DNA of 44,277 nt from Acidimicrobiales bacterium. GTDB taxonomy: Bacteria; Actinomycetota; Acidimicrobiia; Acidimicrobiales; UBA8190. The notes beneath the pieces are model-generated. The model searched no databases and was not told the origin of the DNA. It was given only the letters and a program-made list of their open reading frames with translations. This document shows positions 1-44,277 of this stretch, in pieces; the first letter of the stretch is position 1; every line of letters starts with the position of its first letter. Where the stretch lies: the NCBI GenBank assembly GCA_035622235.1, contig DASPVS010000517.1:1-44277 (forward strand), in the 5' to 3' direction. The position numbers and the translations under genes were made by a program.

Positions 1-72
1 CCATTGGGAATCCTCAACCCCGGCAAAGCCCTCTGAACCGGCGGCGACCGCCCCGAGGTCGCGGACAGTGGG

Positions 73-1695
73 TCAGCTCTGGTCGGCTGCGACCGCGGCT
101 TTGTGTCCCAAGCTCCTGAGCACGAGCACGATGAAGACTGCTAGGAGCACGATCACGAGCGCACCTACCCAACCGGGCGTCCAGAACACGAGCAGGATCA
201 GTCCAAGTGCGATAACCACGCCCTGAAGCCACGAGCGATTCTCGGTTAGCCACGGAGTCGCCGGGCCGAGGTTGAACCCGCGGTCGCGTATCCCCTCGAC
301 GAACCAATTCCAGGCACTCACGGCCGCCTTGCGCACCGCAACGGCGGGGCGCGACGGACCCGCCAGCCAAGCGATCACGACGACCAACAGACCGATCACG
401 AAGATGATCCTGATCCCGTTGTGCACGTTGCGGACAAAGGTGTCGAAGAAAGCAGCGGCCGCGTCGGGCGTGAGTGCGTGACCGTGAGAAGCATTGATCA
501 CGCCCGTTCTTGCGAGGCCGAGCGCAATGCCGATGATCCCCATGGCTATCGCAAGGCCCGCTCCGCAGTACATCAAGGTGCGACGCTTTCGGCGTGCAAC
601 TGCGACGGCGACGACGTAACAGGCGAGTGCCAGGATCGGCAGAACGATCGCCGAGGCTTTGAGAATCCTCGTCGCACGCTGAGCTTTCACGAGTTGATCG
701 GACTTGAGAAGCGTCACCGTCCCCCCGACCTTGTCGGCGGGAATCTTCGAGAAGAAGGTGAGTCCCTGAGCAACAAGCGCCTGCTGGACCTTTACGGCCA
801 GCGTATGGAGGTCCAGTGTGACAACTCCCTGACTGTTGGCGCGGACCGCACCCGTGGTGCTGCCGGTCAGGACATTAACAAGCGCCTGGTGCCCGGCACG
901 GTTGATCTTCACCCACAACTCTTCGAACCTTTCCGAGTGGGTGATCTTGTTCGCTGCTGCGTGCACCGCCGAATTCACAGCGCTCGTGAGCGGACCGGCC
1001 AAAACGTCCGCACGAGGCGGGAGGACCTGCTCTATCTCATGGCGCACGTCGACCTTCGCCAACAGCTGATCCGCCGCGATCGTGGCGATGTTCGACTGGA
1101 TCGCCGGATTGCTCCCGAGCGGCGCGACGGTCGCCACGTAATTGTCAGTGTTGAGCAACTGGTTGCGCGCGAACACCGCGAACACGGAGATAAGGGCGAG
1201 CAAGCTGCCCACCACAACGAAGACCCAGGCGAGGACGGTGCGCCACCGCTGCCTGATCCGAGCGGCCTGTTTTGCGCGAGAATCGGCGACCTTCTTCTCG
1301 AGGTCCTGAACGCGGTTGCGAAGCGCTTCTACGTCCTCTTGAGTTTCCGCCTCCTCCGTGGCTCCACCGGTCCCGGCCTTGGAAGTCGCTGCTTCAGAGA
1401 CATCGGCCTTGGAAGCGACTTCCGAAGTCGCCGTGTCCGAAGTCGCCGTATCGGACTCCTTAGAAGTCGCCGTGTCCGACCCCTTAGAAGCTGCCGTCTC
1501 GGAGTCCGACGCCTTAGTTCCCGCAGCCTCCGAGCCCGAACCCTTGGAAGCGGCTCTTCGTCCACTGTTGTGACCGTCGCCGGTGGGTTCGTTCGCCTCG
1601 GTCCCGTCGGTCCCGTCGGCTTTCATCGCGCGCGAGGCTACGCCCCGGACGAGCTCCTCGGGTGCTTCGCCGATTGGCGACGTGAAAGGCACCAA
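73..1695 (-). CDS. Integral membrane protein of unknown function with a disordered Ser/Thr/Ala/Glu-rich N-terminal region
   Basis: 540-aa ORF. The low-complexity N-terminus (SKGSDTATSKESDTATSDTATSEVASK) is encoded by imperfect tandem DNA repeats at about 1380-1510. A coiled-coil-like segment (EDVEALRNRVQDLEKKV) follows, then several long hydrophobic helices. Start uncertain: 1695, or the ATG at 1626 (MKADGTDG). Confidence 0.7.
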   Translation of the reverse strand: MVPFTSPIGEAPEELVRGVASRAMKADGTDGTEANEPTGDGHNSGRRAASKGSGSEAAGTKASDSETAASKGSDTATSKESDTATSDTATSEVASKADVSEAATSKAGTGGATEEAETQEDVEALRNRVQDLEKKVADSRAKQAARIRQRWRTVLAWVFVVVGSLLALISVFAVFARNQLLNTDNYVATVAPLGSNPAIQSNIATIAADQLLAKVDVRHEIEQVLPPRADVLAGPLTSAVNSAVHAAANKITHSERFEELWVKINRAGHQALVNVLTGSTTGAVRANSQGVVTLDLHTLAVKVQQALVAQGLTFFSKIPADKVGGTVTLLKSDQLVKAQRATRILKASAIVLPILALACYVVAVAVARRKRRTLMYCGAGLAIAMGIIGIALGLARTGVINASHGHALTPDAAAAFFDTFVRNVHNGIRIIFVIGLLVVVIAWLAGPSRPAVAVRKAAVSAWNWFVEGIRDRGFNLGPATPWLTENRSWLQGVVIALGLILLVFWTPGWVGALVIVLLAVFIVLVLRSLGHKAAVAADQS

Positions 1696-1880
1696 CCGTC
1701 AGGTGCTGAACACCGCTTCACCCGTTCGAGTTCACCCGTTCCGAGTTCACCCCTTTCGAGGCCGCCCACCACCTCGTGAGCCTCGGGAAAGTAACGTACG
1801 GGCCGAAGCTGGACGCCCGGTTCTGGCGGGCGTTCTCTTCTCCGGCTGCACGAGCGCAGGGAAAGAGCCAGGGGGTTCAA

Positions 1881-3047
1881 ATGGCGATATCCACCGACCG
1901 GATCGAGTTCGACACCTCTGACGTCGACAGATACATCGGCCAACCCGTCGGAGGAGGGCAGCTCAAAGAACCCGTCGCAGTCAACGACATCAGGCGTTGG
2001 GTGCAGGGGATGCAGTATCCCAACCCGTTGCATTTCGACGAGGACTACGCGGCCGGAACCTCGTTCGGGCGAATAGTGGCTCCTCAATCCTTCACGATCT
2101 GCTGCGACGTAGGACACGGTGCAGGTCCTGCGATCGTCGGCAACATCCCCGGCACGCACATGATCTTCGGCGGCGACGAGTGGTGGTTCGGTGGACCTCG
2201 GATCTACTCGGGAGACCTTTTGCGAATGACTCGTCGGTTCGTCGACTACAAGGTTTCTGACACGAAGTTCGCCGGGCCGACGATGTTCTCGCGGGGAGAG
2301 ACCGTCTACCGCAACCAAAGAGGAGAACAGGTTGCCCGTCAATGGTCCACGGCCGTTCGCTACAGGGCCGACATAGCGCGCGAGAAGGGCTTCTTCGAAA
2401 AAGAGGCCCCTCGGCCGGTGTGGTCCGCCGCGGATCTGGCGGACATAGAGACGCGACGTCGGGAGTGGATCCGCAGTTATGCGAAGGACAAGGGCCCGAG
2501 CGTCGAAACCCTCGAGATCGGTGCCCGACTTCCGACCCGTCCCATCGGGCCTCACTCCGTGGCGAGTTTCGCCAGCGAATGGCGCTCCTACACCTTCACC
2601 GTCTGGGGGTCGAGCTATCACGAGGGGCCTGACCATCTGACCGAAGCCGGATGGTTGGACGAGATGGACCGCGATCTCGAAGGCGCCAAGGAGGACCCGG
2701 AGCTGGGGGACGGTCTTTACCACGGCCCCTCGCGTGGCCATACCGACGAGGAGCATGCGCAGCTAATAGGAATGCCGCGTGGTTACGGATACGGAGCATC
2801 GATGGGTGCGTGGGTCCTCGACTACATCGCGGCATGGGCGGGGGACCTGTCCTTCGTCCGCCATTCGAATGTCCAGTACCGCTTCCCGGCTTTTGAAGGC
2901 GATCTGACGTTGCTCGACGGAGAGGTCATCGACCTCCGCAACGATCCGACGCTCGGCACGGCGCTCGTAACCGTGGACGTCAAAATGACGAATCAGAGTG
3001 GGGTTTTGATGGCGAGGGGCCCGGTCGAGGTGGAGCTGCCGGGCTGA
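1881..3047 (+). CDS. Double hotdog-fold (MaoC-like / FAS1-like) hydratase-dehydratase family protein
   Basis: Start moved to the ATG at 1881 (MAISTDRIEF), preceded by AGGGGG. The N-terminal pattern VNDIRRWVQGMQYPNPLHFDEDYA...IVAPQSF is typical of MaoC-dehydratase N-terminal domains. A second hotdog-like half lies at the C-terminus. The family call comes from motif memory, not a search. Confidence 0.6.
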   Translation: MAISTDRIEFDTSDVDRYIGQPVGGGQLKEPVAVNDIRRWVQGMQYPNPLHFDEDYAAGTSFGRIVAPQSFTICCDVGHGAGPAIVGNIPGTHMIFGGDEWWFGGPRIYSGDLLRMTRRFVDYKVSDTKFAGPTMFSRGETVYRNQRGEQVARQWSTAVRYRADIAREKGFFEKEAPRPVWSAADLADIETRRREWIRSYAKDKGPSVETLEIGARLPTRPIGPHSVASFASEWRSYTFTVWGSSYHEGPDHLTEAGWLDEMDRDLEGAKEDPELGDGLYHGPSRGHTDEEHAQLIGMPRGYGYGASMGAWVLDYIAAWAGDLSFVRHSNVQYRFPAFEGDLTLLDGEVIDLRNDPTLGTALVTVDVKMTNQSGVLMARGPVEVELPG

Positions 3048-3076
3048 ACGCCCGGCCGAACCCGAGCAACCGCCCG

Positions 3077-4771
3077 GTGCAGACGACCGACCACGCGACG
3101 AACAGGACGAGCGACCAGACGACAAACCAGACGACAAACCAGGCAACGAACCAGACGACCTTCGAGGGCCCTCCGGTCGAAGACGAACCGGGCATGGGAC
3201 CATTGACGCTAGGGGCCTTGCTCTCTTGTGTCGCAGAAAGGCACGGGCCTCGCGAGGCGCTCTGTTTTCACGAGCGCGACGGCACGGCTCTCAGATGGAC
3301 TTACTCCGAGCTCGAGACCCAGGCCCGTCTCGTCGCGCGAGGGCTCGTCGCAGCCGGCGCGTCCAAGGGAACGCGGGTGGCGTTGCTCATGGGCAACCGA
3401 CCGGATTGGGTTGCCGCTGCCTTCGGCGTGGCCCTCGCCGGAGGGGTGCTCGTACCCGTGAACACGCTTTTCGAACTTCCCGAGATCGAGCACGTCCTCA
3501 AACACTCGGGAGCGGCACTGTTGCTCTATCAAGCGCGACTCGGCCGTCACGACTATCGCGGCGCCCTCGCTCGTCTCGAGGGATCACTCCCATATCTCAA
3601 CCAACATTTCTGCCTCGGCACACCAGAGCTCCAGGAGTTCTTAGAAGCGGGGGACGACGTGGACGCGAAGACACTCGAGGGCAGAGCGCGAGGTGTGTCT
3701 CCCCACGACGACGCGATCGTCATCTACACGTCGGGCACGACAGAGCGCCCGAAAGGAGTTCTCCATTCGCATCGGGCACCGGCGATTCAAAGTTGGCGCT
3801 TCGCTTGCCAGTTGTGCCTGGATCCCACGGTCAGGGTCTGGAGCGCATTTCCGTTTTTCTGGTCGGCGGGATTCTGCATGGTGATGGGAGCGACCCTGGC
3901 GGCCGGCGGGTGCCTTGTACTACAGGAGATCTTCGAACCGGGCGAGGCTCTCGAGCTCATCGAATCCGAACGCGTCACGTCACCGCACGCATGGACGCAC
4001 CAACTCGCGGCGCTCGAGGCACACCCGGACTGGGCCACGCGCGACTTGTCCTCGGTGAGACACGTGGAGTCCTTCTCGAGCTTCGGGCGTCATCCGTCGG
4101 TGCGCGTCGACGGCGCGTGGAGCCCCCGCGCCGCGTACGGGCTCACCGAAACATTCACGATCGTGAGCTCGTTGCCTGCCAACACTCCTGATCACGAACG
4201 TGAAGGTCACGAGGGGCAGATACTTCCCGGGAACTCGGTACGGATCGTGGACGGTACGGGTGCGGCTCAAGGAACGGGCGTTCTAGGGGAGATCAGGGTG
4301 AAAGGGCCCACATTGATGAAGGAATACCTGGGCGTCGCCAAGGAGGAGACGTTCGACGTCGACGGATTCTTCGCAACCGGCGACGCAGGTTTCGTGGACG
4401 ACCAGAATCGCTTGCATTGGGCCGGCAGGACGAACGGGTTGATCAAGACCGGCGGCGCCAACGTGTCGCCCGTCGAGATCGAGAACGAGCTCCTCAGACA
4501 TCCCGATCTGAGCCGCGCGCTCGCCGTCGGGGTCCCGGATGCAGTACTGGGCGAGGTTGTGGTGGTGTGCGCGGTCGCACAGCCCGGTCGCCCCATCGAC
4601 GAGGAGGACTTGAGACAATGGCTTCGCGGACGAATCGCTTCGTACAAGGTGCCCCGCAGGGTCTTGTTCTTCGATGACGAGGACCTCGTCGAAACGGGGA
4701 ACTCGAAAGTGCGCGTCGACGAGTTGAGAGAGCTGGCGATCAGTCGCCTGGCCGGCGAGGACCGCAAGTGA
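3077..4771 (+). CDS. Acyl-CoA synthetase / AMP-dependent ligase (ANL superfamily)
   Basis: AMP-binding motif YTSGTTERPKGVLHSH, plus TGD and C-terminal K motifs (GKTGGANVSP...YKVPRR). Start is either the GTG at 3077, which adds a TNQT-repeat N-terminal extension with high GC3, or the ATG at 3194 (MGPLTLGALL). Confidence 0.85.
   Translation: MQTTDHATNRTSDQTTNQTTNQATNQTTFEGPPVEDEPGMGPLTLGALLSCVAERHGPREALCFHERDGTALRWTYSELETQARLVARGLVAAGASKGTRVALLMGNRPDWVAAAFGVALAGGVLVPVNTLFELPEIEHVLKHSGAALLLYQARLGRHDYRGALARLEGSLPYLNQHFCLGTPELQEFLEAGDDVDAKTLEGRARGVSPHDDAIVIYTSGTTERPKGVLHSHRAPAIQSWRFACQLCLDPTVRVWSAFPFFWSAGFCMVMGATLAAGGCLVLQEIFEPGEALELIESERVTSPHAWTHQLAALEAHPDWATRDLSSVRHVESFSSFGRHPSVRVDGAWSPRAAYGLTETFTIVSSLPANTPDHEREGHEGQILPGNSVRIVDGTGAAQGTGVLGEIRVKGPTLMKEYLGVAKEETFDVDGFFATGDAGFVDDQNRLHWAGRTNGLIKTGGANVSPVEIENELLRHPDLSRALAVGVPDAVLGEVVVVCAVAQPGRPIDEEDLRQWLRGRIASYKVPRRVLFFDDEDLVETGNSKVRVDELRELAISRLAGEDRK
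3114..3161 (+). repeat. Four tandem 12-bp units (ACCAGACGACAA-like)
   Basis: Units: accagacgacaa / accagacgacaa / accaggcaacga / accagacgacct. They are in frame with the 3077 start and would encode (T)NQT repeats. Confidence 0.85.
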
Positions 4772-4855
4772 CGCGCGGCCACGGCAAACGCGTCTCGGAT
4801 CTCGCCAACCCCTGGTTTGAACGAGTTACTGCGGCAGTGAACGGAAGCTCGGTGG

Positions 4856-6160
4856 TCAGTCGCTGCGCCTGGGGCGAAGTTTTCGGACCTCGGCGAGCGC
4901 CCCTGCAAGTTGCCACGACTCCCGGTCGCTCAAGGTCGCGAGCCCGACCCGGATCGCCGGTGGCGAGGCGATCCTGAACCGTTCGCCTGGGGCCACGGCC
5001 CAACCGCGCTCGAGAAGCGATGCGACGACGCCTGCTTCATCGGCAACCGGCACCCACGCAGTCAGGCCGGAACGACATGATGCTTCGATGCCGTGCGCGG
5101 AGAGCGCATCGATGAGATGCCGGCGTCTCGTCGTGTACGAAGCCTCAGCGCGAGCCAGGAGCTGCTCGGTCGCGGAGTCGTCCCACAGTTCGGCGACTAT
5201 CTCCTGGAGCACGTAGCTGACCCATCCCGTGCCGAGGGCCTGGCGGCCTTCCAACCGGGCGATCGTCGCCTCGTCCCCCGCGACGGTCGCAAGACGAAGA
5301 TCGGGTCCGAGAGACTTGGAGACAGAACGAATCGTCGCCCACCGGCCGCGACTTCGGCAGGTTGTGAAAGCCGGCGCTCCTGCGATCGGACCTGCGTGAT
5401 CGTCCTCCACGACGAGGACGTCCTCTTGCCGGCTGAGAACCCGGCGAAGCCCTCGCGCACGATCTGAGTCCCAGGCGGACCCGGTCGGGTTCTGAGCCCG
5501 AGGGGTCATGACCACCGCACCCACACCGCTTGCGAGCGCACTTGCGAGTGACGCGGGTTTGACGCCGAACGCGTCCATCTCCATTGGGACGGCTACGTAC
5601 GCCAGTGCGGAGATCAGGTCAATGACCGCCGTGTAGCCCGGATCCTCGACGGCGACACGATCGCCCGGACGCAACCACGCGCCGAGCACACGTTCGACTC
5701 CGTCGAGCGCGCCTCCTACCACCGCGAGGTTGGCGGGGTCGATTCGATCCGCTTCGAACCGTTCGGCCGCGAGACGGGCGAGGCGCGGCGTGACCGCACT
5801 CGCGTCGTAGGCGCGCCGCGGTGGGGAGACCGTCGGGATCTCGGGTAAAAGAGCCGGGTCCGGGCTCCCCGCCAGAAGGTTGCGAACCCCGGGACCGACG
5901 ACGAGTGGCGTACGGGGGCCGACCGGGGGAGCGCTCACGATGACCGTGCCGGCCCTGCCCTTCCCCCTTGCGATTCCTCTCCATCGCAACTCTCGGTATG
6001 CCGAGGCGACGGTCGTGGGGCTCGACCCGAGTCTGGTGGCGAGCGTCCTCACCGTGGGAAGGGCGGACCCCGGCCCGAGCCGGCCGTTACGGATGGCCGC
6101 CTCAACGTCGTCTGCGATCTCGCGAGCCGTTCGGCCCCGTGGTGTATATTGTTGTGTCAT
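4856..6160 (-). CDS. MocR-family regulator (GntR-type wHTH fused to a fold-type I aminotransferase-like domain)
   Basis: Start moved to the ATG at 6160 (MTQQYTPRGRTAREIADD). N-terminal GntR HTH (LPTVRTLATRLGSSPTTVASAYRELRWRG). Aminotransferase-like domain with the PLP-lysine motif SVSKSLGPDLRLA. The 184-aa upstream extension in the ORF track is Arg/Cys-rich junk and overlaps the divergent gene. Confidence 0.85.
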   Translation of the reverse strand: MTQQYTPRGRTAREIADDVEAAIRNGRLGPGSALPTVRTLATRLGSSPTTVASAYRELRWRGIARGKGRAGTVIVSAPPVGPRTPLVVGPGVRNLLAGSPDPALLPEIPTVSPPRRAYDASAVTPRLARLAAERFEADRIDPANLAVVGGALDGVERVLGAWLRPGDRVAVEDPGYTAVIDLISALAYVAVPMEMDAFGVKPASLASALASGVGAVVMTPRAQNPTGSAWDSDRARGLRRVLSRQEDVLVVEDDHAGPIAGAPAFTTCRSRGRWATIRSVSKSLGPDLRLATVAGDEATIARLEGRQALGTGWVSYVLQEIVAELWDDSATEQLLARAEASYTTRRRHLIDALSAHGIEASCRSGLTAWVPVADEAGVVASLLERGWAVAPGERFRIASPPAIRVGLATLSDRESWQLAGALAEVRKLRPRRSD

Positions 6161-6182
6161 GTTACAGATACGTACTGTAACA
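6160..6182. promoter_or_regulatory. Inverted repeat TGTTACAG-N7-CTGTAACA, candidate MocR operator
   Basis: Perfect 8-bp arms (6160-6167 and 6175-6182) around ATACGTA. It sits at the mocR start codon, in the 114-nt divergent intergenic region. Confidence 0.5.
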
Positions 6183-6274
6183 AATGGCGTGGAGTAAGAA
6201 CAGAACCCTCTAGGACAAGGGTCTGCAAGGACGCGGCCTCGAAGGAACAGGGGGCAGGACGAGGAAGGACATCC

Positions 6275-6970
6275 TTGAGCGTCGACGCAGCACGGGTTCC
6301 AGCCCCTCGATCGTCTGAAGAACCACCGACTGAACGCACGAGGGTGCGTCGGCTGGCGGAGAGGGGACGCTACGACCGGGAAGTGGTTTGCCGCATTCTC
6401 GATGAGGGTCTCGTGGCTCACGTCGGGTTCGTGGACGAGAAAGGGCCGTGCGTCATCCCCACTGCATACGGTCGTGAGGGCGACTGGCTCTACCTCCACG
6501 GCGCGGCAGGCAACGCAGCACTTCGAACGCTCAGGTCGGGCGGGGAAGCGTGCGTGACGGTCACCCTCCTGGACGGGATCGTCCTCGCACGTTCCGCCTT
6601 CCATCACTCGATCAACTACAGATCTGTGGTCATCTTCGGCAGGGCGGAGGAAGTGGTTGAAACCTCGGAAAAACTCCGAGCTCTCATGACGATCGTCGAG
6701 CATGTGGTCCAAGGACGTGGTCGCGACGCGCGCGAGCCCACGGAGTCGGAGCTGAGGTCCACCCGCGTCGTGAGGCTTCCCATCGACGAGGCGTCTGCGA
6801 AGATCCGCACAGGCGGGTCTGTGACCGATCCCGAGGACCTCGAGCTACAAGTTTGGAGCGGACAGATTCCGCTAGCCGTGAAGAGCGGGACGCCAGTTCC
6901 GGATGAGGTCTCGAGTCGCGGCATCCCTGTACCTGCGTACGCCGACCCCTACACCCGTCCGGGCTGGTGA
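6275..6970 (+). CDS. Pyridoxamine 5'-phosphate oxidase-family (FMN-binding split-barrel) protein
   Basis: RRLAERGRYDREVVCRILDEGLVAHVGFVDEKGPCVIPTAYGREGDWLYLHGA is typical of the PNPOx-like family. Proposed TTG start at 6275, preceded by GAGGAAGG. The ORF-track start at 6149 would overlap the mocR start. Confidence 0.7.
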   Translation: MSVDAARVPAPRSSEEPPTERTRVRRLAERGRYDREVVCRILDEGLVAHVGFVDEKGPCVIPTAYGREGDWLYLHGAAGNAALRTLRSGGEACVTVTLLDGIVLARSAFHHSINYRSVVIFGRAEEVVETSEKLRALMTIVEHVVQGRGRDAREPTESELRSTRVVRLPIDEASAKIRTGGSVTDPEDLELQVWSGQIPLAVKSGTPVPDEVSSRGIPVPAYADPYTRPGW

Positions 6971-6971
6971 C

Positions 6972-7811
6972 TCACCGCCTCTTGCGGTACACGAAAAACG
7001 TCGAGCCGACACGCCCTCCAACGCGCCCGTAGGGGACGAGAGGTCCTACCCAGAGCACTTCGATCGTGCGGTAACCCATGCCCCGCATCTTTCTGAGGGC
7101 TCCCAACAAGAGCGGCTGGGCCGCACCTTTTCCCATCAGTGCCGGGCGCGACGCGACCGGTCCCAAGGTTTGCGACCTGTTGACGTTATAAGCGCAGAGC
7201 GCGGCAATGCCTTCCGAGTCCCGACAGAAGATGAGCGAACCCTGGTCGAACGCGCGCATGAACTCGCCGTGCCAGTTCGACCAGTGTTCGAGAGCCCAGC
7301 CTTCGATCTCGTCGCGTTGACTCGGCGACGGTTCGAGGGCCACGCCCTCACCCGGGGGTAGATCGTCGAGGTCTACGACCATGTTGAAGTTCGTCTCCTC
7401 GCGGACGTAGTGGTGACGCTCGAACAGCGCGCACGCGGAGGTCTCGTGAGTCGGGACGCCTGGGAAGAGGAAGTACGGGGGATCGGCGCCGACGGTGACC
7501 ACCCGGGATCCGGCCAGGTCTGCTTCAGCCGATTGGACGAGGAGATGACCGTTTCCCTTGCCCCGAAGCGCAGGGTCCACGGCGAGCAATCTCACATACC
7601 CGTCGGGGTCACCGGGAACGACGGCGACCAGACCGACAGATTCGTCGAAGCGGACGATCGCAGGCTGTTCGGGTGCAAAAAGCGACCTGAGAAGCTCCGA
7701 GTTCGTAAAGGGTTGGGAAATGGCGCGACGGCAGAGCTCTGCGATCTCGTCGAGTGCTTCAGGGCCCACGCGGGGTAGATGGGGGAGGGGCGCGGGCGCT
7801 TCGGAGCTCAC
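6972..7811 (-). CDS. GNAT-family N-acetyltransferase with two GNAT-like halves
   Basis: Two acetyl-CoA-binding-type motifs: LAVDPALRGKGNGHLLV and VASRPALMGKGAAQPLL. Proposed GTG start at 7811, because the ORF-track start at 7985 overlaps the upstream gene that ends at 7855. Confidence 0.7.
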   Translation of the reverse strand: MSSEAPAPLPHLPRVGPEALDEIAELCRRAISQPFTNSELLRSLFAPEQPAIVRFDESVGLVAVVPGDPDGYVRLLAVDPALRGKGNGHLLVQSAEADLAGSRVVTVGADPPYFLFPGVPTHETSACALFERHHYVREETNFNMVVDLDDLPPGEGVALEPSPSQRDEIEGWALEHWSNWHGEFMRAFDQGSLIFCRDSEGIAALCAYNVNRSQTLGPVASRPALMGKGAAQPLLLGALRKMRGMGYRTIEVLWVGPLVPYGRVGGRVGSTFFVYRKRR

Positions 7812-7854
7812 CGCGTTCTCGAGTTCACACGCATCCCGAGTTGCCCGGGCCTGC

Positions 7855-8952
7855 TCATCTGGTCGCGAGCTCGAAGCATGCCCTCGACTCTCGCATCGAC
7901 TCGAGCATGAGCGAGCACAACGACAGTTGTGCGCGGCATCGATCGAGGTTCTGGTCCGTGCGAAGAGTCCGAAAGTATCTGTCACCTTCGAGGTAGTCAG
8001 TCAGGAACCTCACGCCGTTCTCGACAGCCATCCAAGGGCCTGCCCAGCTCAAAGACTCCAACTCCTCGTCCGACAACAATTCGTTCGTCTCGGTCAGGTA
8101 TCCACCGGCCACCGCCGATAGCAATTCCAGGTCGAAATCCACTCGACCGTTGTCGGAAGAGTCCTCTTCCGCGTGCGTCGTAGCGGTTCTCACCAGCTCT
8201 CCCACATCATGAAGGACATTGCCCGCCATCACCGTGTCATAGTCGACTACGCAGACAGCGCGATTTGTTTGCGAGTCGAAGAGCACGTTCGCCACCTTCG
8301 CGTCGTTGTGGACCAGGCGAACGGGGAGCGACTCCAAGCGCGTCCCGAGACCCTCACCCACGCGCTCGGAAAGCTCTCGAGCCGACTTCAATTCCCACCT
8401 CACTGCATTGCGCCGTGAGAAGTCGTCGACCGCCGCCGCGTGCTCGAGTGCAGTCACCCGAGCGCGGAGGTCGTGAAACCGCGGGATCGTGTCCTCGATC
8501 TCCCGAGCGGGTAAGTCGCTCATCGACACGAGAAATCGTCCGAAAACACGCGCTGCTTCGAACGCGTCGTCCCTGTCTTGTACTCGGGCCCGGTTCTCGG
8601 TACCGGGGAGAAACGTCCAGGCTCGCCAGATCGACGGGGGAGAGCCACCGACAGACCCAGGCTCCTCGAAGTACGAGCGACCCTCCACGGTCGGCACGAC
8701 GCGAGGGGCCGGCTCGCCTTTTTCGAGCAGGTGCGTGACGACTCGTTCGCCGTTCGTCACCACGGTCACCGGATCGGGGAAGACGCGTTCGTTCAACCTC
8801 TGCAACACGTATCGCCGCTGGGACGATCCAACGAGGTAGTTGTCGTGAATGTGCCCTCCAGACAGGGTCGTGAGATCGGAGGAACCACCACCGAAGCCGA
8901 ACGCTTCTAGAACCTCGACAGAGGGCCATGCGCGATGTCCCATTGCACTCAC
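7855..8952 (-). CDS. APH/choline-kinase-fold phosphotransferase (small-molecule kinase)
   Basis: LSGGHIHDNYLV nucleotide-binding region. Catalytic loop LVHNDAKVANVLFD, followed by VVDYDTVMAG (DxD). Confidence 0.75.
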   Translation of the reverse strand: MSAMGHRAWPSVEVLEAFGFGGGSSDLTTLSGGHIHDNYLVGSSQRRYVLQRLNERVFPDPVTVVTNGERVVTHLLEKGEPAPRVVPTVEGRSYFEEPGSVGGSPPSIWRAWTFLPGTENRARVQDRDDAFEAARVFGRFLVSMSDLPAREIEDTIPRFHDLRARVTALEHAAAVDDFSRRNAVRWELKSARELSERVGEGLGTRLESLPVRLVHNDAKVANVLFDSQTNRAVCVVDYDTVMAGNVLHDVGELVRTATTHAEEDSSDNGRVDFDLELLSAVAGGYLTETNELLSDEELESLSWAGPWMAVENGVRFLTDYLEGDRYFRTLRTDQNLDRCRAQLSLCSLMLESMRESRACFELATR

Positions 8953-9359
8953 GGGACGACGCTAGCGACGCACGAGTCGCATCCGTCGGACAGCGGCATC
9001 GTCTCCGGCGATCCGCACGGTCTTGGTTTCGCGCATCTGATGGAACCACGACCGTCAACGACTTTCCTCTTGCGGCAATCCCTAGGGCCCGTTCCGAGGG
9101 CCTCAGAACCGCGAACCGCGACAGTGACCGCGCCGAGGGCCCAGTTCGCTCCGACATCCGTTCACCAAATCCGCCAGGGGAGCGAGAACGCGAAGACCTC
9201 CCAGACGCCGTGCCCGGGCCGTCCCCGTGAACCGGCCTAACTTTACATAAGATCCATTATCGGCGTTCTAGCCAGGGTTCGGACGACAATCGGACGAAGC
9301 GGCCGAGGGCTCTTTGACAGCGTTGGCCCGTTGTCGGCGGTTCGAGGGTTTTCGCGTTG

Positions 9360-10511
9360 TCATGGGACGTCGAAGACAACGGGCAGCCTCGGGGGTGACC
9401 GGAAGGCGAAACCCTCGACGTCGACGGCTTCCGAGCTCTCGTCGAGCCTCAACCCTGGCAATCTATCGAGAACGGCGGAGATCCCCACCTTCAGCTCCAT
9501 CCGAGCGAGGTGCATGCCGAGGCATTGATGTCGCCCGGTTCCGAACGCCAGGTGGGGCCGGGGATCCCGATCGATCTCCCACTCCGGGGCGTTCGGATAG
9601 CGGCTCTCGTCCCTGTTCGCCGAGCCGGTTGCGCAGGCAACCATCGACCCGGCGGGTATTTTCGTTCCCGCAATCTCCACGGGGCAGGTCGTATTCCGGG
9701 CGACCATCGTGACCGACGTCTCCCATCGCAGCGTCTCCTCGATCGCTGCTGAGAGCAAATCACCGTCCTCTTTTACTCGGGCGAGAACGTCCGGTTCACG
9801 CAGCAAGGCCAACAGGCAGCTTCCCATCACCCTGAAAGTCGTCTCCGCGCCCGCTGGGAGAAGAAGCCGCAGGAATCCGAACACGTAGTCGTCTGACAGC
9901 CGTTCTCCTTCGACCTCGGCGGTCACTATGTCGGAGATCAGATCACCGATCGGATGTTCACGTCGTTCCGCGACGATCGGTTCGAGGAACTGTCGCATCG
10001 CGTTTCCAGCCGCTTTGCTCGTGGGATAGTCCTCGGGACCGAGCGAGATGTCGATCGCCCATTCGTGGAATTGCTCCCCCGCTTCCGAGGGCACGCCGAT
10101 GATCCCTGCTATCACCTGAACCGGATAGCGACTAGTCACCGCTTCGACGAGGTCTGCGTGTCCACGAAGCGCGACCTCGTCAATGAGTCGCCCGATCGTC
10201 GGTTGCATCAACTCCTGCTCCCATCGCGCGAGAGCGGACGGCCGGAACGCGTGCGCCACGAGCGAGCGGTATCGACGGTGCTCCTCGCCGTCCATGCCGA
10301 GAATCACCGGTCCCATGACAGGTCCCATCGTGTCTGCATTCACTTTCGACGAGAACCGGTCCGGGTCGCGAAGGACCTGTTCGACGTCGTCGAAACGTGT
10401 CACGAACCAAAGCGGCTGGCCCAGTGCGTCGATCTGTGTGACCGGCTCGTCGCGACGACACCCCGCCCAAAATTCGTATACGTCCAATTGGTCCGGCGCA
10501 GGTTCCACCAT
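9360..10511 (-). CDS. Cytochrome P450
   Basis: Heme-binding motif FGTGRHQCLGMHLA, ExxR (EETLRWE) and I-helix AGAETT. No adjacent ferredoxin or reductase gene. Confidence 0.9.
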   Translation of the reverse strand: MVEPAPDQLDVYEFWAGCRRDEPVTQIDALGQPLWFVTRFDDVEQVLRDPDRFSSKVNADTMGPVMGPVILGMDGEEHRRYRSLVAHAFRPSALARWEQELMQPTIGRLIDEVALRGHADLVEAVTSRYPVQVIAGIIGVPSEAGEQFHEWAIDISLGPEDYPTSKAAGNAMRQFLEPIVAERREHPIGDLISDIVTAEVEGERLSDDYVFGFLRLLLPAGAETTFRVMGSCLLALLREPDVLARVKEDGDLLSAAIEETLRWETSVTMVARNTTCPVEIAGTKIPAGSMVACATGSANRDESRYPNAPEWEIDRDPRPHLAFGTGRHQCLGMHLARMELKVGISAVLDRLPGLRLDESSEAVDVEGFAFRSPPRLPVVFDVP

Positions 10512-10621
10512 CTTCCTCCGTTGCCGCTTTATCTTGCGGCGCTGACATCTGCGTCAGCAACCGATCGAGGGCCTTTCATCTGCAAAGGGCTACCGTTGGG
10601 TGAGCACGCCGCCACCCGACG

Positions 10622-12952
10622 ATGGGGCGACGACGTTCGGGGGAGATCGTGAAGGGATTCTCGACCAAGAAGTGGCTGGTGGCGCTTGCCTTGGTTCTGG
10701 GGGTTGTGTCGAGCAGCTTGCTCGTCTCTGTGGCTGCCTCGCCCAGTGTGGCGCACTTGAAGTTCAGGGGTCACGGGTCCATCGACCAGGCATACGTCGT
10801 CGGGGCGACTCCGGGCGAGAACCTAACGCTGGTGAGCTCTTCAGGGAGCACGGTCGGATCCGGCGTGGTCGACGATCTCGGCAGTCTCGTCGTCCCCAAC
10901 GTCAACCCCGGACCGGGATACCGGTTTGAGAGTACGGAGAACGGAAAGGAGGCGGAGACGGCCCCGTTTTCGGTTCTCTCGACCGACTCCACGCCTCCCC
11001 CGTCTTTCTATTCGGATCAACACCTGCACGCCGGGCTCAACTACATAACCATGAGAGACGGCGTCAAGCTCGCGGCGACGGTGCGCCTGCCGCCCGGAGA
11101 GACCCTGAAAGACGGGCCGTTCCCGACGGTGATCGAATATTCGGGATACGCGATCGCCGCACCCCACAGCCTCATAAACGCGCTCGAAGGAAAAGCACCC
11201 ACTAACGACCCGCTGCTTCCCGACACAGCGACGATCGTCGGTTCGGTGATCGCTCCCCTCGTCGGATTCGTGACTGTGAGCTTGCAGATGCGCGGCACAG
11301 GGTGCTCGGGGGGCGCATTCGACCTTTTCGGCCTCCCCTCCGACTATGACGGATACGACGCCGTTCAGATCGTCGGTGCCCAGCCCTGGGTGCTCAACCA
11401 CAAGGTGGGAATGGTGGGCATCTCCTACTCGGGGATCTCACAGCTGATCGTCGCAGGAACCGATCCCCCCGACCTGGCGGCGATCGCCCCGCTCAGCTCC
11501 ACAGACGACCTTTTCTCAACCGGCTACCCCGGGGGCATCTACAACGACGGCTTCGCGGAGAGCTGGATAAAACAACGCATGCAGGATGCAGAGGCGGCGC
11601 CAGGTGGCGGTCAGCCGTGGGCAGCCGCCGAGATTGCCAAGGGCGACAAGACTTGTCTCGCAAACCAAAGGCTTCATCCCGAGGCCCAAAAGCTCGACTC
11701 GGTCATATCTCCGGGGTTGTCGCGTATACCGGCGCTTTTCGACCCGCGATCACCGCAGGTGTGGGCTTCGCACATAAACGTGCCCGTGTTCCTGGTGGGA
11801 GCGTTGGAGGACGAACAGACGGGTCCGCAGTGGCCGTCTCTCATCTCGGCACTGAAGAACGACAGCAACGTCTTCGTGACGATGATCAACGGGGCCCACA
11901 TCGACTCACTCGGTCCGGGCTCCCTTTCGCGCTGGCTCGAGTTCCTCGACATATTCGTGGCAAACGAGGTTCCGAAGCCCGACCCCATCCTCTCGCTGCT
12001 CGCCCCGGACCTCTACTCGACGGCGACAGGAGGCGCGCCTTCGATGGAGCTACCCCAATTGCGCTTCACCACCGAACCAACGGCTTCGGCCGCACGAAGC
12101 GCGTTCGAAGCCCAGGATCCAAGGGTAAGAGTGCTTTTCGACAACGGAGGAGGATCGCTCGGCCCGGGGGCGCTGCAACCGACTTTCGAAGCCGACTTCT
12201 CCAGCTGGCCCCCGCCGGGAACGGTGACTCGTTATTACCTCGGGCCCGGAGGCTCGATGGCGGAAAGCGAACCTACAGCCAACTCGACCGCGACCTACGA
12301 GCCCGATCCGTCGGTCCGTCCCGCGACCGACCTACCGTCGTCTGCGAACGCATGGGCGGCCCAGCCTCCTTATAACTGGACCACCGTGCCCGCTCCGAAC
12401 GGCATCGCGTTCCAGACCCAGCCGTTCACGAGCGACACGGCGATTGTCGGCCCCGCGAGCCTCGACCTGTGGCTTCAATCTTCGGCACCGATCACCGACT
12501 TGCAGGTGACGGTCACCGAAGTGCGTCCCGCACCAAGCCAAGAGGAGTACGTGACCTCCGGATTCCTGAGAAGCTCGAATCGCACTCTCGAGCCCGACTC
12601 GACGTCGCTCGTCCCGATCCCCACGTATCGAGCCGGTGACCTGCGCGACCTCCAGGCCGGGAAATTCACTCTCGTCCGCGTCCCCATCGACCCGATCGCG
12701 CACGTGTTCAGAGCAGGCACTGAACTGCGGATCGTGATCTCGGCGCCCGGCGGTGACCGTCCCGAGTGGGCGTTCGACACGCCGGCCACGGACGGAGAGG
12801 TGACCAACACGGTGTCACTCGGAGGAATCGAGGCTTCCTCCTTGGTCGTGAACGTCGTGCCGGGGATAGCGGCACCCACTCCCCTGCCGGAGTGCGGCGC
12901 GTTACGCGGCGAACCGTGCCGGCCTTACCTGCCGCTCGGGAACCAGAGCTGA
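10622..12952 (+). CDS. Secreted CocE/NonD-family (peptidase S15, X-Pro dipeptidyl-peptidase-like) hydrolase
   Basis: N-terminal signal/TM segment (KKWLVALALVLGVVSSSLLVSVAASPSVA). Nucleophile elbow GISYSG. C-terminal beta-sandwich-like end (HVFRAGTELRIVISAPGGDRPEW). Confidence 0.8.
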   Translation: MGRRRSGEIVKGFSTKKWLVALALVLGVVSSSLLVSVAASPSVAHLKFRGHGSIDQAYVVGATPGENLTLVSSSGSTVGSGVVDDLGSLVVPNVNPGPGYRFESTENGKEAETAPFSVLSTDSTPPPSFYSDQHLHAGLNYITMRDGVKLAATVRLPPGETLKDGPFPTVIEYSGYAIAAPHSLINALEGKAPTNDPLLPDTATIVGSVIAPLVGFVTVSLQMRGTGCSGGAFDLFGLPSDYDGYDAVQIVGAQPWVLNHKVGMVGISYSGISQLIVAGTDPPDLAAIAPLSSTDDLFSTGYPGGIYNDGFAESWIKQRMQDAEAAPGGGQPWAAAEIAKGDKTCLANQRLHPEAQKLDSVISPGLSRIPALFDPRSPQVWASHINVPVFLVGALEDEQTGPQWPSLISALKNDSNVFVTMINGAHIDSLGPGSLSRWLEFLDIFVANEVPKPDPILSLLAPDLYSTATGGAPSMELPQLRFTTEPTASAARSAFEAQDPRVRVLFDNGGGSLGPGALQPTFEADFSSWPPPGTVTRYYLGPGGSMAESEPTANSTATYEPDPSVRPATDLPSSANAWAAQPPYNWTTVPAPNGIAFQTQPFTSDTAIVGPASLDLWLQSSAPITDLQVTVTEVRPAPSQEEYVTSGFLRSSNRTLEPDSTSLVPIPTYRAGDLRDLQAGKFTLVRVPIDPIAHVFRAGTELRIVISAPGGDRPEWAFDTPATDGEVTNTVSLGGIEASSLVVNVVPGIAAPTPLPECGALRGEPCRPYLPLGNQS

Positions 12953-12987
12953 GGAGTCGAAGGGTAGCGAAAGCGATTCGGCGATCG

Positions 12988-13362
12988 CTATGACGTTGAA
13001 GATGACGACTGGCACTTGAGAGCGAGCGCGATCTCCCGCTTGCTCAGTCTCGCGGACCTGGCCTCCAAGTGACCGATCTTCCGCTCGATCTTGTTCGCGG
13101 CGGTCGTGTCACCGACTTGGCTCTTGAGCTTTTCGCGCGATTGGGCCCTGATGAGCTGCCTCTCGAGCCTGGTCGACTGCCTCTTCAGCGAGGCGATGTT
13201 CCTCTCGATCCTTCTGCAGTTCACGTGGTTGGACTGTGAGGTAGCGGAAGCGGAAGCCGCTCCGTAGGCGGCTCCGGACGCACCGACGCCGACCGCGGCG
13301 GCTGTCATCCCCGAACCGAGAACAGCACTCAGGACGACCCCGGCACCGATTTGCCTGATCAT
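12988..13362 (-). CDS. Small secreted coiled-coil protein, unknown function
   Basis: ATG at 13362 (MIRQIGAGVVLSAVLG), preceded by GGGGGGGAGG. Signal peptide, then heptad-like RIERNIASLKRQSTRLERQLIRAQ. Confidence 0.6.
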   Translation of the reverse strand: MIRQIGAGVVLSAVLGSGMTAAAVGVGASGAAYGAASASATSQSNHVNCRRIERNIASLKRQSTRLERQLIRAQSREKLKSQVGDTTAANKIERKIGHLEARSARLSKREIALALKCQSSSSTS

Positions 13363-13446
13363 TTTGGCCTCCCCCCCGGGCGTACGGTCCCCGCCCACCC
13401 AGATTCGCACCCAATACCTTGTACCACGGGTGGTTCGATTTCCAAT

Positions 13447-13529
13447 CAGATGTCCCGTCTCAGATGACCCGTCGTCCCTGCCGACCGGGCGCAGCCGCTG
13501 CTGAGACTGGCTGCTGCCGCTGAGACGGG
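13447..13529. promoter_or_regulatory. Repeat-rich divergent intergenic region upstream of the sulfatase gene
   Basis: Tandem 14-nt direct repeat CAGATGTCCCGTCT / CAGATGACCCGTCG (13447-13474). Perfect 10-bp inverted repeat CCCGTCTCAG (13454-13463) / CTGAGACGGG (13520-13529). GCTGAGAC occurs twice. Confidence 0.4.
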
Positions 13530-13605
13530 CAGCCGCCGACCATCGAAGGTCAGCGCGCAGGCATTTGTGCTGATGGCATGCTGGCCTGTCTGCAAGGAGG
13601 AATGC

Positions 13606-15912
13606 ATGTCGGATCGCAGGGAGTTCGGGGGCCGAATCGGTCGGGACTGGCGAGACTCGGAGCCTTGGTGGCCTCCTGAGCCGGCGGCGCCGGAGGGCGC
13701 GCCCAACGTCGTACTGATCGTTCTCGACGACGTCGGTTTCGCACAGCTCGGTTGTTACGGGTCAGACATCCCCACGCCCAACATCGATCGCCTCGCGGCC
13801 GGAGGAGTCCGTCTGGCCAACTTCCACACCACCGCATTGTGCTCGCCGACCCGAGCGTGTCTGCTCACCGGTCGAAACCACCACCGAAGCGGGATGGGAC
13901 GAGTCGCCGATCTCGCGATGGGGTTCCCGGGGTATTGGGGGTCCCCACCGAAAGAGAACGGCTATCTGTCGGAGATCCTGAGCTCGCGCGGGTATGCGAC
14001 GTACGCGGTCGGGAAATGGCATCTCACACCCGAGGACGAGACCAACATGGCCGCCTCGCGACGGACGTGGCCTCTGGCTCGCGGGTTCGACCGGTGGTAC
14101 GGATTCCACGGTGGCGAGACTCATCAGTTCGTCCCTGCTCTGTACCACGACAATCACTCCGTTCGTCCGCCTCGCTCGATCGAGGACGGCTACCACTTGA
14201 GTTCGGACCTGGCAGATCGAGCGATCGAATTCATCTCCGATCTCCGCGCCGTCGATACCGATCGTCGTTTCTTTCTCTATTTGTGCACGGGTGCGTGCCA
14301 CTCTCCTCACCACGCTCCTCCGGAGTGGATAGAGCGTTTCAGCGGGGCGTTCAGCGACGGCTGGGACTCCTGGCGAGAAAAGACGTTCGAACGTCAACTC
14401 GCGTCGGGGATCGTGGCCGCGGGGACGCGGCTTTCGAAACGACCGCACTGGGTTCCCCCCTGGACCGACCTCGACGAGGCGGAGAAGGCGCTCGCATCGA
14501 GATTCATGGAATGTTTTGCCGGTTATCTCGCGTACACGGACGCCCAACTAGGTCGCGTCTTCCAGTTCCTCGACGACACCGGCGACATGGAAGACACACT
14601 GATCGTGCTCGTGTCGGACAATGGCGCGAGCGCCGAGGGCGGTAGACAGGGATCGATCAACGACATCCGATTGACGAATTTGGATCCTGCGTCCACCGAG
14701 GAGATGTACACGCGGATCGCAGAGATTGGCGGTCCCCTCACCCACAACAACTATCCGTGGGGCTGGACGATGGCAGGTAACACCCCGTTCCGCCGGTGGA
14801 AGCGCGAGGTCCATCAAGGAGGTGTCGCCGACCCCTGCATCGTCTATTGGCCGGCACGATTCGGAGCCGCGGCCGGCGGGGTGCGCCACCAGTTCGCTCA
14901 CGCCATCGATGTCCTTCCGAGTGTGTTGGAGCTTGCGTCGATCGAAGCTCCGGCACAGATCGACTCCGTCGTACAATCGCCGATTGACGGCACCAGCTTC
15001 GCCTACATGTTGACAGCAGAGGGCCACGCTGCAGCAGAGCGCCATGTAACGCAGCACTTCGAGATGCTCGGCTCTCGAGCTCTCTATCACCAGGGCTGGA
15101 AGGCGGTGGCGTACCACCCAGTTGGCCCGCTCTACGACGACGGGCTCGAGATCAATTCTCCGTTCGACGACGACGTCTGGGAGCTCTACAACTTCTCGAA
15201 GGATCGATCCGAAACAGAGGACCTGGCATCGGAACATCCCGAGCGATTGGCGGAGATGATCGAAAGATGGTGGGACGAGGCCGCTCGCAACGACGTGCTC
15301 CCCCTCGACAATCGAGTGCTCTGGACCCTCACACACCCTCGTCCGGACCGACGAACCCAGTGCGACGACGTCCGCTACTTCGCGGGCGGTGCACCCGTCC
15401 CCGAGAACATGGCGGTGAACATCCGCAATCGGTCGCACGCGATGGAGGTCGAGGTGGACCTCTCCGAGGGGACCGTGCCTGAAGGCGTACTTCTCGCTAC
15501 GGGATGCGCTCTCGGCGGATGGTCGTTCCATCTTCTCGGTGGCCGACTCCGATATGTCCACAACCTGTACGGCAAGAAACGATCGGTGGTCGAGTCCGAT
15601 CGCGTCGTAGGACCGGGCCGCAGGACCCTGTCGTTCAACTTCGAAAAGGACGAGGGGCTCGGCGGCGAGGCCAGTCTCAGCTGCGACGGCGAGCTGCTGG
15701 CGTCTTCACCGATCAGGAGGTTCACGCCAGCGGCCTTCAACGGAGTCGGAGTCGGGCTCACCTGCGGTTACGAGTGGGGACCCGCCGTAGGGGACGGCTA
15801 TACCGCCCCGTTCCCGTTCACGGGCACAATCGTGAGCGCCCGCATTCGGGCAACCGGACCGATCGTCAGGGATGTCTTGGCCGAGATGGCTGCGATTCTT
15901 TCCGAGCAGTGA
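13606..15912 (+). CDS. Type I (formylglycine-dependent) arylsulfatase, large cytoplasmic AtsA-like form
   Basis: ATG at 13606, preceded by AAGGAGG. Metal-binding LIVLDDVGFAQLGCYG. Sulfatase signature LCSPTRACLLTGRNHH (CxPxR). No signal peptide. Confidence 0.9.
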   Translation: MSDRREFGGRIGRDWRDSEPWWPPEPAAPEGAPNVVLIVLDDVGFAQLGCYGSDIPTPNIDRLAAGGVRLANFHTTALCSPTRACLLTGRNHHRSGMGRVADLAMGFPGYWGSPPKENGYLSEILSSRGYATYAVGKWHLTPEDETNMAASRRTWPLARGFDRWYGFHGGETHQFVPALYHDNHSVRPPRSIEDGYHLSSDLADRAIEFISDLRAVDTDRRFFLYLCTGACHSPHHAPPEWIERFSGAFSDGWDSWREKTFERQLASGIVAAGTRLSKRPHWVPPWTDLDEAEKALASRFMECFAGYLAYTDAQLGRVFQFLDDTGDMEDTLIVLVSDNGASAEGGRQGSINDIRLTNLDPASTEEMYTRIAEIGGPLTHNNYPWGWTMAGNTPFRRWKREVHQGGVADPCIVYWPARFGAAAGGVRHQFAHAIDVLPSVLELASIEAPAQIDSVVQSPIDGTSFAYMLTAEGHAAAERHVTQHFEMLGSRALYHQGWKAVAYHPVGPLYDDGLEINSPFDDDVWELYNFSKDRSETEDLASEHPERLAEMIERWWDEAARNDVLPLDNRVLWTLTHPRPDRRTQCDDVRYFAGGAPVPENMAVNIRNRSHAMEVEVDLSEGTVPEGVLLATGCALGGWSFHLLGGRLRYVHNLYGKKRSVVESDRVVGPGRRTLSFNFEKDEGLGGEASLSCDGELLASSPIRRFTPAAFNGVGVGLTCGYEWGPAVGDGYTAPFPFTGTIVSARIRATGPIVRDVLAEMAAILSEQ

Positions 15913-15951
15913 GAGCTGTTCTTCGAGAGAACAATCGGGAAACAACTGCGT

Positions 15952-16329
15952 TCAGCGGTTGGTCAGCTCCAACTGACTCCACATCCCTGCGAGCCAACCC
16001 GCGTCGACTTCCACGCGTGGACAGAAATTCTCGTCGGCTCTTCCTGCCCTCGCCTCGGCGCGCGCTTCGACGGGAAGCTTGACCACGTTCCTCTGCGCCT
16101 CGAGAAGCGAGGCGGAGGACCGTTGTACATCCTCGGCGCTTCGACCGGGCGGCGGATGAGGGTCCTTGCGCTTGAGTGCGCCGGCGTGCATCTCGCACAT
16201 CGGCGCTGTGCCCATCACGAACTCCGCCGCGCGACCGCACGCAACGTCGAAGGGGCCGTCTTCGCCTGTGGAGATGATTCTCACGACACAGGTGTCCGAA
16301 GATCGGGACTTGCGGGTCGATCTCGCCAT
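15952..16329 (-). CDS. Hypothetical protein
   Basis: 125-aa ORF whose third codon positions are about 80% G/C by my count, consistent with coding. No recognisable motifs. Confidence 0.4.
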   Translation of the reverse strand: MARSTRKSRSSDTCVVRIISTGEDGPFDVACGRAAEFVMGTAPMCEMHAGALKRKDPHPPPGRSAEDVQRSSASLLEAQRNVVKLPVEARAEARAGRADENFCPRVEVDAGWLAGMWSQLELTNR

Positions 16330-16521
16330 TGGGACTCCTCGAGGCTTGTGGTTACGTCATTCACATCGACGCCATCGAACGCTCGCTGAAGCAGAGCCCG
16401 TTGGGTGGACGTCGGACGGCGCGCCTCGGCTGTATGGCGCGGCGGGCTCCTTCGGGGAATAATCGTGCGGTCTGATGGGCGGCGGGCTTGCGTCGAGTGG
16501 GTTCTGCCCGGGAGCGGAGGA

Positions 16522-16950
16522 ATGATGTTCCAGAACGTGATCGTCGGAGCTGACGACTCTCCCACTGCTGCTACGGCCGTGGCGGCAGCCGCCGAGCTGG
16601 TCAGGATCTCGGGCGGACGACTCCACGTGGTGACCGCCTACAACAGCAAGCGGGTGGCGGAGCCCGAGCTGCCCGCGGAGTTCAAGAACACCATGCTCAC
16701 CCACCCAGCCGACGTGCTGCTCGATCACCTCTCCGAAATAGTGAAAAGGGCGGGAATCGAGCCGTGCCTCCACGCCGCGGCCGGCGATCCGGCGGACTCC
16801 CTCGTACAAGTGGCGGAAGACGTGGAGGCGGATCTCATCGTCGTCGGCAACAAGGGCATGAGGGGCGCGCGTCGCGTTCTAGGGAGTGTCCCGAACACGG
16901 TCGCCCACCACGCGCCGTGTTCAGTACTGATCGTGGATACGACCGACTGA
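16522..16950 (+). CDS. Universal stress protein (UspA family)
   Basis: ATG at 16522, preceded by GGAGG. MMFQNVIVGADDSP...DLIVVGNKGMRGARRVLGSVPNTVAHHAPCSVLIV carries the classic USP ATP-binding motif G-2x-G-9x-G(S/T). Confidence 0.9.
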   Translation: MMFQNVIVGADDSPTAATAVAAAAELVRISGGRLHVVTAYNSKRVAEPELPAEFKNTMLTHPADVLLDHLSEIVKRAGIEPCLHAAAGDPADSLVQVAEDVEADLIVVGNKGMRGARRVLGSVPNTVAHHAPCSVLIVDTTD

Positions 16951-17021
16951 AGCGCGCGTCGATAACTCCGCATCCGTGACGACGCATCGATAACCCCCAT
17001 AGGAGCATCAGGCCCCCACCG

Positions 17022-18131
17022 ATGTTCGACGCGAGTCGTGAGCATTCGCCCATGTCGGGCCTCGACGAGTACATGGTCCACAACTACCCGTTGCCGCTCC
17101 GCGTCATGTGGACCACAGATGCCCAGGCATACGAGCGGGTTTGGTTCGCCTGCGAGGACAAGGTCGGTGAAATGTTGCTGGTGTGCGGAATGGGGTTCTA
17201 CCCGAACCTCGGCACGGCAGACGGGTTCGCCATAGCGAACGTACGTGGATGCCACACCACGGTAAGGGCCCATCGGCGCCTCGGCGACAACCGTATGAAC
17301 ATGCGGATCGGGCCGCTCGAGCTGCGGGTGTTGGAACCCTTTCGACGATGGCGGCTGACGCTCGACGAGAACGAGCACGGGATCGCGTTCGACATCAACT
17401 GGTCTGATACGAAAAGACCGGTCTTCCGCTTACTGGGCGCCGGAGTCATCTCCAAAGGCCAAGCTTTTTCCGGGGTCGCCGGTTATGACGGGTTCGGGAC
17501 CCAAAGTGGGTGGCTCGAAGCTCACGGTGATCGATTCGAGCTGAGCGAGGCCACCCACCTCGGCACTCGAGACCATCACTGGGGCACTCGCGACGGAGTG
17601 GGTGGTCCAGGTATGTACAAGGGGCAACAACACCCTCATTCAGGCGAGTGGGTCGAGTTCGGTGACATCGGGATCTGGGGCGATCATGTCCTCTACAACT
17701 TGGGGGACGCTCGAAGGTCGAGCAGCACGCTAAGGCGCAGAGAGCACCGGCTCAGATTCGAAGAGGACACCCATCTCCTCCGATCAGGGGAAGTCGATCT
17801 CCATTTCGAGTCGGGAGATGTGAAGACCATGACCTTCGAGCGATTCGGTAATCAAATCGCGTTCCTCCGATGCGGGATGTACGGAGGCCCCAACGGCGGC
17901 ACGCCCGACGGCGACATTTGGCATGGAATGTACGTGGGCGATGAGGTCGTGACCGGCGAGACGTACGACGTCACCGATCCCGAAGTTCGTAAGAGGATAT
18001 GCGGTCTCGACCAACATCATGCTCGCTTCGAGGTCGACGGCGAGGTCTCCTACGGTATCGTCGAGCCGTACGACACGTTATGCTACGAGGCTTGCAAGGC
18101 GGGCGTGCACGGTTTCTCGTTGCTCCAGTGA
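17022..18131 (+). CDS. Conserved hypothetical protein
   Basis: 369-aa ORF with coding-like composition. Contains GTRDHHWGTRDG. I cannot assign a family with confidence. Confidence 0.6.
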   Translation: MFDASREHSPMSGLDEYMVHNYPLPLRVMWTTDAQAYERVWFACEDKVGEMLLVCGMGFYPNLGTADGFAIANVRGCHTTVRAHRRLGDNRMNMRIGPLELRVLEPFRRWRLTLDENEHGIAFDINWSDTKRPVFRLLGAGVISKGQAFSGVAGYDGFGTQSGWLEAHGDRFELSEATHLGTRDHHWGTRDGVGGPGMYKGQQHPHSGEWVEFGDIGIWGDHVLYNLGDARRSSSTLRRREHRLRFEEDTHLLRSGEVDLHFESGDVKTMTFERFGNQIAFLRCGMYGGPNGGTPDGDIWHGMYVGDEVVTGETYDVTDPEVRKRICGLDQHHARFEVDGEVSYGIVEPYDTLCYEACKAGVHGFSLLQ

Positions 18132-18189
18132 CGTCTGAGGCTCCTAGACGTTCAGACGTGAGAGCTCGGAGCGAGCAAAACGGTCGCGA

Positions 18190-19260
18190 TCACCCGATCA
18201 TCTCGAGCCGTCGCTTGAGCAGTCCTGCGAGCGGATTGCGCTCGTCGGCCGGAGATATGTAGCGAACACCCGCTTCGCGGGCCAACCTGGCTTGACGGTT
18301 GTTTATAGCGAGCGAGCGAACGAGCGCGAAAAGCTCGTACCATTCGAGGTCCTCCGTCTTTCTCCCGATCCTTTCCTCGTAGCTGGAAACGACCGATTCG
18401 TGACCGGGAAACCCCGGGGGCCTCTTGCCCACCAGCTGTTCGCCTGCCCAGTCGAGTGCAAGAAACCATCCGAGGTCCATCTCCGGTGGGCCGATGCTCG
18501 CCATGTCCCAGTCGAGTACTCCTTCGAGCAGACCTTCGTCCGAGACGACGATGTTGCCGAGTCGAGCGTCGCCCCACAGAAGACAATGCTCGGGCACCGT
18601 TCTGGGTAGGTGCGACCTGCACCACTCGAGCCCTTCGGCGACCACCCGCAGGGGGTTGCCTTCGCTGGCCCAATGGACATACCCCTCCCACCAGGCCACC
18701 TCGTCTTCGAGCGGCGTGTTCGCGCCCCTCAAACATTCGCCTAGACCGCTAACTCGTAAATCCACACTGTGAATCGCAACCAGGCCTTCGATGAACGTCT
18801 CCATGAGCCGGGACTGCACGTCGGACGAGCACCCGCTCAGCCAAGGGTCTAGGGCCGGGATCTCGCCCGGCACGTGTCCGTCCAGAAACGGCATGACCAG
18901 AAAGGGCGCCCCGAGCCAGCTCTCGTCCGTCTCTACCGTCACCGGAGCCGCCGTCGGAACACCTTGATCGTGGACGGCCTCTTGCACACGTCCTTGCATA
19001 ACGAGATCGTCGTCAGGAAAGGTCGGCGCGACCGGTGCAAGACGGACGACGACGCGCCGAGGATCACGCCCTTCGTCCGCGCTCACGTACTTGACGATCA
19101 CGGTCTCGTTCGCCCAGCCCGCCGACGCGTGCTCGAGCGAAACCAGGTGTGGCGCGGACGCACGATCATGTGCCGCGAGCCACGCACGATCGTGTGCCGC
19201 GAGCCACTGCTCGATGCGCGGACCTAGTTCGTCGAGATCCCTTACTCGCCCGATCGGCAC
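18190..19260 (-). CDS. Phosphotransferase-family protein (APH-like fold)
   Basis: LLWGDARLGNIVVSDEG...VLDWDMASIGPPEMDLGWF (catalytic loop plus DxD). GTG start 4 nt after the stop of the upstream amidohydrolase gene. Confidence 0.8.
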   Translation of the reverse strand: MPIGRVRDLDELGPRIEQWLAAHDRAWLAAHDRASAPHLVSLEHASAGWANETVIVKYVSADEGRDPRRVVVRLAPVAPTFPDDDLVMQGRVQEAVHDQGVPTAAPVTVETDESWLGAPFLVMPFLDGHVPGEIPALDPWLSGCSSDVQSRLMETFIEGLVAIHSVDLRVSGLGECLRGANTPLEDEVAWWEGYVHWASEGNPLRVVAEGLEWCRSHLPRTVPEHCLLWGDARLGNIVVSDEGLLEGVLDWDMASIGPPEMDLGWFLALDWAGEQLVGKRPPGFPGHESVVSSYEERIGRKTEDLEWYELFALVRSLAINNRQARLAREAGVRYISPADERNPLAGLLKRRLEMIG

Positions 19261-19264
19261 CGGA

Positions 19265-20521
19265 TCAAACCGGAGGACGGACCTTGTACTCGTCCTTCCA
19301 CCACCTCGCCGTGCGCACCACCTCAGGGTCGGTGCGAACGGCCTCGTCCTGCCCGAGATCCGCGGGCGCAGGACCGACGCGGGAAGCGATGGGCTCGAGA
19401 GCTTCCAAGTCGAATCCGTAACAGCGGGCGGCGGTCTCCCCGAGTAGCTTGCGAGCGTCCTCCACCGGCACGTCGCAGAAATCGGAGCGCAACCGCGCGA
19501 CGGTGTTGGGCCAAGTCCCTTCGGGGTGGGGGTAATCGGTCCCCCACATCATCACGTCGCATCCGATCACGTACCTTCTGCGGATCTCTTCCTTCGACAT
19601 CGTCGAAGCACCGATGAAGATGTTCCGTCCGAAATAGTCCGAGGGCAGCATCGAGATCTTTCCTTTGAGAAGGGCCGCCATCTTGGCGGTCGTGTGCCCA
19701 CCCCCGAGGTACTGGTCCCACTTCCACATCATGTCGGCCGCCCAGTACGAGGCCGCTTCTGTCACGACGTACTTGAGACCGGGGAACCGCTCGAACGCAC
19801 CGGAGAACAACAGATGCCACATCGGCCGAGCCGCCCACCAAACGACTTCGGCCAGATAGATGCCGATGTTCTCGTTGTACTCCTCTTGAGGCGCCTCCCC
19901 TGAGTGGGTGTGGACCGGAAGCGCCGCCGCTTCACAAGCCGCCCACACCGGGTCGTAGTCGCGGTGGTTGTAAGGAAGGCGGTCATGCCACATCGTCGGG
20001 ATCATGATCCCTCTCACGCCCGGCTGATCAGCCAGCCATTCGATTTCCTTTACGGCCCTCCGAATGTCATGAGTGATGGGAACGAGCGCAACTCCCCCGC
20101 GCCTCTCGGGACTGTGGCTGCACAGATCGGCAAGAAAGCGGTTGTGCGCACGCGCTCCCGCAAACGCAAGCTCGGGATCCTCGATGGCGCCGGCGGAAAG
20201 CCCGGCGCCGAACGGCGGTGAGGCCATGCCGGTCACCGCGTCGGCGTCGGCGAACATCACCTCCGCGGACACACCGTCCGCGTCGAGCTCTTTGTCGCGT
20301 TGTGCAGGGTCGTAGGCACCGCGCAGACCCTCTTCGTGGTCGCTCTCCCAGCCCATGATGTAGTCGTAGTTCATCTGCAGCTGCTGGTCGCGGTGCGCGT
20401 TTCTCTCTGCCAAGTGCTCGTCGAACGCAGCGTGGTAACGGGCCTCGAGGTAAGGGCGGTACTGCTCGACGGGCAACCCGGCGTGCGTGTCCGCCGAAAT
20501 GATGACGTAGCGTTCGCCCAC
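19265..20521 (-). CDS. Amidohydrolase-2 (ACMSD-like metal-dependent hydrolase/decarboxylase) family protein
   Basis: YVIISADTHAG ... MWGTDYPHPEGTWPNT. Proposed GTG start at 20521, one nt after the upstream stop (20523-20525). Paralogous to 37260-38531. Confidence 0.8.
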   Translation of the reverse strand: MGERYVIISADTHAGLPVEQYRPYLEARYHAAFDEHLAERNAHRDQQLQMNYDYIMGWESDHEEGLRGAYDPAQRDKELDADGVSAEVMFADADAVTGMASPPFGAGLSAGAIEDPELAFAGARAHNRFLADLCSHSPERRGGVALVPITHDIRRAVKEIEWLADQPGVRGIMIPTMWHDRLPYNHRDYDPVWAACEAAALPVHTHSGEAPQEEYNENIGIYLAEVVWWAARPMWHLLFSGAFERFPGLKYVVTEAASYWAADMMWKWDQYLGGGHTTAKMAALLKGKISMLPSDYFGRNIFIGASTMSKEEIRRRYVIGCDVMMWGTDYPHPEGTWPNTVARLRSDFCDVPVEDARKLLGETAARCYGFDLEALEPIASRVGPAPADLGQDEAVRTDPEVVRTARWWKDEYKVRPPV

Positions 20522-20522
20522 C

Positions 20523-21299
20523 TCAGTCGTCCTTGTTGCCCAGTACCGAAAGATCGTCGTAACGCTGGTGGAGATATGGCCCAAGATCCGCGCGCGGCAC
20601 GGTCGCGACGATCCTCCCGACTTGCGACGACGTGCGCTCTGTCCAGTTGATGTCGACGATGCGCCGCACGACGAGGTCAGCTATCGGATCGAGAGGCGAG
20701 TCCTTCAGAACGAGGTCTCCGTCCACGCCCTCGTGAAGCCTGGCGTTCTCGACTTTTTCGCCGTACACGAGCAGCGGATCCTGGTCCAGTGCGCCAACCA
20801 TTTCCGCCGAGGGGGAAAGTTTGAACCAGAAGTCGACTTTGTGCTTCTCATAAGGTTCGCGTCGTTCGGCGATCCGACCTCGGATCTCGCAGACGGTGAA
20901 GCCCATGCGGGAGACTCCCGCGTCGATCTGGTCTCCTTCGCGCTTGGCCCAGACTTCGGCGAGCTTCTTTGGCTCTCCGTAGGTCTCGCGCCCTCCCACC
21001 GTGGACTGTTCGGTTGTCATGGGCATGAACAACGGGTACTCCCCCACCCGGTCTCCGTGCCTCGCCTGTACCCCGAACCAGCCCGCTCCGAAACCGGGCA
21101 TCCCGGGAATTTCGACGGACGTGATTGTCAACCGGACCAAAGGCTCCGGTCCCGGCTTCAGTGGTGGCGGCAAGACCGCGGCGACGAGATCGGGATCGGT
21201 CTCGTAGATCGCGGTCGCAGCCTGGGACCAGATCGCGGACGAAGAAGCCTCCATTTCGCGGCTGCGCTGCTCGTGGCGTGGCGCGTAGCGGATCTGCAT
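20523..21299 (-). CDS. Acetoacetate decarboxylase (ADC) family protein
   Basis: ATG at 21299 (MQIRYAP), preceded by GGGAGG. Contains the TYGEPKK motif and ADC-like length and pattern. Confidence 0.75.
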   Translation of the reverse strand: MQIRYAPRHEQRSREMEASSSAIWSQAATAIYETDPDLVAAVLPPPLKPGPEPLVRLTITSVEIPGMPGFGAGWFGVQARHGDRVGEYPLFMPMTTEQSTVGGRETYGEPKKLAEVWAKREGDQIDAGVSRMGFTVCEIRGRIAERREPYEKHKVDFWFKLSPSAEMVGALDQDPLLVYGEKVENARLHEGVDGDLVLKDSPLDPIADLVVRRIVDINWTERTSSQVGRIVATVPRADLGPYLHQRYDDLSVLGNKDD

Positions 21300-21408
21300 G
21301 AGCGAGCCTCCCTTGTCGGCTGGTTCAAAGCGATCGATGCCCAAAGGTGACCCAGGCTCGTTCGCTTGATCGCGGCTGCTTGAACACTGTTACATGTCTT
21401 GGTGCCCG

Positions 21409-21428
21409 TGTCGAGCACATGGTCGACA
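21409..21428. promoter_or_regulatory. Imperfect 20-bp palindrome TGTCGAGCACATGGTCGACA, candidate TetR operator
   Basis: 8 of 10 symmetric positions pair. It lies 38 nt upstream of the tetR start and about 110 nt upstream of the divergent ADC operon. Confidence 0.4.
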
Positions 21429-21465
21429 GACGAGGCGACAACCGACTTATGACTAGTGTGCGCAG

Positions 21466-22134
21466 GTGGCGCGGACTTTGACGAAGGCCCAGATCTCGGC
21501 CGACGCTGGCACCCGACAACGCCTCATCGACGTGACGCGTGCTTTCGTCCAGTCCCAGGCAGGTGAAGATCTCGCGGGCCTGAGCGTGCGAAAGATCGCC
21601 GCCGAAGCAGGCGTGGCGCCCACGTCGCTCTATTGGCACTTCGGAAATCGCAGAGGTCTGCTCGACGCCGCACTGGATGCGATGATCGCCGACTTACCAT
21701 CTTTGGTCGTACGGGGAACCACGCCCAGGCGTCGGATACTTTCGCTGTGTCTTTCGATGCGCGACCAGGTAAAGGCGGCGGAGCCTGCACACCGGCTGGC
21801 ACAGGAGCTCGGTCGTGTCGCAGAGTTGTCGGTTCCCGCCCAGGTGCTCCTCGCGCGCGAAGTTTCGGCTGCCGGCTTCACGGGACCGAGAGCGCTCCAA
21901 GCAACACGCTCGGTCCTTTTCGTGGTGGGAGGTTTGATCCTCATCGAAGACCACTACCGTCATCGACGTCCCGGAGGGCCGAGCAGCCAAGAAATCTGGC
22001 AATCGATCGAAGACCCCGAAGTCGATTCCGCTCTGCGCACAGCGATGACGAGCTCGGAGGACAGCGACGCTCTTTTCGCCTTCACGGTCGAGCGCCTCCT
22101 CGATGGGATATTCGCCCGATGCCCGGACCGATGA
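21466..22134 (+). CDS. TetR-family transcriptional regulator
   Basis: HTH LSVRKIAAEAGVAPTSLYWHFGNRRGLLDAAL. Divergent from the ADC operon. Confidence 0.9.
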   Translation: MARTLTKAQISADAGTRQRLIDVTRAFVQSQAGEDLAGLSVRKIAAEAGVAPTSLYWHFGNRRGLLDAALDAMIADLPSLVVRGTTPRRRILSLCLSMRDQVKAAEPAHRLAQELGRVAELSVPAQVLLAREVSAAGFTGPRALQATRSVLFVVGGLILIEDHYRHRRPGGPSSQEIWQSIEDPEVDSALRTAMTSSEDSDALFAFTVERLLDGIFARCPDR

Positions 22135-22437
22135 GAGTTTGAGTGGCTTCGCCTACATCTTGGCTGAAAAGACCAAGCCAGAGGCATAGTTTGTGAGGCG
22201 AAATCTTGCGTTGGAGGCGTTTGGCTGATACCGGTCAGTTCTACGTCCGTAGAGCCGTTGCCCAAATGGCGCATCTCCGGCAATCCCGATCGCTTGGGAC
22301 CCAGCGCCCGCCATCGGTACCAGGCTGGGAGGATTCGAGCTCGTTTCAGCTCGTCCGTGTTCGTCGCTACAGACAAGGTTCGACCGAAATGGTATGCAGG
22401 TCAGACGTATAAGGGTCCTTCATATATGGAGGTCGAA

Positions 22438-22593
22438 ATGGCGGATTCCCGGAAGTTGCTGACCTATTTCGTTTCGAGCACGATCGCCGCTTCGGCGATC
22501 GTCGCCGTGACCACCGTATCAATCGCGTCTGCGGAGCCGCACGGCCAGCAATGTCGAGCGGTCGGCGCGTCCCAAAATCGGAGGCTCATCTGA
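22438..22593 (+). CDS. Small (51-aa) putative exported peptide
   Basis: ATG preceded by GGAGG. MADSRKLLTYFVSSTIAASAIVAVTTVSIASAEP looks like a signal peptide. Short, so weakly supported. Confidence 0.35.
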   Translation: MADSRKLLTYFVSSTIAASAIVAVTTVSIASAEPHGQQCRAVGASQNRRLI

Positions 22594-22717
22594 ACCACGT
22601 CGGGCAAATCCTTCGCGAACAATTGACCCAGAGTCCGCCGTCTCGGCGTTGTCTGCGTGCGACACCCATGGAACAGTGTCGACAAACCAACAACGGTGAT
22701 CAAAGGAGGTCGTTGTA

Positions 22718-23500
22718 ATGAGTCTTAATGTTCCTCGCTCTCGCTCGGTCCTGCTTCACTTGGTTGTGGCCGTCACAGCGCTGGCAGGCGCCGCTATCGC
22801 CATTAGCGGTAACGCCAACGCGTCCATTGCTGCCGCGAAGAACACAAGGCATACGGGTATCGCCCTTGTCGCTGAAGAATCGCAGTTTCTCGCTGGCTAC
22901 CAGATCGCCCCGACCGGGGGGTTGGCCAGCGCCAGCGTAACCTTCACTGTGCCCTCGTTCACATGCACGACTGGCGAGGACAACGCCCTCGCGGAGCAAT
23001 TTGACGGTGTCTACACTGACCAGGAACCGCTCTACGCTTTTGTCACCGAACAGTGTTACAGCTCATTTGGCGCCCGGTATATGTATGCGTTTGGGGCGGG
23101 CACGTGCTGTTACTTTTCAGAAACCGGAGTCGCAGCCGGCGATGTCGTTGTCACTTCGATATTCCAGTCCGGCAGCTCGACTTACGCCGAGATTCACGAT
23201 CTCACGAATGGTGCCTATTGGTTCGCGGATAGTGCGGGGAACTTAGGATTCACGACTGCCGATATCGGTAGCCAAGTTGCAAGCGAACAGGGTGGTGAAC
23301 CGGCGCCCAACTTCAAGAAGATCAAATTCTGGAACGCCACCGTGAACGGAGACTACCTGGGCTTCGACCAGCCGACTCAGTACGACGCGTACATCGGGAG
23401 TGATCTCGCCGCCGAGAGCAGTTCATTGACGACCAACGTGAATGGCTCAACGTTCACGGTTTCGAAGTACAACCCAAGGAGTTGTCGGGCCTGTGGCTGA
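22718..23500 (+). CDS. Secreted protein, possibly a divergent peptidase G1/A4-like (concanavalin-like) fold
   Basis: ATG preceded by AAGGAGG, followed by a signal peptide. FLAGYQI...VTFTVPSFTC resembles the NWAGY...TWTVP..C opening of G1 glutamic peptidases. The catalytic residues are not evident. Confidence 0.6.
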   Translation: MSLNVPRSRSVLLHLVVAVTALAGAAIAISGNANASIAAAKNTRHTGIALVAEESQFLAGYQIAPTGGLASASVTFTVPSFTCTTGEDNALAEQFDGVYTDQEPLYAFVTEQCYSSFGARYMYAFGAGTCCYFSETGVAAGDVVVTSIFQSGSSTYAEIHDLTNGAYWFADSAGNLGFTTADIGSQVASEQGGEPAPNFKKIKFWNATVNGDYLGFDQPTQYDAYIGSDLAAESSSLTTNVNGSTFTVSKYNPRSCRACG

Positions 23501-23580
23501 ATCAAAAGGGCCAAAGCAGGGCTGAGCCCTTCAACTACCCAGACCGGATGTGAAATCGGGCGACAGATGACCCGCGCGCA

Positions 23581-23697
23581 AGGTGCCGTGTGCGGTCCGA
23601 CCGCTCGGAGGCCAAACCGTCCTGTAATCACAGCTGTTCGCTGATCCGGTCGGTGTCACCCTGCACTGAGGACACCCGAAGTACCCCATCTCGGCCC
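23581..23697 (+). repeat. Island repeat, copy 1
   Basis: 5' AGGTGCCGTGTG; GATCC at 23643 (+60 from GTG); 3' end degenerate (CTCGGCC at 23690-23696). Internal hairpin GGTGTC...GACACC. Confidence 0.65.
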
Positions 23698-23747
23698 GTC
23701 CAGTGCGGTCCTACTGCCACAGGTGCCCGCGAGTTTGTCGTGACGCG

Positions 23748-24647
23748 CTAAGTGCCCTTACGAAGCTGCTCCCGCAGTTTCTCTGATGTGAAGCTGTTCG
23801 GTCGGGTTGTCTTGAGGAAGTCCACCAGGATCTCGACGAATCGGACGGGTTCCTCGACGTGGGGGTAGTGACCAACACCCTTCATGATCGCCAAGCGACT
23901 GTTTGGTATCAGCTCGTGAGCCCGGTAAGCGTGGATTAGGGGGATGATCCTGTCCCTGTCGCCCCAGACGATCAGAGTCGGCATGTTCGACGCCAGATAG
24001 AGGCGATCCATGGCGCTCACAGACTGGCCGCCCGGATCGATCACGGCACGCATCGTCCGGATGAACGCTTGGCGATTAGCGGGTTCGGTGAGTGAGGCGA
24101 AAGATCCCCAAATCTCTGTGGCGCGGGCATCGCGAATACCCAGGTTCCGGAGGAAGCCAACAATCGAGTCCCCCACGTCCCGCAGCGGCAGAGAGAAGAT
24201 CAACGGCAGGACGTACTCAGCGGCGGGCAGGGTAACGAGTCGGAGAATCCAGCTCACCTCACGCCCCAGGCCCCCCGCATCGACCAGGACCAGCCGCTCA
24301 CATCGCTCGGGAAACTGGTAGGCAAACTGCATCGCCACCCCGCCGCCGAAGGACTGGCCTATAACCGTGGCCCGTTCGATGTTGAGGACGTGTAGGAAGT
24401 CGCGCATCCCTGCTGCATGGTTGCCGAGCGAATAGTCCCCAAGGGGCTTGGCCGACCGGCCATGACCGAGGAAGTCGGGGGCCAGCACCGTGTAGTCGCG
24501 ACGAAGGAGTTCCATAGCGGGCACCCACGTCTGGGAACTGCCAGCGATCCCGTGCAGCAGAAGGAGGACGGGTCCCTTGCCCGCACGCCGATAGGCGACG
24601 TCATAACCATGGAGGGTGAGGCGCTCCACAGGGAACTCGTCGGTCAT
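23748..24647 (-). CDS. Alpha/beta hydrolase
   Basis: HGIAGSS oxyanion region and nucleophile elbow GQSFGG. Start taken at the ATG at 24647 (MTDEFPVERL). The ORF-track extension to 24806 is Arg-rich. Confidence 0.8.
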   Translation of the reverse strand: MTDEFPVERLTLHGYDVAYRRAGKGPVLLLLHGIAGSSQTWVPAMELLRRDYTVLAPDFLGHGRSAKPLGDYSLGNHAAGMRDFLHVLNIERATVIGQSFGGGVAMQFAYQFPERCERLVLVDAGGLGREVSWILRLVTLPAAEYVLPLIFSLPLRDVGDSIVGFLRNLGIRDARATEIWGSFASLTEPANRQAFIRTMRAVIDPGGQSVSAMDRLYLASNMPTLIVWGDRDRIIPLIHAYRAHELIPNSRLAIMKGVGHYPHVEEPVRFVEILVDFLKTTRPNSFTSEKLREQLRKGT

Positions 24648-24811
24648 GGTTGCCACAGACTCCACAGCCTCATCGTCCCGAGAGCCGGGCCGAATCCACA
24701 GGATATTTGCGTCAATTGTCGTGCGCCACGCCACGCCCGTCGTGGACCTCGACTTCATGTGGCCACAGATGGGGTGGCGCGGCGACTGGGAGGGTCGACG
24801 TACCATCCACT

Positions 24812-24928
24812 AAGTGCCGTGTGAGGACGGTCGCGAGTCCCAGAGAGCTTCACGGTATTCACATCTCCGAGTGATCCTGAGCGCTTCAGCTCTCCATGAG
24901 GTTCGAAGGCCCGTAGCACGAACCGGCA
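24812..24928 (+). repeat. Island repeat, copy 2 (subfamily A)
   Basis: AAGTGCCGTGTGAGGACGG...; GATCC at 24873 (+59); CATGAGG at +80; CCGGCA at 24923-24928. About 75% identical to copy 9 by eye. Confidence 0.8.
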
Positions 24929-24981
24929 AAGTTGAACGGGTTGGACTGATGTCTCAATTGTGGGCAAGTCCGAATGCGGGG

Positions 24982-25524
24982 CTAGTGATCACCGTGACCG
25001 CCGCAGCCATGACCCCCACCTCCGCACCCACCTCCAACCGAGCCCGTTCCCGCGATTTCACCGGTGATCATTCGATACTCACCCCGATTGGTTAGCCGCC
25101 CCTGTTTTGGAAGCTCCTTGGGAACGAGAGGCAGCAGGCTATGCCTGACGCAAGTGGCGCTGTCGGACGGCCGATGGACTTCGTTGCCACAACTGAGCAC
25201 CCAACGTTGGCCGTCGTCGAGGCCTAGTTCGTCGTCCACTTTGAAGAGGACAGGGAGTCGTGACGGGGAGCGCGGAGGGATCGCTTCGTCTCGGCATGCC
25301 AAAGCGAAGGTCAGGGCCATCGCTTCGCCATTGAGTTGCACCGCTTCATCGTTCGACATCGCTCTTTCGGGCCTGTGATGAAGGAATCTGCCGTAAGCGT
25401 GAGAGCAGAACGCGTGGTACTCGTCAGTGTCGAGGATGAACTCGTGCCAGAGATCGTCTACGGCCCGAGATGGCATGCCGAGGAGGTCTTGGGTGACAAG
25501 GTGGAGCCGAAGCCACTGACGCAA
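24982..25524 (-). CDS. Glycine-rich-domain (GRDP-like) protein with a Gly/Cys/His-rich C-terminal tail
   Basis: VDDLWHEFILDTDEYHAFC...FLHH core. C-terminal GTGSVGGGCGGGGHGCGGHGDH. The start is a TTG at 25524 (uncertain); the alternative is the ATG at 25476. Confidence 0.6.
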   Translation of the reverse strand: MRQWLRLHLVTQDLLGMPSRAVDDLWHEFILDTDEYHAFCSHAYGRFLHHRPERAMSNDEAVQLNGEAMALTFALACRDEAIPPRSPSRLPVLFKVDDELGLDDGQRWVLSCGNEVHRPSDSATCVRHSLLPLVPKELPKQGRLTNRGEYRMITGEIAGTGSVGGGCGGGGHGCGGHGDH

Positions 25525-25546
25525 ACCCTGTTTTGCTAAACCTATT

Positions 25547-25600
25547 GATGATCCCGTGATTCCACGTCGGCTTCGGAGTTCATCGCAATCGAGTTCGGCA
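25547..25600 (+). repeat. Island repeat, partial copy (3' half only)
   Basis: GATGATCCCGTGATTCC ... TCGGCA, with GATCC at 25550 and CGGCA ending at 25600 (spacing 45 vs 50-51 in full copies). The 5' half is not recognisable and abuts the start of the preceding CDS. Confidence 0.4.
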
Positions 25601-25713
25601 GCTCGTAACGAGCCAGGAACTCGGCCCTCTGAACCTTCGTTCTGAACCCTAGAACCACCTGTCCAGCCTATTTCGTGCTCGCGTCATAGACAGCCGGACA
25701 GGCCGTTATCGCG

Positions 25714-26103
25714 CTACGGCGGAGGTCCGAACCTCTGGAACCGCGCCACGAGTTCAGGATCTTCCTCCGAGTCGTACCACACACAACGTAAGGCAGTCTG
25801 GAATCTTGGATTGCGTCGAGCAGCAGCATCTATGGCATCGGCGAAGTCGGCTCCGTGCAGCCGAATGAGATCCTCCAGAGGACCGCAACCCAAGTAGCAC
25901 GCCGCTCGATCGTTGGGGGCAGCGTCAGCAAGCGCGACGATGAGCTCGATGATCCCGGCGTCCCCATCCAGTACCGCATCGTTGACTCGCTCCCACGCCC
26001 AGAACAAGCGGGCGGCATCCCGACGAACCGTGGGATCAGGATTCTCGTAGAGGGCCTGATAGCGCCAGTAGGCATTGACGAGCGCCGACGAGACAGAAGC
26101 CAC
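25714..26103 (-). CDS. Hypothetical all-alpha protein
   Basis: 129-aa ORF with coding-like composition (LGCGPLEDLIRLHGADFADAIDAAARRNPRFQTALRCVW). No confident family assignment. Confidence 0.55.
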   Translation of the reverse strand: MASVSSALVNAYWRYQALYENPDPTVRRDAARLFWAWERVNDAVLDGDAGIIELIVALADAAPNDRAACYLGCGPLEDLIRLHGADFADAIDAAARRNPRFQTALRCVWYDSEEDPELVARFQRFGPPP

Positions 26104-26161
26104 CTACCTGTTATCGGCTCTCGACCGGGCTCGTCTGTAATCAAGGTCCGGACTGCTCGAA

Positions 26162-26277
26162 AGGTGCCGTACCGGCTCGGCCTCGCAGTGGGGCACCCCG
26201 TACTGGATCACGCAGGGAGGGTCATACCGGGATGGCCTGGTCCTCGGAGCCTCCAGGCCCAGCGCTGATCAGGGCAC
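26162..26277 (+). repeat. Island repeat, copy 4 (divergent interior)
   Basis: AAGGTGCCGT at the 5' end, GGGCAC at the 3' end, at the family-typical length (about 114 nt). 7-bp hairpin GGCCTGG...CCAGGCC in the 3' arm. The central GATCC landmark is absent. Confidence 0.5.
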
Positions 26278-26325
26278 CCATCCAAGCGATTGAGGGGGTA
26301 GTTCTGGGGGTCTCTCCTCGATCGA

Positions 26326-26949
26326 GTGCGGCCTGAACGCCGCATCACTCCGACGAGGGATCATGGACCGGTGGTACTCATCCTCGGTGTCCTTGCAGTG
26401 GTGCTGACTGTGGCTCGCAGCTGGCCGCAATTCATCCGCATTGTCGTAAAACGCGACAACACCGGCGTCTCAGTTCTCACCTGGATGCTTGTCATGACCG
26501 CACATCTGGGATGGCTCATGTATGGAATTCTCGATCATGTCGTACTGCTCGTCATCGTGAACACCTTGTGTGCCTTGGGATGTGCTGCCATCCTCTTGCG
26601 CCTCCGGCCGCTGCAGTACTTGCTCGTACCTGTGGTCGGGATGCCCCTTGCATCGGTGGCCCTCTATGGGATCTCGAACGGAGCGCTGCTGGCTACTGTC
26701 ATCGGCTTATCGCTTGTCATGTTCGTTCCACAGGTCCTGACGGTGTTCCGAGCGCCCCATCACGGCGTGTCCCCGCTCACATGGGCACTGTCGGCGTTGT
26801 CGTCGATTACATGGATCTCATGGTCAATCATGGTGGGAAGACCTCTTCTTGCCGCTGCTCACTACGTCATGCTGCCGATAGCGCTCGCCATCTTGGGGAA
26901 GACCCTACGACGGAGCCCTGTTATAGCCTCCGAAGCCATCACGCCGTAA
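26326..26949 (+). CDS. PQ-loop repeat membrane protein (SWEET/PQ-loop-like)
   Basis: Two internal repeats, each with a PQ motif: SWPQFIRIVVKRDNTGVSVLTW and FVPQVLTVFRAPHHGVSPLTW. About 6-7 TM helices. Confidence 0.7.
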   Translation: MRPERRITPTRDHGPVVLILGVLAVVLTVARSWPQFIRIVVKRDNTGVSVLTWMLVMTAHLGWLMYGILDHVVLLVIVNTLCALGCAAILLRLRPLQYLLVPVVGMPLASVALYGISNGALLATVIGLSLVMFVPQVLTVFRAPHHGVSPLTWALSALSSITWISWSIMVGRPLLAAAHYVMLPIALAILGKTLRRSPVIASEAITP

Positions 26950-27088
26950 GCGGCGGGTTGGCCGTTTAGCGTGCAGGCGAGCTTTCTGGGTCTACCGACA
27001 CGGCATATTTGTAAGGGCGGGGCCATGCCCGACGGGCGCATGCCGCCGGATAATGCGGCCTTGAAAAACGAAGTGGACCGACCGGGAT

Positions 27089-27203
27089 ATGCCGTGGTCG
27101 CGCACTTCGGATTGATGTCGACCCGAGCTGTAACGACACGGCCGAACGATCCGGCGTGATTCGATGGTCTCCTGCCAATTCGGGACGGTACCCACCACCG
27201 GCA
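27089..27203 (+). repeat. Island repeat, copy 5 (subfamily B)
   Basis: ATGCCGTGGTCGCGCAC...; GATCC at 27148 (+59); CCGGCA at 27198-27203. The first ~50 nt differ from copy 6 at only 2 positions. Confidence 0.85.
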
Positions 27204-27352
27204 TTCTCGCTCGGTTATTCGCACACTTCTCGTCTTTTGGGGACTGTAACTATCGGTTCCCCGGTTCACCGACGAGCAGTAGCGGACTGCGCGAGCTGGT
27301 TGTACCGTTGTCCAAGGTTCTCCTGGCCTTTGGCGGGACAAAGGAGGCGGGT

Positions 27353-28732
27353 ATGGCGATATCGGGGCGCGTACGGGCTCACCATCTCAGGATGCCTTTT
27401 CGAGCGCTTCTCGTGTGCGTGGCTTTTGCTGGGGCCGCAGGGTTTACTGCGTTTCCGGCAACTGCTTCGGGAAGAGCTCAATCTTCATCTGGAGCTGTGT
27501 CTCTCCATGCGTCGCCAAATGTCATCGGAAGTCAACTCGCCGAGTTCTTTCCAGACCCCCTCGGGGCTGCCTTCTCCCAGTTCGGGTTCTCTGTCGCCAT
27601 CTCGGGCAATACGGCTCTGGTGGGCGACCCTTACTACCCAAATGGGGAGATTGGCGACAGTTGCGCCTGTACAGGCGAAGCGTTGGTCTTCACCAAGTCA
27701 CGCCGCGGATGGACTGAGACCGACCAACTGATCGGCTCCGATAGTGCCGCTGGCGACGATTTCGGGTTTTCTGTTGCGATTTCCGGCGGAATGCTGATAG
27801 TCGGGGCTCCGCACCACCAAGTAGGAACCAACGCGGCTCAGGGCGCGGCGTATGTGTATGTGAATACAAGCAGCGACGGCCTCTGGTCACAAGAGGCAGA
27901 GTTGACCTCCGACATCGGCGGTTTTGGCGGTACGGCAAACGAGGTTTACGGCGCGTCCGTCGCCATTTCGGGTACTTCGGCGATCGTTGGCGCCTTTGGT
28001 GCTTATGTGAGCGGGGTACAGGTTGGCGCCGCCTATGCCTACAATGAAAGCGGCGGGAACTGGCACCCAGACGGTCTTCTCTCGTCTTCAATCCCAGGAA
28101 CTTTCGGTGGATCCGTAGCGATCTCAGGAAAGACAGCGGTCGTGGGCGCACATACTCAACAAGTAGGTAGCAACGGCGGAGAGGGCGCGGCCTATGTTTA
28201 TACCGAGCATCAGGACAGTTGGGCACTCGCTGGGGAACTGACCCCGTCCGATGGTGGAGCGGAGGACAGTTTCGGTTATTCGGTGGCGGTTTCAGGAACA
28301 ACGGTGGTAGTGGGCTCGCCCGACCACCAAGTCGGAGGCAACATCAACCAGGGGTCGGCATATGTGTTCAGCAAATCCGGAAGCGCATGGCCCCAGACAG
28401 CCGAGCTAACAGCATCTCCTGACCCTGCCCCATATCAAAATTTTGGGTGGTCAGTCTCGGTTACCGGCAGTCCGCACCACAGCTATACCGTGCTCGTCTC
28501 GCGAGTCGACATCAAGATTGTATACGTCCCGCCGTGTTGCACCGGATACGTGTACACCGGGACTGGCAATACTTGGACCCCGGCAGCTGAGGTCGAGCCC
28601 TCTGACGCTCAGGCGGCCGATTCGTTCGGTGACTCAGTTTCCGTCTCGGGCACGACAGCCCTCATTGGTGCTGAATTACACCAAGTGGGTAGCGTCCGGG
28701 GCGAAGGAGCAGCCTACGTGTTCTCCTCTTAA
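27353..28732 (+). CDS. Secreted seven-bladed FG-GAP-like beta-propeller protein
   Basis: ATG preceded by AAGGAGG, followed by a signal peptide. Seven repeats of FG(x)SVA(I/V)SG(x)TA(x)VGA...G(A/S)AYV(F/Y). Confidence 0.85.
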   Translation: MAISGRVRAHHLRMPFRALLVCVAFAGAAGFTAFPATASGRAQSSSGAVSLHASPNVIGSQLAEFFPDPLGAAFSQFGFSVAISGNTALVGDPYYPNGEIGDSCACTGEALVFTKSRRGWTETDQLIGSDSAAGDDFGFSVAISGGMLIVGAPHHQVGTNAAQGAAYVYVNTSSDGLWSQEAELTSDIGGFGGTANEVYGASVAISGTSAIVGAFGAYVSGVQVGAAYAYNESGGNWHPDGLLSSSIPGTFGGSVAISGKTAVVGAHTQQVGSNGGEGAAYVYTEHQDSWALAGELTPSDGGAEDSFGYSVAVSGTTVVVGSPDHQVGGNINQGSAYVFSKSGSAWPQTAELTASPDPAPYQNFGWSVSVTGSPHHSYTVLVSRVDIKIVYVPPCCTGYVYTGTGNTWTPAAEVEPSDAQAADSFGDSVSVSGTTALIGAELHQVGSVRGEGAAYVFSS

Positions 28733-28884
28733 CCGATCTTCGTAAGAGGGGTCCGTGGCTCTTAACCCTCGGTCTGTCTTCCACATAGCATTGGCCGTCA
28801 ACATTTCGCACTCGGCTGCCTGCCGCGGTTACCGAACCATGGCAATTCCGAATCGGTCCTTGCACTTAAACGAGGGCGTACTGT

Positions 28885-29002
28885 AAGTGCCGTGGTCGCG
28901 CACCTCGGACTGATGTCGACCCGAGCTGTAACGACACGACCTCAGTGATCCAGCGTGATTTGACCGTCTCCCCCCGATACGGGACGGAACGCACCACCGG
29001 CA
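28885..29002 (+). repeat. Island repeat, copy 6 (subfamily B)
   Basis: AAGTGCCGTGGTCGCGCAC...; GATCC at 28947 (+60); 7-bp hairpin CCGTCTC...GGGACGG; CCGGCA at 28997-29002. Confidence 0.85.
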
Positions 29003-29152
29003 GGGATGCCGAGTGGTCTTAAAGCTCGCCGCCCGGCGCTTTTCGGTTCAGACTGGATGGTGCTCGGCATTTCCTCTACCCCTCGTCCCTTGTCAGCGAG
29101 CGTTGGGCGTTTCGCGGCAGACTTGGAGACGTGGTGCGGGAGCGGAGGATAG

Positions 29153-30520
29153 GTGCCGTTCAGGTCGCGTTTGGGTGCCATGACTGAGCCCCGGCCAGAA
29201 ACTCGATATGCGGCAGTCGGCGAGACCGACGTTGCCTACCAAGTCGTTGGAAATGGCCCGCCGGACCTTCTCTATTTCAGTCCGCTTGGAAACAACATTG
29301 ACCTGATCTGGGACTCACCGGATGCCGCCGAGTTCTTTAATGGGCTGCCATCGTTTTGCAGACTCATTGCGTTCGACCGTCGCGGGACAGGACTATCCGA
29401 CGGCGTAGCCAGAAATGCGATCCCAACCTGGGAGGACCTGAGCGAAGACGTGGGTGCGGTGCTCAACGCGGTCGGAGTGAGGCAAACTGCCATCTTGGCA
29501 ACTGCCGAAACTGGGCCGATGGCCCTCCTTTTCGCTGCCATGCACCCCGATCGGGTCAGCGCTCTCGCACTTGTGAACAGCTACGCGCGCCTCGTTGCGT
29601 CGGACGATTACCCGATCGGCGTCTCGTCGGAACTCTTGGACTCGTTTGTGGAAATGACTCGCACGAAGTGGGGGACTTGGGATTTCGCCCGGCTTGCGAT
29701 TCCCAGCCGGGCTGACGACGTTCAGACGCTCGACCACGTCGCCAAGTCGATGCGCTCGTCGGCGACTCCCCGCAATGCCGCAGCCCAATACAGCTACCTG
29801 ATCAACAATATCGATGCAAGACCGTTCCTGAAGCTCATACAAGTGCCTACTTTGGTGCTCCATATTCGTCATCACTTGCTATGCCCGATATCGCTCGGTC
29901 GTTACCTGGCCGAACACATCGAGGGAGCGAAGTTCGTCGAGCTGCCTGGATCAGACATCGGACTCGCAGGTGAGAACGTCCCGTATATCGCAGAGGAGCT
30001 CGCTGAGTTCTTGACGGGCGAGCGCCCCGTCGAGATCGACCGCGTCCTGACAACAGTCCTCTTCACAGACATCGTCGACTCGACCGGTCTGGCGGCCTCT
30101 TTTGGTGATCGGCGGTGGCGAACACTTCTCGATGCCCACGACCGGGCGGTCAGGGAGCAACTTCGGCGCTTTCGCGGTCGGGAGATCAAGACCACGGGGG
30201 ACGGCTTTCTCGCTTCGTTCGACGGCCCGGCACGGGCGATCCGCTGTGCCCGATCCATCATCGACGCCACTGCGGAACTGAGAATCGGGCTTCGTGCGGG
30301 TCTGCACACCGGAGAGTGCGAGATCCGAGGGGAGGATCTCGGTGGACTGGCCGTTCATATCGCTGCGCGTGTGGGTTCCCTGGCGGGCCCTTGTGAAGTT
30401 CTCGTCTCGGGGACAGTCAAGGACCTTGTCGTTGGATCGGGAGTCGACTTCACCGACAAAGGCGAGCACGAACTCAAGGGGGTCCCGGGTTCGTGGAAGT
30501 TATTCGCTCTGACGGGTTGA
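29153..30520 (+). CDS. Alpha/beta-hydrolase domain fused to a class III adenylate/guanylate cyclase domain (LipJ-like architecture)
   Basis: N-terminal abhydrolase-like half (IAFDRRGTGLSDG). C-terminal cyclase motifs VLFTDIVDSTG...KTTGDGFLASF...GLHTGECE...G..V..AAR. Start is the GTG at 29153 or the ATG at 29180. Confidence 0.85.
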   Translation: MPFRSRLGAMTEPRPETRYAAVGETDVAYQVVGNGPPDLLYFSPLGNNIDLIWDSPDAAEFFNGLPSFCRLIAFDRRGTGLSDGVARNAIPTWEDLSEDVGAVLNAVGVRQTAILATAETGPMALLFAAMHPDRVSALALVNSYARLVASDDYPIGVSSELLDSFVEMTRTKWGTWDFARLAIPSRADDVQTLDHVAKSMRSSATPRNAAAQYSYLINNIDARPFLKLIQVPTLVLHIRHHLLCPISLGRYLAEHIEGAKFVELPGSDIGLAGENVPYIAEELAEFLTGERPVEIDRVLTTVLFTDIVDSTGLAASFGDRRWRTLLDAHDRAVREQLRRFRGREIKTTGDGFLASFDGPARAIRCARSIIDATAELRIGLRAGLHTGECEIRGEDLGGLAVHIAARVGSLAGPCEVLVSGTVKDLVVGSGVDFTDKGEHELKGVPGSWKLFALTG

Positions 30521-30533
30521 CAGAACACGCGAT

Positions 30534-30654
30534 AAGTGCCGGAGTGCGCTATTCGGCCGCTCGGCGTGACCGTCCCATATTCGCGGCGTGGGATGATCCG
30601 GTGCGGTTTCTCCTCTGAGGGCAGGCGCGTGGAGCATTACCGGATCCGGCACTT
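30534..30654 (+). repeat. Island repeat, copy 7 (subfamily C), with perfect 10-bp terminal inverted repeats
   Basis: AAGTGCCGGA (30534-30543) and TCCGGCACTT (30645-30654). GATCC at 30595 (+59). Begins 13 nt after the cyclase stop codon. Confidence 0.85.
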
Positions 30655-30730
30655 CCGGATGGGTCCAATGCGGTCCGGGGGCAGGGGTGCCCCTATCAGA
30701 GGGCTAAGAATTCAGATCACAATTCTGAGC

Positions 30731-31381
30731 GTGCAATCTAGGTGGGGAAAAAGAAGATCGAGACTTCTGATATTGGGCCTCCCCCCACTCACACTCGCCT
30801 TTTTACTGTTTGGTTGTGGAAGTAACGCCAGCCCATCGAGTGGGGCGACGGCGAAAGCGAGCACGTCGTCGTCTACGACCGCATCGACGGCGAGCAGGTC
30901 AATGGCACTGAGCGGTCCCGTCCTAGGTCCAGATGGGCTCGGCGTGGTTGATGTCGGAACTACCCAAGCTGGCGCAGTTGCCACCGTGGTCCGGTACCTG
31001 GGCTCACCCACGAAGACCACGCTGGGCGTCTGCAAAAACACCACTGAGGTGCAATGGAAAGATCTTTCCCTCGAGTTCACGTCGGGGACGCTAACTGGGT
31101 ACCGCTACCTGCGAAATGGCCTGCCCGTTGTTGGCACGTCGGAGCATTCGACTGGCTCCGGTCACCCACTTCTGAAGACGTCCGCTGGAGCAACGCTAGG
31201 TATGACACTGAGTCAGGTGAGGAGTCTTTACCCACCTGAGGATTTCAGCTACGAGCAAGGTGGCGCCATAGTGGTTCCGGGTACCCCGATTGGGAATCGG
31301 CTGTTCCTTGGATTCTTCGCAAGTGATCCGTCGACCCCGCTCTCCGAGATCAAGGGTGGAAGTCCCTGCGGTGATTTCTGA
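30731..31381 (+). CDS. Putative lipoprotein
   Basis: Positively charged n-region, hydrophobic core and lipobox LLFGC (WGKRRSRLLILGLPPLTLAFLLFGCGS), followed by a Ser/Thr/Ala-rich linker. The start (GTG at 30731) is uncertain. Confidence 0.65.
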   Translation: MQSRWGKRRSRLLILGLPPLTLAFLLFGCGSNASPSSGATAKASTSSSTTASTASRSMALSGPVLGPDGLGVVDVGTTQAGAVATVVRYLGSPTKTTLGVCKNTTEVQWKDLSLEFTSGTLTGYRYLRNGLPVVGTSEHSTGSGHPLLKTSAGATLGMTLSQVRSLYPPEDFSYEQGGAIVVPGTPIGNRLFLGFFASDPSTPLSEIKGGSPCGDF

Positions 31382-31410
31382 GTATTGAGCCCACGCGGGT
31401 ACTGCCGAGT

Positions 31411-31440
31411 GCGCGCTTTCGGATGTTGAACGAACCCGGG
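31411..31440 (+). repeat. Island repeat, partial copy (5' module only)
   Basis: TACTGCCGAGTGCGCGCTTTCGG resembles the 5' end of copy 7 (AAGTGCCGGAGTGCGCTATTCGG). The downstream sequence forms other hairpins (AACAAC...GTTGTT, CTCTGG...CCAGAG) and lacks the GATCC and CCGGCA landmarks. Confidence 0.35.
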
Positions 31441-31573
31441 CGCTAACAACAGGGGCGAGCGGTCTTGCGTTGTTGGCCGTCTCTGGCCGACCAGAGGGTG
31501 GTCTCCACATGCAGTTACGGACGGTGTTCCAGAGCCCTCGGGCGCGACCGAGGTCATTGCCCAGGTGGCTCAT

Positions 31574-31981
31574 TCAGTTGGGACCGCTCCCCCGGAGCTG
31601 TCGGTCCGCTGCTTCGGTGGCGAGCCGAGATGCGAGTTGTCGAGAGATCCCGAGCACTCGTCCGATCTCACTTATAGAAGCGCCTTCTTCTTTTCCTAGC
31701 GCGAACAGTGCCAGGCGGAGATTATGACGGGCAGCTTCGAAGTCCTCGATGGCTTCGGTCACCTGTCGACGTTGGCTTGGAATAGCTGTCCCTTGAGAGG
31801 CTGCGATCGCAAGCTCCCCGTTTTCGAGACGCCTTGCTATGACAACCATGGTCTTCTCGTAGCGCCGAAGGCGTTCGCGCAGGAGCGCCGAAGACTCGTT
31901 GAGTTCGGTAATCCGGCGCACCAACTGTCTTCTCTTCCTCGACATAGATCCCCTTCTGAAACGGCTGTTCGCACCAGTCAA
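31574..31981 (-). CDS. Small DNA-binding protein: N-terminal coiled coil plus C-terminal HTH (sigma-70 region-4-like)
   Basis: C-terminal ASISEIGRVLGISRQLASRL is a typical HTH. Basic N-terminus. Alternative start at 31945 (MSRKRRQ). Confidence 0.6.
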   Translation of the reverse strand: MTGANSRFRRGSMSRKRRQLVRRITELNESSALLRERLRRYEKTMVVIARRLENGELAIAASQGTAIPSQRRQVTEAIEDFEAARHNLRLALFALGKEEGASISEIGRVLGISRQLASRLATEAADRQLRGSGPN

Positions 31982-32161
31982 CGGTAGAAGGTCGCAGATG
32001 CGTCAGGACGCGGAACGATCTCCGGCACAGAAGTGGGGGGTTGCCGTGATCGTTCCGCCGATTCCCGCCGTCATTTGGTTTCGAAACAGATGCAGTGGAC
32101 AGGGGGGACCGATCACCACAGCAGTTCGAGAGCGGGGCTCGCACAGACAACCAAGCACATG

Positions 32162-32178
32162 GTTGACGTCCTGTCAAC
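32162..32178. promoter_or_regulatory. Inverted repeat GTTGAC-N5-GTCAAC
   Basis: Perfect 6-bp arms in the 340-nt ORF-poor gap upstream of the HTH gene. Candidate operator. Confidence 0.3.
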
Positions 32179-32323
32179 AGGTGTGGACATCTCAAGACCG
32201 GTCCGTCCAGTAGTCTGGACGCTGACGGGTTTCGGTTGCGAGCTGTCATGATTTCGATCGCTTCACACCTGGGTTGAGGAGATGGCGGATCTCGTAACGG
32301 CCGCGGCACCCTGACCGCACTTG

Positions 32324-32440
32324 AGGTGCCGTGTGAGAACGGTCGCGAATCGCGGAGACCTGCACGGTATTTACACCCCCGAGTGATGCAGAGCGCTCCA
32401 GCTCCCCATGAGGTTCGCATGCCCGCAGCATGAACCGGCA
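32324..32440 (+). repeat. Island repeat, copy 9 (subfamily A)
   Basis: AGGTGCCGTGTGAGAACGG...; GATGC (variant of GATCC) at 32385 (+59); CATGAGG; CCGGCA at 32435-32440. Confidence 0.8.
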
Positions 32441-32678
32441 AAGGAGTCCGGTCGCTGACGGGTGGCGACGAAGGGCCGGTGTCGATGCGCTGCCGGATCA
32501 ATCCATCACCAGGCAGCCCGCGAGGCGCTTCCTCTCTGCGCGTCGGCCGACTTTGGAGTCGCGTCTCCGTTCTCAACTCCTCATGATCCACTCGACGCCC
32601 TGGCGCTGCTTTGGCTTCTTCGAGCAGACTCGTGCCGTGGATGTCGGCGAGATCCACCGGGGCATCCGGAGGTGATAT

Positions 32679-33065
32679 ATGCGCAAGTGGATGCTGTTGA
32701 CCGGAAGTGCCGTCTTGATGGTGACCCTCGCCTCGTCGGGCACTGCGGGAGCCGCCCCGGCGACAGCGGTGCCAAAGCACGTGAAGCCGGGCAGCGTGTG
32801 GACGCTTGAGGTAAGCGGGGGCTACTGCGAGGTGCAGACGTTTCTCGTCGATCACCTGTTCACGGCCAACGTGAACGACGACGCCGGTACGTACACCGGT
32901 GGCGGGAAGAAGATCACCGAGACCTGGACGTCGGGCGGCTTCGCCGGCACGACGGACTCGGGCACATACTTGAAGTCGGCGGGCTACTACCTGGTCGAGC
33001 TCTTCTTGGACGGATCGGAGGTGAACACGGGCGCCCTCGTGCCGGGCGCAGTCTCGCGTTGCTGA
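32679..33065 (+). CDS. Small secreted protein, unknown function
   Basis: ATG preceded by GGAGGTG. Signal peptide MRKWMLLTGSAVLMVTLASSGTAGAAPA. Confidence 0.7.
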   Translation: MRKWMLLTGSAVLMVTLASSGTAGAAPATAVPKHVKPGSVWTLEVSGGYCEVQTFLVDHLFTANVNDDAGTYTGGGKKITETWTSGGFAGTTDSGTYLKSAGYYLVELFLDGSEVNTGALVPGAVSRC

Positions 33066-33113
33066 ACGAGTGAAGCAGCGGTAGCCGTCCGGCACGTTGA
33101 TGTACAGAACAGG

Positions 33114-33146
33114 GAGACGCCCGGCCCACGGTTGGCCGGGCGTCTT
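33114..33146 (+). terminator. Strong GC-rich hairpin, probable intrinsic terminator
   Basis: Perfect 11-bp stem GACGCCCGGCC / GGCCGGGCGTC (33116-33126 and 33134-33144), loop CACGGTT, then TT. It lies 50 nt after the stop at 33065. The U-tract is short, as is common in high-GC genomes. Confidence 0.6.
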
Positions 33147-33288
33147 CGGCGCTGGCGAGCATGCTGGCCGTGCAAGCCACGACACTCCGCGCTCCACCGT
33201 GTAGATATGTTGTGTCAGGGCGGTCAACCCGCTCGGGACACCGGACCCGTATTCGCGGCCCCTGACCGATCCCGGGACCGCACTACTC

Positions 33289-33402
33289 GTGCCGTGCTGC
33301 GCCATCAGGTTCCCGTAGGACCCGTCCCATAACAACGCCGCTAGGCGATCCCGCCGGGATCCGTCGTCATGAGGTTGTACTTAGCAAGCGCGCCCACCGG
33401 CA
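33289..33402 (+). repeat. Island repeat, copy 10
   Basis: GTGCCGTGCTGCG...; GATCC at 33347 (+58); CATGAGG at +79; CCGGCA at 33397-33402. Confidence 0.75.
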
Positions 33403-33576
33403 GACTCGTACGGGTCGGGGTTCGAGAAGGCAGCCTCGAGCGTCGTCGTTACCCGAGCGCTCCCAGGCCGTCGGCCCCTTCTGAGATCCTCTTTCCAAGA
33501 ATTTCGTGGTGGGCAGGCAACCTTTCTGACAGGCAGAGGGGTTTAGAAGGGTGATGGCCATGGGAGAGGACCGCTG

Positions 33577-34167
33577 ATGCCGCCAGTCCGGCGTGGCCAG
33601 AGGCGTGCGGCTTTCGAGCAGTTCGTGACGGAGTCGACCGGCGGTCTGCTCCGAACGGCTTACCTCGTCACCGGCGATGCCGGTCACACAGAGGACCTCG
33701 TTCAAGAGACTCTCATCAAGGTCGCCCGCCGCTGGTCCCGGGTCGACCGAATGGAGAACCCAGAGGCCTACGCACGCAAGATCCTCGTCAACCTGGCGGT
33801 GGACGGCTCCAATCGCCGCTCACGTCATAGGGGTGAGCTTGCGGCGCAGCAACGACCCGACGGGCTTGCTCAGTGCGACCCGCATGCCTCGTGGGGTGTC
33901 CCCGCGCTGGTTGAGGAACGAATGGAGCTGGTTCGAGCCCTGGCTGAGCTGCCACCGCGGCAGCGAGCCGTGTTGGTGCTCCGGTTCTTCCACGACCTCA
34001 GCGAATCGGAGGTCGCATCCACGCTTGGGTGCTCGATCGGGACGGTGAAGAGCACGACATCTCGGGCCCTCGCAAGGATGCGTTCGTTGCTTCCAAATCA
34101 ACGCTCGATGTCGAGCATTGGATTCGAGGTCCTCGCATACACAGAGCGAAAGGCTGGACAAGGATGA
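33577..34167 (+). CDS. ECF (group 4) sigma-70 factor
   Basis: Region 2 (DLVQETLIKVARRW) and region 4 HTH (LSESEVASTLGCSIGTVKSTTSRALARMR). Confidence 0.9.
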   Translation: MPPVRRGQRRAAFEQFVTESTGGLLRTAYLVTGDAGHTEDLVQETLIKVARRWSRVDRMENPEAYARKILVNLAVDGSNRRSRHRGELAAQQRPDGLAQCDPHASWGVPALVEERMELVRALAELPPRQRAVLVLRFFHDLSESEVASTLGCSIGTVKSTTSRALARMRSLLPNQRSMSSIGFEVLAYTERKAGQG

Positions 34168-35063
34168 CCGACCAACTTGAGTCTGAACTTCGGGAGGCGT
34201 TCGCACGTCGCGCCGCCGAGGTCCCCGCCGATGCAGTGGAGCGCCTCCGCCGGGTTGACTATCGGCCACACACGAGGCGTCGTTGGCCATTGACGATCGG
34301 CGCTTTTGGGGCAGCCTCTGGGACGGCCGCAGCGGTGTCTGTCTTGGTACTAGGAGGGTCCCCGGTTGCCTTCGCCGGGTGGACGGCCACGCCCATTTTG
34401 ACCAGCGCCGACCAGAATGGGGCGGCGCCAGGCGACTGTCAGACCCAGCTCGCGACTGCGCCCGGTGGCTCGAGTCCGGGGAGCTGGAGCGAAGTCACCA
34501 CCGACGCGCGCGGTCCATACACCATGACGGTCTACGAGAACGGCAGCAACAGCCTGGCGAGTTGCTTTACGGGGCCGTCGTTCACGACGTTGCAAGTGGA
34601 AACCCTCAACCCGGCATCGGGCGGGGCCAACACCGTATCCGGCGAGATGGCGGTATCGGCGATAGGACAGCGGGCTCCGACGCCGCAGGTCACCAACGCG
34701 GCGGTCCGGCTGTTCTCGGGCGGAGATGTCGAACAGCTCTTGGTAAGCCATCTCTCGCAATCCGCGAACGGCACGTACACGCTGGTCGAGGGCCGCCTCG
34801 AACCGAGTGTCACGGCCGTCACTTTGGTACTCAGCGATGGCCAACAGGTCACCGCCACCGTAGGAAATGGGTGGGCCGTTGCGTGGTGGCCGGGCAATCA
34901 GGACGTGGCATCCGCTCAAACAACCTCAGCGAGTGGCACCGCCATCGTGCCCCTCAAGGTCGCAAACTTCGCTGCGCCTCCACGTCCGGCCGGCAGTACT
35001 GCTGTCCTGACCCACGGGTCTCCCGATGGTCCTTCCCTCAATCAGACGTCCAGCGCGCCCTAG
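34164..35063 (+). CDS. Putative anti-sigma factor (single-pass membrane protein)
   Basis: ATGA start/stop overlap with the sigma gene. Short cytoplasmic N-terminus, one TM helix (WPLTIGAFGAASGTAAAVSVLVLGG) and an extracytoplasmic domain. Confidence 0.7.
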   Translation: MTDQLESELREAFARRAAEVPADAVERLRRVDYRPHTRRRWPLTIGAFGAASGTAAAVSVLVLGGSPVAFAGWTATPILTSADQNGAAPGDCQTQLATAPGGSSPGSWSEVTTDARGPYTMTVYENGSNSLASCFTGPSFTTLQVETLNPASGGANTVSGEMAVSAIGQRAPTPQVTNAAVRLFSGGDVEQLLVSHLSQSANGTYTLVEGRLEPSVTAVTLVLSDGQQVTATVGNGWAVAWWPGNQDVASAQTTSASGTAIVPLKVANFAAPPRPAGSTAVLTHGSPDGPSLNQTSSAP

Positions 35064-35181
35064 CTGCCGGTGCTAGTCGTCCTCGCCAGGGGCCCACGAC
35101 GGGAGGTGACATCCGAAAACTGGTTGATCCCGATCGAATCGTGTATCCAACTGGACCGAGCGCAACGTGCGACGGCATCCG

Positions 35182-35278
35182 GAAGTGCCCGATTCGCGCA
35201 CCCGGTAACGACGCCGTCGAGTGATCCAGCGCGATTGCTCCAACAGAAGGTTGGTTCGGACCGGGGCGCAGACCCGGC
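35182..35278 (+). repeat. Island repeat, copy 11 (short form)
   Basis: AAGTGCCCG...; GATCC at 35222 (only +38, so the 5' half is about 21 nt shorter); CCGGCA at 35273-35278 (+51 from GATCC). The centre, GAGTGATCCAGCGCGATTG, matches subfamily B. Confidence 0.7.
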
Positions 35279-35491
35279 AGTCCTGAGCGTGATCGCCGCG
35301 CCCTTTCACGCGGCCTTACCAGACCCTTTCCGCGCGCAATCAAGATTCATTCTCGCTTTCCTGTTGCGTCACAAGCAGTTCACTTCCAGGAACTATTGAC
35401 GGCTGCATCCAACGGAGCGACTGGCGGGAGCGCATGTTGCACCACGACGCATCGATCTGAGCCTCGCAGCCGCCGTAGAAGGAGGTCAAGC

Positions 35492-36121
35492 ATGAATCGG
35501 CCGCGAATGGGCACATGGACAAAGGGCATCGTGGTGGGGATCATCTTTGGTGGTCTTGTGGCGACTGGAATCAGTTGGGCATCGATACCAGACTCGAACG
35601 GAGTCATTCACGGTTGCTACAAGACCAGAGGCACGACCCACAGCTTGAAGGTGATCGACTCTGCCGTCACCTCCAGTTGCCCGAGCGGATATACAAGCCT
35701 CGATTGGAGTGAAACCGGACCACAAGGCCCTCAAGGCCCGAGCCTTCTTCAAGGTGGTTACGACAACAACGGGACTACTGTCTCTAGCGCTCTACAGACC
35801 GTCGACACCATGACGATCACAAACACGGGCTACTACGAACTCTCGGCGAAGCTGGATGTCGACCTAGAAACTGGCCTTGGCGATGTCTCCTGCCAACTTC
35901 TCTCGCCGACCGGTGATTCAGATACTGGCGTCTATGCGGGCAACTCGAGCGGCAGCCTCGCGTACGGAACTATCAGCCTGTTGGTAACTCCTAGCGACGA
36001 GATCACAGCTGGACAGAGCGTGACATTGAGCTGCATCGAGCCATACGGCCCTGCCGCAGGCATCTTCGATATCAAGATCGCTGCGCTAGAGGTTGGATCG
36101 GTGAGCAACTCGCAGTTGTGA
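35492..36121 (+). CDS. Secreted or membrane-anchored protein with a short collagen-like GPQGPQGPS segment
   Basis: ATG preceded by AAGGAGG. N-terminal TM/signal segment (GIVVGIIFGGLVATGISWA). Confidence 0.7.
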   Translation: MNRPRMGTWTKGIVVGIIFGGLVATGISWASIPDSNGVIHGCYKTRGTTHSLKVIDSAVTSSCPSGYTSLDWSETGPQGPQGPSLLQGGYDNNGTTVSSALQTVDTMTITNTGYYELSAKLDVDLETGLGDVSCQLLSPTGDSDTGVYAGNSSGSLAYGTISLLVTPSDEITAGQSVTLSCIEPYGPAAGIFDIKIAALEVGSVSNSQL

Positions 36122-36237
36122 GTCATTCTTTTGCTGTTCAGCAGCTGAGGACTTTGCGTCCGATCGCAACAAGCCTGCACTCTGACGACTCGCAGGTGTC
36201 GTCCTGATGTGTGGGTTGTATTGACCGGGCGATATAT

Positions 36238-36327
36238 GTGCCGGTGAGTCGGACGGTTCCACCCAACCCGGCCATCCGTCGCCGATTCGATCGCTATCGC
36301 CACCGGTCACCCCAATTACCGGAGCAG
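36238..36327 (+). repeat. Island repeat, copy 12 (3' end degenerate)
   Basis: GTGCCGGTGAGTCGGACGG resembles the subfamily A 5' end. GATCG at +51. The 3' end (ACCGGAGCA) is degenerate and about 11 nt before the next CDS start. Confidence 0.45.
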
Positions 36328-36337
36328 ACTGGTTCCC

Positions 36338-37039
36338 GTGGCCACTGCCCGCATAAATGGGATCGAGTTGTACTACGAGCTGCACGGCAGTGGACCAGCA
36401 GTCGCCGTCATACCCGGTATGGGGACCGATACTCGACTGTTCTCCCCGATCGCTATGACCCTCGCCGAGCGGCATCAGGTGCTGGTGTTCGATCCGCGGG
36501 GAGCCGGTCGTAGCGACAAACCTGACGTTCCCTATTCGGCCGAGGAGATGGCGGACGACACCGCTGGTCTTTTCGATGTGGTGGGAATGCAAGCGCCCAC
36601 CGTGGTTGGCTACTCGATGGGGGGACGGATCGCTCTGACCCTCGCCCTGCGGCATCCAACCAGAGTTCGAGGCTTGCTCCTCGCCTCCACTTCGGCGAGG
36701 ACGCCGCCTGTCCGTCTTTTCAGCAGGCGATGGTTCATGATGGACGTCCTTGGTCGGGTTCGGCTCCCGAGGTCGATCGATCCTCAGCCGCGCTACGCCC
36801 AGCAAAGGCAGCGTGAGGCCTTCCGTACCTTCGACTGTTCGGATCGACTGGCTCAGATCAGGGTCCCGACGACGGTGATCCATGGCCGTGACGATCACGT
36901 CACTCCGTACCCCCTCGCTTTGGAGCTACAGCGTGGTATCCCCGACGCTCGATTAGTCACTGTCGACGGTGGTCATTTCGCCCTGATCACGAAGCAACGA
37001 CGCCGCTTGATAGAGGCGGCCGAAGGGCTGGCGGGCTGA
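36338..37039 (+). CDS. Alpha/beta hydrolase
   Basis: GTG start. GMGTD...FDPRGAGRSD, and nucleophile elbow GYSMGG. Confidence 0.85.
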   Translation: MATARINGIELYYELHGSGPAVAVIPGMGTDTRLFSPIAMTLAERHQVLVFDPRGAGRSDKPDVPYSAEEMADDTAGLFDVVGMQAPTVVGYSMGGRIALTLALRHPTRVRGLLLASTSARTPPVRLFSRRWFMMDVLGRVRLPRSIDPQPRYAQQRQREAFRTFDCSDRLAQIRVPTTVIHGRDDHVTPYPLALELQRGIPDARLVTVDGGHFALITKQRRRLIEAAEGLAG

Positions 37040-37051
37040 GCCGATTCCACC

Positions 37052-37150
37052 AGTATCCGCCGTTCTCGCCCGCGCGCTGGATGTGTAGAAATGCGCTACC
37101 GGTCCCCCTGGGCGAGAGAACTGAGTCCCATGAGGCGACTGCGCCGCCTG
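37052..37150 (+). repeat. Possible degenerate terminal copy of the island repeat
   Basis: AGTATCCGCCG at the 5' end and CATGAGG at about +77, as in copies 2, 9 and 10. No clear GATCC or CCGGCA. Weak. Confidence 0.25.
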
Positions 37151-37156
37151 AGGCTA

Positions 37157-37227
37157 GGAGAACAAGTTTTTATTCTGGTCACGCTCGGCTGAGTTCTGAA
37201 TGTTGACCAGAAAGTAGACCGTTCTCC
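37157..37227. terminator. Nested inverted repeats between convergent genes, candidate bidirectional terminator at the island edge
   Basis: GGAGAAC (37157-37163) pairs with GTTCTCC (37221-37227). CTGGTCA (37175-37181) pairs with TGACCAG (37204-37210). Contains the AT-rich stretch AAGTTTTTATT. Confidence 0.4.
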
Positions 37228-37259
37228 TGATGACAAACGAGCCAGTTGCAGAGACCAAC

Positions 37260-38531
37260 TCACCACGAACGCAGGACCTGAGCAGTGTCAAAGGCGTTGC
37301 ACGTCGATCCTTCGGGGTACTGCTCCGGAGGTAATGGACGGCTCACCTCCTCGGGCGTGGGACCGATCCGCCGCCCGATCTTACGAAGGCGCTCCAGATC
37401 GAAGCCGTAGAACGAAGCGGCGTTCGTCTCGACCATCGCCCGCACTTCTGACTCGGGACATTGCGCGAACGCAACCCTCAACGCCTCACGGGTATGAGGG
37501 TAGCTGCCCTCCGAATGCGGGTAGTCGTCGCCCCACATGATGCGCTCGACACCGACGTCGTAACGGAGAGGGGACTCACTCGGTCGCAAAAAACTAGCAC
37601 CCACCCAGAAATTCCTGTGGAAGTACTCAGAGGGCGACATCGACATGCCTGCGGCGACCGCTCCGAAGAACTTTGCTTCCGCAGCGTCTCCGAGGGTCAT
37701 CCGCCGGTAGAACCAATCGAGCGTCTCGAGACCTCTCGGCAACCATGCGACACCTTGTTCGGTGAGGACGATCCGAAGCCCCGGATGGCGTTCCAGCACA
37801 CCCGAAAAGATGAGATGCCATACAGACCTGTGGCTGAACCACGGCAGTTCGATCAACATCATGGCTCTCGCCGCCTCGTGCTCTCCGTAATCGGGCAGAC
37901 CGCTTCCGCCGTGGATGTTGATCGGCACGTCGAGCTCTTCGCAGCGCTGCCAAAGCGGCTCGTAGACCGGCTCCCAAAGCGGCGCTAGCCCCGAGCCCGG
38001 CGGGATTCCCGGCAGCAATACACCGCCAAAAGTCTCGAACGCGCTGATCGCCCAATCGAGCTCGGCCAGGGCGTCGTCGACCTTGTTCAAGAAGACCTGC
38101 ACGACCCCTGCCCGGCGTCCCGGGACATCTGCGCAGAAATCGGCCAACCAGCGGTTGTGTGCCTGTGCGCCCGCCCAACGACGTTCGTAGTCCGCCTCGC
38201 TCGGAGGCAGTGCTACCAGGTTCCCCTCCTCGAAGAACGGTGGCACGGTGTTCGGAAAGATGACCTCTGCCACCACGCCGTCCGCTTCGTGTTCTTCAAG
38301 ACGACGCTTGCTGTCCCAGCTTCGGTATGCAGTCGGAGCGAGCAGATCGGCAAAGGGGTTCACGTACGTGGCCGCCCACTCGTCGAAGTCGTCGTGCCAG
38401 CGCGAGGGGAGGTACGGACGGTAATCCTGAATGTCGCCTCCTGCGTGGGTGTCCGCGGAGAGGATCGTGTACCGCTCATTCGAGGCGTGAGCACTCGTCG
38501 AACCCACCCGCGTTTTCTCGGAAACAGACAT
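37260..38531 (-). CDS. Amidohydrolase-2 (ACMSD-like) family protein, paralog of 19265-20521
   Basis: ATG at 38531 (MSVSEKT), preceded by GGAAGG. YTILSADTHAGG ... MWGDDYPHSEGSYPHT. Confidence 0.8.
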   Translation of the reverse strand: MSVSEKTRVGSTSAHASNERYTILSADTHAGGDIQDYRPYLPSRWHDDFDEWAATYVNPFADLLAPTAYRSWDSKRRLEEHEADGVVAEVIFPNTVPPFFEEGNLVALPPSEADYERRWAGAQAHNRWLADFCADVPGRRAGVVQVFLNKVDDALAELDWAISAFETFGGVLLPGIPPGSGLAPLWEPVYEPLWQRCEELDVPINIHGGSGLPDYGEHEAARAMMLIELPWFSHRSVWHLIFSGVLERHPGLRIVLTEQGVAWLPRGLETLDWFYRRMTLGDAAEAKFFGAVAAGMSMSPSEYFHRNFWVGASFLRPSESPLRYDVGVERIMWGDDYPHSEGSYPHTREALRVAFAQCPESEVRAMVETNAASFYGFDLERLRKIGRRIGPTPEEVSRPLPPEQYPEGSTCNAFDTAQVLRSW

Positions 38532-38562
38532 GGCTTGCCTTCCAATCACAGAATCTGCCCAA

Positions 38563-39432
38563 TCACAGAATCGGGTCGGGCAACTCACCCTTGGCGATCG
38601 CGTCGGCGCGGTGATGGAGCAGGCGTCCCGCTTCGTCCAAGTCGTGCGAGATCACGAAGCTGCCGGCCTTGACCCCTGCCACCGCGAAGCGCCCGAGCTC
38701 CAAGAGGTCCACCACCTCGGTGGGTCTACCGGCTGCGGCGAGCTGTGCGCGGAACTCCTCGAACGTGGTTCCCGGTGCCGGAGGACGCGGACGGACGCGC
38801 GCGAGCTCTGAGGGGCGGTTTCGCTGCGCAGTCCACAAACCGGTGTCTAGGAGCCCGCCCGACGGGTAGAAGACAGCGGCACGCAACGAGCTTTTGGTCT
38901 GCCGAAACTGGTGAGCGAGCGCCTCCGTGAAACACGACACGGCAGCTTTGCTGGACGCGTACACGGACGCGTAGGGAACGGGGGCGATGCCACCGTCCGC
39001 GGACGAGGTGTTGACGACCACGCCGGATTCGCCTGATGCGAGCATCCTCGGCACGAAAGCCAAGGTCCCGTTGGCAACTCCGAAGACGTTTACCGAGAAG
39101 CACCATTTCCAGTCGTTGATCTCCTGCTCCCATGGGAGCCCGCCGCCTCCCGACGTGACCCCCGCATTGTTGAAAAGCAGGTGGCATGCACCGAATTTGG
39201 AGAAGACGCGGCTCGCCAGAGAGTCCATCGAGTTGAAGTCCGAGACGTCCACCAATGCGCCTTCGACTTCGCCGAAAGCTTCGAGATCTCGGACCGTCTC
39301 CGCCAGTACCGGTTCTTCGATGTCGGCCACGACGACACGCACGCCTTCTTCCAATAGGGCTTCGGTGATTCCGCGGCCGATCCCAGAGGCACCTCCTGTG
39401 ACCACCGCCACCTTGCCCTTCAGATCTCGCAT
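38563..39432 (-). CDS. SDR-family oxidoreductase
   Basis: TGGASGIGRG cofactor motif, NNAG, and catalytic YASSKAAV. ATG preceded by GGGGGAG. Confidence 0.9.
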   Translation of the reverse strand: MRDLKGKVAVVTGGASGIGRGITEALLEEGVRVVVADIEEPVLAETVRDLEAFGEVEGALVDVSDFNSMDSLASRVFSKFGACHLLFNNAGVTSGGGGLPWEQEINDWKWCFSVNVFGVANGTLAFVPRMLASGESGVVVNTSSADGGIAPVPYASVYASSKAAVSCFTEALAHQFRQTKSSLRAAVFYPSGGLLDTGLWTAQRNRPSELARVRPRPPAPGTTFEEFRAQLAAAGRPTEVVDLLELGRFAVAGVKAGSFVISHDLDEAGRLLHHRADAIAKGELPDPIL

Positions 39433-39567
39433 TCAAAACTCCCCCGGACGACGACCCGATCACCGTAGCGCGAGGCCCTGTCACACTGTTCAAGGGACCG
39501 GGGTGAACGCCTGGGACCGACTCGTCCACCTGGCGTTGCAGCGCATCCGCCGCTCCCGCGAGATCGC

Positions 39568-40785
39568 TCAGCGGGGAACGGGAGAAAGCTCGTTGGAGCG
39601 TGCTGTCGAGCCAAACCAGTGGGCACTTTGCTTGGGCCTGCGCTCGAAGGTCTTCGGGTCGACCGAGCAAAGACCGAACTTGGGCCGATACCCGTGCGCC
39701 CACTCGAAGTTGTCGACAAGGCTCCACACGAAGTAGCCGCGCACGTCCAGTCCGTCGTCCAGGCATCGTCGGAGCCCGCGCAGGGCTTCGTGTAGGAAGA
39801 CGATGCGCTCACCGTCTTCCTCTGTGCTTATGCCGTTCTCCGTGACCAGGACGGGAATACCCGTGAAGGCCGCTGCCCGACGTATCGTGTGCTCAAGCGC
39901 GGCGGGCCAGTTCTCGTATCCCATCTGGGTGAGAGGGACGTTCGGGTCGTTTTTCCCCTCTCCATCGGGACCAAGGTGGGTTCGCGTGTAGCACTGAACA
40001 CCGATGAAGTCGTCGCCTGAGGTTGCGCGCAGGAAGCCGTTCTCCAGGATCTCTTCCGCAGCGTCCCGCACCAATTCGCCACCGGGGTCCGCGACGAGCT
40101 CGTCCATCGAGAGCGTGAGACCGACCGGAAAACGTCCCGGGCCTGAACGCAGCGCGTCGATGGCCAAACGGTGCGCGCGCACCATGGTCTCGTTCACCGC
40201 GATGTGGCGAGCCAGGTCGTCGTGCACACCGGGCGGATACTCGCCTTTCGTGTAGCCCATCACACCGATGACGTTCGGCTCGTTGATCGTGCAAGCCCAA
40301 CCGAGAAGATCTCCCAGATGAGTGGTCGCCTTCCTCACGAACCTCTCGAAGCACTCGGCTGCGTCGCGCGACTCCCAGGCGCCGCGCGCCGCGAGCCACC
40401 TGGGAACTGTGAAGTGATGGAATGTGACGACGGGCGATATTCCCCGCTCGGCGCAGGCCGCGCACATGCGCCGATAATGGTCGAGCGCGGCCAACGAGAA
40501 TTCGCCTTCGGCCGGTTCGATTCTGCTCCATTCGAGCGAGAAGCGGTAAGCGCCCAAGCCCAGCGACGCCACCAGATCTATGTCTTCGGGCCACCGATTC
40601 CACGAGTCACATGCGTCGCCGCTCGGCTCCGCGCATCCCGATCCCTGCTTGTGCTCCCAGTCCCACCAGTCGTTGTTGACGTTCCCGCCTTCGATCTGGT
40701 GCGCGGAGGTCGCAACTCCCCACAGAAAACCCTGCGGGAAACGAACCGGGTGATCGTCTCCTCTGGCATTTGGCACGTACGGCAC
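39568..40785 (-). CDS. GH1 beta-glucosidase
   Basis: N-terminal signature FLWGVATSAHQIEGG, acid/base TINEPN and nucleophile VTENG. Confidence 0.9.
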   Translation of the reverse strand: MPYVPNARGDDHPVRFPQGFLWGVATSAHQIEGGNVNNDWWDWEHKQGSGCAEPSGDACDSWNRWPEDIDLVASLGLGAYRFSLEWSRIEPAEGEFSLAALDHYRRMCAACAERGISPVVTFHHFTVPRWLAARGAWESRDAAECFERFVRKATTHLGDLLGWACTINEPNVIGVMGYTKGEYPPGVHDDLARHIAVNETMVRAHRLAIDALRSGPGRFPVGLTLSMDELVADPGGELVRDAAEEILENGFLRATSGDDFIGVQCYTRTHLGPDGEGKNDPNVPLTQMGYENWPAALEHTIRRAAAFTGIPVLVTENGISTEEDGERIVFLHEALRGLRRCLDDGLDVRGYFVWSLVDNFEWAHGYRPKFGLCSVDPKTFERRPKQSAHWFGSTARSNELSPVPR

Positions 40786-40816
40786 CGTAGCCGTGCCCGA
40801 GATCAGCGGTCGACCT

Positions 40817-41809
40817 TCACCTCACCAGATCGGGCCAGCGCGTGACCGCCATCCTGCGCATGCCTTCTCTCCAAGTCACTTTCGTGTTCCCGACGAGCTC
40901 GTGCATCTTCGACAGGTCGAGCGACACGCTCTCGATGGTCGCGTCCGTCGGTCCGAAACGCGCCTCGAGGCCGCAGAGCCCGGCCAGGTACGTAGTCCAC
41001 TCCTCGATACTCGTCCTGTCGCCTCCCCAATTGACAATCGTTGCCGGCACCGATGCACAGCCCAACATTCCCGGGACCGTGGAGAGAATGTCGTCCTCGT
41101 GAATCGGGTGGTACACACTGGGGCCGTTCGTGTGAACGGGTATCGCGGACCCGTTTCGCAACATCTCGACGTGAATAGCGGGCCATCCTCCGCGAGAGCC
41201 GTAGGGCACGCTCAGCCGGGCGATCGTGGTGGGCAGACCGAAACGGCGAGCTCCCCAACGAGCGACTGCCTCCGCTGCGATCTTGGAGATGCTGTAAGTG
41301 CGCAGGAATGGCCAGACACCGTGGTTGTCCCCGAGCGGTTCTTCCTCGCTCAGTTCCTTGTGATCGTTCGGCTTGTACACAGCAGTACTGGAGCAGTGGA
41401 GGAACGCGCGGGCTCCACGGTGGTGTTCCATGAGCAGCGCCAACCCCCCGCAATTCGCGTCGAGGTCGGTCCCCCAGTCGTTGCTCTTCGCGACCGCGAA
41501 GTTGAGTACATATTCAGCGTCAGAAGGAAGACCGTCGAGCTGCCCACGACTCAGGTCTACCGGGAGGCATTTGACACCTGCCTCCTCGAGCCTGGCTTTG
41601 GCATCGGTGTCCTTGAAACGAGCGGCGCCGAATACGACGTTGTTCTCCGCAAGAGCCCGTGCGAGCGGCTCTGCCACCTGGCCCGTCACACCCGTGACGA
41701 CGATCGTCGAACCTCTGAGCGCCGCCGTCGAACCTCTTGACCCCGCGGCCACGCTGGGCGCCGCCGTCGCGCTGGGCGCCGCTTCTTCCGTATCCGGGAT
41801 CTCGGTCAC
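40817..41809 (-). CDS. NAD-dependent epimerase/dehydratase-family protein
   Basis: Proposed GTG start at 41809, overlapping the upstream stop (GTGA) and preceded by GGAGGGG. Rossmann motif VVTGVTGQVA and YSISK (YxxxK). The ORF-track N-terminal extension is Arg-rich junk that overlaps the DMT gene. Confidence 0.8.
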   Translation of the reverse strand: MTEIPDTEEAAPSATAAPSVAAGSRGSTAALRGSTIVVTGVTGQVAEPLARALAENNVVFGAARFKDTDAKARLEEAGVKCLPVDLSRGQLDGLPSDAEYVLNFAVAKSNDWGTDLDANCGGLALLMEHHRGARAFLHCSSTAVYKPNDHKELSEEEPLGDNHGVWPFLRTYSISKIAAEAVARWGARRFGLPTTIARLSVPYGSRGGWPAIHVEMLRNGSAIPVHTNGPSVYHPIHEDDILSTVPGMLGCASVPATIVNWGGDRTSIEEWTTYLAGLCGLEARFGPTDATIESVSLDLSKMHELVGNTKVTWREGMRRMAVTRWPDLVR

Positions 41810-42735
41810 AGCCCCTCCGGCTCTACTTTCGCCACCTCTTGTCGGCTGAACGCGGTAGACGCCTCCCCGAGGAACTCGCCAGGACCGCCCGGCACCACTC
41901 CCGCGACCAGAGGCGACTGGGTCAGCACGAATGCACCGAGGAACAAGACGCTCAGTGCGAGCATCTCTCCGACCAGGTAGCCGGAACCGGTGCGGAGGTG
42001 CTCCTCGAAGGCGGTCACCCCTATCACGATGCTCACGAGCGGATTGACGATAACGATCGTGGCTCGGGATGCGGTCAACGGGCCGGCGTGAAGCGCGTTC
42101 TGCAACAGGAACAGGCTCCCGAGACCGGAGATCGCAAGCGCGTAAGGCTCCCAGCTGACAAAGACGTGGCCCCACCCCTCTGTCACAAGCGTCGTGACAG
42201 CTTTGATGATCGCGGCGTTGTACGCGACGAGCACAGCGGACGCTGCTCCGAAGCTGGCCGCACGCCACCAACGCGGCCCCGATCTCGCCGCCAGAACGAG
42301 CGCTGTCACGACCGCGACCATCACAAAGGTGACTGCGAGCCAAGCCGTCTGACTCGGGATTCCACGGCCTGTGGCGGGGTGGGCGATGACGATGAAGCTT
42401 GCGAGTCCGACGACCACCGCAGCGACGGCCATCCAGTCAACGGATCTGAGTCGATGGTGGAAGACGAATGTGAGGATGAGCACGAGAAAGATCAACTCGG
42501 TCGTGAGCACCGGTTGAACGGTGCTCAGTTGCCCGAATCGAAGGGCGACCGCTTGGAGTACGAACTGGACGAGCATGAGGCCGAATCCGACCAGCCAGAT
42601 CTTCCGCCGCACGGCGTGCGCCATGAGCCCAAGCTTCATCGACGCGTCGGCGGGTGCCTTTTCGATCCCGATTCGCTGAAGGACCGACGTAACAGCAGCG
42701 ACGCATGCTGCCGCCAGCGCCAAGACGTACGACAC
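41806..42735 (-). CDS. DMT (EamA-like) family transporter
   Basis: 309 aa with about 10 hydrophobic helices and a two-fold internal repeat typical of DMT proteins. Confidence 0.75.
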   Translation of the reverse strand: MSYVLALAAACVAAVTSVLQRIGIEKAPADASMKLGLMAHAVRRKIWLVGFGLMLVQFVLQAVALRFGQLSTVQPVLTTELIFLVLILTFVFHHRLRSVDWMAVAAVVVGLASFIVIAHPATGRGIPSQTAWLAVTFVMVAVVTALVLAARSGPRWWRAASFGAASAVLVAYNAAIIKAVTTLVTEGWGHVFVSWEPYALAISGLGSLFLLQNALHAGPLTASRATIVIVNPLVSIVIGVTAFEEHLRTGSGYLVGEMLALSVLFLGAFVLTQSPLVAGVVPGGPGEFLGEASTAFSRQEVAKVEPEGL

Positions 42736-42826
42736 AGAACACGTTCTAGCCGAGTAGCCGAGGCCTGGGTGCGGCCTGGGTGAGGCCGGGTCAGGCCTGA
42801 GTGAGGCCGGGCGAGGCCGCGGGGGA

Positions 42827-43546
42827 CTACCCGGCGGGCGCCAGATATCGCTCGAACCAGCGCAGTGTCATCTCCCACGCATCTTTGGCGGACGCCTCGT
42901 GGTACGAATCGGGCCGAGCGTCACAGTGGAAACCGTGTCCGGCTCCCGGATACAACTTCACCTCGGTGGGCACCTTTGCCTTCTGCGCAGCCGCTCTCAC
43001 TGCTTCCACCTGGTCTACGGGAATGCCCTTGTCCTCTTCGCCGAACAACCCGAGCCAAGGAGTCTGGAGATCGGGTGCCATTTCGAGAAGCGGAGGCATG
43101 CCGAAACGTCCCTCGACCACTCCCCCTCCGTAGAAGGTGACCGCGGCGCCAAGCTTCCTCTTTGAGGCGGCGAGGAAGGTGACCGAACCACCCATACAGA
43201 AACCGACCACGCCGATCCGCGCGGGTCCGAAACCGACCTCTTCGAGATAGCGCAGCGAGGCGTCGATGTCGTCGAGCAAGCCCTGTTCGGACAAGGCCTG
43301 CATGTGGGACATCACCTTTTCGAGGTCCCCGTAGTCGAGAGCCGGGTCACCGCTGCGATGGAACAGATGAGGCGCGACGGCCCGGTATCCGGCCTCCCCA
43401 AACCTGCGCGCGACCGACTCGATGTGGTCGTTCACTCCGTAAGCCTCTTGGAGGACCACGACAGCGCCCCGCGTCCGACCAGTCGGTTCGACGTCGTAAG
43501 CAGCCATCGCGCCGTCATTGGTGTTCAACATCACGGTCGTAGCCAT
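42827..43546 (-). CDS. Dienelactone hydrolase-family protein
   Basis: VVVLQEAYGVNDHI, Cys nucleophile elbow GFCMGG, and C-terminal GAGHGF. Confidence 0.85.
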   Translation of the reverse strand: MATTVMLNTNDGAMAAYDVEPTGRTRGAVVVLQEAYGVNDHIESVARRFGEAGYRAVAPHLFHRSGDPALDYGDLEKVMSHMQALSEQGLLDDIDASLRYLEEVGFGPARIGVVGFCMGGSVTFLAASKRKLGAAVTFYGGGVVEGRFGMPPLLEMAPDLQTPWLGLFGEEDKGIPVDQVEAVRAAAQKAKVPTEVKLYPGAGHGFHCDARPDSYHEASAKDAWEMTLRWFERYLAPAG

Positions 43547-43703
43547 GGAACCTCCCTGTCAGCGTCGGTTTCGGCGCTGAAGCTTTACACGATCGAGGTG
43601 CTCCACCCCTTTCACCGGTACACTTCTCTCGACTTGTGCGAGCTTCGTGTCCCTGGAACCGACTTCAGATCCAGGCGGCCGTTCGTCACTCGAGGGGGCC
43701 GTG

Positions 43704-44277
43704 ATGGGAACCGACGGGGACCGGCGCGTCGTTGCGCTCGTGCTGACCCACAACGCGCCCGCCTCCCTCGAGAGGTGCCTCGAGGCGATCGCCGCACAGA
43801 CTCGACCGCCCGACACCGTCTTGGTGGTCGACAACGCCAGTCAGCCGCCGGTCGACGCGCGTTCGCTCTCGAATGGGTCGATTCGGGTCCGGGTAGTACG
43901 TTCCGAGGTCAATACCGGCCCCGCGGGAGGTTGGGCGCTCGCGCTGCGGGAATTCCTAGGTGGCGACCAAACCCTTGCATGGGTTCTCGATGACGACATG
44001 GTTCCCGAAGTCGATTGCCTCGAACGACTGGGGGAAAGGGTTCACGCCGAACCCGACAGGGCTTTCGCATTTCCTCGCTGCATCGACCCCGACGGTTCAT
44101 GGGCGCAATTCCCTTCGTGGTGCGGTTTCCTCCTCGCGAGGGAGATAGTCGAGGCAGCGGGTTTGCCAATGGAGGGGTTGTTCTGGTGGGCCGAAGACAC
44201 CGAATACCTCCGCTTCCGCATTCCGCGTGCCGGTTTCGAGCGGCAGAACGTCAAAGACGCCAGGGTTCATCACTTGA
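43704..44277 (+). CDS. GT2-family glycosyltransferase (partial, runs off the window end)
   Basis: Absent from the ORF track because it has no stop in the window. My translation from the ATG at 43704 (preceded by GAGGGGG) gives MGTDGDRRVVALVLTHNAPASLERCLEAIAAQTRPPDTVLVVDNAS...WVLDDDMVP (DxD). Confidence 0.75.
   Translation, partial: MGTDGDRRVVALVLTHNAPASLERCLEAIAAQTRPPDTVLVVDNASQPPVDARSLSNGSIRVRVVRSEVNTGPAGGWALALREFLGGDQTLAWVLDDDMVPEVDCLERLGERVHAEPDRAFAFPRCIDPDGSWAQFPSWCGFLLAREIVEAAGLPMEGLFWWAEDTEYLRFRIPRAGFERQNVKDARVHHL

Follow-up and report, generated by a model that had tools for sequence, protein, structure and literature searches.

Genes and repeats of a strain-specific insertion

The window analysed, a stretch of 44,277 nt from an uncultured Acidimicrobiales bacterium (Actinomycetota; contig DASPVS010000517.1), contains a convergent pair of genes encoding a TetR protein (21466-22134, + strand) and an amidohydrolase (37260-38588, - strand), between which lie miscellaneous genes and same-direction copies of a repeat, hereafter R (Table 1). 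In three relatives, the same two genes are adjacent (overlapping in L093, separated by 42 nt in L094 and by 60 nt in L076), indicating that the whole array is an insertion; these relatives show an empty site. In the window, both genes have kept intact C-termini, and GC content is 0.57-0.60 across 22-32 kb versus 0.62-0.65 in the flanks.

Eight full copies of R and a partial one, all on the + strand, are found between 23.6 and 35.3 kb. When supported copies are considered, six of the eight intervals contain one gene or the sigma/anti-sigma pair, whereas the R2-R3 interval contains three genes, so that the twelve single-gene units initially proposed are not retained; two genes follow the last R copy. 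No recombinase gene occurs in the window, in agreement with the initial observation that an integrase was missing, nor does the inverted repeat of the tandem-recombinase element described below.

Table 1. Features of the insertion (positions in the window)
Feature	Position	Strand	Basis and remarks
Whole strain-specific insertion (array and cargo), ~15 kb	22135..37259		Empty site in three relatives
Possible degenerate 3'-half R site	22223..22297	+	Near left edge of insertion; weak; 3'-half profile E 1.7e-3 intergenic-only, E 0.043 whole window
Peptidase A4-like protein	22718..23500	+	Weak match, Pfam PF01828 E 1.4e-4, just under cut-off
R1	23581..23705	+	Degenerate 3' end, no CCGGCA; leave-one-out E 1.1e-4; 24-copy profile E 8e-12
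Alpha/beta hydrolase	23748..24806	-	Family search
R2	24812..24942	+	GTGCCG..CCGGCA at 24814-24928, then 14-nt 3' extension; profile and landmark pattern
R2-R3 interval, three genes	24982..26949		Family search; genes in the three following rows
180-aa protein, no assigned function		-	Family search; in the interval 24982..26949
DUF6869	25714-26103	-	Family search
PQ-loop protein	26326-26949	+	Family search
Possible degenerate 5' fragment of R	26160..26205	+	Intergenic-only E 0.03; block-3-like motif inverted; excluded from copy count
R3	27087..27217	+	Leave-one-out profile, landmark pattern, 24-copy profile
FG-GAP repeat protein	27164..28732	+	Family search; internal coding repeats; true start probably downstream of R3
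R4	28885..29016	+	Same subfamily as R3; leave-one-out, landmark pattern, 24-copy profile
Alpha/beta hydrolase fused to adenylate/guanylate cyclase domain	29153..30520	+	Family search
R5	30534..30665	+	Termini complementary over 10 bp, AAGTGCCGGA/TCCGGCACTT; profile and landmark pattern
ORF without family match	30536..31381	+	Family search
Partial/diverged R copy	31403..31519	+	Leave-one-out runs E 5e-4 to 1e-2; 24-copy profile E 2e-3
Small HTH protein	31574..31981	-	Family search
R6	32324..32454	+	86% identical to R2; profile and landmark pattern
128-aa ORF, no assigned function	32679..33065	+	ORF list and family search
R7	33287..33416	+	Leave-one-out and 24-copy profile
ECF sigma factor (33577-34167) and overlapping downstream ORF (34164-35063)	33577..35063	+	Family search, ORF list
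R8	35183..35293	+	~21-nt deletion inside 5' half; leave-one-out E 2.6e-7
241-aa protein, no assigned function, and alpha/beta hydrolase (36338-37039)	35396..37039	+	After last supported R

The repeat R and its occurrence in other arrays

R is about 125 bp long and consists of a one-sided part of ~110 bp ending at CCGGCA, followed by a ~14-nt semi-conserved extension or right arm (N3-YCG-N-GCGGT). Its conserved blocks are found at fixed spacing (A.GTGCCG, GACC, CGGTAWYNRC, GAGYGATCC and GCAC, with CCGGCA at the end), and the full copies of the window have in common the landmarks (A)AGTGCCG, GTAAYNAC, GAGYGATCC and CCGGCA, the last of which, initially assigned to all eight, is missing from R1. 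Leave-one-out profile searches recovered every copy or subfamily (E 2.6e-7 to 4e-3), and the landmark pattern matched five copies versus none expected in shuffled sequence; the repeat is real, and the eight full, same-orientation copies of the initial annotation were found again. Profile searches of the whole window placed all copies on the + strand and within 23.5-35.3 kb. Nine of the 13 copies first claimed are supported (the eight full ones and that at 31403-31519), while those at 25547, 36238 and 37052 were undetectable even in an intergenic-only search, and that at 26162 would be a degenerate 5' fragment at most (Table 1).

The structured interior formerly attributed to R, with hairpins proper to each subfamily, was not recovered: DNA folding of either strand gave z-scores from -1.35 to +0.73, no better than shuffled sequence (means of -0.54 for the whole element, and +0.12 and -0.08 for the variable regions), and the RNAalifold consensus contains only the invariant 5-bp TGCCG/CGGCA pairing of the termini, a complementarity already noticed at first. 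Co-variation at an apparent dyad at the 3' end is not significant, Rfam returned no match for R even at E<=1, and R does not overlap terminator-like sites. It is as blocks of primary sequence that R is conserved, which implies a double-stranded site.

Same-direction R arrays recur on ~10 other, independent Acidimicrobiia metagenome contigs with a spacing of 0.7-3 kb: eight copies in Ga0307374_10005149 (assembled from L036, L060 and L050), four in L062, three each in L066 and L061, and two each in L073, L037, L059 and L096. Their cargo is likewise miscellaneous and includes toxin-antitoxin pairs. The initial reading of the layout stands as regards orientation, cargo, the missing integrase and ends unlike attC, is strengthened by these other arrays and by the insertion, and fails for the self-pairing interior, the number of units and four of the copies. 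By hand count, 30 of 32 adjacent R pairs have the same direction, L096 adding one more; L063 and L041 each contain an inverted 3'-half copy. Some copies are solitary (a single one in 8 kb of L019, and those of L046 and L048), and some are truncated. The strict R pattern had only one true match among 185,579 species genomes (L019), and no copy was found in 42 kb of two relatives; R is thus not a dispersed high-copy repeat.

Near-identical R copies (96-99%) occur in unrelated contexts: R2, for example, matches L066 120-238 and L074 1811-1925 at 96% identity, with dissimilar flanks. The identity between such copies begins at GTGCCG and stops 0-3 nt past CCGGCA, beyond which the next 14 nt still match the consensus of the family, as would be expected of a crossover point. 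No gene-plus-R unit was found to recur in a second array, L061 and L073 having only a coding sequence in common, and neither excision products nor presence/absence variants of single units were observed.

A tandem tyrosine-recombinase element at R

A Tn554-related element of 2.5 kb, encoding two overlapping Xer-like tyrosine recombinases (~345 and 406-410 aa) and bounded by the inverted repeat TATGNGGGTSATC(C), is inserted exactly 3' of the CCGGCA of R, clearly in two contexts and more weakly in two others. In L074, it abuts ...CCGGCA/T (the slash marking the junction) of a full R (E 3e-25), and in L096 ...CCTGCA/T of an R-like copy within a two-copy array (E 1.5e-4); in L078 and L084/L088, the R-like flanks are weaker (E ~5e-3). 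The most conserved internal block of R, GAGYGATCC, matches the outer 9 nt of the inverted repeat at 8 of 9 positions (GGGTGATCC). Insertions of the element are also found away from R, in L079/L097, in the L081 type and in Rhodococcus pREL1, so that R could be only a preferred target.

Tn554 prefers a specific site, att554. The element found at R likewise has two adjacent tyrosine recombinase genes and a preferred site, but this site is a multi-copy repeat in cargo arrays instead of a single chromosomal att site, and the second recombinase has 406-410 aa instead of 611-828 aa; we know of no such arrays in Tn554 relatives. Tandem tyrosine-recombinase elements related to Tn554 are documented in actinobacteria (Van Houdt et al. 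2012, PMC3414803). Rhodococcus plasmid elements encode a long recombinase to which the second protein found here is 52-56% identical, and they also have the terminal TATGTGGGTGATC in common with the element at R.

Possible origins of the array

Unrelated genes between same-direction R copies, together with the use of R as a transposon landing site, make the locus look like an integron-style gene-capture array made of different parts. We consider it about an even chance that R serves, in double-stranded form, as a site of site-specific recombination or attachment, and that the locus is a head-to-tail series of cargo modules that lack a recombinase and are joined at R. The data directly show the R family, how its copies are oriented and how sharply they are bounded, that the array is an insertion, and where the recombinase element joins R; that modules move, and by which enzyme, we infer. 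The exchange point would lie at CCGGCA or 0-3 nt past it: an R site on a circular module would recombine with a chromosomal R, inserting the module and leaving two same-direction sites, recombination between two direct sites would remove it, and site polarity would produce the shared orientation. The enzyme is not encoded in the window, the best candidate being the Xer-like pair of the Tn554-related element, whose position exactly at the 3' boundary of R favors the 'site for a different recombinase' listed among the initial alternatives. Against mobile modules, homologues of the cargo genes can point the other way relative to R: the hydrolase-cyclase homologue of L062, located between two R copies, is reversed with respect to them, and the small HTH homologue of L057/L036 is reversed relative to the repeats there. 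We found no published description of such a system.

R could instead be an intergenic repeat of the REP/BIME or MITE kind, small and either selfish or structural, that spread within a hypervariable island and merely served mobile elements such as the tandem-recombinase transposon, IS110 and a group II intron as a landing pad, the intervening genes never being mobilized via R; we judge this, the main rival, unlikely, though worth serious weight. Sharp ends on both sides, short terminal inverted repeats, near-identical copies in unrelated contexts, and solitary or truncated copies would all suit such a repeat, as would cargo genes in either orientation and recombinase-element insertions outside R, and IS elements targeting REP sequences are known. 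However, R is strongly clustered, co-oriented and confined to accessory arrays, it is absent together with the genes from three relatives, and it lacks the stable hairpins typical of REP; neither a target-site duplication nor a transposase with matching ends was found.

It is improbable that a conventional integrase of the arm-binding type integrated small islands one after another, accreting them in tandem like tycheposons or tRNA-linked islands, with R as the regenerated att site. The Ga0307374_10005149 array does begin beside tRNA-Ser(GCT) and a P4-type integrase of 441 aa, a vapBC pair and a group II intron lying in between, but such an integrase is nearby in only one of ~12 arrays, R is dissimilar to that tRNA (in L050, only the three known R matches), the array of the window lies between two protein-coding genes without tRNA or integrase, and integrase-less one-gene units are unlike typical accreted islands. 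There is even less reason to regard R as a cis-acting RNA or transcription element (terminator, insulator, 3' UTR element or small RNA): most copies do lie 14-220 nt from a gene's 3' end, and their orientation agrees with 8 of 12 cargo genes, but the folding, Rfam and terminator results are all negative, and R keeps its orientation even beside - strand genes and, in other arrays, points differently with respect to homologous genes.

Lacking IntI, AAC/GTT ends and a hairpin, the locus is not an integron. It resembles integron arrays and CALINs in its co-oriented sites (~60-140 nt; ~120 nt here) between mostly single, unrelated and often unannotated genes, an exchange point at the site's 3' end, site subfamilies more similar within arrays than genes are, toxin-antitoxin cargo, a possible absence of nearby integrase, and sites attracting other mobile elements, such as the group II intron adjoining an R site in one relative. 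A true CALIN with very divergent attC sites and IntI encoded elsewhere is nevertheless scarcely credible: the ends are GTGCCG/CCGGCA instead of RYYYAAC/GTTRRRY, as first remarked, neither strand forms an imperfect hairpin, one third of the genes lie on the opposite strand, IntI is absent from the window and all related loci, the recombinases found reach 71 bits, far under the IntI cut-off of 265, and Cury et al. 2016 (PMC4889954) found no complete integrons in Actinobacteria, consistent with the initial statement.

If R is a double-stranded recombination site, as we prefer, Xer systems offer two comparisons. Sites of the cer/psi type have a crossover core at one end and, on one side only, accessory sequence exceeding 100 bp, a layout that, by analogy only, would explain the fixed block spacing and directionality of R, in which, however, neither accessory-protein sites nor a dif-like core are recognizable. 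The pdif sites are 28-bp cores of alternating orientation served by the host XerCD, whereas R is ~125 bp long, uniformly oriented and chromosomal, with candidate enzymes on a mobile element. Xer-like enzymes and small modules bounded by sites are nonetheless common to both: on Acinetobacter plasmids, pdif/dif modules of one or two genes between sites for the Xer-type recombinase pair (XerC/XerD) are shuffled between replicons (PMC6449649, PMC13141974).

The repeat and the insertion that carries it

The repeat R forms a real family in the window, on which self-comparison, the landmark pattern and leave-one-out recovery all agree. Self-comparison returns a long matching pair (24814-24931 with 32326-32443, 86% identity) and a second one (27090-27203 with 28888-29002, 82-94%), and alignment of the eight full copies gives a 5' to 3' order of blocks: (A)AGTGCCG(TG), GTAAYNAC 41 nt further on, GAGYGATCC after another 17-18 nt, and CCGGCA after another 50-51 nt. 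The landmark pattern matched five copies and nothing in 100 shuffles, and each copy or subfamily was recovered by a profile search built from the rest (E 2.6e-7 to 4e-3), with no match on the - strand or beyond 23.5-35.3 kb in profile searches of the 44-kb window. All profile matches thus lie on the + strand, the single orientation that the initial annotation had described. Its count of 13 copies is reduced: eight full copies and a ninth, partial one, also recovered by profile search, are retained, while those proposed at 25547, 36238 and 37052 went undetected in a search restricted to intergenic sequence, and the one at 26162 amounts in the same search to no more than a degenerate 5' fragment. 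The proposed rule of one gene per unit holds for six of the eight intervals between the nine co-oriented copies (one gene or one operon each); one interval contains three genes, and two genes lie beyond the last copy. A set of internal direct repeats within the array corresponds to coding repeats of an FG-GAP protein and is unrelated to R.

Judging by conserved gene order, the whole array is an insertion relative to three relatives. Homologues of the flanking amidohydrolase are 70-88% identical and named Acidimicrobiia or Acidimicrobiales by their sources, and the surrounding gene order is kept in three relatives (amidohydrolase protein identity of 88%, 84% and 79%). In all three, the amidohydrolase and TetR genes are convergent and adjacent (overlapping, 42 nt and 60 nt apart), whereas 15.1 kb separates their intact stop codons in the window. 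No copy of R occurs in 42 kb of these relatives. The insertion has a GC content of 0.57-0.60 over its first 10 kb, compared with 0.62-0.65 for the flanking sequence. The window, a complete contig of 44,277 nt, is free of tRNA genes and of recombinases of every kind, which bears out the earlier remark that it lacks an integrase. At its left junction, closely behind the stop codon of TetR, the insertion has a short hairpin (CTTGGCTGAAAAGACCAAG) with no counterpart in the short intergenic regions of the relatives.

Boundaries and folding of R

R2 is 96% identical to copies on two metagenomic contigs (L066 and L074), with flanks dissimilar at both DNA and protein level, and within the Ga0307374 array two copies with unrelated flanks share 98% identity. 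In every case of near-identical copies, identity extends from (A)AGTGCCG to 0-3 nt past CCGGCA, a motif kept in 28 of the 31 unique copies; the following 14 nt have a looser consensus (N3-YCG-N-GCGGT, 31 unique copies) and differ between copies that are otherwise near-identical. A recombination site whose crossover lies at its 3' end would leave such a boundary pattern. No target-site duplication was seen at the flanks of near-identical copies.

The conserved features of R are primary-sequence blocks, not pairings. Single-strand DNA folds of R copies, on both strands, gave z-scores of -1.35 to +0.73 against dinucleotide shuffles, with means over 19 unique copies of +0.12 and -0.08 for the variable regions and -0.54 for the whole element, and the RNAalifold consensus (8 and 23 copies, both strands) retained only the invariant terminal 5-bp TGCCG/CGGCA pairing. 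The structured interior that had been ascribed to the repeat is therefore not recovered, fold stability being no better than that of shuffles per copy or per subregion. The DNA folds of both strands also show no stable imperfect palindrome, a trait of REP/BIME elements, and a candidate co-varying dyad at the 3' end (ACCGG..CCGGT) was dropped following permutation of R bodies with the extensions of other copies (p = 0.26).

R arrays and tandem recombinases on other contigs

A landmark-pattern scan of representative genomes of 185,579 species yielded one true match, in an Acidimicrobiales MAG (L019), the other 32 pattern loci among L001-L033, from many phyla, being chance matches. About 20 true R contigs were found by the same pattern in JGI metagenomes, and arrays were surveyed with a profile from 24 unique copies (Table). 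A hand count gave 30 co-oriented cases among 32 neighbouring pairs of copies, with one further co-oriented pair in L096; the exceptions involve an inverted copy of the 3' half, in L063 and in L041. With these same-direction arrays, and with co-oriented sites and mostly one-gene intervals in the window, the integron-like layout noted initially holds. Arrays of different contigs occupy different chromosomal places, and viral contigs and PLSDB plasmids yielded no copy. In the sequence covered, R does not behave as a high-copy repeat of REP/BIME type, dispersed in both orientations, given the co-orientation, the single match of the species scan and the lack of copies in 42 kb of relatives and in the remaining 32 kb of the window.

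The 3'-half copies of L063 and L041, which run from GATCC to the extension, bracket segments of 1.2-3 kb, and half-sites are outermost in the arrays of L040/L050 and possibly also in the window. Five contigs considered as population variants (L040, L057, L036, L060, L050) are all the same sequence, from sister samples. Homologous cargo genes are found in either orientation relative to R: for example, two arrays carry, in opposite orientations, a fusion of alpha/beta-hydrolase and nucleotide cyclase, which in a relative is also an ordinary chromosomal gene with no R nearby. Contigs L061 and L073 have in common a segment, 87% identical, that runs from the start codon to the stop codon of a single coding sequence and no further, with different flanks and repeats; it was discarded as a mobile gene-plus-R unit, since the coding sequence alone is common to both. 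A 140-nt segment, duplicated in one array (98% identical) and ending about 23 nt inside a truncated R copy, may be a recombination scar.

Location of R copies, R arrays, element junctions and neighbouring features (a slash marks the element boundary)
Feature	Contig	Position	Strand	Detail
Insertion	window	22135-37259		between TetR (+) and amidohydrolase (-)
Full copies R1-R8	window	starts 23581, 24812, 27087, 28885, 30534, 32324, 33287, 35183	+	
Partial ninth copy	window	31403-31519	+	
Hairpin	window	22150-22200		
Possible outermost half-site	window	22223-22297		
FG-GAP coding repeats	window	27580-28723		39-45 nt, 62-78% identical, spacing 156-522 nt
Hydrolase-cyclase fusion	window	29153-30520		cargo
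Hydrolase-cyclase fusion	L062	5152-6648		cargo
Hydrolase-cyclase fusion	L076	1-464		relative
R array	L062		+	four copies in 6.8 kb
R array	Ga0307374_10005149		-	eight copies over ~14 kb; reassembled from L036, L060, L050
R arrays	L066, L061			three copies each
R arrays	L073, L037, L059, L096			two copies each
3'-half copy	L063	1993-2070	-	
3'-half copy	L041	1091-1169	+	
140-nt duplicate	L050; L060	1029-1168; 5016-5155		
Group II intron	L050	5296-7175		RF01999 5300-5417; RF00029 7092-7167; reverse transcriptase/maturase ORF 5860-7080
Toxin-antitoxin pair and integrase	L050	7290-9411		
Element right end	L074			...CCGGCA/T-TATG...; full R, E 3e-25
Element right end	L096			...CCTGCA/T-TATG...; R-like copy of two-copy array, E 1.5e-4
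Element right end	L078, L084/L088			...CCGGCA/T-TATG...; weaker R-like sequence, E ~5e-3
Element right end	L091			...CCGGCA/T-TATG...; R-like flank not significant
Tandem pair, pREL1	L095 (NC_007491)	2273-5226		341 aa + 611 aa
IS110-family transposase gene	L078	596-2431		
IS110-family transposase gene	L081	5189-6205		also L082-L086

Contigs L066 and L074 derive from one sample. The latter encodes two tyrosine recombinases in overlapping genes, with its R2-like copy on the opposite strand 31 nt beyond the second gene. The second recombinase has many homologues, which their sources label Acidimicrobiales; most are on contigs of 1.5-4.5 kb, as usual for a multi-copy element at which assemblies break. 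On longer contigs the recombinase pair (343-349 aa and 406-410 aa), for example at 8973-11221 of L078, is bounded by a terminal inverted repeat, TATGNGGGTSATC(C), and both proteins are Xer-like while scoring under the XerC/XerD cut-offs. The long recombinase of Rhodococcus plasmid tandem pairs has a part that is 52-56% identical to the second recombinase, and the pair on pREL1 of Rhodococcus erythropolis PR4, a cultured actinobacterium, has the terminal inverted repeat TATGTGGGTGATC, as in the Acidimicrobiia elements; these similarities place the element, by sequence comparison, in the class of Tn554-related tandem elements of actinobacteria (Van Houdt et al. 2012, PMC3414803). In that work BIM denotes one recombinase with an SMC-like protein and RIT a recombinase trio, definitions that exclude both labels for the present pair. 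The pREL1-type family is annotated only as 'tyrosine-type recombinase/integrase', and the insertion target of the pREL1 element appears, from a reading of its flanks, to be a gene, which may encode an IS3-type transposase.

At its junctions with R the element is found at one defined R position, in one orientation and in independent contexts, as looked for in an attachment site, with its recombinase genes antisense to R in every case. On the far side of the element in L078, TGACGCAGTACCGGAC resembles the 3' extension that usually follows CCGGCA. Non-R targets also exist (L079/L097, the L081 type and pREL1). The most conserved internal block of R, GAGYGATCC, matches the outer inverted repeat of the element (GGGTGATCC) at 8 of 9 positions; by our own rough estimate, R would match a given 9-mer this well somewhere along its length with a chance of about 0.03. 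R was rejected as a MITE of this element, whose TATGNGGGTSATC ends are not those of R, the only terminal complementarity of R being TGCCG/CGGCA. Genes of IS110-family transposases lie about 500 nt past the right end of the element in several samples, and in L078 such a gene adjoins an R copy split by an 80-nt insertion; IS110 may be a second element family targeting R sites.

A proposed role for R, its rivals and known systems

These observations fit a reading in which R would be a double-stranded recombination or attachment site, and the locus an array of cargo modules without a recombinase of its own. In the proposed model, crossover would take place at CCGGCA, flanked by about 110 bp of one-sided sequence with further putative protein-binding blocks; R would be uniformly oriented because the site is directional, the window would be devoid of recombinase because the enzyme acts in trans, and genes and repeats would be jointly missing from relatives because arrays are assembled module by module. 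The mobility of single modules is our inference, as is the part of the tandem recombinases as the enzymes that move them; excised circles, single-unit polymorphism or a gene-plus-R unit common to two arrays were not seen among the contigs compared. In its fullest form, the proposal is that of a previously unrecognised, integron-analogous gene-capture platform of Acidimicrobiia, in which a mobile, trans-acting pair of Tn554-related, Xer-like tyrosine recombinases would build up, shuffle and swap one-gene modules of chromosomal arrays at the CCGGCA crossover of a double-stranded R of about 125 bp: a tentative idea, which we consider possible and rather more apt to fail than to stand. No description of R or of such arrays in Acidimicrobiia was found in the literature searched.

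The main rival takes R to be a small selfish or structural repeat that site-specific elements use as a landing pad. R has sharp ends on both sides and also occurs as solitary or truncated copies, and the recombinase element has targets other than R, all of which would suit such a repeat. Against it speak the clustering and co-orientation of R, its lack of hairpins, and the relatives in which genes and repeats are missing together. Accretion of the array by a conventional integrase ranks second, and draws on an array that begins beside a P4-type integrase and a tRNA-Ser, although on a single contig only. In L050, a vapBC-like toxin-antitoxin pair precedes a P4-type tyrosine integrase of 441 aa, which immediately adjoins tRNA-Ser(GCT); miaB and cinA come next, and the R array of this contig starts inside the tRNA-linked island. 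That R is an RNA or terminator element is unlikely, with no Rfam match at gathering score on the whole window, none even at E<=1 in 22000-37500, and folds no better than shuffles.

Integrons are the textbook system for one-at-a-time gene capture, and the array resembles them and CALINs in having at least two co-oriented sites that separate short, mostly one-gene cassettes. The locus is integron-like in working, yet it fails the defining tests of site ends, hairpin and IntI. As already suspected in the initial annotation, the ends of R (GTGCCG/CCGGCA) differ from the RYYYAAC/GTTRRRY of attC, with no AAC or GTT among 31 unique copies; the long imperfect bottom-strand hairpin of attC is absent from DNA folds of both strands; IntI is absent from the 44-kb window, and recombinases of related loci score 33-71 bits against the IntI model TIGR02249, far below its cut-off of 265. 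A divergent true integron is thus improbable. No complete integrons have been reported in Actinobacteria (Cury et al. 2016, PMC4889954), and the locus suggests an independent actinobacterial solution, with a different site and recombinase family and the same array architecture. If this is true, modular gene capture would have more than one evolutionary origin, a function would come to light for the uncharacterised Tn554-related tandem recombinases, widespread among the plasmids of actinobacteria, and the R search model would offer a simple way to mine the accessory gene pools of abundant uncultured soil and peat Acidimicrobiia.

Other systems are comparable to the R array in part. Small modules and Xer-type enzymes (candidates here) recall pdif modules, whereas R is about 125 bp long and uniformly oriented, unlike the 28-bp XerC-spacer-XerD core that alternates around pdif modules, and the dyad at its 3' end has no co-variation support. 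The tandem-recombinase element is similar to Tn554 in enzyme family and site preference, the difference being that the preferred site is here a multi-copy array element. A complete group II intron lies in L050, 64 nt from a 3'-half R copy and in the direction opposite to the array. It was rejected as splitting an R copy, as its in-silico removal over a grid of boundaries never rebuilds a full copy; the intron recalls the group IIC-attC introns of integrons.
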